A stretch of 64,000 nucleotides of DNA from Narcine bancroftii (taxonomy: Eukaryota). Below the pieces are notes generated by a model. It ran no database searches and was not told the DNA's origin. It saw only the letters and a program-made list of their open reading frames with translations. The position numbers and the translations under genes are program-made. The stretch covers positions 86,490,001 through 86,554,000 of the forward strand of contig NC_091473.1 of the NCBI RefSeq assembly GCF_036971445.1, written 5' to 3'. Positions 1-64,000 of the stretch are shown here, in pieces. Positions within the stretch are counted from its first letter, which is position 1; each line of letters opens with the position of its first letter.

Positions 1-900
1 AAATGTTCTCTGAACCCTCTCCACTTTCTTTCTCAAATAAGGTCCCCAAAACTGTACACTGTACTCCAAATGAGGTATCATCAATATCCTCTAGAGTCTC
101 AACATTACATCCATGCTCTTATCTGATATTCCTCTAGAAATGAATGCCAACATTGCATTCATCTTTTTCACCATTGACCCAGTCTGAAGGTTAATCCTTG
201 TGGTATCCTGCACGAGGACTCCCAACTCCCTATGCACCCCCGAATTTTGAATTTTCTCCCCATCTAAATAATAGTCGGCACATCTATTTCTTCTACCAAA
301 GTGCATGACCGTCCACTTTCCAACATTGTCTTTCATCTGCCACCTCTTTGCCCATTCTCCTAAACTATCCAAGTCTGTCTGCAGCCTTTCTGTATCCTCA
401 GCAGCACCCAACCTACTATTATGGTATCATCTGCAAATTTATCCACAATTTATTAGTTTATTATTCCATAATCTAAATAATTTATATACAACATAAAAAG
501 CTGTCCCAACACCAAACCCTGCAGAACACCACCATGACTATGAATATAAATTTCCTGCATTAAAAACAAATTTCTGCCTCCTTCAGTCTAGGGAAAACAA
601 TCCCAGTTTATTCAATAAGTAAAGTCCTCCAATCCAGGCAATATCCTGATGACTCTCCTCTTCACTCTCATCCAGCTCAATCACAATTCTTCCCATCAGA
701 ACAACACAATACTTAAAAGTGTGGCCTAACAAACATTTGGTAAAGATGCAACATAATGTCCCAGTTCTTATATTCAATATCATAACCAAGCATGTCTTCT
801 TCACCATCCTATTGGTCTATGTCGCCACTTTCAGAATACAATGGACTTGGACCTTTGGTTCCTCTCTGTTCATCATTGTCCTTAATGTCCTACTATTTAC
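1..900 (-). mobile_element. CR1-clade LINE ORF2 fragments (two adjacent)
   Basis: ORF 91-411: LQTDLDSLGEWAKRWQM...VMHFGRRN...ELGVLV...ANAMLAFISRG-like, typical CR1 RT C-terminal region. Confidence 0.85.
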
Positions 901-2282
901 TGTATAGGTCACCTCAAAAACTTAACAGTCTTTTTCAGTGACTGTATAATAATTTTCAGCAAGGTTTATAGCAAAAACAGGTCAATATCCCTGAGAGAAT
1001 AAAGGCAGGCATAATTAATGGCATATATTATTGTAGATAGGCTATTACACTGGTGTAAGCCACAAGTCATAGAGCGAAACAATACAGACCTTTGGCCCAT
1101 CAAGTCTGCACTGACCATCAAGCATCTGGCTTTATACAAGTCCTGTCCTAACCCTTATGTTTTTTTCCCCACATTCCCATCGATTTCCCCTAGATTCCAC
1201 CACCCACTAGGGAATATTTATAGTGGCTAATTAATCTACTAATCTAGGTCTTTGGGACGTGGAAGGAAGTGCATGCAGTCACAGGGATGACACAATGTGA
1301 GACTAAAGCTGGGTTACTGGATATGAGGGGGTCCCAGAAAAATCTGTTACACTGTTTGTGGAAATGGAGTACTGAGCAGGTCTCACCAAGTGAAACAAAA
1401 CATTTTTTTTTACAAAAAATAAATACATCAATGAGGAGAAATTCACAAATCAAAGTTAATTTGCCCTGGATATTGTCTTAACACCTGAAACCAATTTCTT
1501 TAACATATTCCATTCTAGTTCTACAATATTCAAACTCTATTACGTTGGTGGCTTATAATCAAAATTGGAATTCAGCTTTCTTCACCCAACATCCTGGTAA
1601 ATAATTACACACAAAAAAATCAATAACATAGGCAAACATGCCCAAAGCAATGATATAACCATAATAAGATGGTGATATAACTACCTTGAATTGAAAATCT
1701 GAGTCAACAATATAGAATTTTTGGGATCGAACTACAATAAAATCTCCATTATACCCAATTCAAGCAACTGGCAGCCTCAAGAAATTGGCAATTAAATCGC
1801 AGAAAATAAATAGGTAAAAAATAAGAAAGTTTAAAATTAGTGCCTCCTAGCAGCTACTTTGCCAACCAACACACAATCTCAAGCAGCCAGAAAATTAATT
1901 TATCCGACATCTACCAATCCCCACAGGTGCCGGTACTAGATGTTTTTCTGAATATTCTTGTACGCAAAGAACTTGTCAGTCAGGAAACAAAATTAAACCA
2001 TTGGAAATAAGCAAGTTCTCAAAGACAAAATGAATTTGCATTTAAATTGTGTAGGTCTTCCCTTTGTGCTTTAAAATTAAGCATTTTGTAGTTTCTTGTA
2101 CTGCAACGTATGCTATTTTCAGTAAGTGCTTGGCAAATAAGCACACATTTGTGTAATAAATGAACATTGTTTGGTTATGGTTCAGAAACAACAAAATAAA
2201 TCAGCATTCAATGGGAATGCTCGTGTTGTTCTTCAGGTAGGATCGTGATTCAATATCACACTCTCTGAAGGTGAGGCACTCT

Positions 2283-2528
2283 TTTAAATTTACATTTTAA
2301 ATGTAGACATACAGCACGGTAACAGGCCATTTCAGCCCTCGAGTCCATGTCGCCCAATTTACACCCAATTAAACTACACCCCCGTATGTTTCGAACAGTG
2401 GGAGGAAACTGAAGCTCCCGGGAAAACCCACACAGATGTGGGGAGAACATACAAACTCCTTACAGACAGCGCGGGATTCGAACCCCGGTCCTGATCGCTG
2501 ATGCTGTAAAGGCATTGCGCTAACCGCA
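2283..2528 (-). mobile_element. tRNA-derived V-SINE (HE1-like)
   Basis: Minus strand: tRNA-like head with B box (ggttcgaatccc), core ctgtaaggagtttgtatgttctcccc, tail ggcctgttaccgtgctgtatgtcta; several homologues in the window. Confidence 0.8.
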
Positions 2529-4494
2529 ATTACACAGGTGAGTCAGATTTTACACTCAGTTGACTCGGATGGGGTTTATGAATTCTCAACTTTCTCAATC
2601 AGAATTGTGGTTGGTGTCATCTGAGCCACAGCTGTCCCTTGTCAAAACCCTGTTGGGTTGCTGTTTTAACAGTAACTCTTCAGTTTTATTCCCAAGCTAG
2701 TGTCATATTCTTTCATATTTTAAGATACTGGTGTTGGTAATTTTTTGGATCAAGTACAAAATGAATAAACGGAGAGCCAAACTTAAGTGACACTGCTCTA
2801 ATCAAGTGCCAAAAATTTAATGTCTTTTTTTCATCCTCATTTGCAGCTGTTTTGGCTTCTCTGAATAGAATTATGCAGTTTGGTGATTTTTATTTCTATA
2901 GATTTTTGAGCAATTGGACTCAATTTCATGAAAGTTAAAGCAAAAAGAGGACATAGCAGAATCTTTCATTCCTCCAAATCTGGGCTACATTGCATCACAC
3001 CGTTCTGCAGCTAAATCCTGGCAAGACCTCCAGCATTTCTGTGTTTTTCACTATATATCCTGAATTCTACTTAAGGCAGACAATTCACCCAAAGTGTAGG
3101 GTGTGATAATCTAGGTTAAAGATACCAATGGGACTCAGTGATGAATGAGTATCATTCATATCGGAATGTGGTTGGATTCAAATGAGATCATTTACCTAAT
3201 CATATCTGGACACATTGTGATATGAAATCCTTGTCAAATGCCTCACTGAAATGATCAACAAACTCTGCATAGCTAGATTTAAATAAAATTTTGGATCAGA
3301 CTACAAGACAAAGTATGTTTAAATCAGTTGAGACATGATGTTCAGTCACTGGGTTTGAAGAAATAATAATGATGAATGCGGAATATTCCAAAAATATTTT
3401 AATTCCTTCTGACGATTACAGTTTGAACACTCAAAAACAAAACAAGGCTCCTTTGCAAAGTATAAAGCAGCACCATGCCTAATGTTATAGATTTAAATAT
3501 TGATGGGATATAGATTTGTCAACTATACATTGGACAAGGATATCAAGTAGACGGAAATACCAGCAACTGCAAGTCTCCCATAAAATCACAATCTTTTCTG
3601 GCTGAAAATAGCTGAAGTACCTCACCACAAAATGATAAAAAGAGTTGAAGGCAGCAGCTTACTACTAGTTTCTTAAGAGCAATTGCAAATGAGAAATAAA
3701 TGCTGGTCCTCAACAATGCAAACACCTCAAAAAAGTGATTTAAAGAAATCCAATCATCAACTAGTAAACACCATAAAGCAAGTTGTAAAAGCATAGAATT
3801 GAGTTATTAATGGATGTTTCCTCTTCTACCCAATGAGGGGGTGTAATAAATCACACCACCATACAGGAGAAGCTGTGACAAATTGCTCCACTTTAAATAA
3901 TTTGCACAGTTATAAAATTGGTTAACAGTTAACCAATTGCATCAAGTGGCTCATCGTACTGTCAAAAAAAATCTTACCCATATTTGCAGTTGAAGTTGTA
4001 AAACGTGTTCCAAGGTGTAACACTGAGATAAATCTGAATAATTCAGGATGGGAGGGGATAGAAGGGAAAGGGGAGAGAACATTCTGATACATTTCTCTTC
4101 TATTTCTTTGCAGTACAAAGTTGGGTTTACTCTAAAAGCACCAAGCACTACCATAAATGCCACTGTTCTACCGGGGTCAAAGTGGGGATCTTTAATTAAC
4201 AGTAGATAATTGCAAATTAGCATCAGAGGAGACAAGATATTATCCATTTTAAGTCACACATTTTAATACTTTGAAGTTGTTTCAGTGAGGTTCACTTGAA
4301 ATGAGTAATGGTGCTATCATTATGTATCCTTCTGTGGACAGAAACAACAGATGAAATTGATTTTTTTCCCCAAAATATACTAACCATTCAAGACATGGTG
4401 TCAAACATATCGATACATTCTCATCACTGTATATTTTACAATCTCTCTCTTACCACCACTGTGGCACCTTGTTGTTTCTCCCTCTCTGTTGGTT

Positions 4495-5290
4495 GAGGGC
4501 CTTCCCCTCAGTGTCAGGTAATGGGAGGATTCTAGACTGTAGTCCTTCCCCACAATGCCCTCGTGTTGGCTGCACCAAGCCTTAGTGCATCCCTTAGCAA
4601 GTAGTCCTGCAGCCTGGAATGTGCTATTTAGCATTCCCTCACCAACATCTCAGAATGCAGAAGGACCAATAGATTTCGAACCGAACAAAGAGAGTCTTTC
4701 ACCGAGCTGATGGGCTTTCAGCAGTTCTGGATGTTGGACTCAGAGTGTGACGCTGGGATCAGAGTCCACTGTCACGCTGCCGCTGGAGATGAACAGAGAC
4801 AAATCCCAGTGCACCCTTCTCCAAATTCCCTTTGCAAATCTGCATTCAGCAAAGAGATAGGCAACAATCTCCACTCCTCAACAGCCATTCTGAGGACAAC
4901 GTGTGTGGAGGATGATGTTCCAGTTGTACAAGAAATATCTCACTGGGAGGGCTCCTCTCATTACCAGCCAGGTCATGTTCTGGTGCTTGTTTGAGAGCCC
5001 TGGTGATGAGACATTCCACCAGATGAATGGACAGTCCACTCAGGGAACCATCCTACTGGATCCATCAAGTCCTCCTATCTCAGTTTTTGTAGGATGTTCC
5101 GTGCTGATCACTGTCTGATGGCCTCGTGGTTGAGCGTGTTGTTCTGGAAAACTTTTTCTTGAAGGATAGGTGGTGTGACAAAGTCCAACTAACTTGGATA
5201 TTGCACAGCACTGGGGCCAGGCCTATCCTTTGCAACACCTAGGACAGGTAGAACCTCATTACATTGGAGCACCTGGTGTCCTTGTACTTT
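4495..5290 (-). mobile_element. Tx1/L1-clade LINE ORF2 3' fragment
   Basis: Minus translation gives RGALPVR..CPQNGC..YLFAECRFAKGIWRRV (zinc-finger region) and RLQDYLLRDALRLGAANTRALWGRTTV*. Confidence 0.7.
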
Positions 5291-5404
5291 GACTGATGTT
5301 CAGCATTTAGTTTTGAGGTGATATAGCATGCTGCAGTGGAACTTTTGATCTACAATAGCATTATCTGCAACACACGCACACACACACACAATAGGGTTGT
5401 GTCG

Positions 5405-5560
5405 ATGCACAAAAGTGCTGGAGAAACTCAGCAGGTCATGCAGTGTCTGTAGGAAGCACAAGGATATAACCAAAGTTTCAAACCTGAGCTCTTCATCAAG
5501 ACTGGTTTCTTCCTATAGACACTCCATGTCCTGCTGAGTTTCTCCAGTACTTTTGTGCAT
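5405..5560. repeat. Inverted repeat, probably Penelope-derived
   Basis: Arm 5405-5456 is the near reverse complement of 5509-5560. Confidence 0.8.
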
Positions 5561-5609
5561 TGCACTACAATCACTTCATCTGCAGAATTTCCTGTTTAAC
5601 TACACAAAG

Positions 5610-5825
5610 GTGTTCAAGGTTCTTTTTATTGTCAAGTAATAAAACAGATGTAATATTACTAAACTGCATTTAGTCTGCTGTAAGACAGCAAAGGTTCACC
5701 AAGAACAGAAAATGTCCATTGCCCCCTTTCAGTCAGAGAAAGAGAAGCAAAAGAGAGTCCCCTAAGGGTCAGAATGTCCAGTGCTCTGGTAGCCTTTGCA
5801 CCCATGCAGACTTCAGTTCAAACTT
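5610..5825 (-). mobile_element. Unclassified non-autonomous repeat, homologous to 39655-39860
   Basis: Shared blocks tcaag.ttc.ttttattgt and ccc.tt.cagt.agag..agagaagcaaaagagagt. Confidence 0.5.
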
Positions 5826-6864
5826 TGATTATTAGCTTTACCAAAATATTCAGACAATTGGAAGGAACCAGGTTTCACTTCATACTTTGGTAAATGAATA
5901 GCTCATAACAACCTCCATTAATATTGTCCTTCCATATTTCATTATAACATAGGAGATGGTCTTTTGGTTTATCAAGTCTATGCCAGTTGACAGAGCAATG
6001 CCATTCCCCCAGATATTTCCTTGCAACTTATTGTTTCTTACATACCTATAGATGCCACCTTGAGTCTCCTCCCACCCTCAACTTCAGGAGTCATTTCCAG
6101 TAGCCAACTAACTTTGCGACAAGTATGTCTGTGGGATTTGGGAGGAAAGAAGAACACCTGATCACTGGGAGAATGTGTAAACTCTGCACAGACAGCACCA
6201 AAAGTCAGGATCGAACTTGTCACTGGAATTGTGAGGTGACATGCATCCTTTGACATAGCACAAAGCCCCAAGAAATTTCACAGAAAATGTTATTGAACTA
6301 AATCTCATGTCAAGTCATGCAAGGAGATCAGACCAAAAGCTTGGTCTAAGGGTTATGCTTTAAGGTGCATATGAAAGTTCAGAGAAAGGCTTAAGGATTT
6401 AGGGAAGAACTGAAAAGATTGAGATCAGGTGCATAGACCATCAAACAAAAAACATCAACTAAAGATCCCAATGCAGTATCCCTAATGACAAGGAGCTAAA
6501 TTGTAAGAACCAATGGAAGCAAAGTCAACTATATTTAATCACCAAGGTGGGGTTTGTTACTATTTGGATTAGTGCCATATTTAAACTAAAAGGAAAGGCC
6601 TTTAGAGTAATAAAGGTCAACACTGTTTCTACTAAAAATTATACTCAAACATAACAGATGAAGAAAAGCCACAGCTCAGCTATGATTCAGGCTGCTTAGG
6701 ATCACAAATGAAGTATTGCCTTGTGGATTAGCAGTTAAAGGGTGAGCGGTTTCTGTTGATCTGTGTTCCAGCTTCAGGAAATATTCTCTTCAAGGCACTT
6801 CCTGAAGAGAAAGACTAATAAAGGAACACAAAAAAAACTTTCTTCCAGAAAGAGCAACTATGTA

Positions 6865-7165
6865 GCTTTGTGGCACAACAGTTAGTGCTGCTACACATCT
6901 CGAGTAACCCTAGTTGAATCCTGAACTTGAGTGTTGTCTGCATGTTGTCATGCTCTTCTTGTGTCCCTTGGGGTTTTCTTGCTGACCCACACCCCAAAGA
7001 TTAGCTGGTAGGTTAATTAGCTACTGTAAATTAACCCCATCGTGGATGAGTGACAGGTGAATTTGGGGAGGGGGGAGTTGAAGGGTATGTGAAATAATGG
7101 GGCTGATAGTATGCTCCAGGAGCCAGCAAAGATTTGATGGGCTGAATGGCCTTCTTCGATGCAAG
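6865..7165 (+). mobile_element. Degenerate V-SINE (other old copies near 1070-1330, 6000-6260, 22010-22300 on - strand)
   Basis: gtggcacaacagttagtgctgct head, degenerate core, gatgggctgaatggcct tail. Confidence 0.55.
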
Positions 7166-8438
7166 ATAATAATGAATGTACTTACAGTTTGCGGCTTGCA
7201 TTGTTAGAATGAAATTATTAACGTTTTCTTCCTGATATATTGGAGGTGGTGGCGTATGTAATCTACTGCATCTATTGATTTTAGATGCATTTATGGAAAA
7301 CCAAACATGACAGCAGTGACTGGTATTTCCTGGATGACATGGAAAAGATATGAAAGATTTCATTCAGATGGGGAACAAATAATCCAGCTCATCCAATGGG
7401 GGTGGGGGGGGGGGGTGTCTTGTGGAAGAGCAAGGAGGGTTTCGGTGAATTGCATTAAGAACGTCTGAAAATGTGGGTTTGTACAGAATTTCAGTGTGTT
7501 TCACATTTTTGAAACCTTGTTAAAAATAGTTGAGTTAACATTCCTTCATCCAACAATATATGTCTGGAAACTGCAAGGAGACAGAGGTGACTTCACAGTG
7601 TGGGAAAAGAGTGGGAGATAGTGCAGACAACATATATAGTATTGAGAATCCATGGAGGTAAAGGATTCAGTTCCAAATCTGAAGGAGAAACAGAGCCATC
7701 TTGTGGCACTACTCTGATTGTTGGAGTCAGTAAGACTATGTTGAATGCTGATGTAAACTGTATTTTTAATAATCTCTGTTTAAGACTCCCTAACTTGAAA
7801 GGTCAGACTTGCTCATCTTGTTACGTTTTGTAATCGAACCCATTTATTGCAGAAACAAAAATAGCCCAAAGCTCCACTGGAGATGTTGCACTGCTCGTCT
7901 GCTTGTGACAGGCACCAAGTAAAAATGTCTGGGTCATCATTGGTGAGGGATTTTTAAAAAGTGATCAAAAGATCATTACATAAATATCAGTAAATCCAGC
8001 TAAAAATTCTGATTTATGAGCATTGCATCTTATATCACTGCCTTAAAACAATCTGGAGCATCAATTAATTTTTAATTTTTATTGATTATGCACACAGATT
8101 GCACAAGCTGTTTATAAAAATTTGATATTTTGTTTTCTTTCCATGTGATCTTTAAGAATAGTTTTCTCAGGAAAATGCAGAAGGTAGTACAAGAAGGAAT
8201 AATAATTTCTAAAATTAAATCCTCTTGGATACAGTGTGTCTATTTTAATTTTGAAATTATCTATTATAAATAATTCCAAGTTTATTTTAGTGAGTTTGGC
8301 TGTTCTTAGATGGGCTACTACGTGTGAAAGTCCACAATGGTGCACAATATCAGTGAAACATGAGCTAGTTTCAACTAGTGCTGTTGGTATTGACATTAAT
8401 TAGTAATCTTTGTTATAATTTTTATTGTCTTTCTACAG

Positions 8439-8627
8439 AATGCAATTGTAATCATAGAACTACTCAGTGTGTGTGGGATTCTTCACTACACCAACAAACT
8501 GGAAGTGGTATCCGTTGTGTGAACTGTATTGGTAACACTGAGGGAATACACTGTGAGAAATGCAAGGAAAATTATTATCCATTACATCAAGGAGGACACT
8601 GTCAGCCCTGCCGATGCAATTCCCTGG
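8439..8627 (+). CDS. LAMC2: LAMC2 exon 2 (LE domain)
   Basis: ctacag|AA TGC...CTG G|gtaagt; 189 bp; ECNCNHRTTQC...CVNCIGNTEGIHCEKCKENYY...CQPCRCNSLG. Confidence 0.93.
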
Positions 8628-11600
8628 GTAAGTTCATGGCATTAAAATCAGGCCTTTATAAATGGTATTTGGCTTGGGTGAGGAGACAGAAAGTATATGC
8701 CTACAAGGTATTGAATTGAGGATCAATAGTAATCAGATAAAAATGGCACCTTTATGTATTTTTATTTTCAAATAAGGATCATTCCAATCTTTGGGAAATT
8801 ATCCCTGCTGTGTGCTTTCCTTCTTTAATATGTGATTATCAATATCCATGGATGAATAATGAACATCATCTGATATAATAAGTACAGATAAAGAACACCA
8901 CTCTCTACATTTAGCAGGCTGCCACAGGAGACTGGTATGTGATGGCAGATCCATGGAGTCACTTTGCTGTAGGTCTGTTGCTCCCCCACCACCCTGAAGC
9001 ACCAATTATATATCTTGGTCAAACCAATGGAAAAAGAGCTGGCCGTTCACAATTGTCTGTTCAACATTGATTTAAAAGCAATGGATTTTTTTTTCCCCTA
9101 ATGGATGGGAAAAGCAAATATTATTTGTGGTTGTTTAAAATCAACCCTAGTATTTTTTTTCTTTGTAAATTAAAATGTACTAAAGATAATTAGCATCTAT
9201 GCATCTGAAAACCAGAGAAAATGGAGGGTTGGCTTTTTAATCTCCACACTTGTTGAACAGAAACATTTGTGTGAAGGGAATCCCATCTTGAGGTTGATTA
9301 GCATGCTCTACTATGCAACAATAAAATAATGCACGTGTTAAGGAAAGCTCACAAAGAGAATACAAATAGCTTGTGACCAACTATTATAATTACAAAACTG
9401 ACTTTCCCTGGACCCACGTGATTCTTTGTCTAAATTCCCTTAACCCCAAATATTCCCCCTTTGAGTTGCCCCTTGTCCCTTGCCGGGCAACCACAACTCC
9501 CCTCTCCATTTGGATTGCGAACCTGCTCACAAGCGTCAACTGATTTCGCAATGACTGTTATTCTCTCCCACCCACCCTCCTCCAGAAAAGACTCATCTTC
9601 ACATATAACAAAACTCACCCTCTTCCCCCCCTCATTACTTCCTTTCTTTCCCTTTCCCTTCTTTAGTTCTTACTTATACATTATTTTTACATCTTTATAT
9701 GTATTTTGTCGTCGTTCTTCGTTCTTGTTACATCTCTTCATCTCTTCTTCTGTCCTGCAGGCATTCTGCAAATTCTCATGCTTCCTCCGGATCCGAGAAC
9801 AGTCTATTTTGCTCCTCCGGGATAAATATTTTAAGCACAGTTGGATATCTTAATATAAATTTCTTCCATAGGATTGATTTTGCTGTATTAAACTCCATCC
9901 TCTTTTTTAAGAGTTCAAAACTTGTCTGGGTAAAAAAAATATTTTTTGACCTTTGTATTCCAATGGTTTTTTGTCTTCTCTAATTTTATTCCTTGCCCTC
10001 GCCAGTATATTTTGTCTTGTCGTGTATCTCAGAAATTTTACTAAAACAGATCTTGGTTTTTGCTGTGTCTATGGTTTCGGAGCTAGTGTTCTGTGTGCCC
10101 TTTCTATTTCAATTCCTTCCTGTATTTCTGGCATTCTCAGGACCTTGGGATCCATTCTTTTATAAATTCTTTCATATTTGTGGCTTCCTCATCTTCCTTT
10201 AGACCCACTATCTTTATGTTGTTTCGCCTACTATGGTTTTCTATTATATCCATCTTCTGAGCTAACAACTCTTGTGACTCTAACTTTTTTGTCACTTTCT
10301 TCCAATTTTCTTCTTAAGTCATTCACTTCACAGCCATTTCTCGTTCTTCCACATGTTCTAATCTTTTCTCTATTTCTGTCATGACCAGCTCTATTCTACT
10401 CACTTTTTCTTCCGTACTTTTCATTTCACTAAATTCTAATGTCAACCATTCTTTTAATGCTCTCATTTGTTCTTGATTTTTAAAAATATCTATATACTGT
10501 CCATCTATTTTACCTTCTATCTCTCTGTGCAGAGCTTGGTCTTCTTCTTCCTCTTCTTCTGTGTCTGCACCTGTGTTTGTGTCTTCTACTTCTCTTCCTT
10601 GTATCTGTGTCTCTTCTGACTTTCTTGTTGAGTTGCTTGCCTCTCTTTGTTGGGCTTCTTCTTGCTGTTGGTCCTCTTCTTCTGGGCTAGTCATCTATTG
10701 AGCCTCCTGTTGTTGTGCTTCTTTCCTATCACTCCCTTTCCTGTCATGTTCCTCTTCTTCCAGCTGAGAGCCCTGGTGTTGGGCATCCCTCAGCTGGTCG
10801 CGCTGTGTCTGCTCACTCCTCAGCTGGGCCCCCCTCCCATCGGTGTTCTCTCTTTCCTTAGTGAGCGCACCGCGCGACTCCTCACGCATGCGCAGTTGCG
10901 CGACTCCTCACGCATGCGCAGTTGCACGACTCCTCACGCATGCGCAGTTGCGCGACTCCTCACGCATGCGCAGTTGCGCGACTCCTCACGCATGCGCAGT
11001 TGCGCGACTCCTCACTTATGTGCAGTTGCGCACTTTTGTTTGGGTCAGAGAGCCATTTTTGCAGTCCAGCGGTCAGGAGGTCGTGACTCTGCAGGGTCGT
11101 CACCAACCTTGGGGGACGGGCCCTTTTCTCCACGATGGCTCCCTGTTTCTTCATGCAGGTAAGGCCTTCTCCTTTCTCTTCCGGCATCTTTTCTTCCTTT
11201 TTTCCCGTTGTTTTTACTTTTTCCTTCTTGGGTGCCATTTTCTTTCTTTTCTCCACAACTTTATCTTTTATTTGTTATGTTTTGTGTTTCTTGAACTTTG
11301 TATTTTCTTCACTTTATTTCTTCTTTTCTGGAGAGGGCTGGTATTACCGGCCACTACTCCATCATGTGACTCCTTCCTCTACGTGATTCTTGTCTAGCAG
11401 AGTTTTGAATTACCTCATTGAATGCTAGAGTCCATAAAAAAATACTGCTGAAGGCTGCAGTTTTTCATACAGTAGGAAACATAAGAATTGGAATGGTGGA
11501 GCTTTTCTATTTTGCCATTATCAAAGGATCACTATGCCAAAAAGTAATGAAATAGTTTATCAGTTACTGCACCAAAAATGATCAAATTACCACCAAGTTG

Positions 11601-14600
11601 TATCATATCTCATTCACTAATGGCATAACTCCATTTGATATCTTTATCTTTCAATAAAATTAGGGTAATTTGACTGTTGTAGATTTAGTAATACTAGGAA
11701 ATGGATTCCTCCAAACATTCTCTAAGATAGAACTTGGAAAGAAAACCCTCAAAATCTTGTGTGGCAAACAAATCATATTAGTATGGATATGGTGCTCTTC
11801 ACATTAATCAAAAGCGTGGAAATATTCTGGCTCAAGTTATTGATTCATCAATAAATGTTTCACAATGCTCTGTTTATTTTTTTTTATATTTCAAAATGCA
11901 AGGACATCTTGTAAACAGCTAAGAGATCAATGTTGACACACCTGAAACTGCAGGGGCTGGAAGCTGCTAAGGAAACTCAGCAGATCAAGTAGCCACAGTC
12001 GTGGGCAAGGAGTTGGTAACATTTTGGGTTGAGAACCTGCATCAAAATTGAGTAGAGAGGGAAGATAGCCAATATAACGAGAGAGAAAGAGGGGTGAGAC
12101 AGGTGATAGGTGGACCAAGGAAAGGTGAAAGATGATGAGAAGAAGGAATCAAATAGTCTCCAATCATTCCTTCTGCTTTGCACCTTCAGCAGTTCTATCA
12201 CAGCTGCCACCAGTGGAGCCTGGGAGATACAGAAAGCAGAAAAACAAAACCACTTTCCCCTCCTGGCTGCTCTGCCCATCATTCCTCACCCTACTTGGTC
12301 CACCCTTCTCCTAATGGCTCCTGCCTCTCTCCATCTCCCAGCAGTTTCTTTTTTTTTTATGAGTTCTTTCATGAATTGTGACGTAATCTCTTTTTCCATC
12401 CTCAAATGGTTGTCTTGGTTCTTTGATATCTACTGTATCTACTCGTGTAAAAAGTCAAACCCCTAATTTTGGCTAAAATTTGGAATTTTCCATATACTGT
12501 ATCTTGTGTAAAAGTCATCCCTAGTCTCTCACCTCAGCCATGGCCACTTGTAGGCTGGAGATCCCAGTGCCTTGAATGTGGACTTTCGCCTCGGCCACTG
12601 CTGCCCACCCAGTGGAGCACCCAAGCCCTCAAACACTGACTCTCCACTCAGCCCTGGCTGCTCACCAATGGAGTTCCAGATCTCTTGAGCACGGACTCTC
12701 ACCTTGGCCCGGCCACTCACTGATCGAAGCTCCTAATGCCTCCAACGACACAGATACTTACCACGGTCCCAACCTCCCCTGTGGTAGGATGTGTATTTTG
12801 ATGTGCAGACTCTATTATTACTTTAATTTATTGTCTTTTTGTTTTTTTATTAATTTGGATTTCTGCCACAGATATGGTATTTTGGATTCTATTGTGAATT
12901 TCAGCCCCTCAAAAATAGTCAACCCCATAAATTTAACATTTAAAAAATGATCCACAAAATTTACAATACATTACTATATCATCTAAAGGACATTGTCTCT
13001 GATAATGCAGTAGTTTGTCAGTATTATATCTAGCATCAACATAGGTTATGGTTTTAAAATCTGGAGATGGAGTTTGGACCCATGTGCTTTTGATCAGGGG
13101 TAAAAATAGTATCAATGAAGTTGTCAAAAAATACTTTTGTTCTTATGAAGTAATTTTGTTTTTATGCTTTCTGTGCCTCCCAGGTTCCACCAGTAGCACC
13201 TGTGATGAATATGGACGCTGCAAATGCAAAGCAGAAGGAGTGATTGGAGACAAGTGTGACAAGTGTCAGCCTGGTTTTTATTCATTATCTAGCACTGGTT
13301 GCAAGTAGGTGAACCAATACCACCTTCTGTTGGGCAAATGTTTTAATCTATGATGATAATAGATGAAAAAATGTTGCATTGCTAAAACACAATAAAAAGT
13401 CTCTGAAGGGGAAAAAAAAGTACAGTATTTAAATTAAATTTAATTTAAATTAAATTGAAAAATACGAGCTAGTAGTTTTGATACAGATTCTTTATTGGTT
13501 CTGTAATTGAAGTATAAATCTGCCTTTTCTTTGTTCAGATGTAATCAGGCCTGGTGCTCAATACACAGGTTTCCCATCTTATTAACAATATGCATCATTT
13601 GATATTTTCTTGTATTTCATCCTTTGAACTTTAATTTTCAGCAGTATATCAGATTACAACAAAAGTCCATTTAATGAAGCAAGATTTATCAGTGTTTTGC
13701 AACACCTGAGTCATCATATCAAATCCTATTTGCCTGTTCCCCCCCACCCACCCCCATTTTTCTGATGTTCTTTTGCAAGCAACTGTCTAATTCCCTTTTA
13801 AAGCAATTTATGGGCTTTGCTTAAACAAAAGTTTGTGGCACAAAATTCCATCTTCTAACCACACAATGCACAAATAATTATTTTCAGTTTACCTTTTTGA
13901 TGATCTTAACTTTGTGCCATCTTATTACCATCTCATCAATCAGTGCACACAAGACTTCACTGTTCACCCTTTTCAGTTTATCCATTAACTCTATAACTTT
14001 GATGAAAATATTTAAATCTCTCTCCACAACTTGAATTTTTCAACACAAGCTTAGTTAATAACCTTTGTAATGCTTTTATGCAATTTCTAAATCAAGCGAC
14101 TGGGGTTCGAATCCGGTGCAGTCTGCAAGGGGTTTGTATATTCTCCCCATGTCTGCGCAGGTTTCTTGCAGGTTACAGCACAGAAACAGAACTCTTCAGC
14201 CCTTCTTGTTTGTGCCGAACCATTTTTTTCTGTCCAGTCGCACTGACCTGCAAGCAGACCACAGCCCTCCATGCCTCTCCCATCCACATGCCTATCCAGA
14301 TTCCTCTTAAATGCCTGCATTCACCACCTCAGCTGGCAGCTTGTTCCACAATTGCACCACTCCTTGTGTTTCCCCCACATTCAAAAGATCTACAGGGTCA
14401 GTAGGTTAATTGGTCACATGGGTATATTTGGGGCATATGGGTTTGTGGGCTAAAAGGGCCTGTTACCGTGCTGTATCTCTAAATTAAATGAAAATGCTCC
14501 AAACGATCCATTCCACAAACTGGGCATAACTATGAATAGTTGATTAATAAGATTAGAAGGGGAGGAAGATGATCATTTGGAATAACAGCGATTATTTAGG

Positions 14601-17600
14601 TCAGATGGGCTAGTTCAGTGAAGCAAGATCCACATAATTCCATGGAATTTATGAGTGAATGATGCGGAGTAAAAACAGAAGGTAAAGAGGAGATAGAAAC
14701 AATCATATCTGATGGGGATAGGGGTTATCTAAAAATTATAAAAATCAATGTGCATGCTGCTAGTGTTAAAGCTGTTCAGAAGAGATATAATGTTGTTCCT
14801 CAAGTTTATGCTAAGCCTCACCCTGACAAAGTATGAGGCCAAGGACAGACATGTCACTGCAGGAATAGCTGGGGGAAATTAATCACTGCAGGATACCCAG
14901 TTCACATGTAATCAATGACTTGTGTTTTTACTGGCAGGCGCTGTACCTGCAATATGGCTGGTGTTACACGGATCTGTGATGTTGAAACAGGACACTGCAG
15001 CTGTAAATATAATGTCGAAGGGTCTAACTGTAACCGGTAAGTGATTTGAAATGACAACATCATTAGAAACAGCTTATTCAACTTCACATCTTTCCATACC
15101 TTTAAAATTAACAATGCCAAATATAAATCTCTGCTATCCTTAACTCAATTTAGTAAAGCTTGAAGCAGCTAACCTATCAGCGCAACTAATTTTAAAGGCA
15201 TAATACTTTTTCTACATGTTCAGTACCACCCTACATATCAACTTTTACCTGAAGCTATTAAAGTATACAACATTGCATTTTTTTAAACTGTACATTTTTG
15301 AGTATCTTAATGGTTTCTTTTATTTTCAGTTGAATATACCATATTTTCACTCATATAACATGCACACAACGTGCAGAAAAAACAAATGGTGTAAAAATAT
15401 TTTCATATAACACGCACACACATATTCTGTGTGGATGTAGAATCAATTTGTATTTAAATGTGAAAGCACAATAATTATGGGAGATTAAATGTAGCAGATG
15501 TTAACACCCAAACCACTTCCCCCAGAGGTGTCAATTGCTCATTATATAGATGATATCCTGCAGCAACACATTAACAAGCTATGGAGAGAATCAATTAAAT
15601 AGATTGAAGATAGGCTTCAGAGTTAAGCAGGATTTTTAAATTCTAATGTTGTTTCAGATCAGAGGCACTTGATATGTTAATCTCCTTCCTCAAGGACAGG
15701 TCTGGGCAATAAACAGTGCCCAAGCCAGAATGTCCTATTTATAGGAATATCAGGGCATTCAGTACAAAGAGATATTCCCAAGATCAAAATTTCCCAAGCC
15801 CGTTATAAATTGTGCGTGTTCTTTCATTGCAGCGATTACATTCTCATGTTCACTATATTATTCCCATGTTCACTATAAATTGTGTCTTTCCCATGGCCAC
15901 TATAAATTGTGCACATTCTTTTACTGCCGCTGTTATATTCCCATGGTCACTATAAATTGCCAGTCTGTCTTTCCCATGGCTGCTATAAATTGTGCATCTT
16001 CTTTCAATGCTGCTGTTATATTGCCACGTCCACTATAAATTGCTGGTTCAACTTTCCCACACCCACTATTAATTGTGCACATTCTTTCAATATATAAAAA
16101 TGTTCTCATATAGTGCGCACACACATAATACGTGGGGGTGCCTGGTTTGTAAAATACGCATATATGCACACAATATATGCATAAAATATGGTAATCATCA
16201 GTTTTAAATGATGGATTGGTGATGGGAAATGGTTTCAACAGCGGAATGCAAAATAAAAATTGGTCAGATGTTATTTTGCAACTAATGCCCTTTGCATGTT
16301 ATGGCAGATTTTCCAGTCTTTGGCAGGTGTCTGCCTGATTTGGAATGGTTGATGAGCTGCACTGTCTCAGAGGAATGCTAGTGCTGTGTAAATAAAGGAA
16401 TAAGAAACATATTTTTCCACATTTTTATTTCTCTCCCACAGCTGCAAATTTGGTTATTACAACCTTCATCCAGAAAACCCCATGGGCTGTTCAGCATGTT
16501 TCTGCTTTGGCCATTCATCGGTCTGCAAAGAGGAGGGTGGTTACAGAAAAGATCTCATCACCTCCACATTTGATTCAGGTACTATAGCACTTAAATACAA
16601 TGAACTGAACATCAACAACTATTCTGAGTGGAAATTTAATTAATATTAAGAATGATGATGAGATCGAAACCCAGGCACTTGAGGACTTAAATGTAAAATA
16701 AAACTTGTCTTTGTAATTAATGGTTGAGTAATCAAAATCAAAAGCTTCTTGGAATAATAATAATCTTCTTTTAAATGTCATAGAACACTTTTGCCTCATG
16801 AGCCAGGAGTACTACCAGCTCGCTCTCTTAGATATCGAGAGGAAAGCCTCTCTGGGTGATGCACCACATGTTCACTTTGCTCATCTGGCTTACAGCCACT
16901 CATTGTCCAAGGACTGGGCTTCTGAAATGTAGCTCATGACCACAGATCCATACTTAAGCAAAGATGAGGACAGGAAATGTCAAGTTGAAATGTATCCACC
17001 TTCAAGCCAGAAGGCTGGCGAATAACTATTGACAGCTTTGCACAAAACAACATTCTTACTTGTGATAGTACTAGGAAAGGCAAGACTGAAAACAATACAA
17101 TGCTATGTTAAGAGTTCACAGCAGGTTGTAAGGGTAAGGAACCAAAAAACTTTTTGAGGTGCTTCTATTTTCACCTGAAACAAAACTCGTTTCCCGCTTT
17201 AGGGGAAATAGATTCAACAGTTAATCTTGTGATGTTATGAAAGATATGATATTAATGTATTAACATGCCACTTAGTCATACATTCAAAAGCATATTACTC
17301 CAGCCTGAAATATTTCAAAAAAGGAATGTAGCATGACAAAGCTGCGTGAAGTTTCACTGTCGATGGTTCAACAAAAATAAATTCTCTGTCAATTGTAAAG
17401 GTTATTAACTGCTATTTATGATGTTAAAAAGTTATTAAAAATTTCTGTTAATGTCCACAACAAATTCTCCATTATGTAGGCAGAGAGAACAGCCCATGTA
17501 AACTCATTCAACGTTTGTTCAATTATATTTGTGTCATAATTCTTTGCACAATTTCATGGGGTTTATTGCTGGTACTCAATTCACTTATTTCAGCTCATTT

Positions 17601-20600
17601 GGGATATCCGTGAAAGATATTATTATCATTAGAAATTACAAAGAGCTTGGAAATTACTGTCCTCTCCTTGTGCACAGATACTGAAGGTTGGAAGGTACAG
17701 CACCGCCGTGGTCCTGATCTCCCTTTGATGAGACTATCGTCATCTCATGACATTGTTGCTCATGCCAAAGATGAATACCCAGTGTACTTTGTGGCTCCAG
17801 GTGAGTTGAGAGCAATTGTCAGGCAGTTCAGGTAATTTGTTCATTCCGGTTCACTTATACAACACATGTTTTAATGAAATGACCATCTGAGTATCACAGC
17901 ATTTCGATGGCTGTAATAAATTATACTTTGTGATCTCTAACTGAATTGCAGCTACTTTTTGGTTAATTTTGAGCTCCTTCTAAGAGTCAGCATCTTGCAA
18001 TTTTACAACAAATTCACAAATAGATTGTGAAGTCAACCTTAATGCTTTATCATACAGGTAGACATGTGGATCGTCAGTTTTGCTTGTATTATGATATTTA
18101 CAAGTACTTTGACAATCACAATCAATTTATTTCTATTCTGATAATGATTTGTTCCTCACATTCTTAACTAGACATCACTTTTATGAGGGATTTTATGTTA
18201 AAGGGAATGATTACATGTTCATTTGGGTGAAGTTCAAAAAAATTATCGATGTTCTAAATATTTGTCAATATCTGCAATGTTTATTTTTTTAAAAATATCA
18301 TTCCCCCAGCCTAGTCATTGAAATTGGTTTGGAAACTAACCTCAGGGAGGAACAGTTTTGCGATCTGAATGTTACGTTACTCCATCGGTTATGATCAAAG
18401 GTGCACTGGCAATTACACATGTTCTGGCCATCCATCCCACAGGATGATGATGGTTCTTTTTAGTCAGTTTGTGAGGTTTAATAGGAGGATTCCCCACTTC
18501 TCAGAAAGGAACAGCATGCGCATGAATGAATTTAGGTGAGTAGGGGTTGCACGGGTCCAGACCCACCCTCTCGACATCCTCTCCTGGATTCAGCAGCATA
18601 GAGAGGTCCAAGATGGCTGGGGGAAGTTTTCTTGCAGTGAATGGCCGGACCAAAGTGCAAGGGATACCCTTTCTGCACTTCACGGCACATGTTTGCTAGC
18701 TGGCCGTTCACCCTACAAGAGGGTTCTCCTGCCCTTTGACAGGTCTTGTTTTTGATCCTGCAGGGTGTCCAGCCACCTTTTGCACCAGGCAAGCCTGGTG
18801 CGAGAGCCGGTTTGGTTGCCGACCACCCGACGGGTAGTACTGGGTTATATGGTACCAGTAGCACTCCGACGAGTGACCTGACAGACAATTAGACATGTAC
18901 TTAAGGCTTAATCAGCAAAAAGCTCAGCCTCCCGTTGAAGGTGCATCATTACCAGAGTGCTCAGTTTCTGATTCACTGGATGCAAATAAAAGAGGTATTT
19001 GCCTCCTTCTAAGCCCCATACTCCTATTAATCCTGGCTGCATCAATGAGGTAAATGCAATTGGAGAGTCAGGAGAATGGGAGGCTCACAAGGGCCAAGAT
19101 ATAGTGAATTTCTGAAGTGTTTGGGCTTTGACAAAACCCTCTTTATATGGAAGGCTATCAGTGGCCCACAAAATATCTACATAAAGGACAGTTCAGTATG
19201 ATGCACTAGGTCAGACAAAGATAGCAGACACCTGGCAACACTGTTCACTTAATTTATATTCATCACAACATCTTATGCCATACATCAGTTGATCTGAACC
19301 TTTTTTTCCCCACTTACATACCACCTTAAGTAATTCCTGACTAACCACAGAGCATAGGATGCTATAGGTGCTCTGTGGTTTGTAAGGGGTTACTTAAGGT
19401 GGTATGTGAGTATTAAAAAAAAGGTCGAGAACCACTGGTTTAGCACGACAGCAGATCTTATTGAAGGATATTAGATTCTAAGGTTTTTTTGACAGGGGAG
19501 ATACTGAGAGGTTTCCCCTGAAGGGAGAATATAGAATTAAATTTTAGAATATGGGGTTGTCACATTGAGAGAGAGGGAAGCACAATTTATTTCCCTTGGA
19601 GGATTATGAATCTTTGGAATCCTCCACCCCAGAAAGTTGTACATGCTGTGTCAGTAACTGAATCCAAGGCTAAAACAGGCAGATCGTTGGACTACGGAGG
19701 AATTATAGGTTTTTTTTACCAAGACCAGAGCAGCTACTATCTTACTGAATGAAGGAACAGGTTCAGTAGGCAAATGGATCACTCCTGCTGGTGCACACAA
19801 GCACAAGGTTAAAGGATGAAGCCCTAGTGATTGGAAGGTTCAGTCGAAAGGCAGTCTCCCTTCGAAAGGCTACACCTTGGTGCTCACAGGTTAAATGATC
19901 ATTCACTAATCACTCATGAACCAGGTATAACTATACCAACTGGTAAATGAAAACAGGAAAAATGTGTAGGATGGCCCACTGTTCTTTCTGCTCCACAATA
20001 AATGCCATAACTCAAAACCTTTACCTGAATCAAGAAAAAAAAATTGATAAAACAGAATTCGTTATTACTATTTGGAGTGCTTCAGCTTACTATCATGCAG
20101 AATGTCAGGATTTTTCTTCATGTTCTACTCATTCTTTTCATCTTTAGCCAAGTTCCTTGGAAATCAAATATTGAGTTATGGGCAAAACCTTTCCTTCACG
20201 TTCTACTTGGAAAGGGATGATTCCTATCCATCAGTGGAAGACATTGTCCTGGAAGGAGCCAGTCAGACACTAAGTATACAAGTGAATGCGCAAAATAACC
20301 CAATGCCATCGATGAGTAAGGAGACATACAACTACAGGTAAATATAGCAGATATTTTTGAAATAAGACTGTAATTGTTCAGTTAATGCCCAACTATGACT
20401 GTTTATAATCAGACCAATGCAGCTCCAGCCATATGGAGCAAAAGTTACAATTCACTGTAGTTGTGAAATGAAGTACAGAGTTCAATGAGATCGAATAGGG
20501 GCAACTTAACATTGAGCCACAATAGTTTGTACATCAAAAGGATGTAGATTTTACTCTACAACAGCTATATAATTAACTTTATTTTAAGAATTAAACATTT

Positions 20601-23600
20601 ATAGAATAAATTATTTGTCACATTGGTTTTTGAAAGACTCAGCCATGTTTTGTATTATCCTATAACTGTCCTAAAAGACTAACGTTTTGCAGATGGTAGT
20701 TTTGACTATTAACCAAAGGCAAATAATTTTTGAATAATTTCCTTTTGTTTTCCAGACTTCATGAGAGTTTGGAGTATGGATGGAAGCCTTTTATAACTTC
20801 ATTTGAGTTTCAACGGGTGCTCAGTGATCTCAAGGCCATCAAAATCCGTGGTACCTACACTAGACAAAGTAAGGCCTTGATAAAACCTGAAGGAACTCAG
20901 TGGGTCAGGCAGCAGCCAAGCATCCATGGGTAGAAATGTTCAGTCAACTTATTGGGTTATAAAGAACAAATCTACAGATGGTGAAGTCTAGTTCAGTGCA
21001 CCGGAAAAACCCAGCAAGTCATGAAGTTTCCATGGAAAGCAAAAGGCAGTTGATGTTTTGGGCCTCAGCCCCTCTTCAGTGTGCCAAAATAAGTTGGGGG
21101 GGGGGAAGGGGAGAGGGGGCAAAGGGGAGAAAGCAGTTGGGAGTGGGAAGAAGAGAAAGATGAGATGTGATGGGAGAGGGGGCAGAAGATTGAGAAAGAT
21201 ACTCTCTGATAAGCAAAGGAAGGGAATGGGGAACTGAAAAAGGGAGTCAGGGAGATGAGGGAAATTGAAAGGCAGGACATGAAGCCATTTTCAGACCTGC
21301 CAGTGTGCCAATGGGGTGTGGAACTGAAGAGGTTGGCCACTGGGAGGTCCTTGTTGTTGCAGCCAACAGAGCAAATGCGCTCAACAAAGTTATCTCCCAA
21401 TCTCTGTCAAATATCCCCAATGTAGAGGAGGTTGCTAGAGAGAAAAGTAAGTACCATAGTAGGTAAAGAAGTGATGTGAACATTGAAACTAGATAGAAGT
21501 CAGGTTTACCTAAAATTAGAACCAATGTTGTCCATGTTCATGCTGTTAAGTTTAAGGCAGTTGAGGTTTTTTTTAAATCAAGTTTACATTTGGCCTCACC
21601 CTGGCAATGGGTTGTAATGGTGAAGTAAATCAAAATGGTTGGCTACAGGAAAAGGCAGTTGAATTTGTGTTAATTAAATGTATGAGGTACAATGTTGAAA
21701 AGTCAATTGAGAAACAAAAGTACCATAAAGATGTGAACAAAAGTTTGTATAAAGCATGTTAAGTAGACAGAAGCATCTGTCAATTAACCATGTTCATCTG
21801 TCAAATATTAATACAGAATCACAAATGAAGGACTATTATAGCCAGGCAAAGGGTCCTAAGCATTCTTGTGCAGATATTTGGACCAGGGAAGTTACATTCA
21901 GTTGATACTTCTTCAGCTATTAATTAATAACAACTTTAGTATCAAAGATTACTGGAATTGTAAAAGCTGTTTTCAGCAAGGTCATGTTATTTTAGAGTGA
22001 TAAATTATACAGCACAGAAAAAGACCTTCATATGTAACAGGTAAATGTCCATCAGCTCATTGGTCTGCAATAACCATCAAGCAATTTTACATTAATCCCT
22101 TTTTACTACACCACCCCTTCCCCTCATCCACTCACTCACTTACAATCCGGGGACAATTTATGGTGGGGAATTAACCACCTGTTGTGGAGTGTGGGAGAAT
22201 ACCAAAGTACCAAAATAAAACCCAGGCAGTCACAGAGAGAACAAATTGCACAGATAGCACCAGGAGTCAGGACTAAACCTGGGCCACTCTACTCCAGCTC
22301 TGCTATCTATGCCATAAATAAATAAAAAATGCAGGTCAAGACATCATGTGTGGAGAAAGAAATAGAGTTCATACTTCTGGTCAATGCCTCTTCATCAAAA
22401 TTGAAAAGGCCACTTTCTGTTTTCCAGTGTACTAATTGTAAAATCTAAGCTATCAAAAAAAATTGGAATCTGTATGAATTGCACTTGGCAATTACATTTG
22501 AAACAAAGAAATTTTTTTCCTTTCAATAACATCTGAATTGAATCTCGAATGGCATGTTGAAAGATTACAAGATGCCAATCTTAAAAAAACATGCTGCATT
22601 TGGTTCTGTTATTTTTGCTGAAATCCATTGCCAGGTGAAACTGGCCAGGAACCCATAAAGTTAGACTTTTTTGTAATTCCTCTCTACTTGAATTTTAGCT
22701 CAAATGAGACTCACTTTAATCCTCATTAGAAGGAATCAAAATGAACCAAGCATTCCTGATGCTGCTTGGTGCTCAATGGTTCCTAGCTTTCCTCTCCTGT
22801 GCACACACAGAGACAAGAAAGCCTTTGAAAGTGGGTCCCCTCCTTCATTATGCTGATCCACAATGTAGGTTTGTGTTGAATCCTCCCATTTCCCACTGAA
22901 GGGCTAATGGGTCTTTCTTTGGAGGAATGGCTGAGATCTTTTATCCAGTACTATCTATAACATACGAGGAAGGTTTTGGAATCCCTGAAGGAGCCCAACA
23001 AATTTTATATTCCATTTTTTCTTCACCTGCTTAAGATCTACAGTCTCAGGCTGAGTGTCTGCTTGTGGTGGATGGAAGCAGAAAGGCAAATAATGACTTT
23101 CAAAGTTTTTCAAAGCTTCAAAGACCATACACAAAGCAGTATTTCAAACCTCTGTTCAGGTCTCAGACACGAACTGGGTATTAGACAGGTCTCTCATAAC
23201 TGGAAACATCTCACGTTCAGGTTGTTGCAGGCCTTTAAATCGAAGCTCAGGAACTACATATAAACCAAGTTATTAGAGATATCAGTAATGTTTCAGTACT
23301 ATTCTTGGACTCCTTCATTCCTATCCTGCAGTGCTAAAAGCAGGAAAGTATTTTAAAGTACTGCTTTAGATTATCTGGTGACAGCATTAGCTAGACCAGG
23401 TTTAGAACCTTGTTCAAATTGAGTCATAGTAGCCACCAGACACTTAATTTAAGTACACCATGTCTTGAGTGTTATTAAACTATAGAAGTAGAAAACAGTT
23501 CAACAATATGGTGCAGAGAATAACCAAACACTTTGTATTCTAGCCCCTGGACACATTGATAATGTGGTCCTGCACACAGCCCGGCCTGGTGTGGGAAACC

Positions 23601-26600
23601 CTGCTCAGTGGGTAGAGAAGTGCACGTGCCCAACAGGTCATGAGGGTCGATTCTGTGAGAAATGTTCCAGAGATTACACAAGAGAACGCAACTACCTCGG
23701 ACGTTTCAGCCGGTGTGTGCCATGCAATTGTCAAAGCTCCAGTGAGACTTGTGACCCCGAAACTGGTAAGTCTGTTGATAGGTTGGCTTGGACTGGAGTT
23801 GCAAATGGTAGATTGTGACCTACATCTCATCTTTTAATGAACATTTGTGAGGGTCCTTGTGAAAATAGGAACTGAAAGAGAAATTGCTATATTTAATGCT
23901 GCTTAAAGGGTAGGAATTTGTTCTTGGTCATTTGTGTTAAATACACAAAAAATACGGTGATTGCACATTTATGAAATTCAGCTCAAACCATCATTTTCAA
24001 ATGTTTTACTATGGTAATCTTTAAAAAAAAACCAAAGATTCCATTACAAAATAGTGGAATTAAGTTATTCTAAAGATAAACTAAGATCTTTTTAGAACAT
24101 TGTACACTCTTCAATGTACAATCGATATTCATTGAATTATGATGCTTATTTTGCTTATTTCCATTGATCAGGTTGTCAGGATATCAACAGAACAACATCA
24201 GAAACAGCCATTTCTGACTTTGGACGGATCTGGTTTCTGATCTGAGAATGACAGGGCTATAATTCTGTTATCCCATTCAGTAAAGTGCCACTTTTAGAAA
24301 GCTGACTTAGTGTCATATTATTGCCTTAAAAAGAATTGGATCAGTGTTGATTGAATTACGGGAACACACCCATTTTTTGAATGATCATCTTCATAAATAA
24401 TCTTTGCTGTTGCCTTATAGGCTCCTGTTACATCAATGATCAATCCAGAAACAACTGCCCACATGGTTACTACACTGATCATTCAGAACCAAGTGGCTGC
24501 AGGTTATGCCCTTGCCCTGGTGGTACAGGTTGCACTGTGGCACCAGATACAAGAGAAGTAATTTGCGTGGGTTGCCCCGCAAAAACAATGGGTAAGTGTT
24601 GGGTGCAATCTATCAATCTTAAATGTGTTAAAGCTGCTTAAAATAAAAACACAAGAAAGAAGCACTGCTGAAGGTACTTCACACAAAGGAGACTGAAGTA
24701 TACATTTCAGGTTAGAACCAAAATGGTGTTATGCATTTCAAATAAACAGCCTAGTCAACTAATATTATAACATCTAACAATTACAGCACGGAAACAGGCC
24801 ATCAGGCCCTTCTAGTCCGCACCGAACCAAACACCCCTTTCTAGCCCCACCTCCCTGCACAATGCCCATAACCCTCCATCTTCTTCTCATCCATATACCT
24901 GTCCAACCTTTTCTTAAATAATACAATTGACTCCGCCGCCACTATTTCTCCCGGAAGATCATTCCACACGGCTACCACTCTCTGAGAAAAGAAGTTCCCC
25001 CTCATGTTACCTCTAAACCTCTGCCCCTTAATTCTTAACTCATGTCCTCTTGTTTTAATCTTTCCTCCTCTTAACGGAAATAGTCTATCCACATCCACTC
25101 TGCCTATCCCTTTCATAATCTTAAATACTTCTATCAAATCCCCTCTCAACCTTCTACGCTCCAAAGAATAAAGACCTAATCTGTCCAATCTCTCCCTATA
25201 CTCTAGATGCTTAAACCCAGGTAACATTCTGGTAAACCTTCTCTGCATTCTCTCCACTCTGTTTATATCCTTCCTATAATTAGTACCTGAAAAAAGTACC
25301 CTTTCTGCCAAGCTGTGCAATAGAACTTTCATAACAGTTTCCAAATGCAAACCTTCCCAGTAGTTAATCAATACATTTTAAAAGTCCCAGCTCTAGGTTA
25401 TTGTTGACTTATTCAACTTGGGCCTTAGATTAAACAATCACAAAACAAAGATCCTCTACTTTACTGCCTCACTGCACCTCAACCCCCTCACAATAAAGGT
25501 GTAGACCAGTAGTTCTCAACCTTTTTCTTTCTACTTACATACTACTTTAAGTAATCCCTATGATTAGTAAGGAATTTGCTTGAGAAAAATTGTCATTGTC
25601 CCTTTTCCTTTGGAGTTATGAAACCATGCACATAACAAGTCAATTAGGTACGATTAAAATAGTGGTTTTCAAACTTTTTCCTTTCTACCCACATACCACC
25701 TAAAGCAATCCCTTATTAATCACAGAGCACCAATGGCATGGGGATTACTTAAAGTGGTATGTGAGTGGAAAGAAAAAGGTTGAGAACCACTGGTGTAGAA
25801 CAAGACATTGAAAAAAAAGGAATTTTTTTTGTATCTATCAGCAAGGCAGATAAAATGTACCACCACATCAGTGAACCAGTATAGTCTACAGCTGTCCAAA
25901 TAAACATATTAGAAAATTTCAAACCTGCATGAAAGTTTATATTTACTGGATGATGGAGATCCCTTCACAGTATCTCAAAACACTGAAGGAATACCACCAA
26001 TAATCTCTCCCAGGCCAACATTCCCCAATTAGATTCAGCAAGACTCATTGGAATTAGACCCAAAACAGATACTGCACCCTGAGAGATTCATCATAGCAGG
26101 AAATTAGCTGGAGGATTGTGGAAACAATTCAAGGATATTCTTTGGAAAAAAAAGTATGTATCCTCATTGACTCCTGACCCATAAGCACTCAAATGCAGAA
26201 GGGATAATGTGCATCCTAAACTATCCACCATATATCTCACCAAGTACTTCTGCTCCATATGTATCCAAACAATCATCTTAGAACCCACACCACCTCAACT
26301 CCTTTGGTGATGAATTTATATAACACCTTATTAGAAAGATACCCCATTGCACAATAAATTATACTGCAGAATGTATTAACCAATGCAGTACTTCATTTAG
26401 AACTTCTATGGCACTTGTTTATTTTCTAGAGTACAACTTTAAGCAGAAAATGTTAGAAATACTTCGCAGGTCAGACAACATCTGTGGAGAGAAAAACTGT
26501 TAGCATTCAAAGTCAATAACTTGAAGCATTTTGTTTCTCTCACTACAGATTGTGCCTGGTTTGCTGAATGCTTCCAGCATTTTATCTTTGTTTTAAATTT

Positions 26601-29600
26601 CCTGTATCTGCAGTTATTTGTTTTTATAATTAGTCATTAATTAAACCTCAACCTACCTGCACTATTTGACATATACCATTCTCCTCCAACATTTCCCACA
26701 CCATTCAGTTTGGCTGAGAACACATTTCCCTTGTTCTACCTTTATCTGTTCAGATGTAGTCAGAGAATCACTGGGATTCCCAGTAATCAACTGTTGGATC
26801 CTTCAACAATGGTTTGCAAACATATGTTGATGACACAGTTTTATATCATCACCATCTCTCTGGAGTGTCTAAATTGTCAGATTGGTTTGCAGACTTTTCC
26901 TTCAACTATTGTCTTTGTTTACTATCTTAACTTTTGATCACAAACCACTGACTTTCCATTTCCTTAACATGTTGAACCTGATGCATATAGCTCTGAACCC
27001 GCAGTTGACACCATTTCCATTACTTTAAGCTTAGACATGAATATTACCACATGGGCCAAGCTGCCCTCATTCTAAGTTTCTGCTTGGCCATGTTCTAACT
27101 TGCACTGTCCCATTCACCAATCACGCCCATGTATGCTACTTAAACGTGTTCCCAGCGAATCAGCAAATCAATGACAATTCCCAATCCCTGCCTTCAATGC
27201 ACTCCAGTCTCAATCCCTGCCTTCGATGCACTCCAGTCTCAATCCCTGGCTTCAATGCACTCCAGTCTCAATCCCTGCCTTCGATGCACTCCAGTCTCAA
27301 TCCCTGCCTTCGATGCACTCCAGTCTCAATCCTTGCCTTCGATGCACTCCAGAGTTCCACTCTCAATTTTTTCCTTAAATTTCATTCCTCTATCAATACC
27401 TTGCACTTCCAAGGAACTCGGCTCTGGAATTCTCTCCGAAAACCTGCTTCTTTTTTCCCTTTAAAGATGCTCCTTGAAAATATTTTTAGAATGAGCATTT
27501 GGACTGCTGCTTTAATATGGCAACTTTGCTTTGCCTTCTCAGTTGCCACATGTCCTGGAATATTATTGCTACACTGGAGGTGCTTGTTATTATTGCAGCT
27601 TAATTTTATGTATCTGCAGCCACTAGATCTCACTGTTATGACATTCAGTCAATAATTACATAATTTTTTCTCAGTTCCAACAAACCAAATACCTCTTTTA
27701 TTTACCGTCATTATAAAGAATTACAACGAAGCCAACCCTTTCAACATCACTTTAAAGAAATGAATCTAAACCCTTTCTTGTTCATTGACTTAACAGAGAG
27801 TTGTGATTTGCAAAACTATTATCCATTCATGGCTTAGTGTACAGATTAACTATTCCTTTGTTAATTTAACATGACACAACTTAATTTAGTCAAAAGAATG
27901 TAGATGGATATTATAGTAATTAAGGAAAGGTTTGTAAAAGGGTTTTGACTCAAATCATTGACCCATTTCTACCCATGAACACTGTCTAATCTGCTGAGTT
28001 CATCCAGATTCCAGCATCTGCAGCTTTTAGGTTTCTCTATTATAGAAATTAGATGGTTAGGCCAAGATTGATTAGCGTTCAGTTAACACTAAACATTGAG
28101 ATTCAGATGCTTGCAGTTTTCATTTGTTGATCTTATTGTACCAATTCCCTAGGCAAACGGTGTGAAATGTGTGAAGAAGGATACTTCGGGAATCCCCAGG
28201 CAGGCAGATCCTGCCAGCCTTGTTCCTGCAACAATAATGTGGATCCCAATTCAGTTGGAATTTGTGATCAATGGACAGGTGAATGTCGGAACTGCCTCTA
28301 CAATACTGCAGGACACCACTGTGATACATGCAAACATGGCTTTCATGGAAACGCACTTGCCTCCAAGCCATCAGAAAAGTGCAAACGTAAGGGTTTGTTT
28401 TTAAATTTCATGTTGATAATTTTAATGAGGATGGATTCAGTGCTCCAAATCTGCAAAATGTAAAATTAATTTTACACTAAGCAAATTTCAGACACTCTTT
28501 GATGTTCTAGTTTGGTTTCATTCATTTTCTCAAAATCACTTGGTTGAGATTGCTCTGTTACAAATTCTCTTTGCATTGCTGGATTGTGATGTATCATCAA
28601 TGCATGGCAGATACCTAGTGAGATTTCCATTCTCAGAAACACAAAATGAGCTCATTTTCAGTAGATAATCAAGAAGAAGTTTTAAGATAAAAAGTTCTGG
28701 AGACATTATTGAACCAAGGTACAGAACCAAGCTGACAGGCTAAGTTTTTCTAGGCTTGAATAGAGGAAGAGATGTTTTCAGTTTATTTGTCACAATACTT
28801 TTAGAATAGTGAGAATGGTTCTTCTACAAACGGACCAACAGGTTATCTCTGGCATTACATACAGCTATGTGCAGTGCGCTACTAATAGAGTAACAGGTTA
28901 CAATAAAAAGAAAACTCTTCAGCCTTCTCCCTGATGCAGGAGATGTAGATGGAGTCCATGGAGAGGAGGGAACTTTGCATTACGTTCTGAGCTGCATTCA
29001 TTACCTTCTGTAGCTTCTTCCAATCTTGAATAGAGCTGCTCCTGTACCACCCTGTGAAGCATCCAGCAAGTATGTTTCTGATGTCTACTTCCACTGGGGT
29101 GCTCAGAATCTATATAATCAAATCCTACAGCCTCCTGCCACCTTTCACAAAGTGGTCCTAGGAAGTGATAATGACATTCTTTAAATTCTGACACATTTGA
29201 TTGAAGCAGCTGCAGAGGGTTATTTAGAAATCAAGGTGAGGGAGTGGTGGGAATGGTAGGTAGGGTTACAAATGGGTGAATGGCTGGTGGGAATATGAAA
29301 TCAGTCAGGGCTGTAAACCTCAAGCAAATGTTCCCAAATTCTCTTGTTCTCCCTTTGCAATTTCAGGCAACATGACAGGAAATGCAAACCCTCTTCTTTC
29401 ACGCAGTAAAGAAGGTTCACTAGGATGATTCCGGGAATGAAAGAGATATCATTCAAGGAACTTTTGACAGCTCTTGGCCTGTACTCATTGGAATTTAGGA
29501 GAATGAAGGGGAGAATGAAGGAGAATTGAAAGGCTTGTTCAGAGTAGATATAGTAAGGTTGTTTCCCATGGTGGGAAAGTCTAGGACGTGAAGGCACAAC

Positions 29601-32600
29601 TTCAGGATTGAAGGGTGTCTGCTTTGAACAGAGATGCATAGTCATTCCTTCAGCTAGAGGATGGTAACTCTGCGGAATTTGTTGCCACAGGCAGTTATCA
29701 TTGGATGTATTCAAGACAAAGATTGATAGGTTCTTGATTAGCCAGGGGATCAAAGGTTATGGGGAGAAGGCTGGACAGTGGGACTGAGTGGAAAAATGGA
29801 TCAGCTCATGATTAAATAGGGGAGCAGACTCAATGGGCTGAATGGCCCATTTCTGCTCCTGTATTCTGTGGTCTTAATATGTTTACTATTTTAAATTAAA
29901 GGAATGGATCATTTGTTATGGTTTTTCTCCCTTTGAGATCCAATTCCCATGATAACAGATTTTTCCTCTTACCTTTAGAGAACTATTACAAGAAGAAAAT
30001 GAGGGACAGATCCTAACTAAAAATAAATGATTTTTTATTTTTACAGCATGCAACTGTGACCCAAGAGGTTCTTGGTCTTTACAATGCAGGAGTGATGGGA
30101 CATGTGATTGTAAGCCAGGAGTTTTTGGAGATCGATGTAACCAATGCTCAGGAGACACTTATTACAACAGCACCACAGGCTGTGAGGTGTGCCCAAACTG
30201 TTACCTGGCAGTAAAAAGCAAGGTAGGTATCTACTCCTAACTTCACAAGAGTTTGAAGAAAGGTTGATACAGCTTATCAACTAAGGCTTTTGTAGAGTCT
30301 TCTTAATCTCTCCAAAACCAGGAATGTTGAAAATGTTTCCTTTTTTTTAAATAACGTGTCAGTCTAACTATAGATCTTTTTTAAACACATTTCCATTAAT
30401 TTAAAAAGTGACTAAACAGGGAAACCAATTGAAAAATTTGGGCCCAAAAATTCATGGAACAAGTTCATCTTCATATATGGGAACTAAAGATATAAAATTA
30501 TTAAAAAAAAATCTCAATCCCAATATCGTGAGAAGAAATAACTAGCAGAGATTACCTTTAATAAACATGAAATTTTGTGAAATCAACCACATGGAATAAC
30601 TATTGGCATACATTTTTCAGCTAATTCCCTCTCCCAAAAATTGACAATAAAAATTAAGTTGGTGGGGAACTGTAGAGCGGAAACATTGAATGATATTAGC
30701 AGCAAAAATGTAAATAATTTAGTGTGAAATTGCTTTAGCTACAACGCCATTAATCTTTTGCATTTTATATTTTAAGTTAAGTCAAGTTTATTGTCTTTTG
30801 ATTGTCCAAGTACAACCTGATGAAACTGCATTCTCTGGTCCTCAGAGAAAAACATGCAGACACAACCAGACATAACACAGATACAAACAGTGCTTATGCA
30901 GAACAAGTATTCATATATGCAAACAAATAAATAAATAAACAAACATTGTTTTGTGAAAATGAGAATCTCGAATGGTTATATGAGCACTTCCTTTGGCCAT
31001 TCAGCATTCTCACTGCCCATGGACAAAGCTGTTCCTCAGCCTGGTGGTGCTGGCTCTAATACTCCTGTATCTCTTTCCCACTGAGAGCAGCTGAAAGACG
31101 CTGTGCCCAAGGTGGAAGGGATCCTCAATAATTTTGCGTGCCCCCTTTAGTCAATGATCCCAGTAGATCACGCCGATGAGGTGGGGGGGGGAGACTTCAG
31201 TGATCCTCTCTGCCACTCTTATGGTCCTGTGGTCCATTTCTCTGTAGCAACTATAACACACAGTGATGCAGTCAGCCAGGACGCTTTAGATAAAGCTCCT
31301 GTAGAATGTTGACACAATGGTGTCCAGTAGCCTTGCCCGCTTCAGTCTTCTCAGTGAGGAGATGTTGTGTGTCCACAATTGGTCACTAGTTAAGTGAACT
31401 CCAAGGAACTTGCTGTTCTCTATTCTCTCCATGACAGAGTTCTTGATGTGAGTGGAGGGTGGTCATTCCTAGTCCTGAAGTCCACGATCATCTCCTTTGT
31501 CTTGTATATTACACCCTTTGTTAAAGCTCCAATGAAGCTGTAAATATTCATGATTTAATATACGAGTTATAATTTTACCAAAAAGAAGTAGGTGGAATAT
31601 GATAGATTCTAGTCTGCTATTTCTGGAACAATGTGATTTTGAAGCACATGTTAATGGTTGTGCATTCTACTGCTAGCCCTCTCAAGCTTTCCTTCATTAG
31701 GAGGTATTGGGCCAGTGTCACCCAGCCTATTCCATTCCAGTCAATTATCTAATTGCCATGCAGTCATTAATGTCAGTTCCTATCATAGCAACCATTATTT
31801 TGTTTGAAAGTAACTTTTAAAAACATCGATCGACTTTGCTAATTGGGATGACCTTACTCTATAGAGGTATTTACTAATTGGTTGAAAGATGGACCAATTG
31901 ATTTTTTATGTGTCATCGTTGACACTAACTTTGTGATACGAGTGCAGAGTGCAGGAAATGAATCAAGAAAACAAATTTTCTTGCCAAAGAAAGGCATAAA
32001 CATTTACTAACAGAAAAGTTGTCACTTGGAAAACCAGAGGCACAATGGAATAGGGCTTGCCATTATCACCACGGCCAAGCTCCATCTCCCATTACCCGCC
32101 TCATCACCCATTCAATCCCCAAAAGTTTCAGCACAAGCTTTAGTATTGACTTATTATCAGTAGTGCCCAGGCATAGTAAATAAACATTTTTTCATAATTT
32201 TCCCATTTCCACTGATCAATTTGAACTCTGAAGCTTTGATTATTATTATGCATCCTGAAATTACAGATAGCTCATAGTCCCTATTGTACCTCATTGCTGA
32301 TACTGAGCAATGTGACTCACTCTCTGGCACCCTTCACAATGATCTTGGGTCTTTCTTCATTCCACCCTTCACCAGTGAGAAAGACGTCCTTCTTAGTGGT
32401 AAAATCTAGATAGTTCCAATTACATAATGTCAGATTTTTAGATAATAACAAGTGCTTACAAACAGATTGTTAGAATTTTTTGATGAGCACTTTACCCTTT
32501 TTGTTTTACCCACCAGATAATGAAACACAAAAGTGTGGTCAGAGAAATGGAAATTCTCATCTCAAAGCTTAAGACAAAGGGCAGGCCAGCAAATGACAAG

Positions 32601-33781
32601 GACTTCGAGGAAAGATTGAGGAAAGCATCAACGATCCTCCATGAAATGATGACCACAGCTAAAGATATTGAAAGTAAACTTTACAGATAATATCAAACAT
32701 AATGTTACATTCTCTCCTACTGCATTTTCCTTTCCTTCTTTTATCATTGTGGGGAATAGACTGACTCTCAAGTGAGGAAGGAACTGCCCAGGTTTTTGAG
32801 ATGCTTTTCTCTCCATCATTGTTCAGGATGATCATGAATCACTGATTCAGATTTTGTGTAGAATTTATTCCAACAGTTGCAAGATATTTCTGTCATGATC
32901 CTAAATTATTCTGCTTCTTTCTGAAGGATGCTGTCAAACCATAGAACAAAGATTTCTGGAATCATTAAATGCCTAAGAAAGCTGAGGTGAAGTAAGGGTG
33001 AGGGTCACAGATTGAAAGCTTTTTTTCCCTCTTATTTTCCCCACTTTAAACAGTTTGTTCTATTGCCTCTATCAGTTGAGAACAAAGATTTTAGGATAAG
33101 GTAGGAGAAGTGACTGTCTAGTTGTGATTCAGGGTGAGAGACGACGATGTCCCAACTAGCTTCTTCTGTCCGGCCTGGTTCTTGTATTTCTTCCTTTTTA
33201 ATTGACCGCCTAGAGTAACTCTTCTCCCTCACCAGGTTTTGTGGCAAATTCATCAAGTTATTCATCTATATGAAATCTTGTCTTTAATTCTTAATATTAA
33301 TTTGGCTCCTAATCCTTTTCTTGCCCTATTTGGAATAAGTAAATCAGCTGATTTAAATTTGTCTGGGCTACAATCTCATGTAGTTGCCTTTGTTCTTCTT
33401 ATCGCCAGAAGAGCTATACTTATGAGATGGAAAGATGTTGTCTCTCCTACACATACTCAATGGTTTTCTGATGTGATGGCATGCTTGACTCTGGAAAAAA
33501 TTAGATGCTCTACTAATGCAATGAACCTTAATTTTCTAAATTTATGGGGACATTTCCTTAATTATTTTCAGAATTTATAAGATTATTGGATCCCATTTTA
33601 TGGTTTGGTTGTCCTTTCTTTCACTCAATAATGGAATATGCATGTTTAATCATAACTTCACACAGGAAGGGTTAGATTATTAGAATAGTTTTTGTTTTAT
33701 ATACATTTTGTTTTTGTTTCTTTCATAGTTTATTTACAATTTTTTTGGTTGGATATATATTCTTATTATACCTACATATGA

Positions 33782-33815
<34 letters not shown>

Positions 33816-34837
33816 TTATCTGAGGCGCCTGCAAGCTCACACCAAAACACAAGAGCAACTTGTCCGGGAACTACTCTTTGCAGATGATGCAGCTTTAGTT
33901 GCCCATTCAGAGCCAGCTCTCCAGCGCATGACGTCCTGTTTTGCAGAAACTGCCAAAATGTTTGGCCTGGAAGTCAGCCTGAAGAAAACTGAGGTCCTCC
34001 ATCAGCCAGCTCCCCACCATGACTACCAGCCCCCCCACATCTCCATCGGGCACACAAAACTCAAAACGGTCAACCAGTTTACCTACCTCGGCTGCACCAT
34101 TTCATCTGATGCAAGGATCGACAAAGAGATAGACAACAGACTCGCCAAGGCAAAGAGCACCTTTGGAAGACTACACAAAAGAGTCTGGAAAAACAATCAC
34201 CTGAAGAAACACACAAAGATCAGCGTGTACAGAGCTGTTGACATACCCACGCTCCTGTTCGGCTCCGAATCATGGGTCCTCTACCGGCATCACCTACGGC
34301 TCCTAGAATGCTTCCATCAGCGCTGTCTCTGCTCCATCCTCAACATTCATTGGAATGACTTCATCACCAACATCGAAGTACTCGAGCTGGCAGAGTCCTC
34401 AAGCATCGAATCCATGCTGCTGAAGATCCAACTGCGCTGGGTGGGTCACGTCTCCAAGATCGTGTTATATGGCAAGCTCTCCACTGGCCACTGAGACAGA
34501 GGTGCACCAAAGAAGAGGTACAAGGACTGCTTAAAGAAATCTCTTGGTGCCTGCCACATTGACCACCGCCAGTGGGCTGATATCGCCTCCAACCGTGCAT
34601 CTTGGTGCCTCACAGTTCGGCAGGCAGCAACCTCCTTTGAAGAAGACTGCAGAGCCCACCTCACTGACAAAAGACAAAGTAGGAAAAACCCAACACCCAA
34701 TCCCAACCAATCAGTTTTCCCTTGCAAAAGCTGCAACCGTGCCTGCCTGTCCCGCATCGGACTTGTCAGTCACCAATGAGCCTGCAGCAGACGTGGACAT
34801 ACCCCTCCATAAATCTTCGTCCGCGAAGCCAAGGTAT

Positions 34838-34875
<38 letters not shown>

Positions 34876-37800
34876 TGGAAAGAACTATATGGAATATCTT
34901 AGCCAACCAATCTCAACATCTATCTGATATCATTGTGCAGCACAGAAATGGGCCTTTCAGATAATATGCTGACCATTTTACCCATCTACACTAGCCTAAT
35001 TACCTGCATTAGGCCTGTATGCTCATGTACCATGCCAATTCAAATGGCTGTCTAAACTCCTCTCAAACCTTTCTTTAAAACATAGTCATTGCATTTGATT
35101 TCATCTTCTCTTCTGTCTGAGAGTTCCAGATATTGACCACTCTGTGCTTTAAAAAAAATCCCCAATTAGTTTTAAAACTCCTGTTCACCTTAAAATCGAT
35201 GCCTTTTTGGTTTTGATAACACTCCAATGGGAAGAAGTCCCCTCCCATTGGAAGAATGCCTCGCATGATATTATATATTTTTATTGGGATACTCTTCATC
35301 TTCCCTCTCTCCAGTAACAATAAACCTAACTAATCCACTGTTCTGCCATAATGAAGTCTTTCAATCCAGACAACATCCTGGTGAATCTCTTTTGCACTCT
35401 TTTGAGGTCACATCCTTAACTGGGAAAATAAATGGGCTCTGCTATATTTGATGAGTTTTCCCTCTGCTTAGCTGATGAATCCTTTGGTCTCTATTGCAAT
35501 CAGGTGAGATGCAGTAACTTGGCATGGATCGGACCAGCACAGTACCATATTACACTGTTGAATTTATGAAGCAGAGCTGCTGCTTGTGGAGTATTCAAGA
35601 GACGCAAATGTATCTAGCCTTGACAGTAAAATCTTATTCTTTCTACAGTTGATGATGAAAATAATCTCGATGAGCTGAAAAACCTTAACAGTAAGCTAAG
35701 TGTTGAAACTTATCGCCTGAACAACATTGCAAAATCTGTTGATGAGATTAGAAGGTTAACTTTAACATATGAAAATCGTGTCCGAATCACTGACAAGGTG
35801 TTAAGCAATGTCAGGACAAAGATCCAGAAAAGCAGGACAGAGATGAGGCAAATGGTAAGTCCCCATGTGATTAGAAAGTCTGAGATTTTTATTTGAAAGT
35901 AAATTCTCAGTGTGCACCCCTTGTGCACTTTAGCACAAAAACCAAAATAAAGACACTGATGTGCATATCGACAATGTATCAGGAAAGCCCTGGGCTTTTA
36001 AACCTTAACCCAGTGCAATAACAAATACAAAACATGCTTATTACTTCCCAGAAGCTACCAATACTATTATAAAAAAGTCCTTTTTTGGAATGTTATCCCT
36101 CATTATATTTCCTCCATTAGGACATAGCCCCTTAGAATTAGGTATCTTCTTGTTACAGCATTCTTTCTTTTCATGCGACTGAACATAGCTATGATATGAT
36201 TATTGTTACCATACTGCCTCTTGTATTAACACAGATACTGGTGAGACATAGTCCTTTGTCAGTTCATTATATGCCACTGTTGCTTGTTTTGCAATAGTAC
36301 TTGGATGTGCTACTATCCTTCACCTGGACATAATCTCTCTTGATTTTTATTAAACTATGATAGTTCCATTTGTCATAGACCTTTGTAATAAATATTGTCC
36401 TTCATAATTATACTACCACTTCTAAATATTCCTCTTTTTCATTAGAGAGTCTGATTATGTTTCTCTCTCATTATGTCATTGACACTTGTGACATTAGTAG
36501 ATAGAATTCAAACCAGGAATAGAAAAAATGACTACCTGGGCACATCGATTCATTCAGTTCATATAATTTTTAATTAAAAAAAAATTAGACATACAGCATG
36601 GTAACAGGCCCCTTTGGCCTATGAGCACGTGCTTCCCACTTGCACCCAATTGACCTACAACCCCGGTATGTTTTGAATAGTGAGAGAAAACTGGAGCCCC
36701 TGAGGTTAAACCTGACATACACAGGGAGAACGTGCAAACTCCTTACAGAAAGCGTGTGATTCGTACCCTGGACCCAATCACTGGCACTGTAACTGTGTTG
36801 CACTAACCACTATACCGACCATGCCACCCAGTCTAAAATCCACTTTTACTTTAATAGTTCCTTTGAACATGACATAAATGACCAACTATTAATCTCAAGA
36901 CGATACACCTCTACTTTTGAATCTATCAGTTGGAAGAATCAGCCTCTCAGCATCAACCTTCAGTATATCATAACTGTTTCTGATGACCAGATCTTCATAT
37001 AAAAATTATATGGTATAATTGAGCCAAGAAGATATCTGAGTGAATACAAATCATTGCTGAACAATTAGAAAAAGGAAAATCTAGTATCTCAGTTGATGCA
37101 TGCTTCCTTGAAACAGGACCCCATGTATCTTTTTTTAAAAAAAAATCAAAGTATGTGACCTTTTCTGCTGATGGGTAAACCATGGTTTCTGCTGGAATGG
37201 ACGTTGATGTGGATCCAGGCTCCCTTCTCAGAAGTTTAATCTCAAAAGATAGGCACTTGGATGGTTAAAAAGGGCACGGCCAGCATCTCTGTGAAGCAAT
37301 ATTCAATGCTTTCACGATAGAGGTGACATGCTGTTAATTGTAATGGTTGCGAAGATGAGATTTTGTTGCCAACTGTCATATTATTTCTTACAGCCATCAT
37401 TACCTACAGGTTCTAGTGGAGGAAATATCCCTACAGTTCTAGTAAATGAGGCTCAAAGACTGGCAGATAAGTATGTGGTCTATTTACTTGCTTCACTATT
37501 TCCATTGTGTTCCATTATCAATTTCATTCCATGACTTCAAGGATGAATATTAAGAACTTGCATTGTCAATTTTCAGGCATCAGAAAGATGCAGAGGATAT
37601 TGAACAGTTCAGTGGTTCTGCAAACAACTCTGCTTTTGAAGCCCTTACATTAATTACACGAGCAATCAAAGAAGATCAGCAAACAACAGGGTCCATCAAG
37701 CGACTAACTCAGCAGTGAGTGCAAACAAATTATCATCAGGAATATCCGTGACTACCTCAGTCTCGTGTTAACTTTCTGTATCCCTTGAAAACTTCAACTG

Positions 37801-40800
37801 CATACAGTTGGAAATAACAATTCATCATTGTTTCAACTGAAATCATTGAAGTTTTTAAATTAATGTTGCAAATGCTAAAAACAAATTGCATCATAAAGTT
37901 TGTAAGGGATATCATGATATTAAACTTTAAATTATACATTAAGTGTATTCATTATGAAAAAAAGCATGCCCTTGTTGGTTTGAAAAGCAATCTAGCCTCT
38001 TTATACAATTCCTGCCAATGGAGAGTAGCTGTCTTTACTCTAAAATGTAGTTGAAGGTAAATATGTGATTATTTATATTAATGATTTAGAGGAGGATGTG
38101 GTTAACGGGGTAAGAAAATATGCGGATGATATGAAAATAGGGGGAGTGGTGGATAGTGAGGTAGATTTTCTTGGATTACAGAAGGATTTGGTTTGTTTGG
38201 AAGAGTGGGCTGAAAGATGGCAGATGGAATTCAATATAGACAAGTGTGAGGTGTTGTGTTTTGGTAAAAATAACCAGAATTGGACATATACAGTTCAGGG
38301 GAGGGCATTGAGGCACGCAGAGGAGCAAAGGGACCTGGGGGTTATGGTACAGAGTTCACTGAAGGTGGATTCCCATGTAGACAGGGTGGTTAAGAAGGCA
38401 TATGGTATGCTGGCCTTCATAATTCATAGTATAGAGTATAGGAGCTGGGAGGTGATGCTGCAGCTGTTTAAGGCATTGGTGAGGCCAGGTTTGGAGTACT
38501 GTGCTCAGTTCTGGTCTCCAAGTTACAGAAAGAATAGAGAAAAAGTGGAGAGGGTGCAGAGAAGGTTTACAAGGATGTTGCCTGGCTTACAGCATCTGGA
38601 TTACAGGGAGAGATTAAGGAGACTGGGACTTTATTCAATGGAACGTAGACGACTGAGAGGGGACTTGATAGAGGTATTTAAAATTATGACAGGAATAGAT
38701 AGAGTAGACATAAACAGACTCTTTCCCCTGAGGGCAGGGGAGGTTGGAACAAGAGGCCATGAGTTAAGGGTAAGGGGGCAAAACTTTAGGAGAAATATTA
38801 GAGGTGGCTTTTTCACTCAGCAAGTGGTGGCAGAATGGAATGATTTTCCGAATGAGATAGTTGCGACAGGGTCCCTTCTGCCATTTAAGAGAAGGTTGGA
38901 TGTGTACACGGAGGTGAGGGGGTTGGAGGGTTATTGGCGGTGAGCGGAAGGTTTGAGTGGAGTTGTTCTCGTGAACCGGTGTGGACTCGAAAGGCCGACA
39001 TGGCCTGTTTCTGCTCCGTAAATGGTTATATTTTTAAAATATCTAAAATGAGTGAATGGCAGCTTTACTTTTCAACAGCAGAGGAGGCATTACAACCGGA
39101 GTTGAATAATTTCAAGGAAGTTAAGAATGCCCAACATGCAGTTTTACACAGATGATACAGAAATACCATGAATGTGGGAATGAACACAATCATGACATAA
39201 ACTCTGAAAAGAATTATGAATAAGATTAGTGGATTATGCAGAGTTAACCAACACAACTGGAGTATTGATATTGAAGCCTGCTCTATGTTTTTAAAAACAT
39301 AATGCTAACACATTTCATTCTGTTAGATCAAAACAGAAGAGTTACATGACAGAGGATATAGAAGAACAAGCAAACAGAATAACCACAAAGGCACAAAGAG
39401 CTAGTGAGAAGGCCAAGTGGAACTACAATGAGCTGAACAATTTACTTGCGATTAACATAACATCCCTTGAGGTTGGTAAATTATATGAGGCTGCTTATCA
39501 GGAGGAGGGTGGAAGTATGAACTCTCAAAGCACTTTATCAATGAGCAGCTTTGGAAGCAGCAAAAACATCAAATACAACAAACAATAGATTATGGCTGTG
39601 ATTTTTGACAGTACAATTAATTTGTCAATTAATAGTGATTGTGAAACTACTCTCTCAAGATTCCTTTTATTGTTATGCAATACTGCCAAAAAATGTAATA
39701 CAACACAAAACTTCCTTTACCTGTCGTAGGGCAAACAAAGAATCATGATTAACAGTGCCCAGCACCCCTTACAGTAAGAGGAAGACAAGCAAAAGAGAGT
39801 ACTTTCATAGACATGGGGTGTTGATGGATTCACCTCCAGCATTCCCGCTGCCTCAATAGCCGCACAGACCCCTGTTCGATCGATTGGCAACCTGAGCATC
39901 AGATCCAAACCTCCGACGATCTGGAAGCTTTCAGTGCCCGAGGGCCTTTGGGAGCCCTTCTTGCCCTCAGCACCTACTGAATCCAACAGCATAGACTGGT
40001 TCCCATGAGGCAGTCTCCAGCCTGTGTGGTCCTTCAGCAGGTGAGCCCCTTGCTGGTCTGTTGCAGTGGTCACCGTCCTGGGTGGTCACCTTCTATGCTT
40101 CTCCTTCTCAATGGAGGGAATGGATGTTCTCCCCATTTCTAGTGCCCTGCTCTAGTCTGCACCCCTTGTGGTATGCTGCCCAGCACATGCACCATCATTT
40201 TGGGCACAGACCACGTGGTTGTAGGATTTGAAAAAAAAACTGATAGTTCCTTTACAGAGTAGTTGGGATTAGGACCGTGGGAGGGCTCTGTGGAGCTGAA
40301 CTGTGTCATCACTCCCCACTCTCCCGCACCAACAGCAGTGCTGCCATTACACCAACTCCAGCAGCACCACCATTTTTGTTTTAAAAGCCACTTCCCTTGC
40401 TTGAGTAGGAAAAGAACTCTAGTTTTTGTGCCTCTTCAATGCCCTCAAATAAGCCAGTTATTTAATACATTACACAGGTATGAATCTAAAAGACCAGCTA
40501 GGAATGTGCTGTTGTGACCCTTAGCTGCTAGTGAGTTAAAGGATCTCATTTGGTGTTCAGAATTGACTTCAATCCTAGAGAAGTATAAAACATTTCCCAA
40601 AAGGTTGCGGTGTTTGTCGAGTTCCATTATCATTAAAAATTAGCTTCTTGTATTGATTTGGGGTGATTTTAAATATAGACCTCCTCCTGCTTCTACATCT
40701 GACACAGACTCAGTGAGAAATGATCATACAAGGATAATTTATTTCAAGTTAATTGCATCCATAATATAAAAGAGGTTCCTTTATTCTTCCCATTTCTGTG

Positions 40801-43800
40801 GTCTGATAGAGAAGCCCAAATGGACAAGAGAAGCTAATGAAAGGGAAAATGGAAATAAAGTTGTAATGTACAATAATTTTTTTTCAATAAATGTAGCTGG
40901 ATATTTCAGGTCTGGTGAAATCAAAATGTTTTTTTTTCCCCCCCCCACCCCATTCATCAGAATGAAAAAAATCAATTGAAGGGCAGAGAAGATGATATAG
41001 AATTTGAGTTGAACAGAAAACTTGAACTGTATGAAACTTTGAAGAATAACATCAGTGATTTCCAGAGAGACATCATGAGAATTTTAGAGAAAGGAGAAAT
41101 AGACCTAAAAGTAAGTGGCTTTCAAAAGTTGTGAAAAAATTGTGAAGTGGTTCCTGGGTTTGCTTGAAGAGTGTCTTTGATCTACATTCATATGACAACT
41201 ATGTCACAGTAAATGTTGGAATAGCAAGGAAATCAATTTAGCCTCCAATGGATTACAAGCCTTTAGCTCAATAGCAATTACACAAGAAAAAAAAAGTGCC
41301 ATCCCTGGAACATTCACAAAACCAAATCATCTACTGTTTTTGACAAGTGCTGATATTTCACTCAGTTAATTGGAGCAAGATTGAATACTACTCACATGCC
41401 CCTTGCCTTTTGTTGCTGGTTCTTTCTTTCTTTTTTCTTTGGCTTGGCTTCGCGGACGAAGATTAATGGAGGGGTAATGTCCACGTCAACTGCAGGCTCG
41501 TATGTGGCTGACAAGTCCGATGCGGGACAGGCAGACATGGTTGCAGCGGTTGCAGGGGAAAATTGGTTGGTTGGGGTTGGGTGTTGGGTTTTTCCTCCTT
41601 TGCCTTTTGTCAGTGAGGTGGGCTCTGCGGTCTTCTTCAAAGGAGGTTGCTGCCCGCCAAACTGTGAGGCGCCAAGATGTACGGTTTGAGGCAATATCAG
41701 CCCACTGGCGGTGGTCAATGTGACAGGCACCAAGAGATTTCTTTAGGCAGTCCTTGTACCTCTTCTTTGGTGCACCTCTGTCTCGGTGGCTAGTAGAGAG
41801 CTCGCCATATAACACGATCTTGGGAAGGCGATGGTCCTCCATTCTGGAGATGTGACCTACCCAGCACAGTTTGATCTTCAGCATCGTGGATTCGATGCTG
41901 TCGGCCTCTGCCATCTCGAGTACTTTGATGTTGGTGATGAAGTCGCTCCAATGAATGTTGAGGATGGAGCGGAGACAACGCTGGTGGAAGTGTTCTAGGA
42001 GCCGTAGGTGATGCCGGTAGAGGACCCATGATTCGGAGCCAAACAGGAGTGTGGGTATGACAACAGCTCTGTATACGCTAATCTTTGTGAGGTTTTTCAG
42101 TTGGTTGTTTTTCCAGACTCTTTTGTGTAGTCTTCCAAAGGCGCTCTTTGCCTTGGCGAGTCTGTTGTCTATCTCGTTGTCAATCCTTGCATCTGATGAA
42201 ATGGTGCAGCTGAGATAGATAAACTGATTGACCGTTTTGAGTTTTGTGTGCCCAATGGAGATGTGGGGGGGCTGGTAGTCATGGTGGGGAGCTGGCTGAT
42301 GGAGGACCTCAGTTTTCTTCAGGCTGACTTCCAGGCCAAACATTTTGGCAGTTTCCGCAAAACAGGACGTCAAGCGCTGAAGAGCTGGCTCTGAATGCTG
42401 GTACATCTTATGAAATTGCAGTTCTGCTCTAAATTTAGCAAATGGCACGATAATAAGAAATTGGATGTTGTGGGTCTCAATTATTTCTCTGCAATATATC
42501 CTCCACAAGGAGAAAAGACTGAATAGTAGTTTAACCCTTTATCTTTATTTGCTTTCAAAGGTTTCTACCAAATATTCAATCTCCAAATCTGCTGTTTATG
42601 CTTCGAAGAATATGCATTTTGGGTTTAGTCAAAATGCTATGATTTCAAAAATCCAAATTATACAAATTATTATGCATTGATTTTTATATCAAAATACTGA
42701 GCGAGTTTCTGTTGGATGCTAGTTCGTATTTGTAAAATATGCCCCAGAGGATGGACAAAAAAGCAAAAATGTAGAGCTGTTGAAAATCAGACATAAAAAT
42801 GAGAATATTAACCTAATAACAGGTCCTTGACTTGAAATTTAGTTCTTTTTCTCTCCACTGATGCTGATTGATCTGTTGAGTATTTGCAGAACTTTCTGTT
42901 TTTATTTGACTGATTGCAGCTAGTTCCTGGGATTGATTCTCACATTCTAACAAAGTTTATTTCTCTGCAGACAGCTACCATGCTGCAAACCAGAGCAAAT
43001 ACTGCCAAGTACTTGGCTGAAGAGGCTGTCAAAAAAGGATCATACACACTGGAGCAAGTGGATCGTATCATAAACAATCTAAGAGGTACATAATCAACTT
43101 CATTACATTAAAAAAAATAAATAGAAAACTTGGGATTTATCAGTTCCCTTATGAATCACTTCATCAAAGCTAATTTCTCATACTTCCTCATTTGCTACAC
43201 TGGATCCTTGGCTCAGTGTATTTCTGGCAGATTATTTTTGTGTCTTGTTATGTAAAGCAGATAAAAAGTATTTTCCCAATTTCTTATTTTACTATTGCCT
43301 AATATACACTTTCCTATCTCTGTCTAGAAGGGATCTACAGGTAAAAGACTTTTTTTTATATACTTACTGATAGATTTTGCTTCTCAATAGTTAACACTTT
43401 CTTTTTCTCCTTTTTTTTTTAAAAAAAATCAACTTTTGACCATTTTTTAATGAATTGAAAAGATTTCCAATTCTCAAGCCAACTATTTTTCCCTTAGAAC
43501 ATTTATAAGCTTAGAGTTCAAATTGTTTTTCATTTTCCAGTCATTCACAGTTGGACCACTTTTCTTGCTGTGTTTTTTTTTTGCCTGAAAGGAATATGCA
43601 AACAAATCATGTAATTTTATGTAATTGCTGATCTTTGTAGTTTCTCACTCTACCACAGCCAAACTGTCTCTTCTTTTCCTTAGTTTAGCTTGACATTAGC
43701 TTCAGATTGAGCTACATCACTTAAAACTTAATGCAAGAGTCAATCTCACTCTTTCTGAGAGGACCTTTGCAACATTATTAATTCACCCTTTCTTGTTCGA

Positions 43801-46800
43801 CAATATTGTACAACTTAGTTGGTTCTTCAATATACTCATTTGGAAATGCATCTTAAACACATGCAACCTGTACATTGTTTATACTGATTTGATTGTCCAC
43901 TCTCTATGTAAATTATGTCTCCCTGGTTGCTCCATTATCCTTATTACATAGACCTCAGATATCCTCATCACAATGACCATTTGCAGGACTATAAAGACGA
44001 CTCTCACCAATATCATCTGCCTCCTGCTGATTATTCACTCCACCTAATTGATTCTAACCCTATCCCCTATTATCTGAGTCAAGATATTTCCTAACAACAA
44101 TACTGATATCATATAGTTTTCCTTTATTGCCTGTCATTGATGAACATCATCTATCCTAGAATATCTAGTTCCCACCTTGAGTCATCCTGGCTTTTCATTG
44201 ACTTATATTGTGCCCATTTACATGACACGATGAAGGATGAAGCGTGCATTTGGGCAAGTTCTTTTAAATTTGGTCTTTTAATGTTTGCTGTTCGTCTTAT
44301 TTAGTACTTGTTAATATGAGCACAGCAATAATCATGTCTTGCTCCACAACTACCTGACTTATGCTGATGTCATTTTTGATCCGAAGTGTAAAACTTTCAC
44401 ACTGATGCCAGTGTTGAGTTGCTCCTACCTCTCTTGCTCATTGCCGTCCCTGCCTTATTCATCAAAGCTCCAACTCTGTGGACTGAACACTTCAGTGCTC
44501 AAACCACTCTACATTCTGCAACCCTCAGTTTTAAACGCACAAGCATCAAAGGTTATGGGAAGAAGGCCAGGGAGTGGGGCTGAGTGGGAGAACGGATCAG
44601 CTTATGATTAAATAGTGGGGCAGAGACCCAATGAGCTGAATAGCCTATTTCTGCTCCTACACCTTATGGTCTAAGCTTGACCTGCTAAGTTTTTAACATG
44701 CTTTGATATTACAGACTTCAACATACGAATAATCAGCAATAAGACAGCTGCTGCAGATGCTTTGAATAAGATACCGTATATCATCAGGACCATTGACAGT
44801 GCCAAAATGCTAACTAACCAGGCTGAGAACCAACTGGGAAATGCACTAACAACTGCTAAAGACGCCAGGGGCAAAGTTGAAATGGCACACAGTATTACTA
44901 ATAATATTCAGAAGGTACTATTCAATTATATTTCAACCCTGTTAAATACAGTGAAATTAAATGCTATCTTTTCAATTAATGAGCTTTTCAATTCTTCCCC
45001 AAAATTCTTTTATTTTCCTCACCTCCTGACTTGTTGCCCTCATGTTGTTCACCCTTTCTTACACTTGCTATTGTTAAAAATCCTAGAGATGTTGACCCCA
45101 GGTGAGTGATTCTCATAGTTTCCCTTTCTTCTCCGGCCACTTCTCAGTCTGCATGCAGCCCCAGCTATTGGGAGAGCTGCAAAACACATTTGTGTACTCG
45201 AAAGATGAGGACTGCATCAAGAACTGTTGCACTGAGATGAAAATTAGACTGCTTTCTTGTAAATTATCTGGTCTTATAGAATGTCAGCATAAATTATCTG
45301 TATTAACAGAGCTGAAAATTGTATCAAATTAAAAAAACAAGAAAATATACCTGTTTGAAAAATTTCTCTTGCACATAAAGTATTTTGTCAGAACTGAAAG
45401 ATATTAAACTAACCGAAGACAGTCCTGAATAGTTGTGAATATTTCCAAGATTAAAACAGCACACATAATGTTCTATCAAGCTTTGCTATCTAGCTTTAAG
45501 TTATTTGTCTATGTTTACCCAGTCCTTTTATTAGAAAAATAAATCCATGTCAAAAATGTGACTGACATTTTCAACTAATGTGGCTGGGAACATTACTTCA
45601 TAATTTATCAAAAAATCTTGTTGAGTGTGTTCTTTAAACTGTAGATTGCCATCTTGAACTAACTGATTAATATTCATTTGAATGTCATCTCCAACATTTT
45701 GTGGCCACACAATTGGTGAGGTGATTAGTGCAACGTCCTTACAGAGCTAGTGATTGGGACCGGGAGTTCGAATCCCGCGCTGTCTGTAAGGAGTTTGTAC
45801 CTTCTCCCCGTGTCTGCGTGGGTGCTCTGGTTTCCTTCCACCTTTCGAAATGTACCGGGGGTCCAGGTTAATTGGATGTAAATTGGGTGGTATGGGCCGA
45901 AATGGCCTGTTACTGTGCTGTATGTCTAAATTTAAATTTAAAATTAAAATTTGCTGACAATAAATTTCAGCATGTTATTGTTTCAATCCTATGAACAGAA
46001 AGCAATTCAATCACTATTTGATGCAGAAACTACATTAAATGATACCATGTTATTTGATGAAAAGTTAAAAGATATAAATGTACAACTGCAACAATTGGAA
46101 ACTGACGTGGCAAATAAACAGAGATATGTGAATGAAGATGCATTGACGGCAGAGAAGGTAAGATTATTTGTGATGCTTTCTAATTTACAAGCAAGTTGGT
46201 TTTTTGCGTCCAACAGTCCTGTGATTTATTTAATCACTGGGGTTTCAAGGATTTCACTGGTTTCTGTCTAAGGAGAGAAATAAATAATTCTGAGCAAAGA
46301 ACGCAATGAATCTTTGTAATCGAGCATTAAACTGTTGCAAACAAATAATATACCTTCTGAAGTGCTGACTTTTTATATTTGCACAAATGAAAAGGTTCAC
46401 TGCTAGCTTCAGTCTATTAACCAACTGAATCTCCCAGGGAAAACTGCAACATGGAACTAACACCCAGTCAGAGCAAAAACAATAGATTAATGACAAATTT
46501 ACATCAGACAGAAATAATAGTCCTTATGGAAATTGGTTACATCTGCATTCACTGGTGGAAGGTTTTATCCGAAGGCCTGTGAAGAAGGGATGAGAGGTTC
46601 ACTGTTATATTCTTTGGAGCTGGTCATGCCATAAGACAGGAGCAAAAATAGGCTATTCAGCCCATCAAGTTTTCCCACCATTTAATCATGAGGTGACTCA
46701 TTTACCCACTCATCCTAGCTGCCTGGCCTTCTCCCAGTAAATTTAAAAAAAAAATTCATTTGCATCAACAAATAGATATAATCCTCAATGTAATAAAAAT

Positions 46801-49800
46801 GATACAAAATGATATATAATTTTTTTCTTTTTATTCCCTCCCCCAAAGAAAAAGAAAAAGAGAGAAAATAGAAAAAAACCTGAATTTATTTATCATTCAT
46901 TATTCATATATTCCTAGCATAGTATTCTATCTTGTACATATTAAATGGGAGGAGTGGTGAAATCTATATATGGTTTCCAAATCATATAAAAATTCTCAGG
47001 TTGATTCCTTAAATTTTAAATAATCTTTTCCAAAGATATACAATTTGGAATTTCCATATGCCATCTATCTAACCGTATAAAATTACATGTTACTACCATA
47101 CATTTCCATGCCTCCCCATAAACTTTGATGCCCTGGCTAATCAAGAATGAATCTCTGCCTTAATTATACCTAATGACCTGGCCTGAGCAACTGCCTGTGG
47201 CAACAAATCCACAGATTTACCACCTTCTGGTTGAAGAAATTCTTACTCATTTCTGTTCAAAGCAGACACCCTTCAATCCTGAAGTTGGGCCTTTTTGTTC
47301 TAGACACTCCCACCATGGAAACAACCTTTCTACATCTACTCTGTCTGTACCTTTCAACATTTGAAATGTTTTATTGAGATCCCCCCATTCTCCTAAATTC
47401 CAATGAGCATAGGCCAAGAGCAGTCAAACACTTCTTGTATGATAATCCTTTCATTCCCAGAATCATCCCAGTGAACCTCCTTTGAACCTTCTCCAATGTC
47501 AGCACATCTTTTCTTAAATGAGGAGCCCAAAACTGCTCACAATATTCCAGATGAGGTCTCACCATTGTCTTATAAAGCTTTACTCTCACATTCCTGTTCA
47601 TGTATTCTATTCACCTTGAAATGAATGTCAGCTTTGCATTTGCCTTCTTCACCACTGTCTCATCTTGCAAGTTTACCTTCAGGCTATACTGCACAAGGAC
47701 CTCAAGGACTCTTTGCATCTGGATATTTTCAATTTTCTCCCCATTTGAAAAATAGTCTGCCCATTTATTTTTTTCTACCAAGTGCATGAAAGTACACTTT
47801 CTGACATTATATTTCATTTGCCACTTCTCTGACCATTCTCCTAATTTAACTAAGTTCTTCTGAAGTCCCCATATTTCTTCTACACTCCCTGTTCCTCCAC
47901 CTACCTTCTTTTCTTCTGCGAACTTGACCACAAAGCCATCCATTCCATAATTCAAATCATTAATATACAACATAAAAAGTGGTCCCAACAATGACCCTGT
48001 GGAAAACCACAAGCAACTGGCAGCCAATCAGAATATAATCCTTGCATTTACAACACCCTACTTCTTGCCAATCAACCAATGCTCTACCCATGCTAGTATG
48101 TTTCCTGTAATACCGTGGACTTTAATCTTCTTAAGTAGCCTCGTGTGGCATCTTGACAAATGGCTTCTGTAAATCTAAATCCTCAACAACCACTACATCT
48201 CCCTTATCTAGCCTGCTTGTCATTTCCCCAAATAACTTCATTCTTTACAAATTGACTCCAATATCTCTCCAACCAATGACTTCATGATAATTGACCTATA
48301 ATTTTCTTTCTGCTGCCTCCCTCCCTTCTTGAAAAATTAGGTGATATTTGTGATTTTTTCAGTCCTCTGGGGCCCTGCCAGAATGTACTGATTCCTGAAA
48401 GATCATTAACAATGCCTCCACAATTTCTATCGCCACCTCTTTCGGGACCCAAGGGTGTAAACCATCTGATCCAGGAGACTTATCCACCTTAGACCATTCA
48501 GCTTTCTGAGCTCCTTCTTCCTTGAAATAGTAGTTACACTCACTTCCCTTCCCTGACACCCTTCAACATCTGGTACACTGCTAATGCCTTCCACAGGGAA
48601 GACATGCAAAATACTCATTTAGTTCCTCTGACATCTCCTTGTCTCCCATTATTATTTCACCTGTGTCATTTTCTTGAGGCTTTTATATCTACTCTCACCT
48701 CTCTTTTATTCTTTATTTACATGAAGAAGCTTTTTATATCCTATTTGATATAATTTGTTATCCAACATTCATACTTCATCTTTTCCTACCTTAAGTTTTT
48801 TAGTTACCTTCTGTAAGTTTTTAAAAACTTCCCAACCCTCTATCTTCCCACTAATCTTTGTTTCCTTGTATGCCCTCTCTCTTGTTTTTACATTGGCTTT
48901 GACTTTCCTCATCAGCCACAGTTGTGACATTTTTCCATTCGAATATTTCCTTTTTTGGTCTGTATTTATCCTGCACCTTCCCCATTTCTTGCAGAAAATC
49001 CATCCATTGCTGCGCTGCGGTCTTCTCTTCTAATGGCCCCTTCCAGTCTACTTTGGCCAGTTCCCCTCTTATGCCTGTCTAATTCCTTTTACTCCAGTGA
49101 AATACTGACACATCTGACTTTAGTTTCTCCTTGTTAAATTTCACATTGAACTCAATCATATTGCGATCACTACCCCCCCCCCCCCACCAAGTTCCTTTAC
49201 GCCAGTGGTTCCCAACCTTTTACTTTCCACTCACATAACATTTTAAGTATTCCCTATGCCATAAGTGTTCTGTGATTAATAAGGGATTGCTTAAGGTGGT
49301 ATGTGGGTGGAAAGTAAAAGGTTGGGAACCACTGCTTTACACTAAGCTCTCTAATCACCTCTTGTACATTACACAACACCCCAATTCAGTCCAGTCAATC
49401 CCCTCATTAGCTCATCAACTGCTACTTTAAAAAGTCATTTCATAGGCTTTCCACAAATTCTCTCTCTTGATATCTAGTTCCTATCTGGTTTTCCCAATCT
49501 ACCTGCATTTTAAATCCCCCATGACTACCATAACATTGCCTTTCTGACGTCCCTTTTCAATTTGTTGCTGTAATTTGTTGTCTACATCCCGACTACTGTT
49601 TGGAGGTCTGTATATAACTGCCAACAGTGGCTTTTACCCTTGCCATTTCTTAACTCAACCCACAAAGATTCTATATCTTCTGATCCTATGTCAGCTCTTG
49701 CTATGATTTAATGTTGTTGCTTACCAACAGAGCCACTCCACCCCTCAGTTTACCTACCTATCCATTCGATACACATGTTCTTTGAGTATGTAAGAAGCAA

Positions 49801-52800
49801 AGTCAATAGAGGGGAGACTGTATATATAGTGTCTTTGGATTTTTCGAAAGCATTTGACCAATTGCCATTTGAAAGGTTAGTTTACAAGATACCATGGAAA
49901 TGCATTTACATGGATTAATTATTGCACTGAAGACAGAGATTGGAATAAATTGGTCTTTAACAAGCTGCAAGGATGTAATAAATGAAATGCTGCAGGAATC
50001 AGACCTTGGCCCTCAATTATTATGATTTATTTGTAAATAACTTGGTGGAGGGCAAAAGTGTACCAGGTTTGGTGGTAACATACAAAAAAAGTGAGAGGGC
50101 ATGTTGCAGCTGGCAAATGAATGGACAAAATCTTAGCAAATGAAGTTTAATGTGGAAAGCTGAGTTCCTCTTCCATTTCTATTAGCAGAATCAAAAGAAA
50201 GACTAACCTCTAAATAGAGATTGCAAATGAGCAAAGTATGGATGGATCCAAGTGTTCTTGCTCACTAATCATGTTAGCAGGTTAGTTTAGCAATGTTTGT
50301 TTTCATTGCAAGAGGTTTGGAATTTAGAATAGGGAAGAGCTATTACAATTGTACAAGGTACAGGTGAGGCCTCAGCTGTGGTTGTGCAGTTTAATCATTT
50401 TATTTGAAGAAAGAATGTTCTGGCATTGGGACTGTTCAAAATAAATTCTCTTGGTTAATAGCTGGAATGAAACAACTGTTCTATCACCAACAGCTGAAGG
50501 AATTACATCTAGTGTATATTCTTTGGAGTTTAAAATAATGAGGGGTTATTTTATTGAAACATACAAGACTTTGAGGGAAGCATTACAGGATAATTGATAT
50601 AGATATTTACTTCTTGAATGTGGGAACACAGTTACAAGATTCAAGAGCAGCTATTTAAAAATGAGCATTGCGGGCTTTCTGAGGTTGGAGAATCTCTGAA
50701 ATTCTCCAGTCAGGATTGTTTTACAGGTGAGGCCAAGGTGGGTGCTGGAAGAGTGTGCTAATATCATCACAGAATTGAAAGCAATGGGGAACTGGCAGAG
50801 AAGAGAAGAAGACAAGGGTAGATCGGTCTTGAATATGAATGGCAGGACAGGTTTGAGGAACTTGATTCTGTCTTGACTAAACATCATCTTCACCACAGCC
50901 TGGGCCAAATTTAGATCAAATTTGGAGCTTCTCTAGTCTGTGAGTGGTTATCATTTGAAAGAATGCATTTAACTATTTGTTTATTGCTTCAGATTGCAGA
51001 CACTGTAAATGCAGCAACTATGAATACTGCAAATGCAAAGGATTCTGTGATTAAAACAATGAAATTGATAAACGATTTACTACTTTCTATGCGTGAGTAT
51101 GACAAGTTTACAAGTAGGCTAGAACTGTATCTTTGAGCAACAAATGATTTTAACCAAAAATGTTCATTAAAAATATTATCAGAACTACATCTTTATTTTA
51201 AGTCTCAGAAGATGAATCAGTATAGCAGTTTAGTAAGTGTATAACCAGGAACTACAAGATAGTAGAATGTGACCAATTGCAGAAAAGAGTTGGTTTCAAA
51301 TAACTTGGAGGAAATAGGTCTGACATAGAGAAAAATTATTCTTTTGACTTATCAATAATGCACAGAAAATATAGCTCAGAAGCATTGCTATCCTTTTTGG
51401 CTTCTCCATTCACTGATAATGCTTTTCTTTCTTCCTTTTATTTAACAAAGCCAAAATTGGGAACGATTGCAACAAATTACATTAAAAAAAACACAAATGA
51501 CCTCCTTCATTCATTTGGTAATCTATCTTTTCCTTAGATAACCTTCCTGAGGTAAATGGGTTTCTTCTTCATTCCTACTTATGCTTTTGGTTACACCACA
51601 TTATCTGTTGTCTTGATCTTTCTCAGAAATAGAAATACTCTTGGAATAAACACACCATCAAAACATTTTTTAGCTGTGAGACCAGTGGAGTTGAATCCAT
51701 GGACACTCAATGACCCTGAGGGGACTTTCTTTTGCTTCTCTTTCTCTCTTACTGTAAGGGGCACTGGATAACACCAATGACACCACTTTGTCTGCCTCAC
51801 AGCAGGCAGAAGGCAATTTTGTATAGTATTACATGTTCTGTTTAAGGGAATCTTGAATCTTGAATTTTTACAAGGAAAAAGAAGTAGACAGATATCCTCT
51901 CATTATAGCCTTGCTGATCGGGTGCCATCCTTGTCAATTCTTTTTCATCCATTCTAAGGCATCTACTTACTCTTTACAATGGCTGCTTGATATCCAATAT
52001 TCTCATGATCCTCTTGCCCATTTGAATTCCAGTTTAAACAACAGAAAACCATAAAACCTCTTTCTTCATAAAGAACAAAGACTGGTATTTCCTAATTATA
52101 TTCCTATCATTAAGTAAATTGAAGTCCACTTGTAATTTGTTGCAATCCTCAAATCCTGATATTTGCATTGATTTTCTTTTTACTCCTGTGGGGAAGTGTC
52201 TTCCAGCTTTAATTGTGTGGGAGGTTAGGATTTCAGGAATCAGTTACTCTGTGGCACCAAAATACAGTCCTTGTATCCTGTTATTTATAAGAAAATGTTC
52301 ATTTTAACCCCATCATCCAGGCTTAGAATCATGGCACACAATGGTGCATTTGTCACCAAGTCCAAATTTTGGTGCAGCACATTATTTGTGGGTCATCTCC
52401 AATTAGCCAAAAATAAGAAAGATCAAAATCCTTTGGGATTTTAGCATCTGTGATAGGCATGGGATACAACTCTTCAGAAATTACTTATTGGAATATTTTA
52501 AGGCAAATGAGTGGGAACCAGATCTTAAGTATTTTTTTATGCTTGTTCGTTAAATATCTGTGGTGTTTCTTTCTCTCTAACTGGTCACTAAATATGAGTC
52601 ATCTATGCATGGACCTTGTTTAGATACAGATTTACTCAAAGAAGCATTACTTAGTCAATGATTGTGTTTCATTTGCAGGCAACCCAGCCAAAATTGATAC
52701 TACTAAGTTAGAAAATGTGGAGAAGTCACTACAGATCTTTAAAGGTCAATGGATTAATGAACTTCAATTACATTTGCAACAGTTGAAAGATGCAGCTGGA

Positions 52801-52932
52801 CAGCAGCAACAAATAATTGCAGTTTTTGACCAAGATATTGGTGACATCCTTGGAGATATTAAAAATCTTGAGCATATCAGAGATACTTTACCCAGAGGAT
52901 GTTTCAACACTGCAGCTGTTGAACGGCCCTAA
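8439..52932 (+). CDS. LAMC2: Laminin subunit gamma-2, spliced CDS of 22 exons (putative exons 2-23; 5' partial)
   Basis: Exons joined by hand at GT-AG junctions stay in frame (3476 nt) to TAA at 52930-52932. Architecture: LE repeats, L4, LE repeats, coiled coil, tail TLPRGCFNTAAVERP*. No LN domain in the window. Many exon sizes (189, 99, 137, 123, 190, 113, 157, 206, 145, 115, 200, 159, 100) match human LAMC2 as I recall them. Confidence 0.9.
9433..11380 (-). mobile_element. L1-clade element: 5' UTR and disrupted ORF1 only, with TSD
   Basis: Minus translation has a coiled coil and L1 ORF1 motifs (ENHSRRNNIKIVGL..IERAHRTL..PRSVLVKFLRY..KIFFYPD). Flanked by acgtgattctttgtcta (9416-9432) and acgtgattcttgtcta (11381-11396). 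Confidence 0.85.
10873..11028. repeat. Minisatellite, 6 x 26 bp (cgcgactcctcacgcatgcgcagttg)
   Basis: Six tandem units read directly; only units 3 and 6 carry substitutions. Confidence 0.97.
11945..12350. mobile_element. Penelope-like terminal repeat remnant
   Basis: gaaactcagcagatc...aacattttgggttgagaacctgcatcaa, related to copies at 5405 and 21005. Confidence 0.45.
12431..12973. mobile_element. Degenerate Tc1/mariner-type non-autonomous DNA element
   Basis: Starts tactgtatctactcgtgtaaaaagtcaaacccc, with a subterminal repeat; related aaaatagtcaacccc near the right end; right TIR decayed. Confidence 0.45.
13184..13304 (+). CDS. LAMC2: LAMC2 exon 3 (LE)
   Basis: cccag|GT TCC...TGC AA|gtaggt; 121 bp; STSSTCDEYGRCKCKAEGVIGDKCDKCQPGFYSLSSTGCK. 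Confidence 0.92.
14090..14490 (+). mobile_element. V-SINE interrupted by a CR1 3' fragment (about 14172-14367, - strand)
   Basis: B box ggttcgaatcc and core, then CR1 tail (ORF 14087-14320: FKRNLDRHVDGRGMEGCG), then the SINE resumes with tttcccccacattcaaaag...gggcctgttaccgtgctgta. Confidence 0.8.
14938..15036 (+). CDS. LAMC2: LAMC2 exon 4 (LE)
   Basis: ggcag|G CGC TGT...AAC CG|gtaagt; 99 bp; RCTCNMAGVTRICDVETGHCSCKYNVEGSNCNR; not in the ORF track. Confidence 0.92.
15337..16193. mobile_element. Tc1/mariner-type non-autonomous element with TA ends and an internal repeat array
   Basis: Ends taccatatttt ... aaaatatggta are exact 11-bp inverted repeats including TA; internal ctataaattg-type repeats at 15800-16085. 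Confidence 0.65.
16442..16578 (+). CDS. LAMC2: LAMC2 exon 5 (LE, start of L4)
   Basis: ccacag|C TGC AAA...TCA G|gtacta; 137 bp; [28 protein letters not shown]...ITSTFDS. Confidence 0.93.
17678..17800 (+). CDS. LAMC2: LAMC2 exon 6 (L4 / laminin B)
   Basis: cacag|AT ACT...CCA G|gtgagt; 123 bp; DTEGWKVQHRRG...EYPVYFVAP. Confidence 0.92.
18440..18890. mobile_element. GC-richer unclassified insertion (possibly a retroposon 5' UTR)
   Basis: Abrupt rise in GC and CpG content inside AT-rich intron 6; no recognisable coding motif. Confidence 0.35.
19286..19437. mobile_element. hAT (Charlie-like) MITE, palindromic
   Basis: Degenerate TIRs cagttgatctgaacc / ggtcgagaaccactg; internal cataccaccttaag / cttaaggtggtatg. 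Confidence 0.75.
20148..20337 (+). CDS. LAMC2: LAMC2 exon 7 (L4)
   Basis: tttag|CC AAG...TAC AG|gtaaat; 190 bp; AKFLGNQILSYGQNLSFTF...DIVLEGA...TYNYR. Confidence 0.93.
20756..20868 (+). CDS. LAMC2: LAMC2 exon 8 (L4)
   Basis: tccag|A CTT CAT...CAA A|gtaagg; 113 bp; LHESLEYGWKPFITSFEFQRVLSDLKAIKIRGTY. Confidence 0.93.
20885..21650 (-). mobile_element. Penelope-like element remnant (GIY-YIG C-terminal region and terminal repeat)
   Basis: Minus ORF GDNFVERICSV...DLPVANLFSSTPHWH resembles the PLE endonuclease motif RFxEHxxSV..PVAxHF; hammerhead-like motif at about 21052-21080. Confidence 0.6.
23544..23765 (+). CDS. LAMC2: LAMC2 exon 9 (end of L4, LE)
   Basis: tctag|CC CCT...ACT G|gtaagt; 222 bp; GHIDNVVLHTARPGVGNPAQWVEKCTCPTGHEGRFCEKC...CDPETG. 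Confidence 0.93.
24421..24591 (+). CDS. LAMC2: LAMC2 exon 10 (truncated LE and LE)
   Basis: tatag|GC TCC...ATG G|gtaagt; 171 bp; GSCYINDQSRNNCPHGYY...CRLCPCPGGTGC...CPAKTMG. Confidence 0.92.
24780..25282 (-). mobile_element. CR1 LINE 3' end, young
   Basis: Uninterrupted YRKDINRVERMQRRFTRMLPG...LERRRLRGDLIEVFKIM...TRGHEL...FFSQRVVAVWNDLP. Confidence 0.93.
25507..25792. mobile_element. hAT (Charlie-like) MITE with 8-bp TSD
   Basis: TIRs cagtagttctcaaccttttt / aaaaaggttgagaaccactg; flanks gtgtagac (25499-25506) and gtgtagaa (25793-25800). Confidence 0.88.
26443..26615. repeat. Degenerate inverted repeat of the Penelope-derived family
   Basis: aaaatgttagaaatacttcgcaggtcagacaacatctgtggagagaaa pairs imperfectly with tttctctcactacagattgtgcctggtttgctgaatgcttccagcatttt. 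Confidence 0.55.
26680..27560 (+). mobile_element. Ancient L2-like LINE remnant
   Basis: Decayed RT motif near 26820 (catatgttgatgacacagttttat) and 3' blocks caatcacgccc, ctctggaattctctcc, cctttaaagatgctccttgaaa. Confidence 0.4.
27182..27352. repeat. Minisatellite, about 6 x 29 bp (caatccctgccttcgatgcactccagtct)
   Basis: Tandem units start at 27182, 27211, 27240, 27269, 27298, 27327. Confidence 0.96.
28153..28386 (+). CDS. LAMC2: LAMC2 exon 11 (LE incl. nidogen-site-homologous module)
   Basis: cctag|GC AAA...AAA C|gtaagg; 234 bp; KRCEMCEEGYFGNP...[31 protein letters not shown]...KCK. Confidence 0.93.
28775..29140 (-). mobile_element. Rex1/Babar-clade LINE fragment
   Basis: NILAGCFTGWYRSSSIQDWKKLQKVMNAAQNV...LLSMDSIY fits the Rex1-type ORF C-terminal region. 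Confidence 0.65.
29410..29875 (+). mobile_element. CR1 LINE 3' fragment
   Basis: aggttcactaggatgattccgggaatgaa...gggatcaaaggttatggggagaagg...gggctgaatggcc. Confidence 0.8.
30047..30222 (+). CDS. LAMC2: LAMC2 exon 12 (last LE, CxxC hinge)
   Basis: tacag|CA TGC...AGC AAG|gtaggt; 176 bp; CNCDPRGSWSLQCRSDGTCDCKPGVFGDRCNQCSGDTYYNSTTGCEVCPNCYLAVKSK. Confidence 0.92.
30772..31505 (-). mobile_element. Rex1/Babar-clade LINE 3' end
   Basis: Short-repeat tail (ttaagttaagtcaagtttatt) and minus-strand LFQLL..GKRYRSIRASTTRLRNSF motif. Confidence 0.7.
32517..32673 (+). CDS. LAMC2: LAMC2 exon 13 (coiled coil)
   Basis: accag|ATA ATG...GAA A|gtaaac; 157 bp; ...NDKDFEERLRKA... Confidence 0.88.
33235..33783 (+). 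mobile_element. L1 ORF2 C-terminus and 3' UTR fragment
   Basis: ALFG...LLIARRAILMRWKD..PTHTQWFSDVMACLTLEKIR...LWGHFLNY. Confidence 0.8.
33818..34833 (+). mobile_element. RTE-clade LINE, 5'-truncated, between (TA)n tracts
   Basis: RELLFADDAALVAHSE...FGLEVSLKKTEVL...FTYLG...YRAV.IPTLLFGSESW; (TA)n at 33786-33812 and 34835-34870. Confidence 0.93.
34930..35410 (-). mobile_element. Old CR1 3' fragment
   Basis: Degenerate IKIYNIMRG...RVVNIWNS motif. Confidence 0.6.
35649..35854 (+). CDS. LAMC2: LAMC2 exon 14 (coiled coil)
   Basis: tacag|TT GAT...CAA ATG|gtaagt; 206 bp; open heptad-rich frame (..YRLNNIAKSVDEI..YENRVRIT..). Confidence 0.88.
36580..36830 (-). mobile_element. V-SINE (HE1-like)
   Basis: Homologous to the 2283-2528 copy. 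Confidence 0.8.
37394..37470 (+). CDS. LAMC2: LAMC2 exon 15
   Basis: tacag|CCA TCA...GAT AA|gtatgt; 77 bp; ...LVNEAQRLADK. Confidence 0.87.
37577..37714 (+). CDS. LAMC2: LAMC2 exon 16
   Basis: ttcag|G CAT...CAG CA|gtgagt; 138 bp; HQKDAEDIEQFSGSANNSAFEAL... Confidence 0.87.
38065..39030 (+). mobile_element. CR1 LINE, 5'-truncated, uninterrupted 292-codon RT C-terminus
   Basis: IYINDL...KYADDMKIGG...WAERWQMEFN...LVRPGLEYCAQFWSP...RRRLRGDLIEVFK. Confidence 0.95.
39327..39471 (+). CDS. LAMC2: LAMC2 exon 17
   Basis: gttag|A TCA...CTT GAG|gttggt; 145 bp; ...MTEDIEEQANRITTKAQRASEKA... Confidence 0.85.
39655..40400 (-). mobile_element. Unclassified non-autonomous repeat (same end as 5610-5825)
   Basis: Shared terminal block; GC-richer body with no recognisable protein. 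Confidence 0.45.
40961..41110 (+). CDS. LAMC2: LAMC2 exon 18
   Basis: atcag|AAT GAA...CTA AAA|gtaagt; 150 bp; ...YETLKNNISDFQRDIMRILEKG... Confidence 0.86.
41421..42398 (-). mobile_element. RTE-clade LINE, 5'-truncated, with TSD
   Basis: Open frame HSEPALQRLTSCF...PKKRYKDCLK...CNRCNHVCLSRIGLVSHIRAC; A-rich (AAAG)n tail; tgctggt at 41414-41420 and 42396-42402. Confidence 0.95.
42971..43085 (+). CDS. LAMC2: LAMC2 exon 19
   Basis: tgcag|ACA GCT...AGA G|gtacat; 115 bp; TATMLQTRANTAKYLAEEAVKKGSYTLEQVDRIINNLR. Confidence 0.9.
44543..44672 (+). mobile_element. CR1 3' tail fragment
   Basis: gcatcaaaggttatgggaagaagg...ctatttctgctcct..cttatggtct, like 29750-29875. Confidence 0.75.
44715..44914 (+). 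CDS. LAMC2: LAMC2 exon 20
   Basis: tacag|AC TTC...CAG AAG|gtacta; 200 bp; DFNIRIISNKTAAADALNKIPYI...AENQLGNA... Confidence 0.9.
45702..45950 (+). mobile_element. V-SINE (HE1-like), just upstream of exon 21
   Basis: B box gagttcgaatccc, core, tail ggcctgttactgtgctgtatgtctaaattt. Confidence 0.82.
45999..46157 (+). CDS. LAMC2: LAMC2 exon 21
   Basis: aacag|AAA GCA...GAG AAG|gtaaga; 159 bp; coiled-coil heptads. Confidence 0.86.
46741..47110 (-). mobile_element. Probable L1 3' fragment nested in CR1
   Basis: AT-rich insert splitting the CR1 tail; minus strand reads RWHMEIPNCISLEKII, like the L1 ORF2 end. Confidence 0.55.
49203..49334. mobile_element. hAT (Charlie-like) MITE with 8-bp TSD, nested in CR1
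   Basis: Perfect long TIRs cagtggttcccaaccttttactttcca / tggaaagtaaaaggttgggaaccactg; flanks ctttacgc and ctttacac. Confidence 0.9.
49800..50870 (+). mobile_element. Ancient CR1 RT remnant
   Basis: ttggatttttcgaaagcatttgac (LDFSKAFD) and later decayed CR1 motifs. Confidence 0.7.
50993..51092 (+). CDS. LAMC2: LAMC2 exon 22
   Basis: ttcag|ATT GCA...ATG C|gtgagt; 100 bp; ...NAKDSVIKTMKLINDLLLSM. Confidence 0.88.
52679..52932 (+). CDS. LAMC2: LAMC2 last exon, coding part
   Basis: tgcag|GC AAC...CGG CCC TAA; ...DIGDILGDIKNLEHIRDTLPRGCFNTAAVERP*, typical gamma-chain C-terminus. Confidence 0.93.
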
Positions 52933-55900
52933 TTGTTTGGTATCCTCTACCAATAATTGTACTGCTAAATATTAATGATGGAAATATCTTATTTTCAGAG
53001 AAAAAAACCACCAGAAAAATATGACCTTTCATACAATGCCACCACCCAGAAAGATCAAATAAAGATAAACAAAGCAACAAGCTTTGCAATTTTATCAACT
53101 ATAACTGATTCTCATATTACTACATTGATCTCAATATTTACACTTTGCTTTATATATTAGAGGCTACTTATAATCTGCCCCTTGAGACCTCCTGCCCAGA
53201 GAGGCTAAAATTAAGAACTTTATTTTTTTCATCAGTTTATCTATTTTCAAATTCATAAAATCATTCTGCATTTCAAGTTACAATTTATGGTGATTTAATA
53301 ACCCAAAAATGTATTAGAGAGACGTGCCGCATAGCAACATTAATAGGTTATTTCATCAGCAAGTTTTACATTGTTTTTGGACACAATCAGTAATATTTGC
53401 AATTTTGCAATTTTGATACACCAAAGGTTTAAAAGTCAAAGTTTGACAGAATCAACGTAGAATGGTCTTGTAGTGGCCTTTTCATGATGTGAGGGACTGC
53501 TCTGATAGGTGTTATTATTGTTCTGCTTCCATAGCTGAGAGGTTTCCATTCCTGGTTGCTACATATGCAATGATGCCTGAGAACAAACAAATTTAATGAC
53601 TTTTGCAACTAATTACAATTTAATGGAAATCTACTGGTTGCTAGGAAGCAATAGCCAACTGAGATTCAGGGTCATTGGGACTGAAAGAGGCAAAACTGGA
53701 GAGTGCTGTGAAATTGCAAAAGGATATATGAACTGGCTGCAACGTGGCGACGGACATCAATCTAATTGACTGTTCCTCAGTCAACAGAATTTGGCTTTTT
53801 TTTAAATGTGGAAAATCGTCTAACAACAGACTTCATATAAAAGGCAATGCCGTAAACATGTTAAGTCACCTCATGTATCGTCCTGACATCTTAATCTTTC
53901 AGCATTTCTCCTTGGATTTTAGAGGTGCTTACCTCTATATTCCTCCTTCTGTTGTTCCCAATCAGTTGCTTCTTTCCCAGATGCTAAAGTGGCAAAATAT
54001 AAATGATCTGTTTTAATCTCTGCTCCTTGCACAGATTTATAGGCACCTACCACATGAACTCATATTGGAATAGAGATCAAACCAGATCAAATGATCAAAG
54101 GGTGAATCCTTAATTTTAATTGTGGTATTGAGAGAAAATTATGGACATGGAAATCCAACCTTTGCCTCCAGTAATTCATGCAGGTATTTTTTGTTTTGGT
54201 TAGCAGATGCTTAGATGCATACCAACAAGTTTGCCATTTTTTGATTATTATAGGATAAAGAGCATGTTGTGTAATAGACATCATGGTCAATTGGTTGACT
54301 CATGTTGTGCATCACTATATTTTTTTAATCACCTGCCATAAAAGTCGCAAAGCACTAAAAACACCACAAAATGGAATGAGTAATTTGAGCCACTTCCTCT
54401 CAGTCGTTGACAAGAGTTGCACCAGATCAAACTTGATTGAAGGTTTTTTTTGTGGAGTTAGAGGCATGAATCCAGCAATCTGCTTTAGTGGCATTGGCAG
54501 ATATAAGAACACACATGGTTTAGAATTTTTTGGTTGCATGACCAGCTTTCACAGCAGCAGTCTTAAATCTCACACATTTTGTAGATTTACCCATTGGGAA
54601 TAACTGAAATCAAAGTAATTTTGCCCCACACACTGAACTCTGCAATTCCGACCCAAAAAAAAAATTATTTGCAGCTTTCAGAAGTGGTTAGATGCTTGGA
54701 ATGTCCGAGATTCCTTTAAAATCAGGGCCGATGCCAGCAAACAAAAGGGAAATTACTGCACATATCGTTGGATATTTATACCCTTGTTGCTGAGACACCA
54801 GCTACCAGTACATGATCTTTGGTCTGGGACAACTGGATTTTTTTCAGACCAAGTACTTTTCCTGTTATAATCAGTTGCTTGAATATTTCAAGTAGCAAGC
54901 TATTTTTACAATAATGTGATCCATTTAGTGTGAAATACTAGACACTTTTGTATCTTTCCTTATTTATTTGTTATGTGTTGTTTAATTTTAACCCTTAATT
55001 GTGATTTCTCTGAAGAGCTGGACACTCTTCACCTGTTTCAACCGTCTTACAAACGTTAGGACTAAATTTGGTTGTCTGCAAGATAATTTTATTTGAATTA
55101 AACATTAACTGGGAGTACAATGAACAACTAATGTAATGGTATCATTAATGACAAATTTCTGCACTGATGCTTCAACAAAAAATGTTCAAAGCATGGTACA
55201 ATCACATCCATTATATCTCCATGGCAATTAGAATGAGAAACATGTAAGTGCACCACTTTTCTGTGATACCAATGAATATGAATATGGCTTTATCACCTTG
55301 AGGGGTGATTGACAGAAGTACATAAAATTATGAAAGGCATAGGATTGATCCAATCTTTTCCCCAAGATGGAAATATCAAATAGTGGAGGGCTTCACTTTT
55401 AAGTTGCAAGGAGGAGAGTTTATAACAGATTTGAGTATGGTTTTTAAAAAAAAAAGAATGATATAGTTAAAATAGATATGATAACAACATCCAAGAGGCA
55501 TTTAGAAAGGTTCATCAACAGACAGGGGAATGAGGGTCATAGGCCAGGTGCAGGCAGATGTGCAATTTACATTAGCATCATGGCTAGCACACACAAGGCA
55601 ACTCAAAGAGTCTGTTCCTATTGTTCCAGGTCTTTCTCTTTTCCCATAACTGTAGTCTTACTTTAAATATTTTATAGAATTCTCAGATCATTTGTTGAAT
55701 ACATTAGCTGTAAAATAGCATACTTCCATTTTTTAAGTCATGGATAGATCATTTGTAATAAAACCAAACAGCTATATTTGCACTGCTGATGTCTAACTGT
55801 TGTGTTTTCTGCATGAAGTTTATAACATTCCTTATTTAAACATCTCAGTATTAAAACTGTGCTTTGAAGACACTACTGCATCGAAGTATTTGAAGTAATT

Positions 55901-55953
55901 CATTTGCAACTATTCTTCCTGTTTTTGTATGTAAATTTCATTTTTACAAGTCA

Positions 55954-55959
55954 AATAAA
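55954..55959 (+). terminator. Candidate LAMC2 polyadenylation signal (alternatives at 53058 and 55757)
   Basis: AATAAA preceded by U-rich sequence with TGTA motifs (tttttgtatgtaaattt) and followed by T/GT-rich sequence; would imply a 3' UTR of about 3 kb. Confidence 0.35.
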
Positions 55960-56057
55960 ATATTAAAAATAGTTGTTCACAAGAAAATTCTGTATTTTGA
56001 TTTCAATGGTGAAATATACGCCAAAAGGCAGAGCCGATGATTTTGTGCATAAATGTG

Positions 56058-56296
56058 TGTAGTGTGCGTCGAAAAAACCAAAGACTTGTTGATCCAAACC
56101 AAGGCTTTTATTCACTAAAAGACTGGAGCATATCACAAGTAGGTCGACCAGTCCAGAATGACCTGGTCTGGCTAGGAGCAATCCTTTAAGACCTGCCAGT
56201 AGGTGTGGCTACACTCTCAGCCAATCACAGTCATCCTACACTACCATCTGTACATATGTACATGTACACATTGGTGATAGAATCTGTACTATCACA
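56058..56296 (-). mobile_element. Solo LTR (probably Gypsy-like), 239 bp
   Basis: TG...CA ends; 5-bp TSD atgtg (56053-56057 and 56297-56301); minus strand has ATTGG box, TTAAAG and AATAAA in LTR order. Confidence 0.82.
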
Positions 56297-56499
56297 ATGT
56301 GCAACTTGGTTTTTATCATTGAACCAAAGAATTCAGATGGTCCTTAATTTGAACCACATTCAAGACTGATTGAAGTTTGCATTTAAGATTTTAACTTTAG
56401 CAAGTTGAACTGTAGTCTTCCAACAAGACTTACAACTCTGGGAAAAATGTGAACCAGTGACGTGGGCTCTTTTAACTTCCTTAAGACAGCAATATAACC

Positions 56500-56942
56500 T
56501 TATAACAATTACAGCACAGAAACAGGTCAACTTGGCCCTTCTAGTTCATGCCAAACACTTTCTCCTACCTAATCCCACTGACCTACACTCAACCCACAAC
56601 CTTCCATTCCTTTCCCTTCCATATACATATCCAACTTTTCCTTAAATGCTAATATTGAGCCTGCCTCCACCACATCGTCTGGAAGCTCATTCCATACACC
56701 CACCACTCTCTGAGTAAAGAAGTCCCCCCTAACTTTCAGCTCATGTCCTCTTGTTTGTATCTCTTCCTTCCTTATATATTCCCCTAATAATTTGAAATAC
56801 CTCAATCAAATCCCCTCTTACCTTCTACGCTCCAAAGAATAAAGACCTAACTTATTTAACCTTTCCCTATAACTTAGACCCTGTAACCCCAGCAACACTC
56901 TAGTAAATCTTCTCTGCACTCTCTCCAAATTGTTGATATCTT
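56500..56942 (-). mobile_element. CR1 3' fragment
   Basis: TRGHELKVRG-DFFTQRVVGVWNELP, with internal deletions. Confidence 0.88.
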
Positions 56943-56999
56943 ATACTTTAATAACAAATTTAATGACTTCCCTTGCCCTCTGACTGTAGCGAATAGTTA

Positions 57000-57885
57000 G
57001 AACAAGAGAAACAAGAACAGGAGTCAGCCATCTGGCCCTATAAGCCTGTTCAAGAGATCGTGGCTGATCTGATGACGGACTAATTTCCACATACCTGGCT
57101 TTTCCCTATATCCTTTAATTCCCCTACTATGTAAAAATCTATCCAATCTTGTCTTAAATATATTTACTGAGGTCACCTCGACTACTTCAACAAGCAGTGG
57201 ATTCTACAGATTCACCACCCTCTGGGAAAAGCAATTCCTCATATCTGTACTAAATCTGCTATCCTAAATCTTGAGGCTACCTCCCCTAGTTCAAGTCTCC
57301 CCCACCAATGGAAACAACTTACCCAACTTTATCTTAACTATGCCTTACATAATTTTATAAATTTCTCTAAGGTCTCCTCTCATCCTTCTAAATTGTAACA
57401 AGTACAATCCCAGATGACTCAATCTTTCCTCATCTCTGGAAGGCCAGTGCATCCTTCCTCAAGTAAGGAGACCAGAACTGCATGCCATACTCCAGATGTG
57501 TTCTCAGCAGTACCTTGTAGAGTGGCAGCACAACTTCCCTACTCTTAAATTCTATCCCTCTTGCAATGAAGGCCAACATTCCATTTGCCTCCTTGATAGC
57601 TGGCTGTACCTGTAAACCAAGCTTTTGTGATTCCTGCACAAGCACTCCCAAGTCCTTCTGCACAGCAGCATGGCTGCAATCACTTGCCATTTAAATAATA
57701 ATCTGATCTTCCATTTGCCTTCTAAAGTGGATAACCTCACATTTGCCAACATTGTACTCCATTTGCCAAATCCTTACCTACTCACTCAACCTATCTCAGC
57801 CTCTTTATATCCTGTGCACAATTTGCTTTTCCACTCAATTTAGTGTCATCAGCAAACTTAAATACATGGAACTCTGTCCCCTTTT
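57000..57885 (-). mobile_element. CR1 fragment
   Basis: QKDLGVLV...ANGMLAFIARG...HLEYGMQFWSPYLRKD. Confidence 0.88.
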
Positions 57886-58940
57886 ACTTCAAACTATTGG
57901 ACCTCTGTTGTATGCAGAAACAGATACAGCCTCCAGCCTATGACCACTTTCACCTGCAATATTTCCAAATTGTATCTCGCACTGTTTGATGTCACGTGAT
58001 CGAAGACAAACTGTCATGTGATCATATCTGTGGCGTTAAGCAGCTGCAAGTTAAGATAGGTGGCAGCGCAGTGGGTAACAGTGTTGCCTCGTTACTGGCA
58101 TCATTCACTGACCAGGGCAGGCAAGCAGAATAGCTACATGGGCAGTAATTGTTGCATAAGTTAAGATTCTCATAGAGGTGCAGGAGCAAAGAACCAAGAA
58201 ATTAACAATAAAAAATGACGACCAAAGATATGATTATGGAAAAATGACTTTCATTTTTTTCACAGACATTATGTGTTTAAGAACAAATTTTGAATGCGAG
58301 TCCTCGAGATTGCTTGCAACACTCATTGAGATTCAGGAACAATTTATGAACCTCTTCAAGATGAAATCTTAAAGAAAGTTATTTATGGCTGTGGACATTT
58401 TTATATGCTTTGTGGAAATTTTTAAGTACATATTTCTTTTATCAGTAGTATAAATTGTAAAATGTCGGATTGGGTTTACACAATGTTGCTTCATTTCCTC
58501 CAACAAATTTATTCAGTAGGGTGATAGAGGTCAGCGATGTTTTAAACTGCTGGATTTTCCCTTGCGCCACAAACTTTAATGAAAATTCAAGAATTTAACT
58601 TCAAAACTGGGCCATATATTGCCTGTCAGAGCCACTGAGATCCCAAAATGTCTGCAATCAAATATCTTCCCTGATTTGGTTGGAAATTAGCCACATGCAC
58701 ACAGAGGACAAATTAGAAGGATCCTTAACCCAGACTTCATGCTACTGTTAGTTGTTTTACATAGAGTAAGATTACAGGATAAACATTTTTTATTGGTTTA
58801 GGATTAATGTAATAAATTTTATATCAAAATTAAAATCTGCACTTTAATGTTCATTGCAATGGATGAGTGATTAACTATGTGGTCACCGAGACTGAGAGTT
58901 CCTTTCTGTTTAATATTCAAGGGCTATTTTCTGATCATGC

Positions 58941-59027
58941 TATGGCTACGGATACTTGTTGTTAGGATTATGTAGATAGAAATTATGGCTACGGATACTT
59001 GCTTGTTAGGAATATGTAGATAGAAAT
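58941..59027. repeat. Tandem duplication, 2 x about 43 bp
   Basis: tatggctacggatacttg(c)ttgttagga(t/a)tatgtagatagaaat occurs twice. Confidence 0.92.
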
Positions 59028-59859
59028 ATGAGATTTGCTTTCCGTTTAATTATTTTGGATTTGTGTGCAAAATATTTTACCCAATTTTAAAAAAAATATT
59101 TGCAATCAAAACAAAATAGCTACAAAATCCAATTGATTGGTTCATTTGTGCAAAACCCAGTCCCCATCCACATTAGATGGACAAAAGCTGTAAGTACTTG
59201 GATATTGAAATCTGAAATAAAAGCACGACATGCTGATGGATTAGACACATCTATGGATAAAGAAATGGATTTGGCAGGTCAGATAGATCTGGCATTGACA
59301 GACTATCCACCATCCATAGCCACCCCATCTGGAGAGCTGCCCTTGCTGAACTGAAGCCTCCTGGACTCCGGAGGTATGGTTTGAGTGTCAGTGTCAATAG
59401 TCTCAAGGGAACAATTAGGAAGCCCGACTGCCAGAAAAGGCCTGAAAGTTTTGACAGCTGGTGACGGTTATCTATAACCTTGTCAGCTTTACCAGGAATC
59501 AGTGTTTTAAGTGCCTCTCAATATTTAGAGCATTTTGAAACATTTGTAAGAACATTCAAAATGAAGAATATTTTAAACTTATTATAATAGATTCAAATAA
59601 TGAATAAAATGTAATAAAATACATTGAACATTTATTAAATAGCTGAAAATATAAAACAAATTGATTCCAAACAAAACAAATTTGCCATCAGCTTATCTGT
59701 CTCTCCCTTGCCCTCAATTCGCATCATGCTCTGTAATCCTACATCAGGCATTAACTGATACAGAACCAGAGATGAATTTGCTCCATAAACGCTGGTGAAT
59801 AACAGAAAGGTGGATCTCTGCATTTAGACCATGGAATCCAGAGGTGAAACAAAGCAATA

Positions 59860-60170
59860 TAGAAACATAGAAGATAGGAGCAGGAGTAGGTCATTCGACC
59901 CTCGAGCCTGCTCTGCCATTCAACGAGATCATGGCTGATCTTAAAGTTCAGTACCCCGTCCCCGCCTTCTCTCCGTAACCTTTAATACCCTTATACTGAA
60001 GAAATAGATCTAATTCCCTCTTAAATATATTTAATGAACCTGCCTCTACTGCCCTCTGTGGCAATGAATTCCACAGATTCACCACCCTCTGGGTAAAGAA
60101 ATTCCTCCTCATCTTGGTCCTAAATGGTTTGCCTATTATCCTCAAACCATGGCCCCGGGTTCTGGATTTT
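59860..60170 (-). mobile_element. CR1 3' end, young
   Basis: SRTRGHGLRI...RRNFFTQRVVNLWNSLPQRAVEA. Confidence 0.9.
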
Positions 60171-61635
60171 TGTTGACTTGTGGCAAATAAGTTTGGGACT
60201 GCATGTGGAAGCAGCAAAAATCTGATCCAATGTTGCTATTGAAAATTCAGCTAAAATCTAACCTTTTCTCTTGCCAAAGACACCGTATGAAATGCATTTT
60301 TAGTATTTAAGATATTATTTTTGTTTTAGTTTTAAATACAAATGCTGTAACTTAAAGTTCAACTTGTGCCTCAAGAACCCCTGTCAAAGATAACATGTTA
60401 GATTTGACTGTATGATAGAGATGCTTTCTGTTGATGCAAAATACTTGCTTAAATACCATTTGCAGCAAAATCTACAGTTAATTTAATCTACCTCATTCAC
60501 CCTTCGCTCATTCCCATCCAACAAAAGTTTCATAATCTCTTGTTTTTAAGTTTATCATTGCATCAAAAGACTGGACTGTTCTTTGGTAACACCATTTTGG
60601 ACAGCAAATGTAAATATGTGTAAAGTTAAAAGGTCAGCATTTTCATCTGCATTTTCTTGTCAGCAGCTGTGATGGGACAGTCACCTTATTTATTGCTGAC
60701 ACTCCATTTAGTGTAAATTCTTTTTTTAATTGTAAATCCAAAAAGCACAATCTGAGACCAACTTAATACATTCATTCAGAAAAGACCAACTTGTAATTCT
60801 GCTTAACTTGCAATAAGTTCCAAATGGCCATGTGGAGCAATCATGTTAGATTGACTATCAGAACCACACGAATCTAAATTGAATTTACCATAATGAGGAT
60901 CGACATCAATACTTAAATGTTTAAGTCAGAGTGGGAATAGCCAGGGGTATTTTTATGAAGGCAAACATTATGGAAGCAAAAGGTCTTTCCATTAATAATT
61001 AAATTGGGTTCCCACTGTGCAATTGGGAAACTTTTAAACTTTTCTGCTGTGATACAGGAATTTCAACAATGAAAGGGAAGTAACATTCTGAACAATCTGT
61101 GGGCCAGACCAAGATGTAAACCATCTTTGCTTTCTCTCTTCTCTGTGACCACTTCCCATCCATTCTAGCCTTGATTCCTCCTGCCCTACTTGGGAGGAGT
61201 GATTTAATAATTCAAATATTTATACTGGATATCAGAAAGCGCTTACAATTAGATATTCACTCTCTTTTCTTTCCATTTATTCTATTATTGACTATAAACA
61301 TTATCTTTGTTTTTTTCTCTTCACAGATGCTATCTAACCTGTTGAGAATTACCAGCATTTTCTGTTTTTATTTTCAGTTTCTGGCATATGTAATATTTTG
61401 ATTTTGTACTGCCATTCCTAGAGTCATACACCCTGGATATAGGCGCAATGGCATAACAAAGTGCATAAATTGATCAGCATACCATCCATTTACACTAAAC
61501 AAACAATGAGAAGCTGGACTGGTTCAATGGATAATGGTCACTCAATATTTGTTGTAGCTGAAATATTGAATGACCATTTCTTTACCTTGATTCCAGCAGC
61601 TCAGTGTTTATCTTCTTTATCCATTTACTGTATCC

Positions 61636-62212
61636 TATAACCATATACAGCACAGAACAGGCCAGTTTGGCCCTACTAGTCCATGCCAGAATAAATCCCC
61701 ACCCTCCTAGTCCCACTGACCAGCACCCAGTCCATACCCCTCCAATCCTGTCCCCTCCATGTAATTATCCAGTCTTTCCTTAAATGTAAATAATGTTCCT
61801 GCTTCAACCACCTCCGCCGGAAGCTTATTCCACATCCCAACCACGCTTTGCGTGAAGAAATTTCCCCTCATGTTCCCCTTATAATTTTCCCCTTTCAATC
61901 TCAAACCATGGCCTCTGGTTTGAATCTCCCCCACTCTTAATTGAAAAAGCCTATCCACATTGACTCTCTCTGTCCCTTTTAAAATCTTGAACACCTCCAT
62001 CAAATCCCCCCTCAATCTTCTACGCTCCAGAGAAAAAAGCCCCAGGCTGCTCAACCTTTCTCTGTAACTCAAACCCTGACATCCTGTCAACATTCTTGTG
62101 AACCTTCTCTGCACACTCTCTATTTTGTTTATATCCTTCCTATAATTTGGTGACCAAAACTGCACACAGTATTCCAAATTTGACCTCACCAATGTTTTGT
62201 ACAATTTCATCC
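61636..62212 (-). mobile_element. CR1 3' end, young
   Basis: Uninterrupted 167-aa KLYKTLVRSNLEYCVQFWSP...RRRLRGDL...WNKLP. Confidence 0.93.
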
Positions 62213-63105
62213 TACATAGATCTCACTTTATTGACTCTGTTAGCTTCTGTCAATGTTTCTACCAAGCTGTAGACTCAAGGCAATTCACTGTGGTCAATTA
62301 AACTTTCTATCTAGCTTATGCCTTTATATTCAGTTTTCGATTCCTCTTCCTGAGAAGCAAATTATGGCAATTATACAGATTATTTGAAAATTGCTATATA
62401 TGTTTTTTGGGTCAGAAACACCAACACTCTTTGCACAACACATTAATATTTTCCTACTAACTCTGTTATTTTTATGGTGGTTTTTGGTATATTATGTTTG
62501 ATTTCAGCATTGACATGAATCAAAAAATATACATCTGGATACTGAATATCCCATGATTAGTATAGATATTCTTTTTAAAATAGGGCGCTGGTGTTATTTC
62601 TGAAAACACTTGGCATAGTTCTGCGTGATATGCTCTAAATGGTCCCATTGATATCAGATGTTGATGAATAGAACTCTTTCAAATTCATTTGAAAGTCCAT
62701 TTTAATGAAAGGATCCTATGTGAGTTCCATAGATCAAACTGCTTACTTTTGGAACTGCCTGAAACTGCAAAACTCCATTCAGAGTTGTTGACGGAATGAA
62801 CTTCCAAAACTCATCCTGAACAGAATTTGGGCACTGACGTATCCAACTAACCATGTGAAGTTAATAGGCCTGCCTTCTTATCAATGGAGTTTTCAGCCAT
62901 ACTGCTTCAGATCCATATCAATCTTTCCAAACTTCTTTGGAACTCTCCCACCCATCATCCACTGATACTGACGGCAGATTCATTCTGTCAGTCTTGGATG
63001 TTATATGGAAAGGATGTAAGAAAGAAAGATAAGAAAAGTATGAAAAATTGTTGCTAAATTAAAAATAGAAGTCTCACAAATTATATACAAAAACAATTTA
63101 CATAT

Positions 63106-63350
63106 AGGGGTGGCACGGATAGTGCACTGCTGTTATAGCGCCAGTGATCAGAACGGGGGTTGGAATCCCATGTATTCTGTAAGGACTTTGTATATTCTCC
63201 CTGTGTCTGTGTGGGTTTTTCCCAGGGGCTCCGGTTTCCTCCCACTGTTCCAAATGGACCTGAATGTGTAGGTTAATTGGGTGCAATTGGGCAGCATGGG
63301 GTCATGGGCCGAAACGGCCTGTTGCTGTGCTTTATGACTACATTTTTAAA
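63106..63350 (+). mobile_element. V-SINE (HE1-like)
   Basis: ggggtggcacgg head, core gggtttttcccaggggctccggtttcctcccac, tail ggcctgttgctgtgct. Confidence 0.82.
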
Positions 63351-64000
63351 AAATGAAAAGTTTCAAAATTTAAAAACTAATTTTAAAAAATTAAAATCAA
63401 AAACATCAAATATAACATCAAGATGTCTTTAAGAAAGTGCAATGTGGAAGACCAGGAATTGTGCTTTGAGTAATGTGGATTTAGCTAAATGGATGAAATT
63501 GTTTTAGGGTAAATAATGCAAAATGAAAAGAAGGGTGTCCTAATCTTCGGCCTTTACTGAATTTTGTGAGTTTGTGGTAATATCAACAGCCACAGCGGTA
63601 GCTGAAAACCAATTTTAAAAATAACTGTGTACTCTTGATTCTGAAATGCAAGAATGATTCTTGGGAATATTTGTCATCTCCATTTCCCTACCATTGCACT
63701 GTCAAACATGAACATATTACCAACATGATTCAGAGTTAAAAACTGGTAAAGTGGGTGTTATAACCATAAATTCAGTGTTCAAAAGCCCAGTAATAACAAC
63801 TTTCTCATTGATTGTTACTCATTGAAAGTTAATTAATAATTTCAACCAAATCCACTTATGCTTTTTAAAAGATTAATATGTATAGATTTATTATGTGTGC
63901 ATCATTCAAGTCAATTTCAATCTCATAAACATGTCCACAGAACAATGCATCTGCTATTCCTTTGCTATCTGTTGTTCCTTCCCCATCTGCTTACCAATCA

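What the first reader, a model, noticed from the sequence alone, without database searches (positions are those of the whole stretch)
28221..28313. Gamma-2 chain with an apparently intact gamma-1-type nidogen-binding site
Seen: exon 11 encodes [31 protein letters not shown]. Established: laminin gamma-1 binds nidogen through the loop NIDPNAV (Asp, Asn and Val are critical) plus the Tyr of CIYNT. Mammalian gamma-2 has NVDPSAS and CIHNT, and its weak nidogen binding is attributed to those two serines. Here Asp, Asn, Val and Tyr are all present, with only Ala to Ser at the intervening position. Inference: in this lineage laminin-332 could bridge directly to nidogen and collagen IV, an ancestral epithelial anchoring mode lost in mammals.
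Basis: partly seen in the sequence, partly recalled or inferred. Interest (0 to 1): 0.75.

Follow-up and report, generated by a model that had tools for sequence, protein, structure and literature searches.

The report
Ray laminin gamma-2 keeps nidogen site
This ray's laminin gamma-2 gene keeps the residues that gamma-1 uses to grip nidogen, as the gene does in sharks, chimaera and coelacanth, so it likely still binds nidogen, probably more weakly than gamma-1, and the weak binding of mammalian gamma-2 is likely a later loss.

Summary
Exon 11 (28153-28386) encodes NVDPNSV...CLYNT and is spliced in public contigs. The gene matches the Narcine bancroftii protein annotated 'gamma-1-like', but it is most likely the LAMC2 orthologue. 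It has no LN domain and shares gamma-2's deletions. Three trees group it with gamma-2, and Narcine has a separate full-length LAMC1 on a contig of the same length.

The site is not special to this lineage. Asp, Asn and Tyr are kept in 12 of 12 chondrichthyan gamma-2 chains, coelacanth has a perfect NVDPNAV, and gar, cyprinids and passerines keep Asn-Ala-Val/Ile. It is lost in the sampled placental mammals, a varanid and three acanthomorph fishes.

'Intact' needs a caveat. Ala is fixed in gamma-1 (115 of 115 motif hits) but Ser or Leu in 10 of 12 chondrichthyan gamma-2 chains. Gamma-1's extra constraint on this module is absent, and the neighbouring module lacks four residues. Asp and Tyr are not diagnostic. 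Most likely this is a retained ancestral site with intermediate affinity. Binding is untested, and the collagen IV bridge is doubtful for skin. In passing, passerine gamma-2 looks gene-converted from gamma-1 in this exon. No earlier scan finding matched.

The parts
8438..52932 (+). LAMC2-type gene, coding exons 2-23 (residues 34-1191 of P0002, plus stop); exon 1 not found in the window
   Evidence: exact exon mapping; Pfam EGF_laminin and Laminin_B, no Laminin_N
28153..28386 (+). exon 11: end of LEb2 and all of LEb3, the nidogen-module homologue
   Evidence: AG/GT ends; joined to neighbouring exons in public contigs; best PDB hits 1KLO, 1NPE_B, 1TLE
28221..28382 (+). LEb3 module (Cys512-Cys565), eight cysteines, no indel against mouse gamma-1 III4
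28236..28256 (+). loop-a heptapeptide NVDPNSV: Asp 28242-28244, Asn 28248-28250, Ser (Ala in gamma-1) 28251-28253, Val 28254-28256
   Evidence: codon listing
28299..28301 (+). Tyr of CLYNT, the Tyr819 equivalent (numbering recalled)
28194..28220 (+). last loop of LEb2 (PQAG-RSC), four residues shorter than in gamma-1; LEb2 makes secondary nidogen contacts in the solved complex
   Evidence: alignments; PMC4227867 passage
24420..24590 (+). exon 10: gamma-2-type altered LEb1 (C-Y-I-N-D), Asp at 24438-24440 aligned with the Asp after the human BMP-1 cut
   Evidence: human G434/D435 cut from PMC3544776 passage
30047..30222 (+). exon 12: single last LE module, matching gamma-1 residues 992-1051; the two gamma-1 modules in between (about 892-991) are absent, as in other gamma-2 chains
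   Evidence: tblastn of Narcine LAMC1; exon 11-12 join
52921..52923 (+). Glu third from the C-terminus (VERP), present in gamma-1 and gamma-2 and absent in gamma-3
   Evidence: PMC5785718 passage

Best explanation
This gene is most likely the ray's laminin gamma-2 (LAMC2), and its LEb3 loop keeps the ancestral Asp-x-Asn-x-Val motif, so it likely binds the nidogen G3 propeller as gamma-1 does, probably with lower affinity. Shown here: the motif, the gamma-2 domain layout, the spliced exon and the spread of the motif across vertebrate gamma-2 chains. Inferred: gamma-2 arose by duplication of gamma-1 before sharks and bony fish split and inherited the site. Cartilaginous fish kept the Asn and a Val/Ile/Leu while second-tier residues (Pro, Ala, Gly) drifted. 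The site then decayed separately in placental mammals, a varanid lizard and acanthomorph fishes. The LEb3 module would stay on the chain after a BMP-1-type cut in LEb1, so nidogen would give this non-polymerising laminin an extra tether into the basement membrane, perhaps through perlecan as much as collagen IV. It would be an accessory anchor, not the main one.
For: Orthology: gamma-2 clade with SH-aLRT 97 on the short arm before exon 11, 94 on the coiled coil and 88 on both joined. AU tests reject grouping with gamma-3 (p 0.0008) and a shark-specific duplication of LAMC1 (p 0.009). No LN domain; shared altered LEb1 and shared loss of two LE modules. A separate 1618-aa Narcine LAMC1 lies on a contig of the same length with near-consecutive RefSeq accessions. 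Motif: Asp, Asn and Tyr in 12 of 12 chondrichthyan gamma-2 chains, with Val in 10, Ile in 1 and Leu in 1. Coelacanth has NVDPNAV and CLYNT, gar HIDLNAV, passerines NVEPNAV, cypriniforms DQNAV/I. The ray module is only 61% identical to its own gamma-1 and 60-67% to all 12 gamma-1 chains tested, so the residues were not recently copied from gamma-1. Asn is specific: 0 of 50 beta-chain equivalents have it. Ser at the Ala position occurs in gamma chains of cuttlefish, tunicate and leech, whose binding is untested. Asp, Asn and Val are the key residues in gamma-1 (PMC4227867; PMC11260871). The AlphaFold model (pLDDT 85.5) matches 1NPE_B best, E 8e-11, rmsd 2.4; this shows fold only. Recalled, not read: restoring Asn and Val in human gamma-2 III4 recovered most of the binding (Mayer 1995; only its title seen).
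Against: Ala is fixed in 115 of 115 motif hits in 112 of 113 mostly gamma-1 proteins, and NIDPNAV is unchanged in 15 of 15 chondrichthyan gamma-1 chains. Chondrichthyan gamma-2 has Ser in 9, Leu in 1 and Ala in only 2 of 12, and Pro-to-Ser in 3 of 12. In six matched species LEb3 is the most constrained gamma-1 module (41 of 46 non-Cys sites invariant against 219 of 292 in other LE modules, p 0.04). It is not constrained in gamma-2 (25 of 46 against 109 of 176, p 0.40). With about 40-50% of sites invariant anyway, an invariant Asn alone is weak evidence of selection. The four-residue gap in LEb2 may cost secondary contacts. An AU test does not reject chondrichthyan gamma-2 as sister to all gamma-1 (p 0.18), and the exon-only tree pulls it towards gamma-3 (88/89; that gamma-3 pair carries a long-branch warning). 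The chain lacks the L4 cysteine described as unique to gamma-2. Reviews state that nidogen is not supported as the main laminin-collagen IV bridge and that double-null skin has a normal junction.
Confidence: 0.55

Rival explanations
1. Relaxed vestige: the loop no longer binds nidogen usefully. Asp, Asn and Val survive because sharks and rays evolve slowly and the residues help shape the turn, and the site is decaying as it did in mammals.
For: No extra constraint on LEb3 in chondrichthyan gamma-2; Ala and Pro drift, up to DSNLV in Mustelus. LEb2 loop deletion. Asp and Tyr are common in beta chains. At least three separate losses elsewhere show the site is dispensable.
Against: Asn is unchanged in 12 of 12 chondrichthyans and in coelacanth, gar, cypriniforms and passerines, yet absent from 50 of 50 beta-chain loops, so it is not a generic structural residue. 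The branch leading to chondrichthyan gamma-2 is long (0.66-0.75 changes per site), yet the triad survived.
Confidence: 0.25
2. One reading: the site has gamma-1-level (nanomolar) affinity, and ray laminin-332 is anchored directly through nidogen to collagen IV as a principal epithelial anchoring mode.
For: All four named residues are present; skate and sevengill shark have NVDPNAV, identical to the human gamma-3 motif; coelacanth also has a perfect site.
Against: Relaxed constraint compared with gamma-1. The nidogen bridge is not supported as the main linkage, and perlecan is implicated in epidermis. The alpha3 and beta3 partners and skin expression were not examined.
Confidence: 0.15
3. The gene is not the LAMC2 orthologue but a separate ancient short gamma paralogue, so the motif says nothing about gamma-2 history.
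For: NCBI names most of these proteins 'gamma-1-like'. The AU test does not reject a sister position to all gamma-1 (p 0.18). The chain lacks the gamma-2 L4 cysteine and has a complete last LE module.
Against: Three trees group it with gamma-2 (SH-aLRT 88-97). It shares the same truncation point, the same altered LEb1 and the same two-module deletion. NCBI names the Pristis and Callorhinchus orthologues gamma-2 or gamma-2-like. No second gamma-2 candidate appeared in sharks or rays. The coelacanth chain carries the site regardless.
Confidence: 0.05

Closest known systems
Mammalian laminin gamma-2 (LAMC2), module LEb3 / gamma2 III4
   Same: No LN domain, the same start module, L4, altered LEb1 with Asp at the BMP-1 position, two LE modules missing after LEb3, 23 exons (22 mapped plus one upstream; the human count of 23 is recalled), C-terminal Glu.
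   Different: Keeps Asn, Val and Tyr where the sampled mammals have Ser or Arg, then Ser, Pro or Thr, and His. Lacks the L4 cysteine. The last LE module is complete with eight Cys, not truncated.
Laminin gamma-1 LEb3 (III4) nidogen-binding module, PDB 1KLO / 1NPE / 1TLE
   Same: Same module and fold (rmsd 2.4), Asp-x-Asn-x-Val and Tyr in register, 60-67% identical to gamma-1 LEb3 across vertebrates.
   Different: NVDPNSV instead of NIDPNAV; four-residue gap in the LEb2 loop; no extra evolutionary constraint; sits on a short chain without an LN domain.
Laminin gamma-3 nidogen site (NVDPNAV)
   Same: Val at position 2; skate, sevengill shark and coelacanth gamma-2 have the identical heptapeptide. 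Gamma-3 is reported to bind nidogen (Gersdorff 2005, title seen).
   Different: Gamma-3 has an LN domain and lacks the C-terminal Glu; grouping with gamma-3 is rejected (AU p 0.0008).

Membership tests
LAMC2 (laminin gamma-2) | No LN domain; short arm starts with LE modules | tested here: met
   Pfam finds Laminin_N in Narcine LAMC1 but not in P0002; orthologues are 1187-1191 aa
LAMC2 (laminin gamma-2) | Groups with known gamma-2 in trees built without the motif exon | tested here: met
   SH-aLRT 94, 97 and 88; a sister-to-gamma-1 position is not rejected by AU (p 0.18)
LAMC2 (laminin gamma-2) | Altered LEb1 with Asp after the BMP-1 cut; two LE modules missing after LEb3 | tested here: met
   cleavage itself not tested
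LAMC2 (laminin gamma-2) | Extra cysteine in L4, described as unique to gamma-2 from human to zebrafish | tested here: not met
   Ser at that column in Narcine and Heptranchias, Cys in the six bony-vertebrate gamma-2 rows printed. I read this as a bony-vertebrate innovation rather than a defining feature of the orthologue group.
LAMC2 (laminin gamma-2) | Tandem position beside LAMC1 | tested here: inconclusive
   Contigs of the same length hold both genes in Narcine, Leucoraja, Mustelus, Pristis and Mobula, and the Narcine accessions are near-consecutive. No coordinates are available, and no LAMC1 exon lies in the window.
LAMC2 (laminin gamma-2) | Assembles with alpha-3 and beta-3 into laminin-332 | not testable with these tools
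   no genome is held for this window and no protein data were available
gamma-1-type nidogen-binding module | Asp800, Asn802, Val804 in loop a | tested here: met
gamma-1-type nidogen-binding module | Full heptapeptide N(I/V)DPNAV | tested here: not met
   Ser replaces Ala in Narcine; met in Leucoraja, Heptranchias and Latimeria
gamma-1-type nidogen-binding module | Secondary contact surface in LEb2 | tested here: inconclusive
   four-residue gap in its last loop; which residues touch nidogen could not be checked
gamma-1-type nidogen-binding module | Nanomolar binding to nidogen G3 | not testable with these tools
LAMC3 | LN domain present, C-terminal Glu absent | tested here: not met
   AU p 0.0008
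LAMC1 | Full-length chain with LN domain, in the gamma-1 clade | tested here: not met
   Narcine LAMC1 is a different protein, P0380

The most novel reading that the evidence does not exclude
Nidogen binding is the ancestral state of laminin gamma-2 and still works in sharks, rays, chimaera, coelacanth and perhaps birds. The nidogen-free laminin-332 of the textbooks is a derived state reached several times. In some lineages the binding exon has been refreshed by gene conversion from the tandem LAMC1 gene: passerine gamma-2 matches neoavian gamma-1 at up to 48 of 50 residues here against 29-64% in other regions.
Probability: 0.35. Interest if true: 0.62.

Novelty: new variant of a known kind. 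Interest (0 to 1): 0.4.

Why it matters
Laminin-332 is taught as the laminin that neither polymerises nor binds nidogen and so relies on collagen VII and other partners. That view rests on mammalian protein. If non-mammalian gamma-2 binds nidogen, the rule is a mammalian specialisation. The natural series (coelacanth and skate perfect, ray and catshark with Ser, Mustelus drifted, birds with Glu, mammals lost) would then be a ready-made panel for asking why epithelial anchoring laminin shed the nidogen link. It is a modest, testable correction for matrix biologists, not a new system. It also shows that the 'gamma-1-like' label on most shark and ray copies is likely wrong.

Tried and rejected
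Genome-level synteny: no genome is held. No LAMC1 exon lies in the window, and reading the minus-strand frames of 52950-64000 by eye showed no recognisable neighbour gene. Recent gene conversion as the source of the ray motif: rejected, since identity to its own gamma-1 (61%) is no higher than to other gamma-1 chains. P0022 (manakin, 1170 aa, gamma-2-like length) first looked like a bird gamma-2 with a perfect site; it is a partial LAMC1 model by its name and sequence and was used as gamma-1. The exon-only tree is poorly resolved: gamma-2 is never one group in 200 bootstrap trees, but AU p is 0.08, so it does not prove conversion. A complex model with nidogen was not run: none of the proteins held had three YWTD-type repeats, and a textbook pair would tend to pass by likeness anyway. 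Sequencing runs: no RNA holder is listed as such, so nothing is said on tissue or level. The primary mutagenesis papers (PMC452258, PMC395285) and PMC3365761 are not held, so the measured effect of changing Ala803, Pro801 or Tyr819 could not be read. Rows dropped: two short rows; one search used 11 of 12 chondrichthyan chains; the trees used 37, 35, 32 and 20 of the 69 labelled proteins. One 'LE3' row had only 14 ungapped sites. The scan's earlier findings gave nothing relevant.

Full report
Observation. Window 28221-28313 (+) reads [31 protein letters not shown]. It lies in an exon at 28153-28386 with AG and GT ends. The exon's best solved relatives are the mouse gamma-1 nidogen-binding fragments 1KLO, 1NPE_B and 1TLE, and the LEb3 module aligns without a gap. 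The exon is 100% identical to part of P0002, which NCBI names 'laminin subunit gamma-1-like [Narcine bancroftii]', 1191 aa. Residues 34-1191 map to 22 exons between 8438 and 52929; residues 1-33 were not found in the window. The motif exon is therefore number 11 if one exon lies upstream. Contigs from two runs of one organism join it to its neighbours without a mismatch, and a run of a second organism shows the same joins. These runs are only guessed to be RNA, but the joins skip the introns exactly.

Which gene. P0002 has LE and L4 domains and no LN domain. A second Narcine protein, P0380 (1618 aa), has the LN domain and is the true LAMC1. Both lie on a 257,710,454-base contig with RefSeq accessions XP_069794299...301 and ...303. 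Four other elasmobranchs also show the two genes on contigs of equal length. That is indirect synteny only. Trees built without the motif exon group the chondrichthyan chains with coelacanth, gar, teleost, bird, lizard and mammal gamma-2. Support is SH-aLRT 94 on the coiled coil (37 rows), 97 on the short arm (35 rows) and 88 on both (20 rows). AU tests reject a union with gamma-3 (p 0.0008) and with chondrichthyan gamma-1 (p 0.009), but not a position as sister to all gamma-1 (p 0.18).

Shared structural changes favour gamma-2: the same start module, the same altered LEb1 and the same two LE modules missing after LEb3. The LEb1 Asp aligns with the Asp after the human BMP-1 cut (PMC3544776, passages). 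The C-terminal Glu that gamma-3 lacks is present (PMC5785718, passages). Against a perfect match, the L4 cysteine described as unique to gamma-2 is absent and the last LE module is complete; both look ancestral.

How widespread. All 12 chondrichthyan gamma-2 chains found keep Asp, Asn and Tyr. Val is kept in 10, with Ile and Leu once each. The Ala position has Ser in 9, Ala in 2 and Leu in 1, and Pro is Ser in 3. Coelacanth LAMC2 has NVDPNAV and CLYNT. Gar has HIDLNAV with His, and two passerines have NVEPNAV. Cypriniforms mostly have DQNAV or DQNAI, without the Tyr. The site is lost in the four named placental mammals (DPSAS, DPRAP, DPRAS, DPRVT) and in three acanthomorph fishes. In Komodo dragon the model lacks the Val and has a 13-residue gap in the module (one species, possibly a model error). 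No gamma-2 of amphibians, lungfish, bichir, turtles, crocodiles, monotremes or marsupials was retrieved. The state is therefore most simply ancestral for gamma-2, with at least three separate losses, and is not peculiar to rays.

How intact. Reviews and one primary paper name Asp800, Asn802 and Val804 as the key residues and add contacts from LEb2 (PMC4227867, passages and Discussion; PMC11260871, passages). PMC4227867 also measured only about a 30-fold loss for Asn-to-Asp, against 25,000-fold reported earlier. The gamma-2 NVDPSAS statement comes from PMC2185082 (passages). Mayer 1995, Poschl 1994 and 1996, Takagi 2003 and Behrens 2012 were seen only as titles or as cited in reviews; the rescue of gamma-2 by restoring Asn and Val is recalled. 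In 50 beta chains the equivalent loop has Asp 41 times and Tyr 36 times, but Asn never. His replaces Tyr in 8 of 115 gamma hits. The informative residues are Asn and Val.

The 'intervening' Ala is not trivial. It is fixed in 115 of 115 motif hits from 112 of 113 mostly gamma-1 proteins, and the heptapeptide is unchanged in 15 of 15 chondrichthyan gamma-1 chains. Ser does occur there in cuttlefish, tunicate and leech gamma chains. In six species with both genes, LEb3 is gamma-1's most constrained module (41 of 46 sites invariant against 219 of 292, Fisher p 0.04). In gamma-2 it is average (25 of 46 against 109 of 176, p 0.40). The LEb2 loop next to it is four residues short in all 12 chondrichthyans. 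An AlphaFold model (pLDDT 85.5) matches 1NPE_B at rmsd 2.4, which confirms the fold and nothing about affinity.

Mechanism. Best reading (0.55): loop a of LEb3 would insert into the nidogen G3 propeller as in gamma-1, with affinity between gamma-1 and mammalian gamma-2. The module lies downstream of the predicted BMP-1 cut, so it would remain on the mature chain and give a non-polymerising laminin an accessory tether. The ray motif was not refreshed from its own LAMC1: the module is 61% identical to it and 60-67% to all 12 gamma-1 chains tested. The triad has therefore survived on a long branch by itself. The main rival (0.25) is a relaxed vestige. Reviews say genetics has not supported nidogen as the main bridge, that perlecan is implicated in epidermis, and that nidogen double-null skin has a normal junction (PMC3544787, passages; PMC11260871). 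Mouse gamma-2 is also reported to bind nidogen-1 through L4-LEb1, so even the mammalian contrast is not all-or-none.

A side result. Passerine gamma-2 matches neoavian gamma-1 at 45-48 of 50 residues from the loop to the end of the module. Its LEb3 is 89-91% identical to Vidua gamma-1, against 38-64% in other short-arm regions and 29% in the coiled coil. Coelacanth paralogues share a stretch before the module (77% against 62-69% for other gamma-1 chains). Bird and mammal gamma-2 fall among amniote gamma-1 in the exon-only tree (80/85), though gamma-2 monophyly is not rejected (AU p 0.08). The lineage-specific margin is small (dog gamma-1 scores 46 of 50), so this suggests, but does not show, conversion between the tandem genes. 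LAMC1 and LAMC2 are tandem or separated by dhx9 in teleosts (PMC9504374, passages).

Novelty. Ten searches of the held library listed no paper on a nidogen motif in non-mammalian gamma-2 or on LAMC1-LAMC2 conversion. I judged most by listing and abstract start and read passages of eight papers (also PMC3618921). Subscription papers on laminin evolution are not covered, so prior notice cannot be excluded. No supplements were read. The parts are all known; the combination of a gamma-2 chain with a gamma-1-type loop is a new variant of a known kind. Interest 0.4: a real and testable correction to a textbook contrast, weakened by signs of relaxed constraint and by the absence of any binding data.

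Noticed in passing
P0138 and P0275 (passerine LAMC2) against P0284, P0022 and other bird LAMC1: LEb3 is 89-91% identical to Vidua gamma-1 while other regions are 29-64%; this suggests gene conversion between tandem LAMC1 and LAMC2. Chimeric gene models were not excluded, though two separate assemblies agree.
   Followed up: partly
P0270 and P0282 (coelacanth LAMC2 and LAMC1): Coelacanth gamma-2 has a perfect NVDPNAV plus Tyr, and both paralogues share a lineage-specific stretch just before the module; it is a better test case than the ray.
   Followed up: partly
window 30047-30222: The last LE module is complete with eight cysteines in cartilaginous fish, whereas coelacanth, bird, lizard and mammal gamma-2 have a truncated one.
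   Followed up: partly
window 20147-20338 (exon 7, L4): The L4 cysteine described as unique to gamma-2 is Ser here, so the unusual L4-LEb1 disulfide that holds the cut fragment in mammals is predicted to be absent in sharks and rays.
   Followed up: partly
P0276 (Varanus komodoensis LAMC2): 13-residue gap inside LEb3 removing two cysteines and the Tyr loop; a real loss or a model error.
   Followed up: no
P0002-P0012: Most shark and ray copies of this gene are named 'laminin subunit gamma-1-like' by NCBI although they appear to be LAMC2.
   Followed up: yes
window introns, e.g. 33676-34776 (+), 38044-38940 (+), 24844-25377 (-), 61710-62222 (-): Fragments that look like LINE reverse-transcriptase ORFs (family assignment recalled, not searched); very high contig depth over several introns fits common repeats.
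   Followed up: no
window 10326-11394: Long open frames on both strands with short repeated units and a charged, low-complexity minus-strand frame in intron 2; probably a transposon remnant.
   Followed up: no
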